The position numbers were made by a program, and so were the translations under genes. Below the pieces are notes generated by a model. The model saw only the letters and a list, made by a program, of their open reading frames with translations. It did not search any database and had not been told where the DNA came from. A stretch of 64,000 nucleotides of DNA, from assembly GCA_050613775.1 (NCBI GenBank), contig JBODTK010000011.1, forward strand, positions 62,001-126,000, written 5' to 3'. Of this stretch, positions 1 through 64,000 are shown in pieces; the stretch's first letter is position 1; the number at the start of each line of letters is the position of its first letter. This stretch comes from Neocallimastix sp. 'constans' (Eukaryota).

Positions 1-682
1 TACTTAACAATCTAAATATTTAAAACTAACCAAAATTATTTTTATCCTTAATCGTAACAAAAACACAAAAAAACAAAACTTAACAATTTATTAAGAGAAT
101 AATTTAATTTTACTTATTTATTTAATTATTTAATTATTCTAATTAAAAATATTTAATAATTCATTCTCGAAAAATTAAAAGAAAAATATAAAAATAAAGT
201 TGAAAGAAGAGGAAGAACTAAAGTATTGTTTTACTTTGTTCTTTTTATATCTTTAAAACATTTATTTGAATGGAGTAAAAATAAAAATATAAAATATAAT
301 AAAAATATAATAACAAAAATATATTAATTTTATAATAATAAAATATAATAAAATATAATTTTAATATAATATTTAATATAAGATAATAATAAAAATATAA
401 TATAATAAAGTATAATAAAAATTTTATAATAAAAATATAAATAATAATAAATATAATTTTAATTATTTATAATAAAATATCTAATTGTTTACTATTACAA
501 TATTAAATAAATACAATTAATACATTATTTTAAATAATTTAGTTATTTATACATTATTTAATTTCATTATTATATATTTTAATACTTTAATATTTTATTC
601 TTATTTATTCATTAATTAACCTTAATAGTTTATTTAATTTTTTATATATTTTTTTATTTATTATTTGTATCGTAACACAAAT

Positions 683-1687
683 TGATACGGGCTGGGGTTG
701 AAACACTAAGATATTCAAAACAAAAAAAAATAAATATTAACACATAACTATAAAAATAAATTTGGAAACAAGAAAAAAAAATTAAATTTTAAAATATTCT
801 TTATTTAAATTTAAAATTAAAATTATTTGTTCCAAGTATTAAAAAGAAAGAAATTTATTCTTCTTTTTATACTTTTATTTTAATATATTTTATTTATTAT
901 TAATATATTCTTTATAAAAAAAAAACTATTATAACTATTTTATTTTAATTTTTAACTATTATTTTAAATTATTTTTAAAAAAAATAACATTTATTAAATT
1001 AAAATATAAAAATTAATTTAGAGATTGTATCACGAAGGGCATTCCGGGTGGTAGCTTCTTCTTGATATTGTTTTCAAAGAGAGAATTATACAGAATTGAT
1101 ATTTTCTGTATTTTAGATCAATTTTATAATTGAAATTCTTCTGTATTTTAGTTCATTTTTATTTTAATAAAGATTTAATTTATTTTTGATTTTTGTTTTA
1201 TTTTTAGTTTATTTCAAAGGTTTAGAAAATATTATACAGAAACTTATAATTCTGTATTTTATATCAAATATTTATTGAAATAGTCTTTTATTATACTTAA
1301 TTAAAAATATGAATTTAGTAATGATTTAAATTTTATATAATTTTTAATAAGAATATTTAGTAATAATTTTATTATATTTGATATTAAAAGATTTTTATTA
1401 GAATATTTAAAAATAATTTTTATTATATTTAATATTAATAAAAGATTTTAAAAGAATATTTAATAATAATTTTTATTATATTTGATATTAATAAAAGAAT
1501 ATTTAATAATAATTTATATTATTTTTAATATTAATAAAAGAAATTTATAAGAATATTTAATAATAATTTTTATTATACTTGATATTAATAAAAGATTTTA
1601 ATAATAAGATTTAATTATAGTTTTTATTTTATTATTATTATAAGTATTTAATAGGAAATACAAGGTATTTAGTGACACCCCGTATCA
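683..1687. mobile_element. TGATACGGG-family element copy 1 (solo LTR or non-autonomous TIR element)
   Basis: Perfect 9-bp terminal inverted repeat TGATACGGG...CCCGTATCA; 4-bp TSD AAAT (679-682 / 1688-1691); homologous end to end with 7624-8938 and 9812-11111; no ORF; internal ~54-bp AT-rich tandem repeat. Confidence 0.9.
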
Positions 1688-1691
1688 AAAT

Positions 1692-2115
1692 TGATAAATA
1701 ATAACTATTATGTTTATTTATTAAAATTATATATATTTATATATAAAATACTTTTTAATTTCATTATAAAAATTTATGATATAAAAAAATAATAGATTAT
1801 TATTAGTATTATATATAAACTATTAATAATTCTTAATATTTTATTATTATTTCTAAAGAATATTTTATTATAAAATTATAATTATTATTTTATTATTATT
1901 ACTGATTGGATATTATTGTTACACCAATTTTAGAATATAAAAATAATTATTTTAAAAAAATATTTTTAATCTCTCTCTTTTGAATAAATAAAATTTTTTA
2001 ATAATATTAAATGAAAGAATAATTAAAATAAATATAATATACTTATATATAGTATAATCAAATTTTTATATAAAATTTAATAATAAATAAATCTATTTAT
2101 AACCAAGATTTATTA
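1692..2115 (+). repeat. Putative 5' LTR of Gypsy element 1
   Basis: Ends TGATAAAT...ATTTATTA (7/8 inverted match, CA>TA), followed 2 nt later by a TGG-starting PBS and then gag; no partner 3' LTR found in the window. Confidence 0.6.
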
Positions 2116-2117
2116 AG

Positions 2118-2126
2118 TGGTGGAGA
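2118..2126 (+). promoter_or_regulatory. Primer binding site, tRNA-Ala-like
   Basis: TGGTGGAGA is complementary to the ...UCUCCACCA 3' end typical of tRNA-Ala and lies between the LTR and gag. Confidence 0.6.
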
Positions 2127-2202
2127 ACCACTCTTACCCCAGAAAGCTTAATTATATAACACACAATTCCCCATATTCTTAAATTATCTACCGTTTTATT
2201 TT

Positions 2203-2954
2203 ATGTCTTCAAAAACAATAAAAAAAAAAATGATTATGAAAAAGCCACTCTCATGGCTAAAGAAATTGCCGCTCTAGGAAGAAGAGATACTAAATTCTTC
2301 CGTTGGAAGATGAAAGTAGAAGATATCTTCGAAGATTTATCTCTTTCAGAAAAAGAAAAAAGAAAATCGTGATACTAGCTACCTATGGCAAAACTAAAGA
2401 TCGTAGTATTGATATATATTACGAAAATAAAGACCTATCACTTTCCGATTTTATTTCAAAAATAGGGGAATCATTTAGTAATAGCAAAATATCGAATGCT
2501 AATTTACATAAACTCGAAGCTATAGAAATTAGTAAATACTCCGTTAAAGAGTTTAATAAAATATTTAAAGAATTGTTATTAGAAATATCCGAAAGAGACA
2601 AGCCAAATGAAGAAAGATTGAGATTCTTATATAAAAAAGCTTGTAAGAAGAGAACCCCTGTTTTTAACGCGTTATTGACCATGCAACCAAAATCATTAAA
2701 AGATGCATACGATATTGCATTGAAGGTCGAAGAAACTATTGAACCTTATGTAAGCGATGATGAATACGATAGTACACAATTCAACAGAATACCTAAAAGA
2801 AGAAGCTTCATCAGAAGGAAACAGAATAACTTATAACTTATCAGAAGATAAATTCAATAAAGTTGAGAAAGATCGAAAGAAAATAGACAAGGATGTTCAA
2901 GAATCCGATCTAGAAGCTTTGACCAAAAGCTTCGCTGAGATGAAGATCCAATGA
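2203..2954 (+). pseudogene. gag: Gypsy gag, frameshifted
   Basis: ORF pieces 2303-2836 and 2757-2954 with capsid-like '...SVKEFNKIFKELL...PKSLKDAYDIALKVE'; ATG at 2203 is followed by an A-run frameshift; lies upstream of the protease. Confidence 0.7.
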
Positions 2955-2973
2955 CTTCCTTAGAACTATTCTT

Positions 2974-5900
2974 ATGCTAGATAACAAGAAGGAATATGAC
3001 CTCTTTGAAGCCCTCAACAATTCAAATGCCGAAATAACTTTTGCTCAACTATTTGCCGTTAGCCCCCTATTAAGACGTTTATGCATTAAGGGTTTAAAAT
3101 TAAACCCTAAAGATATTAGAAAAATCAATTCCGTTCACCATACAAACCTAGACGAAAATGACTCCGATTTTCTTATAAATGTTTTTAAAAATATTTACAC
3201 TGATTATAAAAGTACTACTCCTGTAAGTGAAAAAGTAGTTGAACTCAATTTAAATGACCTTAGCACAAAAAGAATAAATCTAATAAATAAAGCAAATATC
3301 GCCACTGTGATTGGTTCTATTGATAAACATGTCGTGAAAGTACTAGTAGATACAGGAGCAGAAGTAAACATCATTAACAAGCCTTTTTTTGAATTAAATA
3401 CTAAAAATCATAAAGTTCATATTCTTGAAAGAAACTACTTTAAAGTCCCTGGAAAGAATATGACCTCCACTAATCAAGTTATTAATTTAAGCTTAAAATT
3501 TGAAAATCTTGTCATTAATGCTCCCTTCTATATATTGGATGACGACGACCCTTCTTATGATATTATCATAGGTCGCCAAGTTCACAAAGATTACCGTTTG
3601 TTCGTCTATCCAGACGATGATGCCCTGTATATGAAAACCGACACTAATCCAGTACTTGTAGCCTATCCAACTGATATCACTACATCAAATAGATTATTTA
3701 GAATCTCTATTTATAGTAATCCAGATGAATTCCCCACTTATTCTGAACTTCCTGATGGTGGTATTGAACTTAGTGATATTGATAACATAAAACTTAAATA
3801 ATCTTATTGACAAATATAAAGATATACTTATAAATTCTATTGATGATGTATCCATTGCTAAAGCTGAACCACATACAATAGAACTTACTAATGAAAAACC
3901 GATTAAATTAAGACCCTACAAAATCTCACTGGAACAATCCAAGGCCCTCAAAGATGAAATTATTAAGTTATTAAACCATGGATTAATTGAACTGTCACAT
4001 TCACCTTGGTCGTTCCCAGTCATACTTGTACGTAAAAAAAATGGTAAATGGCGTATGTGTGTCGACTATCGTCGACTTAACCAAATTATTATAAAAGATG
4101 CATAAGCTCTCCCCTTCATTGATGAACTTTTGGAATCGGTCCACGGAGCTAGGTTTTTCTCTGCTATCGATCTATTCTCAGGGTTCCATCAAATTCCAAT
4201 GAACCCAAAAGATGTTGAAAAAACGGCATTCACGACAAAGTTTGGAAATTTCAATTTCTTAGTAATGCCATTTGGACTCACTAATGCTCCTGCTACCTTC
4301 CAACGTGATGAATCGTATTCTTATGCTAATAATAGGTGTTTGTCTTTACTTATATATGGATGACATTCTCGTCTACTCTCCAACATTCGAACAGCATCTC
4401 CAAGACTTAGAAAAATTATTTATCATTTTGAGAGATAATAAATTCTCTATAAACCTCGAAAAGTGTTCGTTCTGTAAAGGTTCAGTTGAAGTTATTGGCC
4501 ACATGCTCACCAGAGAGGGCATTAAGCCTATGACCTCTAAAGTTCTTGCAATAGCCTCGTGGAATACTCCTAAAGACGTTACTCAACTTCGTTCCTTTCT
4601 AGGCCTTATCAGTTATTACCGGAAGTTTATCCCAAATTTTGCAGGTATTTCTAACTGCTTGTTTAAACTTACTAATCCAAATAAGCCATTTCACTGGACA
4701 AACATCCATACTGACGCCTTTAATAATCTTAAAAATGTCATTTGTTCAAATTCGGTCATCTACACCTCCCACTGATCATACGGACTGATGTATCCTCTTA
4801 CGCTGTTAGTGCTGTTTTGTTACAAGTCCAAGACGATTCTAACATAGAATTTCTCATTTATTGTGTAAGCCGCTGTTTAAAAGATGCTGAAACCCACTAA
4901 TCTGTCACTGAAAAAGAAGGTATTGCGGCTATCTTTGCTTTAAAGAAGTTTCGCTCTTATATAGCCGCTTCTCCTTTTCCAGTCAATATTTATACTGACC
5001 ACAAACCTTTGGTTGGTTTTTTTTATAATAGTATTCCCAGCAAAGACCGTCATTTTAGGTGGATTTCAATTTTTAATGAGTTTAGAGTTAATTTAATTTA
5101 TGAAAAAATAACGTTTTTGCAGATGCTCTGTCTCGTTTACCTTCGCGTATTAGTTCTATTAAATCTATCCTTACTGATAGCGATGACACCTCTTCCTTTG
5201 CTCCTCCCCAAATCATTGAATATATTAAAAATAATTACTCTTTATATAATGGGCAACTTGTTTTCCAAGACGAAAATGGTAAATTTTTAAAAGTGATAGA
5301 GAACGATTCTACTAAATCCTCTTTAATTCGTAAGGCTCATCCTATGGGCCATGAAGGTGCCGAGAAAACATTCAAAAGACTAAAAGAAACGTACTACTGG
5401 CCAGACATAAGAAACGATGTAAATAATCATGTTAAAACATTTTTACGTTGCCAATGCTATCGTCCGAAACTCATAAGCAAAAACCTCTCGAATATTCCCA
5501 CTCCTGTTGAAAGACCCTTCGTTAGAGTTGGCCTTGATATCGTAGGACCTCTACCGATTACAGATAAAGGGAATCATTACTTAATCGTACTAGTAGACTA
5601 CACTACTAAATGAGTAGAGGCATCGCCTTTAAAGAAAATAGAAAGTCAAGATGTAATTAGCTTTCTTAAAGATGTTTTTGCAAGACACGGTGTGCCTGAA
5701 CTAATAATAACAGATAATGACATGCAATTCTCGTCGGATGTCACTAAAACAATGGTTGATTTATATGGTTCGTGGATTCAGTTTGTTGCTCCTCACCATC
5801 CAGAAGCTAATGGACAGGTCGAGAACAGGAACAGAGAAATTATTAAAATACTAAGACATCTCTGTCTTTATCAAACAAATTGGGATAATTATATTCCAGC

Positions 5901-6354
5901 TTCCCTATGGTCACTTCGAACTTCTAGGTCTAACGTAACAGGTTTCAGTAGTTTTGAACTCTTATATGGTAGGAAAGATCTATGGCCATTGAGTGTTGTT
6001 ATTCCTGACATTGCCAAAAATAAAAATGAATCTGAAGATGAATATAATTTAAGAAGATTCATTCGCCACCAAAAATGGGTAAAAGAAGCCATGGAAAACA
6101 TAAAGCAAGCTCATTCTTACTGGTTTCAAAGAAGCAAAGCAGTCGATAGTATGAACCATACCTATAAACCTGGTGACTTAGTTCTAGTTCGCTACATTGG
6201 GAGAAAGAAATTAGATCCATTTTTCATTGGACCATTTAAAGTGATTAAGGCTTCTAAATTTAATACACTTGTTTTAGAAACTATAGATACTCACAAAATA
6301 CTAGAAAGAAATGTCCATGTTAAGAATGTTAAACCCTACTTAGCTTCAATATGA
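2974..6354 (+). pseudogene. pol: Ty3/Gypsy pol (PR-RT-RNaseH-IN), several stops and frameshifts
   Basis: Protease [46 protein letters not shown]; RNase H YTDHKPL; integrase H..GH, RVGLDIVGPLP, HPEANGQVE, GPFKV; Gypsy domain order. Confidence 0.95.
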
Positions 6355-6631
6355 TCGTTCAAATTTTCTTTAAAAAAAAAAAAGAAAATTTATTATGTTC
6401 TAATAAATTTTCAATTAATGTAATTATATTAAAAATAAATAATACAATAAATATTATTATTTCTTAAAAATAAATTGTAAATTATTTTTTTTTTATTTTT
6501 ATAATCTCTTCAAAATTTGTAATATTTAAAGTATTATAAACTAAATATAAATTATTTTCAATTAAAATTTTAAAATTATTCAATTTTTATTATATTGGAA
6601 CTACCGCAGTAAACCAATATATTTTTAACTT

Positions 6632-6855
6632 TCTTCAAGTTCGAAAATCCTTTTTCGACACCCAAGAGAGTTTATTTTAAATAATTTTTATATATTTATT
6701 CCTTCAAGTTCGGCACTCTCTGTCCGACACTTAAGGATTAAAAAAAAATTATTATACTTACCTTCAGGCTCATCACTCTCTGGCTGACCACCTAAGGATT
6801 TTTTTAAAATTAAAAATATTATTTGTTAGGCTCGAAATTCTCTTCGACTACCTAA
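6632..6855. repeat. Array of four imperfect GC-rich hairpin units separated by AT-rich linkers
   Basis: Units 6632-6667, 6701-6736, 6761-6797, 6826-6855, period ~60-70 bp; each is self-complementary. Confidence 0.8.
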
Positions 6856-7069
6856 TTAAAAAAAAAATAATTATTATATTGAATTCATTTTAAAATAATT
6901 CAATTTTTAGCAATTCAATTTTAAATTTATATATATATTATTTTTGCTTAAATTATTACTAAAATTTTATAATTAAATTTTGAATTTCTTTGTATTACTA
7001 TTATGATTATTTATTTTTATATTATATTTTATTCTATTATTTTTCTTATCTACTCATCAATGTTTTCAC

Positions 7070-7089
7070 ATTCCCCGATATCTCCACCA
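7070..7089 (-). promoter_or_regulatory. Primer binding site (tRNA-Ala) of a minus-strand LTR element
   Basis: Minus strand reads TGGTGGAGATATCGGGGAAT, complementary to a tRNA-Ala 3' end; an LTR-like terminus (TGTTG on +) starts at 7097; same motif as 62628. Confidence 0.75.
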
Positions 7090-7623
7090 ATTTTTATGTT
7101 GAGGTTCATATTGGAAAAGGAGTGTGAACATTAATAAATAGATAATTTATTAAACTAACTACTAAATTACACTAAAAGAAATTATTACTACAAATTATAA
7201 ATTTTATTTAAAGAATTATTATTAAAAATATTTATTATTTATAAATTATATAATTATTTTATTGTTAAAAATACTTTATTAATATTAATATATATTTTTA
7301 TTACAATATGGGAAACCTTTCAATTATTACTATTCCTAATTCATTTTTACTACTATTTCTAATTCTTTTCTCAAAAAGGCCCCCTCATAAAAAAATATGG
7401 ATTATACATATTTTTATATAATTTAATTACATTATTAAATCCAATCATATAAATTAATTAATTACATAAATTAATATTTAAAATAATAAAATATAATAAA
7501 TATGGAAAATTATTAATATAGAATATAAGAAAATTATTAATAGTAAAGAATATAATAATATATTTTTATATAATAAATTATCAAGAATTTAATTAAAAAT
7601 ATCATTATTCTATTCTTTATCAA

Positions 7624-8938
7624 TGATACGGGCTGGGGTTGAAACTCTAAGATATTCAAAACAAAAAAATAAATATTAACACATAACTATAAAAATAAGT
7701 TTGGAAACAAGAAAAAAATTAAATTTTAAAATATTCTTTATTTAAATTTAAAATTAAAATTATTTGTTCCAAGTATTAAAAAGAAAGAAATTTATTCTTC
7801 TTTTTATACTATTATTTTAATACATTTTATTTATTATTAATATATTCTTTATAAAAAAACTATTATAACTATTTTATTTTAATTTTTAACTATTATTTTA
7901 AATTATTTTTTAAAAATAAAAATAACATTTATTAAATTAAAATATAAAAAATTAATTTGGAGCTTGTATCACGAAGGGCATTCCGGGCGGTAGCTTCTTC
8001 TTGATAATGTTATTCAGAGAGAGAATTATACAGAATTGATATTTTCTGTATTTTAGATCATTTTTATTATTGGAATTCTTCTGTATTTTAGTTCATTTTT
8101 ATTTTAATAAAGATTTAATTTATTTTTGATTTTTGTTTTATTTTTAGTTTATTTCAAAGGTTTAGAAAATATTATACAGAAACTTATAATTCTGTATTTT
8201 ACATCAAATATTTATTGAAATAGGTTTTTATTATTCTTAATATAAAAATAAGAATTAGTAATGATTTAAATATTATATAATTTTTAATAAGAATATTTAG
8301 TAATAATTTTTATTATATTTAATATTAATAAAATATTTAATAATTATTTTTATTAGATTTGATATTAATAAAAGATTTTAATAAGAATATTTAATAATAA
8401 TTTTTATTATATTTAATATTAATAAAAGAATTTTATAAGAATATTTAATAATAATTTTTATTATAAAAGATTTTAATAAGAATATTTAATAATAATTTTT
8501 ATTAGATTTGATATTAATAAAAGATTTTAATAAGAATATTTAATAATAATTTTTATTAGATTTGATATTAATAATTGATTTTAATAAGAATATTTAATAA
8601 TAATTTTTATTAGATTTGATATTAATAAAAGAATATTTAATAAGAATATTTAATAATAATTTTTATTATATTTAATATTAATAAAAGATTTTAATAAGAA
8701 TATTTAATAATAATTTTTATTATATTTGATATTAATAAAAGATTTTAATAAGAATATTTAATAATAATTTTTATTATATTTAATATTAATAAAAGATTTT
8801 TATTAGAATATTTAATAATTTTTATTATATTTGATATTAATAAAAGATTTTAATAAGAATATTTAATAATAATTTTATTTTATTATTATTAAGAGTATTT
8901 AATAGGAAATACAAGGTATTTAGTGACACCCCGTATCA
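7624..8938. mobile_element. TGATACGGG-family element copy 2
   Basis: 9-bp TIR; 4-bp TSD TCAA (7620-7623 / 8939-8942); expanded internal tandem repeat. Confidence 0.92.
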
Positions 8939-8942
8939 TCAA

Positions 8943-9797
8943 TGTAAGAAACTCTAATAAAAAGAAATTTTTTATAAGAGTTTATTTTTTATATTGATTG
9001 AGTTTATTATTAAAAAAAAATAAAGAGAAATACTTATATTTAAATAGACGAAAATTAGAAAAAGTAGAAGACTCGTATATAAAAATAAGTTTTTAAAACA
9101 CAAAATTTTATTAAAAAAAATTTTAAACTTTAAATTTTAGGTTATTATTATTTTTAATATTTATCTTTATTAATATTTTTAATAATAATAACTCTTGATT
9201 TCTGTTTTTTCAGAAATCAAGAGTTATTTTATACTTTTTTATTTATTAATTAATCTTATTTTATATTTATTTATTATTATTATTTTTTTATCATGTGTCT
9301 GTTTAATTAATTAATTATTATTATTTTTTTTTTTCATGTGTTTATTTAATTAATAATTATTTAATATAATATATTAATTATTTCTTAATTAAGCTATTGT
9401 TTGCTAGTCAGCTGTTATATCTTCAGGAAAAGACTAGCAGAAAAACCTGAAGATTTTCTTAATTGTATTAAATTAGAACGAATTATTTCAAAGAAATTTA
9501 TTATTTAATTTAATTTAATTATTATTTAATATTATTGTGAAAATAATTTTAGAATATTAAATATTAATTTTAATTTATTTATTATTTAATATTATTGTGG
9601 AAATTATTTAGAAGAATTTTAAATTTTAAACATAATTGTATTTGTGAAAATTCTATTATTATTTTTTAATATTTAATATTATTATACTTACGTATTTTAA
9701 TTTTTTAATTAATAAAATTTATATTTAGATTAATTTGTAATTAATAAAATTTATATTTAGACTAAGAAATATAGAAAATATTTCTATATTTCTTACA
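8943..9797. mobile_element. Solo LTR (TGTAAGAAA...TTTCTTACA family)
   Basis: Perfect 9-bp TIR; 5-bp TSD ATCAA (7619-7623 before the copy-2 insertion / 9798-9802); a related 3' end occurs at ~55020-55060. Confidence 0.85.
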
Positions 9798-9811
9798 ATC
9801 AAAATTGTATA

Positions 9812-11111
9812 TGATACGGGCTGGGGTTGAAACACTAAGATATTCAAAACAAAAAAAAATAAATATTAACACATAACTATAAAAATAAGTTTGGAAACAA
9901 GAAAAAAAAAATTAAATTTTAAAATATTCTTTATTTAAATTTAAAATTAAAATTATTTGTTCCCAAGTATTAAAAAGAAAGAAATTTATTCTTCTTTTTA
10001 TACTTTTATTTTAATACATTATATTTATTATTAATATATTCTTTATAAAAAAAAAACTATTATAACTATTTTATTTTAATTTTTAACTATTATTTTAAAT
10101 TATTTTTTAAAAAAAAAAATAACATTTATTAAATTAAAATATAAAAAATTAATTTGGAGCTTGTATCACGAAGGGCATTCCGGGCGGTAGCTTCTTCTTG
10201 ATAATGTTATTCAGAGAGAGAATTATACAGAATTGATATTTTCTGTATTTTAGATCATTTTTATTATTGGAATTCTTCTGTATTTTAGTTCATTTTTATT
10301 TTAATAAAGATTTAATTTATTTTTAATTTTTGTTTTATTTTTAGTTTATTTCAAAGGTTTTAGAAAATATTATACAGAAACTTATAATTCTGTATTTTAC
10401 ATCAAATATTTATTGAAATAGGTTTTTATTATTCTTAATATAAAAATAAGAATTAGTAATGATTTAAATATTATATAATTTTTAATAAGAATATTTAGTA
10501 ATAATTTTTATTATATTTAATATTAATAAAATATTTAATAATTATTTTTATTAGATTTGATATTAATAAAAGATTTTAATAAGAATATTTAATAATAATT
10601 TTTATTATATTTAATATTAATAAAAGAATTTTATAAGAATATTTAATAATAATTTTTATTATAAAAGATTTTAATAAGAATATTTAATAATAATTTTTAT
10701 TATATTTGATATTAATAAAAGATTTTAATAAGAATATTTAATAATAATTTTTATTAGATTTGATATTAATAAAAGAATTTTATAAGAATATTTAATAATA
10801 ATTTTTATTATATTTGATATTAATAAAAGATTTTAATAAGAATATTTAATAATAATTTTTATTAGATTTGATATTAATAAAAGAATTTTATAAGAATATT
10901 TAATAATAATTTTTATTATAAAAGATTTTAATAAGAATATTTAATAATAATTTTTATTATATTTAATATTAATAAAAGAATTTTATAAGAATATTTAATA
11001 ATAATTTTTATTATAAAAGATTTTAATAAGAATATTTAATAATAATTTTATTTTATTATTATTAAGAGTATTTAATAGGAAATACAAAGTATTTAGTGAC
11101 ACCCCGTATCA
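9812..11111. mobile_element. TGATACGGG-family element copy 3
   Basis: 9-bp TIR; 4-bp TSD TATA (9808-9811 / 11112-11115); nearly identical to copy 2 outside the tandem repeat. Confidence 0.92.
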
Positions 11112-12001
11112 TATAGGTTGCTAAATTTCATCAGTGGAACCTGTTTGTACTATCATACTGGTCATACTAGTTGTTACTGGTTCGAATCTTACTTTTTCCT
11201 TTGTGGAAAATAATAATAAATTTTAATTAGATAAATAAATAATTAATTTTTGGATAAATCTATATTTAAATTAAATCAATGCTTAATAATAATTTATTTA
11301 ATCCATTATCTTGTATTCACTTATTTATAATAATAGTTAAATGTATTTTATTTTAATTATATAAAACAATCATGTAATAAACTAGAATAGATTTTTGATA
11401 TATAAATCCATGTATTTAATTTAATTTTGATTCCTTGAGTCGATATTAACATTTAAAATTAATAATAAATAAAATATGATATAAACCATAAATAAACAAA
11501 CAAACCAATATTAAATAAATAAAGCGTTTAGATAAATAAGTAAACAAATAAATATAATTTAAATAAATAATTTTCGAATTTATTTTATTTTTTATTAGTT
11601 TACCCACAACAACCTGGTGAGCATATCATAGAATTCGTTACACTAATATAAAAAGTGACAAATTAAATTAATATACTAAAATAGAATACAATAATATTAT
11701 TAGTAATTAATTTAAATAAATTAAAATATATACAAGATCATTAAATTCTGTTGATAAACATAAAATTTCATGTTTACAAACAAATAAAAGAAATTAATCA
11801 AATCATAAATGTTAACTTATTTTTAATAATTTATAAAATATAAAAAAAATAATAAATTATTATAATAACATTAAATTAAAAATTGCTATAAAAAACGAAT
11901 TAATCCTCCATTTTATCTTATCAATAATAAAATATTAAATAATTAGAAAATTATAATAAATTTGATTAAATTATTAAAATATAATAATAAAATTCAAATT
12001 T

Positions 12002-12553
12002 ATGAAAATGAGAAGAAACATCAACAATCAAAGACAAAACTTTATCCAAAATCAAACTCAAGCTCAACATCAACAACAACGGAAAATAGAAATAATTAAT
12101 AAAATAGAAACGCTAAAGTATAATAATAAAAATATCTCAATACTTATTGCAAATTTGCAAAACCTATTTGACAAACTCGAAAAAATAGATACTGATATTA
12201 ATGATAGTTCCAAAATAGGTATCCTGAATAGATGCCTCCCTGAAAATCTTCGATGGATAAATGTCTTTCAGTATTCAAAGTGGAATGACTGTTGTAACTA
12301 TGTCAAAAGAGTAATTAGAGAAATAATATTATCGAATGCTAAAGAATCTAATCATACATGCAATAACCAAAATAATATATTATTCAATATAAATAAAAAT
12401 AAAAATAATATTAATAAAAATCAGAATAAAATTAAATTCAAAAGAAAAAGAAAAAATGTTGGTAAAGAAAATAAAATTGATTTAAAATATATAATTTCAC
12501 AATATAATTTAGCTGATGGACTAACTAAATATTTGAATGGTACTTTTATATAG
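12002..12553 (+). pseudogene. Internally deleted Copia: gag fragment fused to the RNase H C-terminus
   Basis: Gag/UBN2-like 'KIGILNRCLPENLRW' runs into the Copia RNase H tail 'KIDLKYIISQYNLADGLTKYL'. Confidence 0.7.
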
Positions 12554-12687
12554 TTAATATAAAATTAATATATAATTAATAAATATATATGGTTAATAAT
12601 AAATAAGTATAATATCATAAACATAAAATATATGTATAAGTATCAATGGCGTATTATATCATATGATATATACCACACATATATATA

Positions 12688-13145
12688 TGTAAAATTATTA
12701 TAAAATGTATTTATAAGGTACGAAGTTCAGATTCGGTTCTTTTAAGGTTTGTTCTTTTAAATGGGAGATGTAATTTATATGTTTTATTAAAATTTTTTTA
12801 TTTAAAAAAATTTATTTATTTAGAAGAATTAAATTTACATATCATTATTTAAAATGTAAACTAACATTTATTCCTAAAATTAATATTTATTTTTATAATT
12901 TTATCTCAAGAATTATTATAATTTACTATTTATTATTCTTGGAAAGAGAACTAAACTATTTCTAAATATTTTTCTCTTTTATAATTATTTACGGTAATAA
13001 AGTTTTCCTATATTAAAATATAATTATTAATTTACTTTCATTAATGTTTAAATTAAATAATAAAAATATATATATTAATTTTTAATATAAATACAATAAA
13101 AACTTGATTAATACATAAATTTATGCTTTAACTACATTTCTTAAC
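12688..13145 (+). repeat. Degenerate LTR-like repeat (family X), right boundary approximate
   Basis: Starts TGTAA; carries the GGTT...GGGAGATGT core shared with 13737, 29790 and 55272. Confidence 0.4.
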
Positions 13146-13736
13146 ATAAATTTATTATTAATTAGAGTTTTTATTTCTATTTCATATCAGTATGTTATTA
13201 ATAATTAACAATGTAATAATTTAATATACGGAACTTTTAATAATAAATAATTAAAGTTTATTTTCATAACAAAATATTTTAGTATAAAATTTATTTGACT
13301 GATTTAAATTATATAAATTTAATTCATAAAAATTTAATTAATATATTTAATTGATAAAATGTATAAATATCTCAAATATTTCATTTAAATTTATTAATAG
13401 TGATTTTATTAAAAAAAATTAAAAAATAATAAATTAATATTTGATACCAACCTTTTGAATTAATATTTGTGATTTAATAATAAGTTCTGTTTTATTAGGT
13501 TATTAATTAAAATTCTTGTTTCTTATTGTTAAGCACAGCTTTACAATTGATTCATTAATCTATGAAAAGAAAAATTATTTTTAAATTATTAGTTTAAAAA
13601 AATTTTTTTATACAATAAATTAAAAATTTAAAAAAACTAAAAATACCTATTTAATAATTAATATTAATATTTTTTTATTTATTAATTTATAATTTATTAT
13701 TTATTAATATTCTCACATAAAACGAAGATGAATACG

Positions 13737-14150
13737 TGTAACAACATATTCATAAATTTAATAATAATTATGGTATACTCTTTAGGTTCGGTTATCTCTA
13801 TTTGAGAGAAGTTGTATAATTTATTTATATTATTTATTAATATAATTTTTTTATATATTATATAAATTAAATTTATTTAATTGAATAGTTAGTTTTATAA
13901 GGTCATATTATTAATATTATAAAACTACTATTATATAATAAAGTTACTTATATTTGATTATGGAAATTTCGCTATTGCTGATGCATTTGCAAAGAATAAA
14001 TATAAAGTATTCCATATTATACTCTTTAATTATAAACTATTTTAAAATAATAAGAATTAATTATAGTTAAATATTATAAAAAATATAATATAAATAATAA
14101 AATATTTATAATATTTATAACATATAAAAATATATAAAAATATAAAAAAA
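13737..14150 (+). repeat. LTR-like repeat family X
   Basis: Starts TGTAAC; core AGGTTCGGTTATCTCT..GAGAAGTT and a downstream 'caaagaataa...actctttaattataaactattttaaaataataagaattaatt' block shared with 29840-30190. Confidence 0.65.
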
Positions 14151-14229
14151 ATAAAATAAAATAATAATTTATTATTATGAATCTAATGAATTTAAAAATA
14201 ATAATTTTAAAGAAGATGAATTATGTATT

Positions 14230-15713
14230 GTTCTACCCTCTGTAGATAATATTGAAAATAGATTCCTAATTGATATAAGTAGCAATTTTAATCTTATTTC
14301 TGTTAATTATTTTTATTCTCTACCTGGTCAATATGTTAGGTAATGACACATTTACTGACGCAATGGTTATTATTCTTAATGTTTTTGTTAATATTTATTT
14401 CTTTTATGCTAATTCTCTCAAATAATAATAATATTAATAATTCTAATAATTCCATTATTGAAGAAAATACTGCATCACCAACTGAAAGTGACCAAATTAT
14501 AGAAAATGTGCCAAAAATTATTGCGCCACAAGAAGAAAATATTTCTCCTATGGAGTACATCCATTCTCAAGATTTTCAAGCAAAAATCGACGTTCTTTTA
14601 AATCAAATATATCTAAGCTTCTAATGGATTTTATTGATATTATTACCACTTCTTCTGAACAACTTTCTTCCTCTAAACTAAGACCTCACCATATTCAGTT
14701 ATTTAAAAATGCTGTTCCTTTCAAAAGTAAATTTTATAAACTTAATAGACTTAAATCTGATGCTTTAAAAGCTGAACTGGTTAAGCTTATAAACAAAAGT
14801 TTAATTGTTCCGTTTATTCAGCATGATCTTCACCAATAGAACTTGTTATGAAAAAAAATGGAAAATGGAGACTTTGCACTGATTATAGAAAACTAAACTC
14901 AATGACTGTTATTTTTTTTTATTCCCTTCCAAACATTGATGAAATTTTTAGTTCCTTAAGTGGTGCTATAATTTTCTACATTCTAGATTTATTTTCGGGA
15001 TATCACAAAATGAGTATGATTGAAGTTAATATTGACATTACTAGTTTTACTACATAATATGGAAATTTTGTATACTAAGTTATGCCATTTGATTTAGCTG
15101 GTGCCCCAGCCACATTCCAAGAAGAAATGAATTGTATTCTTTTCGATTTATTAGGTAAATGTGTCTTTGTTTTCCTTGATGATATTCTCATATTTTCTAA
15201 CTCTATTAAAGAATATCTAGTTCATCTTAAACAAGTTTTTGAAATATTTCGTAAATTTGAAGTTAAAATCAACATTGAAAAGTGTTGCTTTTCTAGGAGT
15301 TGGTAGAACTACTCTGCCATGTTGTATCTTATAACGGCCTCAAGACTATTAAATCAAAAATTAATGCCGAAGCTAAATTCATTAAACCAGAAAACATCTC
15401 AGAACTTAGATCTTTCTTAGGTTCTTTGGGTTATTATAAAAAATTTATTAATAATTTTGCTATGATAATTGCGCCACTTTACAAATTGTTAAGAAAAAAT
15501 GTACTTTACATATGGGAAAATATACATCAAGATTGTTTTAATCAATTAAAAGAAGCATTAATTTCTGCTCCTGATTTTAATAAACAATTCATAATTAGAA
15601 TGAACTCTTGTAAATTAGTTATTGGAGGTATTCTTCTTCAAAAAGATGAAAAAGAAAAAGAATATCCAGTACATTTCATAAGTAGAACCTTAAATAAAGC
15701 TGAATTAAATTAA
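14230..15713 (+). pseudogene. pol: Gypsy pol remnant (protease relic, RT, RNase H start)
   Basis: KKNGKWRLCTDYRKLN, LDLFSGYH, MPFDLAGAPATFQ, FLDDILIFS, LRSFLGSLGYY, PVHFISRTL in broken ORFs. Confidence 0.92.
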
Positions 15714-16138
15714 TTCTATGAGGAAATAATTTAGAATTACCCAAATCATCTGTTTTAACAGCTAAAATATACGCATATAATAAAAATAAAGTTTCAACTG
15801 TATCTTTAATAGCAGAAGGTACTTCAGCTGATTTATTTTGAACAAGCGAAATCTTCTTATCATTTTGCAGAGATTTTAAATAGAATCACTAGTATTTATA
15901 TTAAAAATATTATCTCTTTATTTAAAAAATTTATATTTTATATATATAGTTTATATTTTTTAAAAAAAAGTATTTTATCAAATCAACTAATTTAATTCAT
16001 TTTTTAATCTATGTAATAATTCATAATTATTTTTATTTATCTTTATTTTAAATTTAAAGTAATAATTTAATTACAAAAATAAAATTTTTATTATACATAT
16101 GTAAAAATTTTTATTTACATTTATATTTCTTAAATAAA

Positions 16139-16990
16139 ATGATAATAATATATACGTTTTCATAAAGTAAAATTAATAAAAGTATTTAAAAATAAATTAC
16201 TATTTTTCTGAATCAGACATTAATTATATTTGTAATAAAATATTTAATCTATTTTCTAATAAGATTAATCATTTTCAAATATATATTGAAAATCTACTTT
16301 AAAAAAATTAGAAAATTTCTTGAACCAAAAAGGAAATCGCCAAATTTTAAACCAGCTGAATTTGTTAAAATGGTTGTAAATTATATTAATTCACATAAAG
16401 TGAAAGCAAATACTCATGTTGGAATTCTAGCCACTCAGTCAATTGTAGAACCGGTCACTCAATCAGTTTTGAGTTATTTTCATAAACTTGCAGGTGATGA
16501 TACTATTAATGGTTTAAAAGAGTTTTAATATAACACATAATAAAACTGAATTAAGTGTACTCGAATTTTATTTAAAACCAGAAAATCATGATGAAGATTC
16601 AAGAGAAAGATTTTAATAAGTTTTAAATATATAAATTTAAATGAAATTATATTAGATTTTGTTTATGACGGTTTTAATTTAAGTTTTTATCTTTATTCCC
16701 ATACCATTTTTGACGTCAGACTTCATCCTTTCATCGTACACGAAACTATTAAACAATATTTAAAAAAATAATAGCATTTTAAAATGAGATTCTTCACTTG
16801 ATCTTGAGAATCTTTATATTGAAAAACCCAGCTTAAAAAATATTAGACTAGTTAGATAGTAATGGTATAGAATATATTGCTGATGAAGAAATATTATGTG
16901 TTTATAAAGTGAAAGAAAAATGTCCAAAAAAAAACAACTTGGAAAATGACAATGAGCACAATGATAAATATGTTTAAATAGTAACGAAAA
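16139..16990 (+). pseudogene. Divergent multisubunit RNA polymerase largest-subunit C-terminal fragment (Rpb1 domain 5-7 / A''-like), probably viral
   Basis: ORF 16286-16528 has VGILATQSIVEPVTQSVLSYFH, matching the region-G trigger-loop motif VG.lAAQSigEP.TQ.tL.tFH; the frameshifted continuation reads ...SVLEFYLKP...FKYINLNEII...LSFYLYSHTIFDVRLHPFIVHETI; outer boundaries approximate. Confidence 0.75.
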
Positions 16991-16999
16991 GAATAAAAA

Positions 17000-17960
17000 T
17001 GAATGGAAATGTGAAGAAAAAATTAACAACCAAAATAAAAATGATGAAGAAAGTCATAAAGAAAATAAAAAATCTTAATAATAGCAATAATTATAAGTAC
17101 AAGTATAAGAATAATGAAAATACTAATAATTGTTACAATAATGATACTAATAATGATACTAATAATAGTAATAATAATTATAATTATATTAATAAAAATA
17201 GTAATAATAATTATAATAGTAATTATAATGATGATTACAAAAATTAACAATACTAATAAAATAATCAAAATAATAATTATAAAAATAATAACTATAACTA
17301 TAATTATAATTATAATTATAATATTTCAAAAGAAGATAGTATGAATATGAAGGAAGATTCAAATAATTTGAATAATAATTATAATAATACTAATATTAAT
17401 GATTATAATATTAATATTAACAGTAATAATAATATTAATAATAATGATATTAATAATAATAAAATTATTATTATTATGAATAATATAATAATAATATTAA
17501 TAATAATAATAAAACTAGTAATAATAATATTTAAAATAGTAATAATAATAATAATTATAATAATAATAATTATAATAATAATAATACTGAAAAAATGGAA
17601 CATTTGGATAAATCATATATAAATCAACCAAATATTTCAAATGCGAATAAGATTAATAAATTAAAAAGAATTAGGAAATAATATCCAATATTACCGATGA
17701 AAATGAAAATACGTATAATACTAACACAGCAAAATTAGAAAAATATATTATAATTAATTTTGTTGATGATTATGATATAAATGACTTAAATATGTAACGA
17801 ATATAGAAGTTAAGCTCAAACTTGCACACTTATTAGAATTATGTCCTAAATTTCGATCTGAATTTAATAAAGAACAAGAATTGATTAAAACTATTAATAA
17901 AGAATTTTTAATAAATGCTTTATCTTTAATAAGTGACTACAAAGTAATTATAGTAAATGG
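17000..17960 (+). pseudogene. AAT-rich low-complexity tract ending in a Gypsy gag/protease-linker relic
   Basis: ~17790-17880 reads NIEVKLKLAHLLELCPKFRSEFNK, similar to the segment upstream of the protease in Gypsy-1 (EITFAQLFAVSPLLRRL) and at ~48130-48230 on the minus strand. Confidence 0.5.
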
Positions 17961-17961
17961 T

Positions 17962-18466
17962 TGTAAAGATATGATTTATATCTTTAATACATTAATTAAT
18001 TTATTTTGTACATTAAATTATTTAATGTAATTCACGTTTACAAAGTAATGTAAATACATTAAAATATGTAAAATATATTAATTTATGTAATGAATTGATT
18101 TATACAAATTAATATATTTTTTACGATCTATAAATTTAGAAATATAAGATTAATTTCTAAATAACTTAAAATTTAGTAATAAAATATTTTAATAATTTTA
18201 GTTTAGTTTAATTTATATAAACATAAAATTAAATAGTAAATATATAATTAATAGTATTAATAGTAAATAAATAATAAATAAATAATAAATAAATATTTAT
18301 TCAATTTGAGTCGAAACAAATAGAATATAAAGTTTATTGAATTATTTTTAGTTATTTTATAACTTTATCTAATTTTAGATTACTTTTTGCTTATTTTATA
18401 TTGAATATATGTTAAAATAAATAGAAATAGTATTATATAATATAATTAAGAAAAACTATAAATACA
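17962..18466 (+). repeat. Solo LTR of the chromodomain-Gypsy family
   Basis: TGTAAAG...AAATACA; aligns end to end with the reverse complement of the LTR at 53279-53789. Confidence 0.85.
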
Positions 18467-18602
18467 TGTAAAATTATTTTAATTATTAAAAAAATGTAGT
18501 TGTTATTAACTATTTTACCGTTAATAACTAATAAATGAATTTTTTTTAAAGAGATATTAATAAGTTTTTTTTTAATAAAACAAATTTAATTTTGTATTGT
18601 TA

Positions 18603-21600
18603 TTAATAGTATTTAGCGTAATTGTAACCTGTTCCATCAGAACATTTTACAATGGTGCCATCGAAGGATCTTCTGCGGAAAAATTTCTGGACTCTTGCGA
18701 GAGTGTCAACTTAATCACTACTGCTGTATAAAATAAATAAAGCTGCTGTAGGAACTATTTCGGAAAGAATATTTCAGGAATATTCAAATAATTATATTTC
18801 TTGTAAAGTATAAATTGGATATTGAAATAGGCAGTTATACTTTTAAAGATTATTTTAGAAAAATAGAAAAAGACAATATTTTCGATTTATTAATTAATAC
18901 AGATATATTTGTATTAGATTTAGTTTATGATAATTTTTTTTACAAAAATGAAAATTAAGATTTCATAGAACTTATTAATTTAATGTATAATGTAAATTTT
19001 TCAATATCAAAGATATAAAGATTAATAAAGATTATTATAATAATTATGTTACACGTTATGATGGTATTATCAATTATTGTGGGTGTTTAAATTTTTTATG
19101 TAATTATATAAAATATATATATATAAATTATATGTAAATTTAAAAATTTAAACAATGAGAATGTTCCTGAACAAAAAAGAATTTAAAATATTATTTAGTC
19201 AGAACTATTTTTTTTTTTGATATAATTATTGAACTATCAATATTTCTATTTAATAATAAATAAAGATCATTTTTCATTCAGATTTTGCTTTGCATAAATA
19301 ATATTTATTATTTGACCAAATACCATATACATTATATTATTGTTTTCTTCATTATTTTTTGATATACTATAATAATGATATGCATTTATATTTTAAACAT
19401 AGTCATATAAATCAGATAATTCTGGTAATAAAGATTCCAGTTGATTTGGGTAGATGATTGATACTTCAGGAATTACATTTGAATGAAACGAATACCACAA
19501 ATAGTAATTTGTTTTTTTAATACATTCCTCGGATATAAGAATAACCTTATTGTCTTCTTGTACGAATTGTTTAATACAATTTTGTAAATTGTTACTATCA
19601 ATAATCGATATATTATTTTTAGTATATATGTAAAATATTGCTTTCACTAGAGGATCATCCTTACAAAATAAATTGGACGATGAGGAGATAATAAATTCAT
19701 ATATATAAATTGATAGTGTATATAATTTAGTAGCATTGAGCATGATGACAAGGAGTACAAAGTTAAGGGAATCCATATTAAAGGAAAAACCAATAACATA
19801 GCAGATTGGCTAAGCCGCTTACACTTTGAAAAATAATTAATATAGTTAATAATATTAAATTAGTATATTTTTATCCAATTAAATAGGTTATAAGTCAGTG
19901 TATAGAACTGATACCTTTAAATAAATAATTAAATATAAATAATAACATGTAATTCCTTAATTTTTAATCTTTATTATTCTTTTGAAAAACTTGTTAATAT
20001 ATAATTGTAATATGAATAAAGGCTTCTTATTCATACAAAAAATAATAATAAGTTTTTCTTAATACAAATATTATTTAATAAAATCTGTACTGTAAAATAA
20101 ATATATTCTAATAAAATAATTATAATAAAAATAATAATTAAAATAACTTTAATATATACTTTAAGTGTATTCAACTTATCATAAGTGTTTTATTTTAAAA
20201 ATTTTTTCACATACAATTATATTGTTCAAAGGAGATTCATAATAAGAATCATAAAAAGTAATATCCTCCCTGAACATACTGAAGATTAGATCGTTATTAA
20301 TCTAAAACTGTAATCTACCGTGAATCCTGGGTTTCAGAATCAAAAAGCCGTGCTACATAGCAAAAGTAGCTTAAACTCCAAAAGTAACTCTTAAAATAAA
20401 ACAGCTACTAGGTTTCTTGGCTACAACCTTTTCCCTATAGGAAAGAATGGGCAAGCTAAAATTTGAAGAAAACTTTTTTTCAAAAGAATAATAAAAAGAA
20501 GAATTATAATTCAATAAATAATTAGAAAAGGCATAAGGATATATATTTGAATTATCATTAACCGAAAAGGCTAAAATATTAATGTTTTGGCTTTTATTTT
20601 TTCATTTTCAAAGTATTTTGAATTTTCAATCCGATTCTTCACTGAATATATAAAATTCTCTTTTGAGGGAATTTTAATATAGGAATGATATTTAGGACAA
20701 ATTTTGAATTCAATTAGAGAGTAATCAATATCAAAATATACTATATATAACATTGATAATTCAAATCCATATGGCATAAATAAAGTTGGAGAAAAGATAC
20801 CCTTACTATTTTTATCAAGAGGAGAAGAAAGGTTAGAATATTTTATTTTTTTTTTATTGCTAAAATTTAGAATTACTTTAATATATTTGGGCAATTTCAC
20901 TTCTTTATTAAAATTTTAATTTGCATTTAGAGTGATGGTATATCAAGAATTTAAAATAGCCATATAATAATTATCTTTCCACTGGATATATTGTGTGCAA
21001 TTTCTATCGCAGTATTCTTTGTCAGTAATAACAGGTAAAATTTTGTTCTTATTATTAACATATCTAGTATAAAAATTACCAAATAATTTATTATAATTTA
21101 TCTTTATTGGAATGTTTATGTGGAGATCGCTCCTATCATAACCTCACTATGAAAATCGATATAAAGAAAATATAAATATTTGACTATTATTTTGATCGTT
21201 GAATACATATACCATTGTACATCTTGAAATTGGATAGTTTCATTAAAAGTTTCCATTTATTATATTTATTCATTACCAAAGGAATATTATATATATCAAG
21301 AGTATATTGCCTTTTCTGTCAAAGATACTACATTAATGTTTTCATTAGTAAATATATAAAAAGATAGATTGCATCTGAGAACCATCAAATCAAATAATTT
21401 ATGTATATTTATAGGCTAGTTAAATGTTACTTTTAAGGGATTACATTGAATAAAATATTAAAGGAAGGTAAGATTTTCAAAACGATATAATACGACTCTT
21501 TTTCGGTAAAAGTTATTTTACTTTCATTTATCAATATATTATCATAGCATAATTTTTTAAGGATATAATTTTCCATACTTTTAATATTATTTAAATTTGA

Positions 21601-21770
21601 ATTATCATAATTCATTACTTATTGCTCATAAAGATATGTTTTATTGAAATAATCATTAAATTATACATTCGGTATTACAAATAATATATTGTACAGTTTC
21701 TGATAGATTTATTTTTATCAACTTATCATAAACTATTTTAAAGAGATGAATTGGAATATCAATAGTGACA
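18603..21770 (-). pseudogene. Decayed multi-exon host-like gene, unidentified
   Basis: Coding-like minus-strand blocks (ORFs 21433-21615, 20571-20900, 19393-19776) and a last-exon-like block ending ...FDGTIVKCSDGTGYNYAKYY* after a ttttatacag acceptor; no family recognised. Confidence 0.35.
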
Positions 21771-21789
21771 TAAAATGAAGTTTTAGTTG

Positions 21790-24330
21790 TATCATTCAAG
21801 TAATAATTCTATTGATTTAGCTTATAGTCTTTAATAGGACAAATCTATTTTTATATCGGAAGCAGAAGGAAATTTTAATTCTCTTGAACATGTATATACG
21901 GTAGTTAAATCTACTTCTAAATCTGAAACAGATAATACTGAAGATACTCATACCAATACTCATAAAGATTCTTATTCATATACAGATCTATACAGAAAAT
22001 GAAGAACATTCACATACCAGAACTGATGGTAGTGAGCATATTGAAGAACATAATTGGAGTGATAGAACAGAAAAGTCTCATACTGAAGTGTATTCAAGAA
22101 AGGAAGCAAGTGATTATAAAAATGCACAAAAAAATGATATTGTTAAAAGAGGAGATGCTATTGTTGTGAAAATTGCTGGTGATAAAAATGGTAATAGTAA
22201 AACTGCTAGATTTGAAGATGCTGTATATCTGATGCTGCTACAGGTATTGCAGCTGTCGTGCTATTGGTACACTTTTTGGACCAAATGTAGGTAATGCAAT
22301 TGTTTGTGATATTGGTCTTTTAGCTGGTGGTATTACTTCTTTTATCCAGAGTGGTGCTGAAGTAGAAGCTAATGTTATAGCAAGAGAAGCTAATACATAT
22401 GCTAAACAATCAGCCGATGCAGCTGATTTAGTTAATACATATGCTTATGATGCTAATGAAATTGCAAATCGATCAAGAGATTCGCAAGAACATATTGCTG
22501 AACTGGATAGAGATTTAAAAGTATCTCTTACTGAAAGAAATAAAAATTTCCAAATTAAAATGGCTTTAGCAGGTTCTAGATCTACATCTGACAATACTAC
22601 TACCATTAATCAAACTAGAATAAGTATTATAGATTCTGTGTATTGGTCAGATGCTTTTTCTACTACTTCCGGATTTAGTATTTCTTGGGATGAAACAAAT
22701 GGTTATTTCGATACTCATATTGTTGGACATAGTGAAACATCAACTGAAGAAAATTATGCATCCGATTCTGTTTCTATGATGGTTACTACTAATTATAATA
22801 AGGAAACAGGATGGGTTAGTGAAGAATCTAATTCTAAAACGGCAACAACTGGATATTCATATGATAAAATAAATCAAAAATCATTTACTAACAATTTATC
22901 CTATTATACAGTATGAGATAAATCTACATAATTTGCATTTAATAGAGCTCAAAGTTTATAGAAAGGTGAAACATTTACTAGGCAACTTACCTTTGTAATT
23001 CCAGATGATAAATATTATAATTCAACAGCTATTCCATTATATAATGTTGAAATTAATATACGAATTAAAGTTATTACGACGCTTATGGTAAGTTATGATT
23101 CGAAATTAATAAAAGTATTCATCTTGTTGAATTTATTTGCTTTGCTATAAATCCTGTTGAATATGGTACAGAAGATGAATTTGTTGATTTAGTTAAAAAC
23201 ATTGTATCTAATTTTATATTTACAAAAGAAGATGTAAATACTAAAACAAAATTAAATACATTATTAAGTTATACTAATTTAAGAAAAGGATGTTCAATAA
23301 CTAAAGAAAGTGGAAAATATAGTTTTGGTGTATTAAAATCTGGTAAATTGGTATTATACATAGTATCATCAATTTCAGAAAGTTATAAAAGACTTTGGAC
23401 CAATAAAATGAATTATATACCAATAAAAATAAATAAGAAATAAAAGTTATATGATTTTAGATTGCATATAGGAAGTAATGGTCATTTATAAGTTATAGCT
23501 AAAAGTATATTCAAAAAACATGCAAATGATACTTTTAAATATTCTAAAGAATATTACCAAATAGTTAAAAAATTATATCGATAGTAATAATGATACGGAA
23601 CATAATTCTAATGGGTATTATTAAATGCTTAAAAAATATATAAATAAATATTTTTATAATAAAAGTAATAGATTATATTCTAATAATAAAAAAAATAAAT
23701 TATGAAGCTGATGATAATGATGATGATGAATATGTAAAAATCGATAATTATGAATATTTTAATACTTGAGAAGGATATGAAGAATATCCTATTGAATTTG
23801 ATGACTATGAAGAAGTTGAAGATACTACTTCATCATCTATCATTTTATCATCAACTACAACTATTAAATCATCTATTACTTCTTCAACTACAATTACTAG
23901 ATCGACTACTACTTCTTCAACTACAACTACTAAATCGATTAATACTTCTTCAACTTAAACTACTAAATTGACTATTACTACAAATAATTCTTTTCCTACA
24001 AATGATGAAATTGATAATAATGATTACGTTATTTGGGATTCATTACTAAAAGATTTTCCATTTAAAATGGGTTATACAGATAAAACTGGCTATTATTTAT
24101 ATATCAAAGATGAACCTGGATTAGATAGTGCATCAGTAACTTTAATTGATGGTGCTAGTGTTACTATTTGGTAAATTAAAGGAGAAAATGATTATGTTGG
24201 TTATCATTTCTCAGCAGAATATAATTTACCATTAGATTTTGATACTAAAAAAGCTGAAAGTAAAATTAGTATATTTGATAAGTATAATGTTCTTGAACCT
24301 GTTATTGATACTTATACATAGAGTATTGAA
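21790..24330 (+). pseudogene. Decayed Ser/Thr-rich protein with a hydrophobic hairpin and bulb-type (B-)lectin-like repeats; pore-forming-toxin-like architecture
   Basis: Alternating S/T beta-like tracts (WSDAFSTTSGFSISWDETNG, TATTGYSYDK); AIVCDIGLLAGGITSFI followed by an Ala-rich helical stretch; lectin-like SITKESGKYSFGVLKSGKLVLY, LHIGSNGHL, YVIWDS; many stops and frameshifts. Confidence 0.5.
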
Positions 24331-24399
24331 ATGAATTTGCTCAAATAAAATAAATATAAATAAAGCTTAAGTTTCTAGTAATGGTAAATATATGTTTTA

Positions 24400-25735
24400 A
24401 ATATAGGTTCTATATACAAAGTACAGTGAATATAGTGGTGAAAGAAAATTTAAGAACTTAATGGTCTTTTTTAACTGCCAATATTGATATTTTTGAATTT
24501 CCTTATAAATATGTATTTTCTCCATTAGGTGAATTAATATTAAGAGATAAAAATATGTTTTCAGTATGGCAAACCTTAAATCCATTATCCATTGATAATA
24601 GTGATGATATTGTAAACACTCATAAATTTTATTTAGTTTATATTCGAATTTAATAAAATGAACTAAACTGAAAATCAATATTGACGTAACAATAGGCATA
24701 AGCACTAAAAATATCAAAAAATTTTTATTTTTTGTATAAATTTTATATCTAAATGATACTAAAGTAATTTTAATTCCTAAATTAAATGGTCAATTTGTTC
24801 TTTCAATATTAGTAAGAATATCTTCATTTTCCATTAATATTACCTTGGTATTACTTGAATTTATTATTTTATTTTCCTTACGTTCTTTTATAATATTTTC
24901 ATAAGCATAAATATTTGACTTATTGTATAAATAATTATAATTATAATTATTTGTACAATTATATTCATTACAAATTATTTTATAACTATTTTTATTTTTT
25001 ATATTATTTTCATTAGATTCAAGTTTCATGAAAAGCTCCTCAAGAGATGGATACACTAATGAAAAATATTTTATTATGCCTTTATTTACTTCATAATCTT
25101 CAATTTCCATTATCAATCTTGAAATATAACTTAAATAAACATTAGATAATTCAAATATATATATATATTTTTATCTAAAAAATTAATATTACTATTACTT
25201 TCAGTAATATTAACTGTATCAGAATCATATTTCTATATTAAATTGAATACTTTATTATATCTTTCTGTTTCTATTTTAATTTTATAACACATATCGAAAT
25301 GCTATTTTAAATACGAACTACTTTCAATACAACGAACTTCACCTTTATTTAGTTTTAGTTATCTATCAGTTAAAGTAACCGCTTCATCCATATAATGCAT
25401 AGTTAAAAATACAACCTTTCCTTTTTTATTTTTTTTCAATAAATCCCATATTTTCCTTCTTGAGAATGGACCAAGACTTCATGTTGATTCATCTAAAAAT
25501 ACATATTTTGAATTTCACATTAAAGCAATTATTATATTTAGTTTTTTCTTTTGCCCTCCACTAAGAATTCCAACAATATCATATCTTTTATCAATTAATT
25601 CTACTTCTCCTAAAACCCTATCTACATCAACGTTATTATTTTTTTATATTTGAAAATATTTCAATATTTTCCTCTACTGTTAAATTTTCGAATAAGGAAC
25701 AATTTTGTGGACAAATACCTAAATTTTCATTAGAT
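24400..25735 (-). pseudogene. ABCA-subfamily ABC transporter fragment (NBD and following region)
   Basis: Minus strand reads LGICPQNCSLFENLTVEENI, LSGGQKKKL, VFLDEST*, RRKIWDLL, FLTMHYMDEA, PSLEELFMKLE; internal stops; Walker A region missing. Confidence 0.88.
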
Positions 25736-25959
25736 ATTTAATAAAATCTTTTTACAATAAATCCGTAATTTCATTTAAATAAAGTTTTTATATTTAAATA
25801 GTATATAATATATATTTGATTATATTTAATAAATAATAAAATAATGAATAATGAATAAAAAATAAATAAATAATAAACAATAAATGATTAATAAATTTAA
25901 GGTATGTAAATGTTTAATTTACCTATTTTTTGTCTTATATTTAAATTATTTCTTAAGTA

Positions 25960-28270
25960 TTCTTCTCCATCAAAGTAAAGTATTTCTTCGTTAGGTTTAA
26001 TTATACTGATTATTATTTTTACTTGATTTCCCTATTCCATTGTGGCCTAAAATTTCAAATATCTCATTTTCATATGCTTCGAAATTTATATTTTTTAAAG
26101 CATAAATAAAATTTTATCATTTATTTTACATTGATAGCTATTATCTTGTGAATTTTCATTTAGTCTGTATGTTTTTCTATAACTAAATATTTTTGAAACG
26201 TTTCTTATTTCTATATTTTCTTCTTTTATACTAACTTTTTCTATATCACTATAAAATATTAAATCGGAATTAACAATTTTTTGCTTTTTTTATTAGAAGT
26301 ATTAAATAACTATAATGAAACCATTTGACTAATTCTAAATTCTATTAAAAAATAAATAAAGCAGTAAAAAATTTTAAAAAAAATTAAAAATGCACACAAG
26401 GAAAATCCATATAGAATTATAATAATACTTCTAAATAATGTATTATAAAATAGTAATTTTTTAATGCTATATTCATAATAAAAATACCAATTCCAAATAG
26501 CAAAACTTCTACGATATATTATTATTAGAATCAATTGTATTTAATTTTAAATTATTATTTAAATTTAATTTATTTAATATATTATTATGTGTATTATTAA
26601 ATATATTACTCATATTTTTATTATAATTTGAAAAAATATTAAATTTAGTATTATAGTCAACGTCAATATCCATTTCATCAGAAGAAACAGTATCAATTAA
26701 TGTTTTTTCGTTATTGTTATTTGATATATTAACATTTGAAGAAAACATTTTGTGAGAATCTAAATTATTATTAATATTATTATTAAGATTATTAAGATTA
26801 TTTGAGTTTAATTTTTTGAATCTAAATTATTATTAATTTTATTTTATTTTAAAAAATTTAATTTTCCTGAACTTTAATTAATATAATTCTGAATATTTTG
26901 ATTTTCATTTAAATTTAAATTATTATTATTTTGAGTAATACATTTTGGACTTTTAGAACTCATATCATTATTATTTTTATTATTTTGAATTTTTGAATCA
27001 AAATTTAATGAATTTTTATTATTCAAAAATTTTTCATTTTTGATCAGAAATACATTCAAAATCGTTTTCTTCAGCTGAGAAGTAATCTTCTTCACTTATT
27101 TCTAAATTAATTTCATTATTACTATCATTAATATTGTTATCGTTTTGCATATTATTGAAATCTTGATTTGATGGTGTATTTTGGGTAAATACATTATTAT
27201 TTGTTAAATCATTTAAATTTGAATTGATTTCTGGAGATGAATTTTCCAAATTTTCCAAATTTTCGTTTGAATTATTAATGAAAAAATGATCTTTTAATTT
27301 TCAAATTTACTAAAATTAAATTTAAATTTAAAGAAAGATACATTATGTTCTTTGTCTGTAGTAAAATTAGGTAATGAAATATTAGCAGGTTCATCTTCAA
27401 AAGCTAATATTTCTCTAACATAATGTAATTTATAATCCTCATAGTTCATAATTAAATTACTATTTGTTTCTTCATTGAATCCAAGAAAAATTCCTTTAGA
27501 TGCATTTGTTTGAAATTTTCCTTTGTTTTGATTAAAATTCTTGTCATGCATCCAAAAGTTTTTATATGGTTTAATTTAACTTTATACCCATAAAAACTTT
27601 CATCGGGAATATTATTTCTTGATATTTGGTGAGGTGTTTTGTTATAAAAAATTAGCATATAAAATAGCATAATCCCAGAAATTTTCTGACAATTTACTCC
27701 AATATAATTTTGTTTTTGCACATGAAATTAATGTTTGGTTAAATCTTTCAGCTATATTTTTTATTATTATTATTATTTTTCCAACAATGCTTTGCTGTTA
27801 TAAGAACTTCATTATTTTTATTTGCGTAAATGGTAGTAATTCTTTTATAATTTTTATTTGAAACTGTTAATGTAGAAATATTATCTTTTGATATATCAGA
27901 TAAAGTTTTAATTCCAGTTTTCATAATTCTAAAACATTAATCATATTTCTTGTTATTTTTTGAATATAATATTCTATTTAGTATTATTTTGTGACTATTT
28001 ATATAAAAATGAAAATTCACCATGTCCTTCAAAGGTATATGGAGAATCATTTATATATAGAAGAGTTATTTCTTCTTTTTTATAATTTAATAATAGATTT
28101 TTATTATTGATTAAATATTCTCCAGTTCTAGAATCATATAACCAAGTAGATTTATCATAACATTTATTTGATGACACCTCATTATTGTAAATTGAATTAA
28201 TATGACACACTTTTATAATACTTTTTATATTTCGTTCTTTATTTATGTTTTTATTTTTAATTTCATTTTC
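25960..28270 (-). pseudogene. Degenerate Ty1/Copia remnant
   Basis: Protease WLYDSRTGEYL; integrase tail HIKTFGC, ASKGIFLGFNE; Asn-rich linker. Confidence 0.8.
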
Positions 28271-28475
28271 ATTTTCATAATTTTTTATATATTAATAACA
28301 TTATTATAATTTTCTTTATTAATTGGTTTAGTTTTTAATTAATTCATCAGTCATTTTCCTATATTTAATTCTTTTTCTAATCGAATAAAGAAATTATTTT
28401 ATGGAAATAATTTATTTTATAAAAATAATATTAAAATTTGATGATATAATAAATATTTTTCCACCCATAAGTGCA

Positions 28476-28488
28476 GATATCTCTACCA
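28476..28488 (-). promoter_or_regulatory. tRNA-Ala-like PBS variant next to an LTR end
   Basis: Minus strand reads ...GGTATCA-TT-TGGTAGAGATATC; LTR terminus at 28491. Confidence 0.55.
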
Positions 28489-29789
28489 AATGATACCTTA
28501 ATTGTTCGAGGATGTAGTTGATGGGTTAATTTATTTGTATTTATTAAAGGATTATTATATTTTATTATTATAATTGTATATATGAATTGATTCAAGTAAC
28601 AATGTTTACACTTTATTTGTCATTTAAAACTATCTATTTATTTAATTGTTTTTGTGATTAAAATAAACTATTTAATGTGTTTTTTAAGTGATGTATTATA
28701 AAATTTTAATTTATTATTTAATCAAATAATTTATTCAATTTTTCGTTTTTTGAAAAAGTTATAAATTATTAATTAAAATGACTAAAAACTATATTAGTTT
28801 TATATATATACACAATAATATTTTTGAAATATCAAAAGAAATTAATGTTTTTAATATTAGTTTTTTATATTAAAATAAAATAAATATTTATTTAAATATT
28901 TATTTTAGTTAAATTACACATTTTTAAGAAATAAATATTAAATTTAATATAAATTATAATATATAATTTTCTAATTTAATAAAACAAATTAAATAATATG
29001 TGGAAAAATTAACTTTACTCATTTATATATGTATATAGTATATATATTATTGCTTACATTAATCATATCATTTTTATTTCTTTTTATGAAGAATAGTTTT
29101 CGTATTATTCATAATAGATCAAATTTAAAAAATTTTTAATTTTAAAATAAAATCAATTCATACTCTTTTTAGTGTTATATAATTTGGTTATTTTAATATA
29201 AAGTTAAATTATATTATTAATATAAAATGAAAAGAGATTTAATCTGAATTAAAAAAATATAATTGATAATTAATGAATATTATATGATATTAGACTTTTT
29301 TTCAATTCAGAAATTAAGAAAAAGTAATTTCTGCTATAATAATAAAACATAAAAGAATATACAAATATTATTTAAAAAGAAAAAACACATAAAATTCTAT
29401 AAAAGAAAAACTTTATTATAACGCTTCAATTTTTATTCAAAAAATAGTAAATTAGTTAAACTTAAGAAAATAATATTAGGGACGTTCCAAGAAGAGATAT
29501 CAAAAATAGAAAAAAATAATGAACAAAAATAATGAATAAATGAATTAACAAAAACTACAAATTTTATTTAATATAAAGTATATTAATAAAATTTTCATTA
29601 AAAAATAATTACAAAAATACAAATTATTGATTATGAAAAAAATATATTTTCTTCTAAAAATGTCAAATTCAAATTTATGTTAAGAATTAGGAAATAAATA
29701 AAAGAAAGAAAAATAATATTTACCTTATTTGTTATTTTAATATAGATTTAAAATTTTTTTTAATACTAAAGAAATATTAAATATTAAAA

Positions 29790-30401
29790 CTTAAATGCAT
29801 TAAATATATTAATATACAAAAATAATTTATGATAAACTCTTCAGGTTCGATTATCTTTTTTTCTGGGAGAAGTTATATAATTTATTCATGTAATTGTTAA
29901 TATAATTTATCTATATATTTATTAACCTTAAAATTTATATTTAATTAATTAAATACTAAATTTCATAATTTCATCTTGTAATACTATTAAACTACTTTTA
30001 TTTATTTATATAATAAAAATAAATATTAAAAATGACAATAACGTTTTACCATTGCAAATACAAAGAATAAGTATAAAGAAAAAGTATTCTTTATATAGTA
30101 CTCTTTAGTTATAAAGTATTTTAAAATAATAAGAATTAATTATTTAGTTAAATACTATAAAAATATAATATAAATAATATTTATTACATATAAAAATATA
30201 TTAAATAATTGAATTGAAATAAAACTTAATTTATAAATTATTTACATATTATTAAATATATATTATAAATTTTATGTTTACATTAATTTTTATGTATTTG
30301 TATAGAATTTATGATATTACATATATCTATTTGATATGAAACTAATATGTGTAGTAACATTTTAGTATATTTAATAATAATTATTAAATATTAAATTTAC
30401 A
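29790..30401 (+). repeat. LTR-like repeat family X
   Basis: Core CAGGTTCGATTATC..GGGAGAAGTT; 3' part 'atatgtgtagtaacat...aaatattaaatttaca' matches 62070-62126; left boundary approximate. Confidence 0.7.
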
Positions 30402-31370
30402 TCTTTCTGTCAATAATAATTTATAGAATGTAAAGATGTGATTATTCCAATCACATTTTAAAATAAAAAAATTTCTTGTGTAATTCAAAAATGTAAATTA
30501 TTCTTTGATTTATAATATAATAAATAAAATAAATAAATTATATTAATTAAATTTATGAATTATATTCTTTAAGCCACAAGACAAATTTTTAATGAATAAT
30601 TTTTATAAAATTAATTCTGAGAAAATTATTGTTTTTCAATGATTTAAATCAATTGATTAAAGTTTAAAACAAAATAAATTAATAATTTATTTTGTGAAAA
30701 TTAAGTTTCAAGATTTAATCATGACTCTTTTAGCATTGTTTTTAAATTGAAATTAAATAAAAAATTTACTTATTATATTAAAATAATAAATAGATAATAA
30801 ATGTACTTAATTTAAAATATTTAGTATTTATTTTAATTAATAATTATATTTTTCTAAATTTAGCTATAGTTTATAAATTTATTATTTAATAAAATTAATT
30901 AGGATATTTTTATATTAGAATATATGTAATTTAAATAAAATAATATATTATTAATGTATTTAGGAAAAGTATAAATAGAAGATATTTTTCACATTTTTTT
31001 TCGATGTAATTGTTATTAACTATTATTAATTATAAAATATTAAGAAAGAAGATTTTTTAATAGAAAATTTAATAAAATAAAATTATATCCTAAAGTTATT
31101 GTAATCTATTTTAGTGTTTCTTTTACATAAAATAATTCTTTATTATTTTATTCATATATTATTAAATATTTATTCATATAAAATATTTATAATAAATTTA
31201 TTTATTAAGTTAAATAATTATTTTATACTTATATAATATTCTTATTGTATAAAAATTAAATATTCTTATTTATCTTAACGTTTATATTAAATATGAATAA
31301 TTCTTCTATATATTATAATATAATAAAATAGTTATAATTTTTTATATTATATTATAATTAAATATAGAGT

Positions 31371-31590
31371 TGATATTATTTATTATATTCCTATATATTA
31401 TTATTTTTATATTTATTTTATATTATTAAACTATAATTTGTATGTAAAATAATCCTAAGTAATAACGATCCTTCTCGTAATTATTAAACAGAGGTTGATT
31501 TGGTTATTTTCTAGGATATGAAAATATTAATATTAATAAAAAATAATAATACTAGTAAAAATTAATTACACATAAAAACCCCGCATATTA
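31371..31590 (+). repeat. Short solo-LTR-like repeat related to 62132-62622 and ~36490-36680
   Basis: Starts TGATA and ends cacataaaaaccccgcatatta, versus cacataaaagtcccgtatatca at 62601-62622. Confidence 0.55.
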
Positions 31591-31683
31591 TATTTATGAT
31601 AATTAATCAGGTGATAATTTAATGTTTATTAATTTATTTTTATGTAATTATTAATAAAATAATTATTTATTAATTAAAATATA

Positions 31684-33540
31684 GGGAAAGTGAATTTCCA
31701 AAAATTTCATATCGAAAAGTTGCATTTCGCAATTTTTAATAAATAGATAAATAAATAATAAATAAATAATAAAATTATTACGATATATTAATAAATAAAA
31801 AAATATTAATATTAATTAATTAAATAAATACTTTTTATTTTTTAATTTATTATATAAATAAGAAATTTAACCAATAATCTTAGAATTATTTTTCTTTTCA
31901 TAGATTATTGAATCAATAAAATAATAATTATAATAATAAAATTTAATAAAAATAATAATTATTAATTATTTATAATTTGAAAAATAAAACTTTTAAATAT
32001 TAAATATTAAAAAAATGAAATAATTTTAAAAAGGACTTTTATATTGCTATATATTAAAAAAATCAATTTAAATTAAAAAAAAAAACTAAATTTTATTTGA
32101 AATTTATATAATTAAATATATTTAATAATATTGAATAATTGAAAATTAATCAAAAATATTTAACAAAATGGAAGAAATAAAATAGATATTAGTGAAACTA
32201 ATAGAGGAAAAGTGCAAATAATTATTAAAAAAATATAATTATTTATTTACTAAATAGAATATATCAAAGATATATAGATGTACCTAATATAAAACTTTAA
32301 ATAAATCTAAAATTTACATTATTTTAAATAAAGAAATATTAAAATTTGAAGGTGTTCATAATCATTTCGAACAGGGATATAACACCGCTCTATCATTAAC
32401 AAAGTATAAAATAAAAAAAAATTAAAAAAAAGTTCAATTCCTTTAGATATAAAACCAAAAATATTTAATCATATTTCACAAGACATTGGTTTTATATGTC
32501 CTGAATATAAATCTATATAATCACAAATAATAAGAGATATAAATAAACAATTTCCTCCAAATATATCAAGTTTTGAGGAAAATCCAGAAAAACATTATTT
32601 ATATTTTATAAAAAAAAATGAAAATTTAAAGATATTCAAAAATCAAAATGTAGTAATTTTCAGTCTCCATTTCAAGCATTTTTATTTAAAAAATGTTGTG
32701 ATGATCTTTTTGTGGATGATTTACTTTCTATGTAGCTCTTGATTTTAGTTATCCGGTTTTCATTACAAGAAATTTTGTTCCATAATTAAATGAATTTTAT
32801 ACCACTTCTTTTTCTATTTTAAAAAATAAAAAACAAGAAACCTATAGAACAATAATTGAAGTAATAAAATAATTGTGATATTACAAAAGACAATGAAAGA
32901 CAATGGGTTTGCTCCAAAAAATCTTCATTGTGACTTTGAAAGATCTATATCTAATGCCACAATAATTGTATTTCTAGATATAAATATTAGATATTGTATT
33001 TGGCATTATAAATGATCATTGTAGCATCATTAAAATAAAATATGCTTTAATGAAGTAAATTATAACAGAGATTTATGTTTATTATAATGCTATATTAAAT
33101 TTACCTTTTATAAATCTTGTATTGAAAATAATTATAACCAATTTTTAATATTTTTGGAATATTTTAGAAAAACATATTTAATTATTTATGATATTGAAAA
33201 TTGGAATTACTATAATAATACTGAATATATAACAAATAATGGCTCTGAATCCTTTAATAATTATTTAAATGACTTATTTTCAAAAAAAGAAACTTATTTT
33301 AGATTAATATATACATTAAATAATGATGTATCTTTATATTCAGATACCTACGAAAGAAAAAAGTTTGGGATATGGAACAAACAAAAGAGAAAAACATTAA
33401 CAAGAACTAATAAGATCAAAAAAATTATTGAAAATTACAAGAAAATGGAATTATTTTTAATTGGTAATGAAAGAAATAGATGCCATGTTGCTGGATTATG
33501 GTTTGAATATTTAATTAATTTAAATAATAAAACTAATTAA
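31684..33540 (+). mobile_element. Mutator-like (MULE) DNA transposon relic
   Basis: Broken transposase with ETNRGK, YRC...HNH zinc-finger-like segment, LHCDFERSISNA, IRYCIWHY, TNNGSESFNNYLN; G-rich candidate left terminus at 31684; right TIR not seen. Confidence 0.85.
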
Positions 33541-33761
33541 ATTAGAATTTTATTTATTTTTCTAACTTTTTATAAAGTAAGATTATAATTAAACCTATAA
33601 CTTTAATTATTAATTTTAGTTATTTTTTAATAATTAAATTATAGCTAAAGTATCAAATAAAACATATACTCAATTTATTTAGTATAAATATATCAATAGT
33701 TTAAATTTAATTATTATAACACTATTATTAATATCAATACCAAATTATATACATATTCGTT

Positions 33762-34119
33762 TTCCACATAGAGGTAATGACAATAAATTATCCTATGAAA
33801 TCTTATAAAAACAAGAAAATTGACTTTAACAAATTAAAAGTTTTTCAGTGTCAAGTATTCTTCTATATCCCAAAACAATTTAGAAAGAAATATGAAAATT
33901 TTTACTCATCCAGGAATTTTCATAGGATACAACCAAAACCCAGCTGCATATAAAATATATGATAAAATAAACAACAAAGTAGTATTGACAAGAGCTGTTG
34001 AATATTTTGAGGATACCCCAGGAAGTTTAAATGGACCTTTATCCATTCCTGATATAATTAACTTATCAAATATGGAAGAAGAAAAGGACAGAGTAGACTT
34101 TTATAGGGTATTTAATTAA
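33762..34119 (+). pseudogene. Copia integrase C-terminal fragment, Copia-B-related
   Basis: THPGIFIGYNQNPAAYKIYDKINNKVVL closely resembles 58360-58460. Confidence 0.85.
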
Positions 34120-34255
34120 TTTTTTTTATATGGCATGACTCATTACCTTTAGGGAATTTAATTATCTAATTTAGAATTTCTGATAGTTTTCTCCTTGACA
34201 TAATTTTATTGTCCGGCTTAGGAATTCTCTTTCAGAGAACCCTTTTGAGGGTCAC

Positions 34256-34465
34256 TTAGACTCTTAATCTATTAACAGTTATTTATTGTATTGAGTTTAT
34301 TAATATATATTATTATCAAGAATTACTGAAGAATTACCAAAGTATAATTCCATAATAATTTATATATATTTATATGAATAATTTGTGGCTTATACATTTA
34401 TTTAATATATAAAGTGTCAATATATAATAAATACATTTCAAATTTATTTAACATATATACTAACA
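34256..34465 (-). mobile_element. LTR plus tRNA-Lys-half PBS of a truncated, probably Copia, element
   Basis: Minus strand reads ...TGTTAATA|GATTAAGAGTCTAA; LTR runs from 34270 to a TAACA at ~34452-34465; no coding sequence follows. Confidence 0.6.
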
Positions 34466-34539
34466 ATTATCATTGATATTATTATTATTATTATTATTAC
34501 AATTATTGATATTATTATATTATAATTATTATTATAACT

Positions 34540-36414
34540 GACATTAGAATTTGTCAATTGTATATTGGTACTTTACCTTTCAATATATAAATTGGAGTAA
34601 TTGAATAAAGAATCAATAGTTTTTGATGAGAATAAATAAATAAGCATCTCTAGCAGTAATGATAAAGTTTGTAGAAATATTTAAAATTCAGTAATTAGAA
34701 AAATTTTCAGGATAACCAAGAAAAATATCATGTTTAGAATTATTTTCAAATTTATTTGTTTTATGATTATTAAAAAAATGCTTATAACCGAATACTTTAA
34801 TATTTTTGATATTTAAAATAGTATTAAATGTAAATAAATTTTCATCATTTGAGTAAATATTGCCAATAATATTAATATCTTTATTAATTATTTGTAATCT
34901 ATCTTTTTATTGATATTTTCCATAAATATTTATTGCCAAGATATAAGATATGATGTGTTGAGATTAGATTGTTTTTATGTTTGGCACATAATGTACATTT
35001 GATAATTTGAATTTATTACTTTTGAAATTTCCATAATATGTATTAGAACAATTGATTTTATCAGTGGTACCATTTAGAATATTATTGTTTTATCATTAGA
35101 ATTTTGAATATTTCGTTACATTTAATATTGTTTTGTAATAAAGATTATATTACCAGTAAAGTTAATGTAATCATTATTTGTGTCTGATGAATACTCTGAA
35201 TTATTTTCATTTATCTTTTAAGAGTGAAATATATTTTTGTTTTTAATATTATTTTTATTATTATTATATTTACTTTTATTTTTATTTTTATTATTTTTAT
35301 TGAATGGATTATAGTAATATTCTTCTCTAATATAATCATCTTTTTTTACATAAGAGACAGTATTTGATTTTATATTTATATTATTTCTATTTCTTGAATT
35401 GTTTGGTTTATTTTGATTGTTATTACTTTTGTATTCAGTTTGCTTGCTACTGTTTGAAATAATTAATTTTATTATTTTCATTATTATTATAAATTTGAGT
35501 GTTTAAATAACTGTTGATTCTTTTTTCATGATTTCCCATTTTTTGCAAATTATCATGAAATTCATTGAATTTTTTATATTTATAAGTTAATATAAAAATT
35601 AGATCTAATATCTTTTAATTTAGCGCGGTGTAGATGATTTTACTTTCTTCAGGTAGTTTGTTTTAATTTAATTTGTTACATTCTATGTTATATTGTTCTA
35701 ATAGATTTTTGAGTTCATAGGGATATAGAATATAATTGTTATTATTAATTTCTAAAATTTTGATTTTTTACATTAATAAATTTAATAAGGATTCTCCTGA
35801 TTTGTAGAATTGTTTTTTAAGTCTATCAGTCATTTGGTATGCAGTCCTACAACCTTTTTAATAAGCCTGAGTTTCTTAGTCGAAACTATCTGATATTATT
35901 GATTGAAATTCTTTATCATATTTTATTTGCTTGCTAGTCATGTCATCATAAACAAATTCTTTTTCAATATATTCATCATAATCTTGTACAATTAGATGAC
36001 GTTTTAATTCAATAAATCAATCTTCAAAATTTGGGGAATTTAATTTAATATCTTTTAATCAAATACTGATTTAATTAGTAAATCTTTATTGATATAATTT
36101 GAAATAAAATTTCATTTTGTGGAACATTACTCTTATCCTTATTAATGACTTAATTTTTAATCATAGTAGGGGTTGATAAAGAAGAAGCCGAACTAGCTTC
36201 GAAGATTTCTGTTTCTTGAGTTTTTTTTCTTCCCATGACTTTAAACATTAAATTTTTAATAAAATTTTATTTATTTTTTTTTATTTAATTATTTAATAAA
36301 TTAATTATACATTTATTTATTTTTAATATAAATTTAAATTTGAATATAGTAATTTTAATAAATATATAATATTATTTAAATGTATTTATGGTCTCTTTCA
36401 TATGACTCTTAATC
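34540..36414 (-). pseudogene. Degenerate Copia (Copia-A-related) with PBS at 36401-36414
   Basis: Gag relic KGCRTAYQMTDRLKKQFYKSGES, similar to Copia-A KGCKTAFEMMSRLKERYYQTGQS; integrase tail IKVFG...FENNSKHDIFLGY. Confidence 0.75.
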
Positions 36415-36737
36415 TTTCAATGAGTGAAGCTCAGATTAATTATTTTATGTTATATATTTTATTTATAATTAAATATATATATAGTTAATATTATTTATTA
36501 TATTATTATTTATAATATATTATATTCTTATATATTATTATATATATTTATATTAATCAACTATAATTTTTATATATAAATAATCCTAATAATAACCATT
36601 CTTTCTATTTTTATTTAATATTGAGAAGTTAACTTGATTATAATTTTAGGAAAACATATTAATATTAATAAAAATTTTTTAAGTTTGTCTTTATGATTAT
36701 TATTATCATTATTATATATAATAAACTTTTGACCTAG

Positions 36738-37130
36738 TTGAGAGATTTAACCAAACAATTATTTCATGTGCTAAAAAACATTACTATATTGGAGCAACTT
36801 GGTCAAATTTTTTGGAATTATGTTGTAATATATGCAAATTACCTACATAATCAGGCTCGGCACTCTGAAATCAATAATAAAACCCCAAATGAAATTTTCT
36901 TCAACAAAAAAATAAACATTAATCATATTTGAATGTTTGGTTGTATTGCCAATTATTTTATTGAAAATAATAATATAAATAAAATAAACCCCAAATCAAA
37001 AAAGGAAATTATCTGGAATACAAGTAAACTTCAAATTCATACATTGTGATGGATTTTGAAAATTATAAAATACATCATGTTTTGAGGATTCACCAGCGAA
37101 CATTTCATTTTCATGTATACTAAACAAAAC
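36738..37130 (+). pseudogene. Copia integrase fragment
   Basis: FWNYVVIYANYLHN...NNKTPNEIFF...HI*MFGC. Confidence 0.8.
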
Positions 37131-37399
37131 ATCTATAATAATTTCTTCCATTAAAATACAAAATTGTTGAATGAAAATAATTACTATAAGTACAGATTTA
37201 AATTGTCTAGATAAAAATCTTAGTCCTTATAGAAAATAATAATAATAATAATTTCATATATCAATGGATTTTATTATAATAAATTAATCCATAACAAATT
37301 GGATTATAGTAATTAAATTATTATTATGAAACTTCAAATAATTTCAGTAATAAATTAAAATATAAATTAAATCACTAAAGCAATGGAGATCATTTTTTT

Positions 37400-39669
37400 C
37401 AGGGTTGTAAGGAAGGAGAATAAATTTTTGTTATAACAATTTACTGCTCAATTTTATCAATTTTTTATTTTAGTATTTACGTCCATGATCTGATTTGAAA
37501 AACCTAATTATATAATTATCAAATATGTCGTTCAAACACTTCAAAGTTTCTAAAATTAAATTGATGCCGTCCTATTTATTTTTCATAATGAATAATCAGC
37601 CTTTTCATGCTGCTTCATCAATAAATGTTAAAATAATGCTCTATCCATTTATGGATTCATTCAAAGGAACAAATATATCAGAGTGTATAATTTCTAATTT
37701 TTAGTGGATTTCTCAATAGTTTTATTGTGTGATTTTCTCTTCATATTAACTTATTTTGCAATCTATATATATTTGTTCTTTAATATTGTGTAAATCCAAA
37801 TATTTTTTTAGATTTTAGTGATAAAAACGTCAAATTAACTTACTTTTTTCATCTAATTTCTGGACTGAATTAATTATGTCTGTTTCATTATGAAAATACA
37901 ATTCAGAAGTAATAAATATTTGATTATTGTTTTAAGTATATACACCAATAGGTTTATTTCTTTAATTAATAAATTTTAGTGCAACCTGATTTTTAAATAA
38001 TTCTGAAATAGTTTTAATATTATTTTGTATTAATATTATAATGCTTAATATAATCATTTTTACTTTTGGTGTATATAATACCTTAGATAAGTTAATATGA
38101 TGATTATTTATTTTGGGAAAACATTCATCATATCCTTTAAATTTTAGTAATAAATTAAAATATAAATTAAATCACTAAAGCAATGGAGATCAAAAGTTTA
38201 TTATATATATAATAATGATAATAAGGTTCCGTTGCCACAATTAACTCAATTTTTTCTTGTTTAAAATTTGATAATATATTAATATTATTGACTATATGTA
38301 TATATAAAACTGGAATATAAATCAATATATTAATGAATTATTTTTCATTTAGTTACTATTTTGATTTGTGTCATTATCGATATAATTTATATTATATTCG
38401 TTTTACTTGGAAATGAATTACAATTGAAAGTTAAATGAATATTGACATTTAAATATTTAATAGATTCTTCATTACATGATGCGTAATATAAACATCCAAT
38501 CGTCTTTTCAGTAGTCTTACATTGTAATAATTATTATTGTCAATGTTAACATTATTCGTTGGATTATCTGTACTACCAATACAATTCATGTTATTTGTTT
38601 GAACTAAGGGAATGATTATATTTTCTATTTTTAATATATTTTTTATTGGTTAATAAATTAAATCTACACTTAATGTATATTATGGTTATGTTTATAACAA
38701 ATATGCCAGTATAATTTATTTTTTTTATTATCATTTTTATTTGTAATAATTCTTCCATTTCTATTATATTTATTTTCGTTATGTTCTTTATAATAATTTT
38801 TAAATTTCTTATGTATTTTTCCAATATTATTACAGTTATTTGGTTTATTTTATAACTGTTGATTGAATTATTATTATTGTTATTGTACCAATCCTTTAAA
38901 TAATGCTTTCATACCTATTTTTGATTTTAAATTATTGTAATAATCTTCTGAAGATGTCCTTTAATCAATATTAACAATATTTTTATATTTGGGAAATATA
39001 TTATATATATTTTATTTTTTCTATATTTGATAAGTAAACATTAGTTTTCTTCATATTATTAAAAATATCAAATATTTTATCCAATGTCTTTATTAATTCA
39101 AATTTAATAATAATTTGATTTTAAAGAATTAATTCTTTAATCCGAAAAATTATATCTGCTTGTTGATCATATTTAGAACTTTTTTAATCTTTTTATCATT
39201 TGAGAAACCGTTTCAGAGTATTTTATTTCATTGAATTCATTTCCTTGAACATTTTTTATTATCATTAGTTTTAGTTCACCATCAATCTATATTATTATTT
39301 TTTATATTATTTTTAAATTCTCTGATGGTATCTTTTATTATTTAGTCATATATTTAATCCTGCTTTTTTAGTAGTTTGTTTGAAAATTTTGAACCAATAT
39401 CTAAAATCTTTGGTTCCAGACAACTTTTGCTATCATGTAGTTTTATATCGTCTTTTATCTCACTGTAGTAATGTACAGTATTCATATTTATTATTATTAA
39501 TTTTTTATTTAATTATATTTTATTTTAAAGTACTGAGACTCTTAATCTATTAGAATTTTAAGACTTAGTTTTTATTTTAAGTATTTTCAAGTGTTTTTAT
39601 TCTAGTACATAAAGCTAAATTACTTAATGCTATTTATCATAAAATATATAGTAATTATTATAGTTAACA
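37400..39669 (-). mobile_element. Degenerate Copia with 5' LTR (~39548-39669) and PBS (39534-39547)
   Basis: PBS GATTAAGAGTCTCA on the minus strand; gag, protease (VLYTPKVK) and integrase (LEIIHSD, LTFIDE) relics. Confidence 0.7.
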
Positions 39670-42600
39670 ATTATAATAATAATCATAATAATATTAATAA
39701 TTATAATAATTATAATTATTATAATGATAATTTTAAAAATGTTAATATTAAACCTTTAATCTTCTGAATATAATAAGGAATAATCCCATAAATCAAGCCA
39801 ATGGAAATATAATAGAATGATAATTCTTTGGGATATTATTTTTTAAATTAAGTGCGCTTAACTAATCCACGTTCTAAAAATAAAGAAGCTTCTAAAAAGA
39901 AGAAAATGAAATAAATAATATTAAACAAATTTAAGATAAATTTTAATAAGAAGAATTGTAAATTTAATATAAAGAGATATATGCTATTTAAAATATTATT
40001 TATTTTAAATTTCATTCAAAAATAATAATTATTTTATTTTAATAAGTCTATATTATTTAAATAAAATATAACAAGTTTCTAAAGAAATAAGTGAAAAATT
40101 TTATTTTTTACTATATAAGAATCTTTATATTATATCTTTAAATTTAAAAAGAGAAAAATAATAAATTAAAGATTATTATTTGAATAATTATATTTTATTT
40201 ATTTTATTTTTAGTAATTAACTATATAGTTAACATTTATATTTTTTCAATTTGATAGAATTTTTTATTATATTTATTTAATTAATTTAGTTTAATTTTAA
40301 AAAATATTTATAATATAATCATTAATTAAATAGTTTATTTTAAAATAAATTAATTTGTTTAAATTAGATAGCTTTTTCAAATTGATAAATGAATTTTGAA
40401 TCAATGCTATCATCAGTTTTAGTATCAACTAAGTATTATTAATATCATTATTATTATTTATAATGGTTTAAAAATCTATTTTCCTTAACGAAAAAACTAT
40501 ATATTTGTTTTATATATGTTTTATGGTTTACAAAATATAGAGTATTCAAATTAAAAAGTTAATAATTTCACAGAATATTTTTAATAAATTATTAAATATA
40601 TTTCAAATTAATAACATTAAAATTTGATATAAACATATCTAGCAAAAAAAGCATTAAATAATATTAATTTCAATTTCATAATCTTGATTGAAAATAATTA
40701 GTAAAAAATAAAATTTAAGATCTGAAAATTCAGATATTATATTAGAGAATAATATATAATGAAAATATATTGTTTGTATTTATATTTTATAAATAATAAT
40801 GTTAGTTTAGTAATACTAATTCTTTCCTAAATTCAATTCTTGAAAATAAATATTTTATATCATTATTAATTAATTAAATTTAAATAAATATAAATGATAT
40901 TAAAACATTACGAAAATTTAATTTAATAGGAAACTATATTATTGCGTAATAACATAGTTTTTATTTCTTTTATTCTTTGGTTATTAAATAATATAAAATT
41001 TAAAGGTTTTGAACAAGAATTTATATTTTGAACAGAATAACAATTAAATAACTGTGATATTATAAAGATATTTATATAAATTATTATATATTTATCAAAA
41101 TTGTTTATAAATCTATATTAATTTTTATTAAAACTAATCAGTGATTACTTTAGATTACCATATTTTATAAGAAAATTGAAATATTGCAATATTAATGACA
41201 ATATTTGATCCTGAAATATCAACAAAATAAAATAAATAACAGATCAATAAACATCAATAAATTTTATAATATTATATTTAATAAAAAATTATAAATCACA
41301 TTCAAATAATTGGAAAATTGAAATTATTTAACCATAAGAATAACTAACATTAAAGAGTATTGTGAAATACGCTTATATTTTTTAAGTAGTTTAATACTGA
41401 TTATTAATATATTAAATATAATTAAATAAATAATAATACGAAAATAATTTAATAATTAAATTAATGACTATTATTAAAAATAATTTAAGTATTATTTAAT
41501 AAAATATATAATAATTTTTAATAATCATTTATGCAAATACTTATTATAAATATAAAAATAATTTATTATTTATAAAAGAATATTAATGTTTTTTTTAAAG
41601 CAAATTTTGAAAAGAAAGTAATTTGTTACTTACTAGTAAATTAATTATAAATTAAACATTTCTTTTAAATTTTAAATTTTATTAATGACACCACAGAAAA
41701 TGGAAATATAGAATTCATTATATTTTAAATTAAATTTATTTTATTCTCTATTTTTACTATGTTTAATTAAATTAATTTTAATATGAAAAATTTAAAATAC
41801 TTTATGTATCCTTTATTTTAGTAAAACGTATTAAATTTTATATTATTGGATATTAATTATTAGAAATAATTTTATGTTCTTGAATTTCCAACTAGTATTT
41901 TAAAATATTTATAATCTACAAAAATATCAAACAAAATATAAATCAAAAAATAAATCACATATATATAATAAATAGAGAAAGAATATTTTTATAATATATA
42001 AATATACTTTAATAATGAAATTTATTTATTAAAAATATTCTCTACAAGTAATATATATTAAAATAAAAAGAATTAACATTGAATGGATTTTTAATTTTTA
42101 CTTCTAAAAATTAATTTAATATTAAGGGACTATTAATTTATATAATATTTCTAAGTTACATTTTAAATATTTAAATATATTTAAAAAAATAAATATTTCA
42201 ACAATTTTAATTAAAATTATATTTTATATTATATATAATAATAATAAATAAATTATATATTATTTAAATTCTTTGATTATTTAATTCATTTTAGGTTTTA
42301 ATATTTAATATTTATCTAATTATATTTAATAATTATAAATTCATAAGAATTATATTATTATTCTTATACATTATTGTAACCAATGACTTGATTTTTCAAC
42401 ATACTTTTTTCATATCTATTTCATACCTTTATTAATATATAAACTTTATAAATGATAAGATGTTTTAAAATTTATATTATATTATTATTTTATTTTTTGA
42501 ATATAGTATATATCCACTTTTTAAATCGATAATTATGAATATAATTGATTTGAATATTGAAAACATAATTTTTGATTTACATTCGAATTCAAATGTTTAA

Positions 42601-45600
42601 AGATTCTAAAGAAAATTTTCATTTATGTTAATGTTATTTCATTTTTATCTTATTAAAGTTACCAATAGTTATAAAAATAATTTATTTCTTTATCTTATTT
42701 AAGTTACTAATAATAATTGAATGAATTTCGACTAATTATAAGAGAAAGAATATAAAAGTCATACTTAAGATATTTGTGATCAAGTGGAAAGTTATTGAAT
42801 TAATTGAAATTAATCTTGATTAATAAAAAAATAGATAAATTATTGATAAATGTATTTAAAAACTTTGATACAAAAAAATTTATCAAAAAAGTAATTTCTA
42901 AGTGGGATTTAATTTTTCAAAAGATTAAATTTGTTGTAAATATAAAACATATATAACATAATTATATATGTTATATATTTACAACAATAAATTTAAACAT
43001 ATGAATACTTTTCTAAATTGATCCTTTTGATTAAATATGTAGAAGGTGTATATATTTTAATTTTATTAAATCTAGACCCAAACATATTGAACATATTTAG
43101 CAAATAATAAAAGTTTTGAATTATTAACTATGGCCTCTTAAGTAAAATGTTCAATTTTTGGTTCATTGAATTTCTAGTTTTAATTAAAATTAATCCTATG
43201 AAATTGAAATTAATAATTATACTATTCACTAAATTCTTTAATTAACTATTTTAATAATGCTATATTTATTTTTGAACAAGAATTTCTTATTATTTCTTAA
43301 TATTATTAAAACGTTTTAAAAAATTTTATTATGAAGTAAGTATTGAATAAAATATAAATAAATGTAAAATTTTAATTATTTTATATATATTAAAATATAA
43401 TCAAAAAATTCATAAATAAATATAATATTTATTCGCATTGTAGATTAAAAACTTAAATTCCAATAATACTTAAAATAGAAAACGGTAGAGCATCAATACA
43501 TTACATTATTTGATTTTTAATTTCATTATACTCATTATTTTATATATACAAAGATGAAATATATGATTTTAAAATATAAAATGAAATAATAACATAAAGA
43601 TTAATATATTTATATATATTTATGTTTGTAACTAAGCTAATAAAATTTCAATATATTTAAAAATTCTATATTTTAAAATTATACCATTATTTATTACATC
43701 TTCATATTTAATACTGAAGATAATAAAAATTTTTTCTAGATTGTAAAATTATTAATTTAAATAAAAAAATAAAAATAATTATTAATGAAACTTCATTAAT
43801 ACTTATAATAATAATTTTAAATTATATAATATTTAAATATAACTAATATATTAGAAGATTAAGCTGTTTATAATTGTATATATTATAATAATGATATAAG
43901 ACATTATAAACAACACATATTAATATTTTAAATCATTAAAATTACTTTAATAATAGTATTACCATTAAAATATAGTAATTATTATTAAACTAAAAGTTCA
44001 AAATAAATAAAGTATCAAAGAACTATAAAAATTAGTATATGTATAAAACACTTTAATAAAAATAATTAAACGAAAATGATTTAATTCTTAATATATATTA
44101 ATTAATTTATGTTGATAACCAAATCATTTTCATTTAATTATTTTTATTAATTGAATTTAAAGTACAATAAATATATATAATTAGTTAATATAGTAATTAA
44201 ATTATTTTAAGAATACTAATGGATTACATTTTTATACTTTGATTATTCTTAAAGAAGAATCAAAATAAAAACAATTATTATTTAAATAAATTTAAATTAA
44301 ATAATAAATTAATGATTATAAAGTTAAATAATATTATGAATAATTCTTTTCCAAACTCTATAATAATATTTAACATAAATTAAAAATTGAATTGGTAATT
44401 TCTTTAATATTTGTAAGATTAATTCAATAAAAATAAATTTTAATGCATTTTCAAATTAATTATTTTAACTAATTTTTCTATTATATATAATCCTATAAAA
44501 ATTATATTAAAAACAAAATAATAATATTTTATTAAAATGATTTATTATTATAAAAATTATTATTTAGTTATAATTACGGTTTAATTTTATAATTCATATT
44601 TAATAATTTAGTTAAGAAAGGTATTACATAAGCATTATTTTATTTTTGAATTTATATCTAACAAATTATTGTCTTTAATTAAACATAATTATTATTAAAA
44701 TATATCTTAATTATCTTTAAACTATAATTATTTTTAATTGATTATTTTCATACATAATTAATACTCATTTTATTAATTTATGATTAATTTAATAGAAACT
44801 TTCTTATAAAATTAAACAATGAATAAACTTTTATTCATTAATATAACTTTGTTCTTTTATTAAATAAGATACAAGATATAGTTTATTTCAATAAAATATT
44901 ATATAATGATATAAATTAATAATAATAATATAATTAAAACAAAAATTAATCAATAAATAATTTATTTATCTATTATTTAAAAATTAGGTTAATATATTAT
45001 AATCATAAACATTTTATCTTTATAATTTATTATTTATTATTTATATTTAAGAAATAAATAATAAATAATAATAGATAAGAATAAATTATATTGACTTTTT
45101 ATACAATATGGAGTATTATAATCTTAAATATTAATCATAATATAAAGAATAAATAATAAAAGAAAATAGATATATTATTGTAAAAATAATTGTAAAAATC
45201 ATAAAAATTACATAGATCGTCATGTAAATATAACAATTATTCCTAAAAGATTAATAAGCAAACTGTATTTGATATAATTCAAAGAGATATTGTTCTTTCT
45301 TGGAGAATGGCAATTATAATATTTAAAGTTTAGTTTTTAATAAGAATTTTTAAGTGAAAGTAATTAATTTTAATAAAATAATAATATTCTATTTAATCCA
45401 TAATTTTTTTAATATCTTCAAACAATAATTTTGAACATAGTTTGGCATACAAATACATATATCCTAATCAAGTGACTTATATTAATATATGAACAACATA
45501 GCTAAGATATTCAATTAATATTATAAAACTACACTGTTTATGAACGATAAAACTAGAGCATGAAATGCAGTGAAACAACATCGAATAACATGCTCATAAT

Positions 45601-47149
45601 GCTGTAAACATGCACTGAATGCATCTATATTGAACATACATACAATATTAAATATTTTATTATTTTATTTATTATTCTATTTATTATTTTTAATTTAATA
45701 TTTTAATTTATTATTTTTTTAAAATAATTGGTGATATTTTAAAAAAAGTATAGATATATTTATTTCAATATCTAATATAAAAGAATCTATAGATTTACAT
45801 GTATAAATAAAAACAAATCAACCAACTAAAAATTATATATCCTATTCTTGAATTTTTTTTTTTGTAAATAAAATATATTTTACATATTTTTGTGATTATT
45901 GAGTTCAGTTATTAAAAAAAAGTGATTTTTATCACTTTTTTTAAACAATATTTATATAATAATAATAAAAATAATAATAAATAAATATATATATCATTTT
46001 TATTATTATTATTAGTAACTTTTTAAAGATATATGAATGTTAAATGATTCTTGATTTTTATATAGTAATAATTAAAAATCAAGTTCAAAATAATATCATA
46101 AAATTCCAAAAATAAAAAAGAAATTAATAAAATTTTAATAAATAAATTAATTGTATTAATATATAATTTCATTCATTTATATTGTATTTTCAATTTGATT
46201 ATTTTTTTATTTAGTTTAAATCAATTTTATATAAATTATTTAAAAATTAAATTAAATTTATATTAAATATTTAATCTAAATATACATTAATGTTGTATTT
46301 AATAAAAAACAAAACGAAGAACACAAAAAGAAATAGAATATAGAATATTCAAATATTTTATAAAAAACAATTCTTCCATATTAAATATTTATTTTTGGAG
46401 TTCCTTTTTTTTTAATAATAATACAAATTCCATAGTCTATATTGAAACAAATATGATGATTAAATTCATTTTTTTTTTTTAATAATTAAAAATCATAATA
46501 ATAAATATTTATATTAAATTTTAATAATACATAAAAAAAATAACAATTTCATAAATAAAATAAATATGTATAGTTGTATTTTTTTTAATTCAATTTTTTA
46601 TTTCACAATAATTTAATTAATTTTACAATTAGTATGTTATTTTTTTATTTAAATATTAGTATTTTTAATAATTTTTATTGTGTTCTAAATATTTTGCTTC
46701 TAAAATCATCATTCAATTAGAGAATTAGGATATAATATGATAAAAATAACCTTTTAAAGGATAATTTCAGTTAGGATAAGAAAAAATTTTTTCGAAAATT
46801 TTTTAATAAACAAAATAAAATTAATAATCTCATAAAAAATATATATATTATAAAATTAATTTTTATTATAAATTATTTAGTATAATAAAATATTATTTAA
46901 TGTACATTAAATAAAAATAGAATTTTCAAATTATAAACCACCATTTTTCCTTCATATTTTTATTTTTTGAAAAATTTTTGAATTTTGAATTTTTATTTCA
47001 AAAAATTTTTATTCTATTTTTATTATATTTTATTTTAATCTTATTTATTTTATTCATATAGTTAATCTGTGGTTTGTTGATTATTTTATTTTGAATTATT
47101 TCATTTTTGTTGTCTTTATTTATAATTCCATTCGAATAAAATAGTTATG

Positions 47150-48245
47150 TCTTCTTTATTTGAATATATTTATTGTCCTTATTAAAATTTGTTTTTGAGA
47201 TTGCCAAGCAATTCTTTTTATCAAATTCATATATAACTTTCACTCTTTTGCACCATCTTATTTGTCTTATATTACTTGACTTTTTGTATTTAAATAATCC
47301 TAATAAAGGCTTATGATCAGTGTATAATTGAGTTTCATATTTATTTCTAGAAATGTAATATTTAAATTTAGTAATGCAATAATAAACAGCAGTTCCTTCT
47401 AAATCAGTTATACTGTAATTTAATTCCGCTTTATTTAAAGACCTTCCTTACAAAGTAAATGGGTTTTTTTATGTTGTCCTCTTCGTCTTTATAAAGAATA
47501 CTTCAATACAGTCTTTATAGATGTCGGTTCTAATAATAAATTGTTTATCAAAATTTTGAAAGTGTATAATAGTGGCAGATATTAAAACTTCTTTTAGTTT
47601 ATTGAAACTGCCTTCATTGTTCATCAGTCCAAATAAAAGGTTTTTTTTTAAAATTTTATAAAGTGGAGCAGCAGTCATTGCAAAATTATTTAGTGTATTT
47701 TGTTGATTGTCTAAAATTTATCTGAATTAATTTTTAAATCAAATTTTAAAGAATTAATATTTTAATAGGACCAATATATTTAATAAAACAAGGAACATAT
47801 TCAGACTCTTGATCAGCTAATATAGGAACAATAACATCCAAAGTATTATTAGAATTGAGATGACATAAGGTTTTAGATTTAGTATGATTAAAGAAATCAT
47901 TTATTCCAATAGTTTTAAAGATAATTAATAAATCAAAATAAATACTGTCATGATTAATAATACAAATATCAACAATAAAAGATTAAGTGTTGATTGTAAA
48001 AAATAAACAAACAGCAATAGCATCAGTGATAACATCATCATCTAATGCTTCCTAAATACGACCATGACACATAATATCAACGGTTTCATATTCTCCAGGA
48101 AGACTATTAAATTGTCTTAATTTTAAATCTTTACATAATTCAGTCAAAGTTTTGGACAAATATCTAATATTATAGCAAATGAAATATTAAATGGAGTATT
48201 AACCGAATCTTCAGCTAAATTATGGGACAATCTCAATTTTCTTAG
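47150..48245 (-). pseudogene. Gypsy remnant (gag/PR linker and RNase H, RT deleted)
   Basis: FDKQFIIRTD, YSITDLEGTAVY, YTDHKPL; similar to 15300-15713. Confidence 0.8.
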
Positions 48246-48472
48246 AATAATGTATTAAAATGTATATTTAGTATTTTGTATCTAAACACTGCCACAATAT
48301 TTAACATTCCCCCTACATTAGAAATTACATTGAAATTTTTTTTTTTTTTTTTTTTAAGATATTAATAAATGTCATCAGTAAATATAATATGATATAATAT
48401 AAAAATTAGTAATATTAATATAGATAAGAATAGAGTTTTAAGAATATATGAATACAAATATATATTTTTCTT

Positions 48473-50107
48473 TTAATCGAATATGTATTTAGAATAGATG
48501 GACATTTTTGGTCCGGAAATACATTTAGTAAGTGGATCTGCTGCCATTTTATTGGACTCGATCTTTTCCAAATTTATTTTGTTTTTTGTTATATTTTCGT
48601 AAATGAATTTGTACTTTATGTCCATATGTTTTATTCTGCCTCTGGCATTTTCAATTTCAACCATAGCTTTGCATGCATTATTATCTACAAAGATCTTTAT
48701 ATTTAATTCTTTGTTAGTAATTTCTTTTATGATTTTTCTTAATTTTAATGCATGTTTGGTGCATTCAATGAGACTAACACATTCTGCTTCGGCAGAAGAT
48801 AATGTAACACATTTTTGTGTTTGTGATTTCCAAACTATTGGAGCATTTCCCAAGAGGAATATAAAACCACTTGTTGATCTTCTTGTTGATTCATCACCTC
48901 CCCAGTCTGAGTCAGAATATCCAACTAAAGTTTCATTACCATTATAGTAAATTGACTTTTCTTTTGTTGACTTTAAGTATTGCAAGGTCATCATAGCAGA
49001 ATCATAATCAGCTTTCGTTGGCTTTTCACAGTTTCTGGCAAGTTGATTTACCGAGAATGCTATACCCGGTCTCGTTTTAACAGCGATATAAAGTAATGCT
49101 CCTAAAAGTGATTTGTAACTGGTTACATCTACCAACCTGGAATTTTCCCTTTGTTCCATAGTTATCCTATGGCATGGAGTATAGATTCTTTTAGTTTTAT
49201 GCATCATGTATTTTTTGACGATTTTATCAATATAATCCTTTTGATTAATTTTATAGCCCTTTTTAGCTTTCATAATATTAATACCAATGATTTTATTAGC
49301 AATTGATTCTTTAGATATTTTGTATTTTCTTTTAATTTTGTTGATAATTTCTTTAATTTCATCTTCATTACCGGTTAATAATATGTCATCAACGTATAAA
49401 TTTAAAATTTCATATAAATTATGATTCTTATTATACTTACAAAATATACATTCGTCAGTATCTAATTGATGTAATCCTATACTTTTTAGAAATTTTGTAA
49501 TTTCCTTATTCCAAGCTCTTCCGCTTTGTTTTAAGCCGTACAAAGCTTTATTTAATAACCAGTATTTCTCTTTATTAAAATTCTTGTCTCCTTCTGGAAT
49601 TTTTACAAATATTTTTTCTTTCAATTCAGCATTTAGGTATGCTGCTTTTATATCGATTTGCATTATATTCCAATTCATTATAGATGCTATGGCAATAGTA
49701 ATTCTTAAACTATCAGATTGTAAAGTCGGAGCATATGTGTCAATGAAATCCTTCCCTTTAATTTGTTTGAAGCCTCTGATTACAAACCTGGCTTTTCTTA
49801 TTCCGTCATCTTTAATCGTGAATACCCATGTACCATCAAGTATATTTGCATCTTTAGGTATTTCACTACTGTCAACAACTGTTGTGACATGATTATCATA
49901 AATATTTTTAAATTCTTTAGTTATCGCTATTTTCCATTTTTCACGATCAGCTGATTCTAACGCTTGTTTATATGTTTGAGGAACATTTGTTTTAACATAT
50001 AATATATTATTCTCTTTATTATTTATTGATAATTTTCCATCATCCGACTTTTCAACTGGAATATGTAAATCATTTTTGGTATCTTCGTTGTGATCCACTT
50101 TATGCAA
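48473..50107 (-). CDS. pol: Copia-A reverse transcriptase + RNase H (open 544-aa segment)
   Basis: KARFVIRGF, QIDIKAAYLNA, KALYGLKQSGRAWN, YVDD, GYSDSDWGG, RRSTSGF, ADPLTK. Confidence 0.95.
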   Translation of the reverse strand: MHKVDHNEDTKNDLHIPVEKSDDGKLSINNKENNILYVKTNVPQTYKQALESADREKWKIAITKEFKNIYDNHVTTVVDSSEIPKDANILDGTWVFTIKDDGIRKARFVIRGFKQIKGKDFIDTYAPTLQSDSLRITIAIASIMNWNIMQIDIKAAYLNAELKEKIFVKIPEGDKNFNKEKYWLLNKALYGLKQSGRAWNKEITKFLKSIGLHQLDTDECIFCKYNKNHNLYEILNLYVDDILLTGNEDEIKEIINKIKRKYKISKESIANKIIGINIMKAKKGYKINQKDYIDKIVKKYMMHKTKRIYTPCHRITMEQRENSRLVDVTSYKSLLGALLYIAVKTRPGIAFSVNQLARNCEKPTKADYDSAMMTLQYLKSTKEKSIYYNGNETLVGYSDSDWGGDESTRRSTSGFIFLLGNAPIVWKSQTQKCVTLSSAEAECVSLIECTKHALKLRKIIKEITNKELNIKIFVDNNACKAMVEIENARGRIKHMDIKYKFIYENITKNKINLEKIESNKMAADPLTKCISGPKMSIYSKYIFD

Positions 50108-50307
50108 TTGTCCTGTTTTATCAGTATTAATTATGCTTGACGACCTTTCCCCCTCAATTGATGAAGTGGATGTTTCCAGTAGTGAACTAATAATTTTATT
50201 AGTAAAAAAATAAGTATTAATAGTACCTGGTAGATTTTCAAAAAAATAGACATCCCTAGCAGTGATGATAGAGTTAGTGTCTAAATCTAAAATCTGGGTA
50301 CAAGATT

Positions 50308-50841
50308 TTATATACCTTGCTTTGCGTTATTTTCGTATTTATCCTTTTTATAATTATTGAAGAACGCTACTTTGCATCCGAAAACTTTTAGGTTTGAAAT
50401 ATCTGACAATTTATTGAAGAAGACATCGTCCGGAACTAAATTATTATTTCCTTGATGAGGATTTAAGTTGTATAATTTTGCAGCTACAACGATAGCCTCA
50501 TCCCAGAAACAAAGAGGAAGTTTTGCCCAATTTAATAACGTTATGGAGCAATTATTTAATGTTTGGTTTAAGCGTTCCGCTTTACCATTTTGTTCATGTG
50601 CGCCAGCTTCAGAATGGATAAATTTTATACCATTTTCATGAACAAAATTAGAAAAATTGTTGTTTATATATTCGAGACCTCTATCAGACTTCAGTATTTT
50701 AATATGGTATCCATAGACATTTTTCATTAATTTGTAGAAATCCACAAAATTTCCTAAGACTTCATTTTTAGCTTTAATGGGATATACCCAACATTTTCTC
50801 GAATAATCGTCTAAAAAGGTTAACATAAAATTTGAATCCAC
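50308..50841 (-). pseudogene. pol: Copia-A integrase core
   Basis: FLDDYSR, KSDRGLEY, QNGKAERLN, LKVFGC; frameshifts on both sides. Confidence 0.95.
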
Positions 50842-51063
50842 TGTTCGATATTTTGAGCTTGCCTACGACATCTGTGTGGACCAATTCCAAAGGATTTGTT
50901 GTTTAATTTGTTGACGTGTTGAACTTTGCCCTTTTCATTTTACTAATTTTGCATTGTTTACAAATGTGCTTATTTTGGGTATGATCCTTAACATAACTTT
51001 CTAATTCCTTATTTACAAAATGGCCAAGTCTGGCATGCCAAAGGTTATGTTCAATATGATTTA

Positions 51064-52788
51064 CTAGCAATCTATACCCTCAACATAATTTACATCATTG
51101 TTAGTTTGTAAATCTTTTGATTTCATTACAAATAAACCTTCATTGTTTGAGTTGAGATTAATAATATATTTATTATTCTTTGTGATAGTTAGTACCTTCT
51201 TATTTCTAATTTTTCTAATGTTTAGTTCAAAACCCATATTTAATATATGGTTTGTCGAAATTAAATTATTTTTTATATTCGATGCGAAATAAACATTTGG
51301 TATGGAAAAAAACTTATTTTTATATTCCCCTTTGTGCATTCCAACATATTTTATAATTTCAGTAGTTCCATTAGCATAAGTAATTGTTCTTTCTTCAATT
51401 TCCTTAACATTTGTTAATTTATTACAGTCTTTTATTAAATTGATAGCAGTTCCACTATCAATAATCCAAGAGGTAGAGGATATATTCGGATTTTTGGAGG
51501 TATTTATATCTTCGTATTTTCTCTTGTTGTTGTGGCCTTTTTTGAAATCATTTTTTGAGAGGGAACAAGAGACATAATTAGAATTAAAATTTAATGATTT
51601 TATATCATCTGAATCAGAATCAGAGTGTTGATTAGTGTGTTTTTTAATTTTATTTTCAACATTACATGATTTAAATATTTTATTATATTTTTTAGTTTTT
51701 AACTTTAATTTTCTTTTTCTACCTTTATTTATCTTATTATTACTTGAATTGCTTTGGTTGGTTTTAATTTTATAGCAATTCTTAGTTATATGTCCATATT
51801 TTTCACATATGTAACAATAGTTGTCTTCTATATGGACCTTTTCTCTTTGATTTTTATTTTTATCAAAGTTGAAGTTGTATGGTAACTTACCCTTTTGGAC
51901 TCTGTTTATATTGTTATTATATTTATCGAAATTATTATTATCAGTTAAATTCTTTATTGTTACCATCAGCGAATTTAATTTGTACATTTTTTCTTTAAAT
52001 TCGTCATAAGAATTGCAATCAACCAAATAGACAAATAAAGGATGTATTCTGGTATTTATAAGTTCTTTAAAAATGTGAGTTATTTTATAAATATCATCTA
52101 GTGATTCTTTATTTAATTTATCACATTCTGTTTTTCTAAGGTTATATAATTCGTCCATTTTATGTATATAGCTTAAAAAATCATTATCTTCAATTTTTAA
52201 GCCTTTAATTTGTTTATCGATATTATCAATATAGGATTGACCTGTTTGATAATATCTTTCTTTTAATCTACTCATCATTTCAAACGCTGTTTTACATCCT
52301 TTTAGTACATCATTTCCCTCTTCATCAAGACTAGATTCAATTATTGACTGGGTTTTATTATCCTTTTTAATTTCCAGTTGATTCATTGATTTGGTTTCCT
52401 TTTGGACTTCAATGAAATTTATTAAATCCGTTGAAATAAGGTGATGTACTAAAGGTTTATACCATTGTTGAAAATTAATAGAAGTTAAATGAAAGTTTTT
52501 AATGTGAAAAGGAACATTATTTGTTCCTTCATCACCTTTAGTATTTACATTGATACTATTATAGTCTTCATTATTACTTCTTATTTTCATATTTTCAGTG
52601 GTTTTTATAAATGCGTTTGTTATTTATTCAAGATTATTATGATTATTGTTGTTTATAGCTTCTAAAAGTTTTTGTAAACCTTTATTTACCAGTTCAGAAT
52701 TATCCAAGGTTTCTTTTTCTCTTGAATTATTACTGGTACTAGCTATGTTGTTTGATGAGTTAGAGGACTCATTATTTTTAGAATCCAT
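51064..52788 (-). pseudogene. gag: Copia-A gag-protease
   Basis: ATG at 52788, in-frame TAA before ORF 51064-52590; zinc knuckle CYICEKYGHITKNC; protease WIIDSGTAINL. Confidence 0.92.
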
Positions 52789-53278
52789 GTTTTATGTTTA
52801 TTTAATTTATAAAATTTAAATTTTGATTAATAATTTATTAATTTTAATTGTTTTAAAATTTTAAATCCTTTGTTTAAATTTTAATCAAAATTTTTAATTT
52901 TTAAATTTATAATGTAAATTTCAATATTTAAATTTTGAAATTAATTTAGTGATTTCAAAGTAATCACTTTTGTAAAACTAATTATTTAACCAAATAATAC
53001 AATAATACCTTACATAGAGTCGTTGAGACTTTTAATCTATTAAGTTTAGGTTTGGAATACACAATAAATATTAATAAAAATTCTTAATATAATTTCAGAT
53101 GAACTTATGTTTTTATTTGTTTACTTTTTAATTTATTTATTTCTTACTGCTAAGATTATTATTTTTTTTTTTTTTTATAGTTATATAAATTTATATTTAC
53201 AATGTAATTGATAATGTATTAAAATGTATATTTAGTATTTTGTATCTAAACACTGCCACAATATTTAACAATTTTAAA

Positions 53279-54940
53279 TGTATTTATATTTTCCCTTTAT
53301 TATATTATAATTACTATTTCTATTTATTTAAACATATATTCAATATAAAATAAACAAAAAGAAATCTAAAATTAAATAAAGTTATAAAATAATTATAGCT
53401 AATACAATAAACTTTTTATTTCAATTTGTTTCAACTCAAATTGAAAAAGTGCTTATTTATTATTTATTTATTATTCTTTTATTGTCAATATTATTAATTA
53501 TATTTTTACTATTTAATATTATGATTATTAAACAAACTAAAATTAAGCTAAACTAAAATTATTAAAATATTTTATTACTAAATTTTAAATTATTTAGAAA
53601 TTAATTTTATATTTCTAAATTTATCGATCATAAAAATTATTTATTATTAAATTGAATAAATCAATTCATTTCATAAATTAATATTATTTTACATAATTTA
53701 ATGTATTAGCATTATTTTGTAAACGTGAATTAAATAATTTAATGTACAAAATAAATTAATATATTAAAAATATTGATCATATCTTTACAATCTCGCCTTT
53801 TAAGTCGAACTACTGTGAGAATCATTTCTTGAGGGAAGTTCTATTACAAAGGTTTGATATTTATTTCTTCAATGTAATCATTTACATTATCATTCTCAAT
53901 AGATTCTTGATCCTTTGTTCTTGTTTTATTTTTCTTATATTTTTTCTAAAATGTTCTTGAATCAATTGTTTATCAGAAATTTGATCTTCATCTTTCCAGG
54001 AGTCTTCATTTGATCCTTTCCAACAGATAAGAAAACGATTCTTTCCTTTATTAGCTTCATATTAACTATTTTATCTGGAATCATATTAAAATTATTTGTA
54101 AATTTAAACTCTTTCTTCTATTTACATTTCTATCTTAAAATTTGTTTTCATAATAAGGATCAAGAAACATAAAAATTGGATGGCAATGTATATTATTAGG
54201 TAGTTTAACTTTGTACTCTAAAGGACTAACCTTTTCAATTATTTCAAAAGGACCTGTTAATTGTTCGGCAAGTTTTCTTTTAACATTTTTTGTAGTAGAT
54301 CCTTTAAGTAACCAAACTTTTTTACCTACTTCGAAATTAGGGGAAGGAAGTCATTTCAAATCAGTATATTTTTTATAAGTTTTCTTAGATTCTAAGTTTC
54401 TTTTTAAAAATTCAATGTTTATATTAATATCTAATATCCTTTTTTCAACTCTACTTGGTCTTTCTAAGGATGGAATCTCAGGACTAAACTTAGGATTAAA
54501 ACCATAGTTTGCGAAGAATGGTGATTGATATATTGATTAATGTAAAGTATTGTTAAAAGCAAATTCAGCGAAATGTAGTAAATCGACCCAATTATTTTGT
54601 CTTTCATTTATGAAAAAAAGAAGATATTGTTCCAATATTCTGTTCACCCTCTCAGTTTGACCATAAGTCTCCTGATGGTTGGAGGTAGAAAGAGAATGAG
54701 CAATATCAAGAAGATTACATAATCGATTCCAAAATTTAGATGTAAATTGCGATCCTTTATAAGAAATAATAAAATAAGGGAACCATGTAACTTAAAAATA
54801 TTCAAGACAAAAGCATCAGGAGCAAATGAAGCAGTACGAAGACGACGAAAAGGAATAAAATGAGCCAATTTAGTCAAACGATCAACAACAACCATTATCG
54901 TGGTCATATCTTTGGACTTAGGTAATTCAACAATAAAATA
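53279..54940 (-). mobile_element. 3' end of a chromodomain-bearing Gypsy (chromovirus): integrase relic, PPT, 3' LTR 53279-53789
   Basis: VVVDRLTKLAHFIP; TGPFEIIEKVSPLEYKVKLP..HCHPIF; chromo-like RFLICWKGSNEDSWKDEDQI; purine tract AAAAGGCGAGA before TGTAAAG. Confidence 0.88.
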
Positions 54941-55713
54941 TTAATAAATTTGATAATAATATTTCAATGTATGAATTAGTTATAATTTAAATGAATTTAT
55001 AATTATCAATAATTATAAAGACTAAGAAATATAATTAATAAATAATTAATATTTCTTACATTTTGGTAAAGAATGAATTAATTACCTTTATTTTGTTATA
55101 AAATATTATTAATAATTCTTTACTTACTTTCCTATATTCTTGATAACCTAAACCAAATTATAAAAATAATTTATTTTGATATAAATTAAATTTAACTTTG
55201 TAAATAATATTAAATCAATCCTAATTAATTAATTTATTATATTATTAAACATAATTTTATTAAAATTCTATTGTAAATATTAAAAATTATATACTGATAA
55301 AGTACGCCTATAGGTTCAAGTTCTCTTGTTGGGAGAAGTTTTATTTAGGTTGTTATTTAATTATAAATTTTTATTTATATATTATTTAAAAATAATTGTA
55401 AAATTAATACATGTATTTAATTATTATCTCGAAAATATAAAAGAATTATAAAATCAATTTGGCATAAAACTGTGCAAAGAATAATTATTAAGAATTATTC
55501 TTGTTTTCATATTTGTAATTCATAATAAACTATTTAATTAATAAATTCTCTTAGAATAACTATTAAGTATTTAAAGTATTTAATATAAAGTATAAAATAA
55601 AATATAAAATATTAAAATAAAATATTCATAAAATATTAATAAAAATATAAATTTATTATAATTAATAAAATATTAATATAAAATAATAATTATTAAAAAT
55701 AATTAAAAATATA

Positions 55714-58604
55714 TGTTGAAAATAAAGTTTAATATTATTCCTATTTTATTATTAATTATATAGTTATACAAATTTATATATAGTAAAATTTATTATGTAT
55801 GTAAATATGGCTTGCTACATTATAAATATTTATGTAATACATTTATGATTCATGTAATGTTATTGTTATGATATATTAAAATGTATATCATATTATTTTT
55901 AAGAAATGAAGTTAATAAAGTAATTTTAAATTGATCAATTTCCATTTAATTTTCAAAAGATTAAGAGTCTCAATTTGACTCATACTACTTATTAATTACC
56001 ATATGTAAATCGCTTTTATATATTTAAATCGTCGTCTTTATATTTAACTTTGCCCAAAAAAACCGTTTTCCTAAACTATAAAAATTTTACATAAAATTTA
56101 TTTATAAAACCATTATTAACATTAAAATGGAAGAACCACGCAATAGAGGTACCAAAACAATCCTCGGAGAACCCAATTCAAATTTCAAAATTTGGGATGA
56201 TGAACTTTACAATCTTTTAAGTGAATTAGATCTTGAACATCATATCGAAAAAGAAGTCCTTAAAAGAATTGATAAAAGTACAATTATCCCTTCAAACTTA
56301 AATAAATATCGTCCAACAAAAGGAGATAAAACTAAAGTTTATGCTTTGGATACTAAAGATGAAGACATTAAAAATGACATTAAAGTTAAAAATATTATTT
56401 TGAATAGTATTAATAACGAACATAAATTAAGTTTAAATTGTAAGGGTGACACAGCGTATGATATTTACAATACATTCTGTGAAACCTATACTCACACAAT
56501 TAATGAAAGAAAAGAAATTTTAGAAAATGAATTAAATGAATTATTCTTTGAAGAAAATGAAAAAGGAATGTCTTTGTTTATTGCTTCCATGAATAATAAA
56601 TTTGCTGAATTAAGAAACCTAGGAGTTGAATAGACTGACAGAGAAAAATTTGACTATTTATTCAACGCACTTCCCGAAAAATTAATATTATTATCAAATT
56701 TACTCAATTATAGCAACAACTGGAAAAAATGTTGTACAAATATCATTGAAACCCATCAGCATGCAAAGCAATTGTATATCAAAAGAAATAAAAAATTAGG
56801 GAATAATAACAAATCAACAAATAAATCTGCAAGTTCGAATACAGAAGCAAACTATTCCCAACAAACAAACAACAAGAAAAACATAAGATGCCAAATCTGT
56901 AAGAAAAAGGGACATACTGCGAATAAGTGTAAATAACAGATACTTCAGATCTAATGAAGATAAATCAAGTAATAGCAATGACAATAACAATAATTATAAG
57001 AAAAACAATAGTAAAAATAATAATAAATATAACAGAAAGCATAAAACTAATGGAGGACAATCAAATATTGCTATGAAAGATGAAGAATTAAATCCTGAAC
57101 AATATGTTAACTTCTCACTTGACTATGACACTGATATCGAATTAACAAAACAAGTAAATTACGCCAAAGAACTTAATAAAGAATCTAATAATGGACATTA
57201 GATTCAGGAGCGTCATATCATATGACACACAACCTTGGATGTTTACAAAACATTCGTAAACATCAAGAAATTATATCTTTCGCTGATGGAGGGACTGTGA
57301 AATCATGATATATAGGTACATTTATAGGATATATTAATGAAAGTAAAATTATACTAAAAAATGTACTATATATTCCAAGTTTTAAAAGAAGTTTAATGTC
57401 TATCCATAAATTATGTAACCAATATTTTAAAATCTTATTTTACAACCATAATAACAAAAACAAAGTTTCAATATTGGACAAAAATGGTAATAAAATATGT
57501 TCGGTAAATTCAACAAACTACAATATATATAAAATCTGGTCCTTTAAATATAAAATAAACTTTAAAGAAAAATTAAATAAGTATACTGCTTGTGATAGTA
57601 TACAAAACGTAGAAAATGAAGATGTCTTAGAACTTTGGCATAGAAGACTAGGACATTTTAACATTGATAAAATAAAGGACAGATTACCGAATATAAAAAT
57701 AAATAATAAGTGTAAAGTATGCTCAGAAGCAAAACTTAGAAACTTCCCTTATTATTTATCTCAAAACAAAACAAAAGAAATATTTGAAATGATTCATATG
57801 GATACTGTTCAATATTCTGATGAATCATTATATGGTAATAAATATTTCTTTACAATAATGGACGATTACTCCAGATATGGGTGGGTTTTCTGTGTAAAAT
57901 CAAAAACAGATATCTTTCCAACCTTTCTAAAATGGTATAATACAATTAAAAATATTTTTAACAAAAACATAAAATATATAAAATCGGACATAGGAACAGA
58001 ATTTTATAATTATCAATTTGATGACTTTTGTATAAAGAATGGGATTATACAATTATCAAGTATTCCAAAAAACCCACAACAAAATGGAAAGGCAGAGCGT
58101 TTTCAACAAACTCTTATTCATGCTTCAAGAGCACTTTTACGTGACGCCCGTTTAAATTACAGATTTTGGGAAGACGCTATTAAAACAGCAAATTATATCC
58201 ATAATAGACTTCCACACAGAGGTATAAACAATAAAATACCTTATGAGATTTTATATGAAAATAAAGGCAAAAAGGTCGATTATAATAAATTAAAGGTTTT
58301 CGGTTGTCAAGTATTCTTTTATGTACCAAAACAATATAGAAAAAAGTTTGAAAATTCTACACATCCCGGAATTTTCATAGGATATAATATCAATCCAACA
58401 GCATTCATAATATATGATAAAATAAACAATAAAGTTATATTAGCTAAAGCTGTTGAATTTTTCGAAGATATCCCCGGATGTACAAAGGCCACTTCTTCTA
58501 TTCCAGAAATTGAGGACTTTACTAATGACAACGAAAATGATAATAATAGAGTAGACTTTCATAATTACTCTTATAGAGATAATAATGATATTAATAATAA
58601 TAAT

Positions 58605-58653
<49 letters not shown>

Positions 58654-61600
58654 GTGATGACGAAAATGATGACAATAATGATAATAATAATAATATAAGT
58701 AATAATAATTATGATGATCATAATAATAATAAAATTATAAAAGTTCCTTTTGAAGTTCCCTCAAATGATATTTCAAATGAAAATAATAATAATAATTTTA
58801 ATTATTATAATACCTATCCAAATAATTTATATCAAAATTTTGATTTATATAAATTAATATATGATCCAAATAAAATTTTATATGATCACAATAAAAAATT
58901 TTTTTTATTATAATAACCAATACAATAATTCAAACCCACTTTATTATTATAATAATAATAATTTTATTCCAAATTATTATAATCCTTTTATTTTAAATCC
59001 TCACATTACATTAAATCCCCACATAAGGAATTTTAGAAATTTTGATCATCATAATTATATTCAAAAAGAAAATAATAATTACTTTCAAAATGAATATAAT
59101 GATTATTTGAATTTAAATAATAATTTAAATAATAATTTAAATAATAATTTAAATAATAATTTAAATAATAACTTAAATAATTTAAATAATAATTTAAAAA
59201 ATTTAAATGATAATAATTTATTAAATAATAACAAAACGAATTCAAATCCAATAAATCTATTCACTGAAAATGAGAATAAAAAAGAAGACATTTTAAATAA
59301 CAATAAAGAAGAAGAAAATATAAATAAGAAAACAGGAAATGAGTTAATACAAAACGAAGCTGTAAGTAAACAAAACAAAATGAATTTAGATAAAAAAGAA
59401 AATATAATTTTAAATAATTTAAATGTAAATAATATAGCTGAAAATAAAGAATCAAAAAATAAACAAAAAGAAATTTCAGGATTAAAACAAGAATTGAAAA
59501 CAAAACGGAAGAAAGTAACGGAATTCAAAATAATAAACAGAAAGAAGAAGAATTGACTGCTTTAAATGAACTAAATTTAAATAATAAATTTAATGATTCC
59601 ATTTCGAATTTTAATTCTAAAAATGTAAACAATCAATTAAATAAAAAGATAAACAATGAAAAAAATATTCAAATAAATAATGATAATGGAAAATTTAACA
59701 ATAATTTAAATTTAAATAATAAAAATTTCAAATAAACAATCCAGAAATAATTTAATAAGTCAAATTAACAATCACAACATAAAAAATAATTATAAAAACG
59801 AGGATAAAAATATAAAAAATAAACAAAATGATAATTTTCGTCCAAACATAAAAAACATAAATTTAAATTTAAACACAAATGATAATTCAAACAATTTGAT
59901 TATTAACAAAAATAATTCAAGAATTAAAAGGAAGAACAAAGAAAATAGATATAATAAAAATAATAATGAAGAAAATAAATTATCTGATATTGAAGTAGAA
60001 GATAAAGAAGGTAAGAAAAGAAAACAAAAGGACAAAAAATTATAAAGCAAAAAGAAATTAAAAATAATTAAAAAAGATAATAAAAATAAATTAAATAATT
60101 TAAATGAATATAGTCTAAAATATGACAAAAATTTCGCCTTTAATAGCACAGTTTTATTAAGCGAACCAAAAAATTTTAAAGATATATTTAATAAAAGTGA
60201 TAAAGAGCTGTGGCTGGAAGCTCTAAATAATGAATTTAATAATTTAGAAAAGTTAAAAGTATTTACAAAAGTAAACAAAGTTAAAGAGGGGACCAATATA
60301 ATTACCCCTAGAATAATATTTAAATATAAATTAAAACCTGACGGCAATATCGATAAGAGAAAAGCCAGAGTTGTCGCTCGTGGTTACTCACAAAAGGAGG
60401 GAATAGATTTTGATAAGACTTTCTACCCTACATTACGACAAAAATCACTAAGATTACTCACAGCACATAGTGTACAGAACAATTTTAAAATTCAACAATT
60501 AGATATAAAAACAGCATATTTGAACACAAAACTAGAAGATATCTACATGTATCCTCCAGAAGGTCACATAGATTATAAAAAATGTATTTGGAAATTGAAT
60601 AAAGCACTCTATGGACTTAAACAATCTGGTCGCGCCTGGAACAAATTAAATAATAAGTTATTAAAAATTAAATTTAAAAGATTAATAAGTGATCCTTGCA
60701 TTTATGTTAAAAAGGACACAAATAATAAAATAATTTGTTTAATTGGAGTTTATGTAGATGATATATTATTAGCAGGTACAGATTTCGAAATTAATAAAAC
60801 AAAATCATTACTAACCAAATATTTCGAATCATCTGATTTAGGTGAAATAAATATATTATTGGCATTCAATTTGAAAAATTAAAGGATGGTTATTTAATCC
60901 ATCAAGAAAAATACACAAACGACATTTTAAATAAATTTAAATTTAATGAATTAAAACCGATATCAAATATGATGCCTACTCAAGATATAAAATTGAAAGA
61001 AAAACTATTTAATACGAAAAAATATCAACAAGTAATAGGGAGCCTCCTATATCTGGCAACATGCACAAGACCAGATATATTATTTGCAGTAGTGAAAGCA
61101 TCCAAGAATGCAAGTAAGCCTTCACTATATGATTGGGAAAATGTAAAAAGGATTATAAAATACTTGAAAGGTAATCCAAACTATGGCATAATAATGATAC
61201 TAGGAGATCTACTACTGGTTATTTTATCAATTTTGATTCAGGCCCCATCAGTTGGTATTCAAAATTACAACAATGCATAGCATTATCAACGGCAGAAAGT
61301 GAATACTATGCAATTGTTGAATGTGCAAAAGAATGCTTATGGTTAAAAAATGTATTCAATGAATTAGGAATAAAAAATAAAGAAATGGTAATTAATTCAG
61401 ACAATCAAGCAGCTATTTTTAATTGTGAAAATAATACGACTAACCCAAAATCAAAATACATCAATATTAGATATCACAAGATTAGAGAATTAATTGAAAA
61501 TAACATTATTAAAATTAGATATATAAAAACAACAAATAATTTAGCCGACGGTTTTACAAAATTCTTAAATGGAAAGTTAATGAATAATTTTAGAAATAAC

Positions 61601-61897
61601 TTGCTAACAAAATTTTAAAATAATATCAAACTTTAGGAGGGATGTTGAAAATAAAGTTTAATATTATTCCTATTTTATTATTAATTATATAGTTATACAA
61701 ATTTATATATAGTAAAATTTATTAAGTAAATTTATGTATGTAAATATGGCTTGCTACATTATAAATATTTATGTAATACATTTATGATTCATGTAATGTT
61801 ATCATTATAATATATTAAAATGTATATCATATTATTTTTAAGAAATGAAGTTAATAAAGTAATTTTAAATTGATCAATTTTCATTTAATTTTCAAAA
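55714..61897 (+). mobile_element. Ty1/Copia element B, structurally complete, coding region disrupted
   Basis: LTRs 55714-55958 and 61643-61897 (about 4 substitutions and one 10-bp indel); 5-bp TSD ATATA; PBS 55959-55972; PPT AGGAGGGA 61635-61642. Confidence 0.97.
56127..61618 (+). pseudogene. gag-pol: Copia-B gag-pol
   Basis: gag 56127-; knuckle CQICKKKGHTANKC; DSGASYHM; WHRRLGH; DDYSRY, SDIGTEF, QQNGKAER; LYGLKQSGRAWN, YVDD; ADGFTK; several stops and frameshifts. Confidence 0.95.
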
Positions 61898-62131
61898 ATA
61901 TAATAAAATAAAAATCAATATAAAAATAATAAAAATAATAAAAAGAAATTTATAAATTATTTCAATTTTAACATAACATAAAATTTATTACATAAATTTT
62001 ATATTTACATTAATTTTTATGTTCTTTCATAATTTTATGTCTTTACATAATTTTAATGATCTAAAACAAATATGTGTAGTAACATATTTGTATATTTAAT
62101 AATAATTATTAAATATTAAATTTATATCTTT

Positions 62132-62622
62132 TGATAATAATTTTTATAATATATTATTAATTATTTATTATTATATTATAATTACTATTATAATATATAT
62201 TAAATTACATATTATTTTATAATATATTATATTATATTATTTTTTTTATAATTATATATTATTATATTAAAATATAATAATATTTTTATATTTAACTTTA
62301 ATAGGATTTTTATTATATTATACAATATATTATTATGTATTATTTTATATTTATTTTTTATTTTACATATAATATACATTTATTATTTAAATATAGATAT
62401 TGTATTCTTATATATATATAATTTATATTATATGTTTAAAATATATTTCATACTATTAAATTTTATAATTTTAAAATGTAATTTCTTAATAATAACCAAT
62501 TTCTAATAAATTAATTTAGAAAAGGGGTTTTTTTAGTTTTTAGGAAAAGGAATAATAAATTAAATAAAGATATAACTATATTATTATAATTAAAATATAG
62601 CACATAAAAGTCCCGTATATCA
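62132..62622 (+). repeat. 5' LTR of the Gypsy element at the right edge (left boundary tentative)
   Basis: TGATA...TATCA, followed after 5 nt by a PBS. Confidence 0.6.
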
Positions 62623-62627
62623 AAAAT

Positions 62628-62642
62628 TGGTGGAGATATCGG
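62628..62642 (+). promoter_or_regulatory. Primer binding site, tRNA-Ala
   Basis: TGGTGGAGATATCGG, same as the minus-strand motif at 7075-7089. Confidence 0.8.
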
Positions 62643-62774
62643 TGATGTGCAATAATATAGTTGTATTATTTTTATAAGTGTTTTATTAAGAGATATATTT
62701 TTATTATAATTATTTTCCTGTGTTAATTTATTAAGTTTAAATAAAATATTAGTTGAAAATTAATAATTACGCGT

Positions 62775-62822
<48 letters not shown>

Positions 62823-63110
62823 ATATATATATTTTATTTTATTCTTATTAATTAAAGGCAGCTGGGAATTTGGACCAGGATAAAAACGAATAAGTCTTTA
62901 ATTACTATTTAGATTTAGTTAATAGTGATAAGTTAGTTAATTAATTGTAATATTTTATTTGTAATTAAAGATAACTGGGAGTTTGAACCAGTATAAAAAC
63001 GAATAAGCCTTTAATTATTAACTATTAGTTTATTATAAAAAAAAAATAATAATAATAATAATAATAATAGAAGTAATAAATAGTATTAATTAGTAAATTA
63101 ATTAATAAGT

Positions 63111-63144
<34 letters not shown>

Positions 63145-63350
63145 ATATATATAATAATAATAAATAATAATTATAATAATATTAATATTGATAATAATAC
63201 TTAGTAACAAAAATAAATAGTAAAAATTTTTAATAGTGATAAAATATATATTTAATTTTATAAATTATTGAACGCGTTTTATTAGTTAATAAGACTATAT
63301 ATTATTGTATTTATATATATATACTACTCATTATTTGGAATTTCCTTAAA

Positions 63351-64000
63351 ATGTCAAGTTCACCTACTACTTCGACAACTCTAGTGGATAACGATGATGT
63401 CGATACTAGAACTCTACCAAGGATTGGAGGTGTTCATAAAGATGCAGAAATTTGGAAGTTTCGTATTACTGACTGGTTTAGAAGGGAACGTATTGTAACG
63501 GATGCAGGAAAATTCAGTTATATCATTGCATCCTGTGAGGATGATATAGTTCGTGTACTTCATATGGAACAAGTCAAGTTGAATCGGATTCTAACACTAG
63601 ATGAATGTGTATACCTAATTAAAAAGAAATATTGGAGAGAAAATCTGAAAGAAGACAAATTAAGACAAATTAAGAAAATTATGATCAATTCAAATGAAAG
63701 TATTTACGACTTTAATACTAGATTCTTAGAGTTATATGATCAATTAGATTCCGCAGACCAATCTTCCTTCTCAGTGATCGACTATGAAAATGCCTTGAGA
63801 CCTCGTAGTAGAATTTATGAAAGAATCGCCATGGCTGAAGCTCCTGACCTTGAAACTGCCTGTAAATTAGCTGAGAAATATGAAAATATATTAACTCAAT
63901 CTCAAGGAAACCAAGAAATGTGGGGTCCTTATGGTAATATCAATAATTATAATAGAAGAAATAATTTTTCCCAATCTGGTAGATCAAACTTTAATAATGC
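63351..64000 (+). CDS. gag: Retrotransposon Gag, open to the window edge (absent from the ORF track)
   Basis: ATG at 63351 with no stop for 216 codons: MSSSPTTSTTLVD...WKFRITDWF...NESIYDFNTRFLELYDQL...DLETACKLAEKYE; MHR-like ESIYDFNTRF; downstream of LTR and PBS. Confidence 0.85.
   Translation, partial: MSSSPTTSTTLVDNDDVDTRTLPRIGGVHKDAEIWKFRITDWFRRERIVTDAGKFSYIIASCEDDIVRVLHMEQVKLNRILTLDECVYLIKKKYWRENLKEDKLRQIKKIMINSNESIYDFNTRFLELYDQLDSADQSSFSVIDYENALRPRSRIYERIAMAEAPDLETACKLAEKYENILTQSQGNQEMWGPYGNINNYNRRNNFSQSGRSNFNN

Follow-up and report, generated by a model that had tools for sequence, protein, structure and literature searches.

Putative primer-binding sites for a tRNA-Lys 5' half in a clade of gut-fungal Copia elements

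Results

Copia elements and 14-nt sites in the window

The stretch of Neocallimastix sp. 'constans' DNA analysed here (64,000 nucleotides, referred to as the window) has a GC content of 19.5%. RIP was rejected as the source of this low value, the TpA/ApT ratio being 0.92 with no RIP signature.

Copia-B lies on the forward strand. Its 5' LTR (55714..55958, 245 nt) starts with TG, ends with CAAAA rather than CA, and forms a direct repeat with positions 61643-61897. Flush with the LTR stands the 14-nt motif GATTAAGAGTCTCA (55959..55972, +), the complement of positions 27-40 of tRNA-Lys(CTT). Just 3' of this putative primer-binding site (PBS), a GACTC box (55977..55981, +) can pair with the GAGTC of the PBS. 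The gag-protease-integrase-RT-RNaseH region (56127..61618, +) was recognized with Pfam (PF14223, PF22936, PF13976, PF00665, PF25597 and PF07727) and is interrupted by stops and frameshifts. It is followed by the purine tract and 3' LTR (61635..61897, +, of which the LTR occupies 61643-61897) and then by the target duplication ATATA. The two LTRs differ by 4 mismatches and one 10-nt indel, and ATATA is present on both outer flanks; given the surrounding A-run, any length from 5 to 8 nt would fit the duplication. Paired LTRs, a purine tract and a short target duplication are Ty1/Copia traits, all of them found in Copia-B.

Copia-A lies on the reverse strand. Its 5' LTR (53038..53270, 233 nt, TG ... 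TA) is followed without a gap by the PBS GATTAAAAGTCTCA (53024..53037, -), which carries a UUU-type letter and has a GACTC box next to it. The gag-pol region (48473..52788, -), identified by Pfam, is spread over three frames. Only a 60-nt stump of the 3' LTR remains behind a purine tract (48247..48306, -), 100% identical to the start of the 5' LTR. In both Copia-A and Copia-B the Pfam scan gave the Ty1/Copia domain order gag-protease-integrase-RT-RNaseH with an RVT_2-type RT, and in both the coding sequence is broken.

Three further sites were found on the reverse strand. Element D is a decayed Copia with the PBS GATTAAGAGTCTCA (39534..39547, -) ahead of a decayed gag to integrase region (37386..39429, -; nearest protein P0029, tblastn E 2e-99). 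Element E, decayed as well, has the PBS GATTAAGAGTCATA (36401..36414, -) ahead of internally deleted gag and integrase pieces (34579..36055, -; nearest protein P0001 by tblastn). Site F is the PBS-like GATTAAGAGTCTAA (34256..34269, -) with GACCC next to it; no gag-pol homology was detected behind it at E<=0.01, and about 150 nt past it an inverted integrase fragment begins. Two positions deviate in site E and one in site F. A search for LTR pairs around sites D, E and F found none.

The coordinates, strands and letters of all five motifs were confirmed in the 64-kb window, as given by a first, sequence-only reading of this DNA. Its description of their surroundings held equally: two of the five sites (B and A) are flush with the 5' LTR where an LTR is defined, four head Copia gag-pol homology on the same strand (B and A by Pfam, D and E by tblastn), and the flanking sequences are unrelated between the five sites (local alignment scores 18-70). 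The five sites therefore belong to separate families. That reading had also called them five independent PBSs, which stands for the families and fails for their origins, because the nearest proteins share one clade.

When 100 shuffles of the window were searched with the degenerate motif GATTAARAGTCWMA, 0.01 matches were expected against 4 exact ones observed; with the 14-mer and at most two mismatches, 6 matches were found in the window against 0.49 expected. Since both patterns were taken from these very sites, the odds are post hoc; what decides is the position of the sites. The sixth of the latter matches (47801-47814) is surrounded by gypsy-like sequence and was rejected as a PBS. A conventional TGG-type PBS, named in the sequence-only reading as evidence that would count against it, proved absent, with no TGG within 20 nt at the defined LTR boundary of either Copia-A or Copia-B. 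In addition, the window contains a gag remnant (11990-12550) whose 700 nt of upstream sequence are without the site.

The 14-mer matches the anticodon arm of tRNA-Lys

The 14-mer is the exact reverse complement of nucleotides 27-40 of a tRNA-Lys(CTT) gene (ARAGORN, standard positions) in L004; of 120 viral-contig loci that hold this reverse complement, this one is such a gene. The match to positions 27-40 proposed from the sequence alone was thus reproduced on a viral-contig proxy; the tRNA-Lys genes of such contigs may differ from those of the host, and the 64-kb window contains no tRNA gene. A 15-nt pattern joining the LTR end to the PBS, with a 12-nt core inside, matched 123 viral-contig loci, 85 of which sit within tRNA-Lys genes and none of which has Copia homology. 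A search for Copia relatives in viral contigs gave 26 candidates, none confirmed.

Standard position 40 is the end point of the Lys core in 86 Lys(CTT) genes and 24 Lys(TTT) genes of the loci retrieved, and likewise of the iMet-type half site in 12 Met(CAT) genes. The register of the Lys site is therefore that of the known iMet half-tRNA PBS, in agreement with the geometry first suggested for it. As in half-tRNA-primed Copia elements, the sites of Copia-A and Copia-B directly adjoin the 5' LTR, are complementary to the anticodon arm up to nucleotide 40, and lack TGG.

The site recurs in one clade

By RT, the window elements are nearest to metagenome proteins, at 38-91% identity, and to Pecoramyces ruminantium gene models; the host is thus likely to be an anaerobic gut fungus. 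An Atlas search returned generic RVT_2 clusters only. Copia-A and Copia-B fell into one clade with support of 1.00 and 0.995 on RT (FastTree) and 100/98 on integrase (IQ-TREE). Segments of at least 150 (RT), 120 (integrase) and 330 (RT-RNaseH) residues were required; the RT tree with support 1.00 took in 134 of 154 DNA matches, while the integrase tree and the tree with support 0.995 were built on hand-picked subsets of loci. The clade includes the P. ruminantium models P0197 and P0211 plus six loci. Elements D and E are absent from the trees; their nearest proteins, P0029 and P0001, fall in this clade.

The exact 11-nt Lys core was present on the sense strand in 4 of 155 Copia-bearing loci. 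This sample is small: 75 loci, evidently on stray contigs of eukaryotes, come from prokaryote assemblies, and 80 are metagenome loci, the best 80 of 559 matches in 3 of the 64 parts of the collection. Three of the four core-bearing loci (L122, L168 and L196) belong to the six loci of the clade. In L122 and L196, a purine tract and a TG...CA LTR are followed by the Lys site without spacer. The site is not visible in the other three: the contigs of L121 and L167 begin within coding sequence, and the 863 nt upstream of L123 lack the Lys site and also the 5' LTR of this element. No other PBS type was seen in any clade member. A motif search of the five assemblies behind L121, L122, L167, L168 and L177 gave 6 matches, 3 of them already known, and no further PBS. 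It is likely that the Lys site was inherited across the clade rather than gained five times.

The UUU-type site of Copia-A and L177

The fourth core-bearing locus, L177, is an unrelated Copia element whose 14-mer is identical to the UUU-type site of Copia-A. In both the integrase tree and the RT tree with support 0.995 it lies outside the clade of Copia-A and Copia-B, at weak or long-branch positions, and it is placed among iMet-half elements. With 55 nt of contig ahead of the site, its LTR is not visible.

A true switch of Copia-A to the Lys(UUU) isoacceptor appears doubtful. The A of its site does face anticodon position 34, and the identical 14-mer of L177 indicates that a UUU form can exist. 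However, the switch would rest on one G-to-A difference in a single, frameshifted copy within DNA of 19.5% GC, and sites E and F carry changes too. Moreover, the box downstream of the Copia-A site is still GACTC, the partner of G, and the same box accompanies the G form in L196.

A small box downstream of the site

Of 9 Lys-type elements, 5 have GAC(T/C)C no more than 11 nt past the PBS, where 0.03 would be expected (a post hoc comparison); none of 17 iMet-half sites has it. Three partners are conceivable for this box: the PBS itself (in a hairpin), the D arm of the tRNA and its variable loop. Six duplex tests were run with the proxy tRNAs of L004, and their p values are uncorrected. Pairing with the Lys D arm gave a combined p of 0.005, driven by L122 (p 0.003) and L168 (p 0.01); the five window sites gave p values of 0.11-0.93 against this proxy. 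The own-PBS hairpin test gave p 0.024 and pairing with tRNA positions 41-59 gave p 0.05. In the crossed control, the Lys elements gave p 0.79 against the Met D arm; the Met elements scored alike against the Met (p 0.030) and Lys (p 0.035) D arms, so that this control is not clean.

Discussion

The 14-mers behind the 5' LTRs of several Copia families of one clade are quite probably PBSs at which a tRNA-Lys 5' half, cleaved behind nucleotide 40, acts as primer. Their place, complementarity, register and recurrence were observed; binding, cutting and priming form the inferred part of the model. By analogy with Drosophila copia, Ty5 and the plant half-tRNA lineages, the anticodon arm of tRNA-Lys would open and form 14 base pairs with the element RNA, and a nuclease would generate the 3' end of the primer at nucleotide 40. 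The RT would then elongate the cut tRNA directly into U5, which would explain why the site has neither spacer nor TGG. Cleavage in the anticodon stem to give a half-tRNA primer has precedents (PMC6317226, PMC5371799).

Drosophila copia and yeast Ty5 are primed by half-tRNA-iMet, whose 3' end is internal and falls within the anticodon region (PMC5371799). The Lys site resembles theirs in ending at tRNA position 40; in contrast, their primer is tRNA-iMet and its use was studied experimentally, whereas priming is inferred for the window elements. According to PMC6317226, the plant Copia lineages Osser, Bryco and Gymco-II have half tRNA-Met sites and Bianca a half tRNA-Ile site, and in plants the half-tRNA PBS is a lineage trait, restricted to Copia, in which the tRNA species can change. 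These lineages are like the gut-fungal clade in the lineage-wide half-tRNA PBS, which is putative in the latter, and differ from it in tRNA and host. PMC4139406 describes an internal tRNA-Arg site in LTR elements of Candida. Like the window elements, these are fungal LTR elements whose tRNA site is internal and not of the Met type, but they differ by the use of Arg and by their Saccharomycotina hosts.

The closest parallel is the fungal Copia FunCo1: Donnart et al. 2017 (PMC5445492) print its PBS as ATTAAGAGTCT and describe it as the complement of a stretch inside tRNA-Lys. This core is exact in B, D and F and has one change in A and E. The sequence-only reading had taken Lys for an unreported half-tRNA primer, a claim that has to be dropped. 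Because the core was already printed for FunCo1, the Lys site is a further example and not a new mechanism; the accessible text devotes one sentence to the site and proposes no cleavage mechanism.

The clade of Copia-A and Copia-B might be a far-flung branch of FunCo1, with the Lys site shared by descent or transfer with elements of Pezizomycotina. We consider this unlikely. The two share an identical 11-nt core, an internal tRNA-Lys complement and fungal hosts. Nevertheless, FunCo1 was reported almost only from Pezizomycotina, despite a search of all MycoCosm assemblies and NCBI (with a strict cut-off, E 1e-75), and the window does not have the features of such a host: its GC content is very low without a RIP signature, and Pecoramyces models lie in the clade. 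Furthermore, among the 120 best matches of each RT search, Pezizomycotina contributed a single named protein, P0117, in an Erysiphales-only group, and the named nearest outgroups of the clade were arthropod proteins, at a weak support of 0.70; these match rankings are distorted by AT-driven composition, and few of the matches are named. With no named Pezizomycotina protein close and a host outside the range of FunCo1, the evidence points weakly to a lineage separate from FunCo1.

What is new is therefore a gut-fungal clade beyond the reported range of FunCo1, one unrelated Copia with a UUU-type site, and the small downstream box. No report of a Lys site in Neocallimastigomycota was found in the literature searched, which left out most subscription papers and Repbase. 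These observations widen the range of the Lys anticodon-arm PBS beyond Pezizomycotina, to a fungal lineage that diverged early, a result of modest importance. In practice, the Lys site provides a PBS marker for the annotation of gut-fungal Copia elements that is missed by 3'-end tRNA matching. If the clade is unrelated to FunCo1, primer switching would have occurred repeatedly while the cut register stayed the same, a point relevant to which nuclease makes half-tRNA primers.

Tentatively, and at somewhat less than even chances, the observations can be read together: priming by a tRNA-Lys half would have arisen more than once (in FunCo1, the gut-fungal clade and the L177 lineage), the site may be bipartite, and primer swaps would be easy and repeated. 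The tRNA-Lys 5' half also contains the D arm, to which the second stretch of such a bipartite site may pair, as the results for L122 and L168 suggest. If this joint reading is true, the Copia RT would take any tRNA cut at position 40.

Fungal GalEa elements carry the motifs KSRLVI, QTDD and CQPEA and, instead of a PBS, a conserved hairpin site. The corresponding RT motifs are KARFVI, YVDD and TRPGI in Copia-A and KARVVA, YVDD and TRPDI in Copia-B, and GalEa membership of both was rejected on these motifs. That the 14-mer is a structural hairpin or self-priming signal of the GalEa kind, its likeness to a tRNA being incidental, is very improbable. In its favour, a GACTC further downstream offers a pairing partner for the GAGTC within the site in Copia-B, L168 and L196 (combined p 0.024). 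Against it, 6 of 9 elements keep the 14-mer although their hairpin is mismatched or absent, the RT motifs differ, and all 14 bases fit the tRNA-Lys arm exactly in the known half-tRNA register.

Sequences flanking the primer-binding site

The Lys site is the probable 14-nt primer-binding site (PBS), complementary to nucleotides 27-40 of tRNA-Lys. Both LTRs of Copia-B end in CAAAA (55954-55958 and 61893-61897). The PBS is preceded by TAATA in Copia-A (53038-53042), in the decayed Copia D (39548-39552) and in F, a PBS-like site without detected gag (34270-34274), and by TGAAA in the decayed Copia E (36415-36419). The canonical CA is absent directly before the PBS in all of these. Among the Lys-site loci fetched from other assemblies and metagenomes, AA is likewise found at this position in L168 and L177, and CA in L122 and L196. 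TA precedes 3 of the 17 sites matching half tRNA-iMet. Non-CA ends may be accepted by the integrase of half-tRNA elements.

Closely 3' of the PBS, a GAC(T/C)C box was observed in five of nine Lys-type elements: Copia-B (55977-55981), Copia-A (53017-53021), F (34249-34253), L196 (3881-3885) and L168 (22-26).

Upstream of site E, an AT-rich stretch has a 74% copy at 31331-31542. The likeness ends about 35 nt before the PBS, which the copy does not contain.

Related Copia elements

The remnant of a Copia gag at 11990-12550 belongs to the gut-fungal clade that holds Copia-A and Copia-B; it is fused straight to the final RNaseH residues, a junction that is a large internal deletion. The Lys site was not found in the 700 nt upstream of this gag remnant.

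Outside the window, a Lys site of the UUU type, the letter form seen in Copia-A, is present at L177:56-69, in a Copia of 35% GC placed outside the gut-fungal clade. Clade members were also encountered in archaeal and bacterial metagenome-assembled genomes (contigs L121, L122, L123, L167 and L168); these are evidently eukaryotic repeats mis-binned into prokaryote genomes. P0177, a protein from such a contig, bears a bacterial name in NCBI.

Surroundings of the elements

Copia-A keeps only the first 60 nt of its 3' LTR, beyond which lies what is left of a gypsy-type RNaseH (47148-48246). The sequence directly upstream of its 5' LTR (53267-53790) has an inverted copy at 17961-18478 (86%); it is another repeat, in or next to which Copia-A sits. 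In Copia-B, the integrase-RT interval holds a long Asn-rich stretch (58500-59560), and the Asn content of its relatives is also 11-21%.

A repeat of 1.2-1.3 kb with internal tandem arrays of 54/41 nt occurs in three copies (683-1894, 7623-8939 and 9811-11112), two of which flank Ty3/gypsy coding sequence (2294-6354). These repeats are probably long gypsy LTRs.
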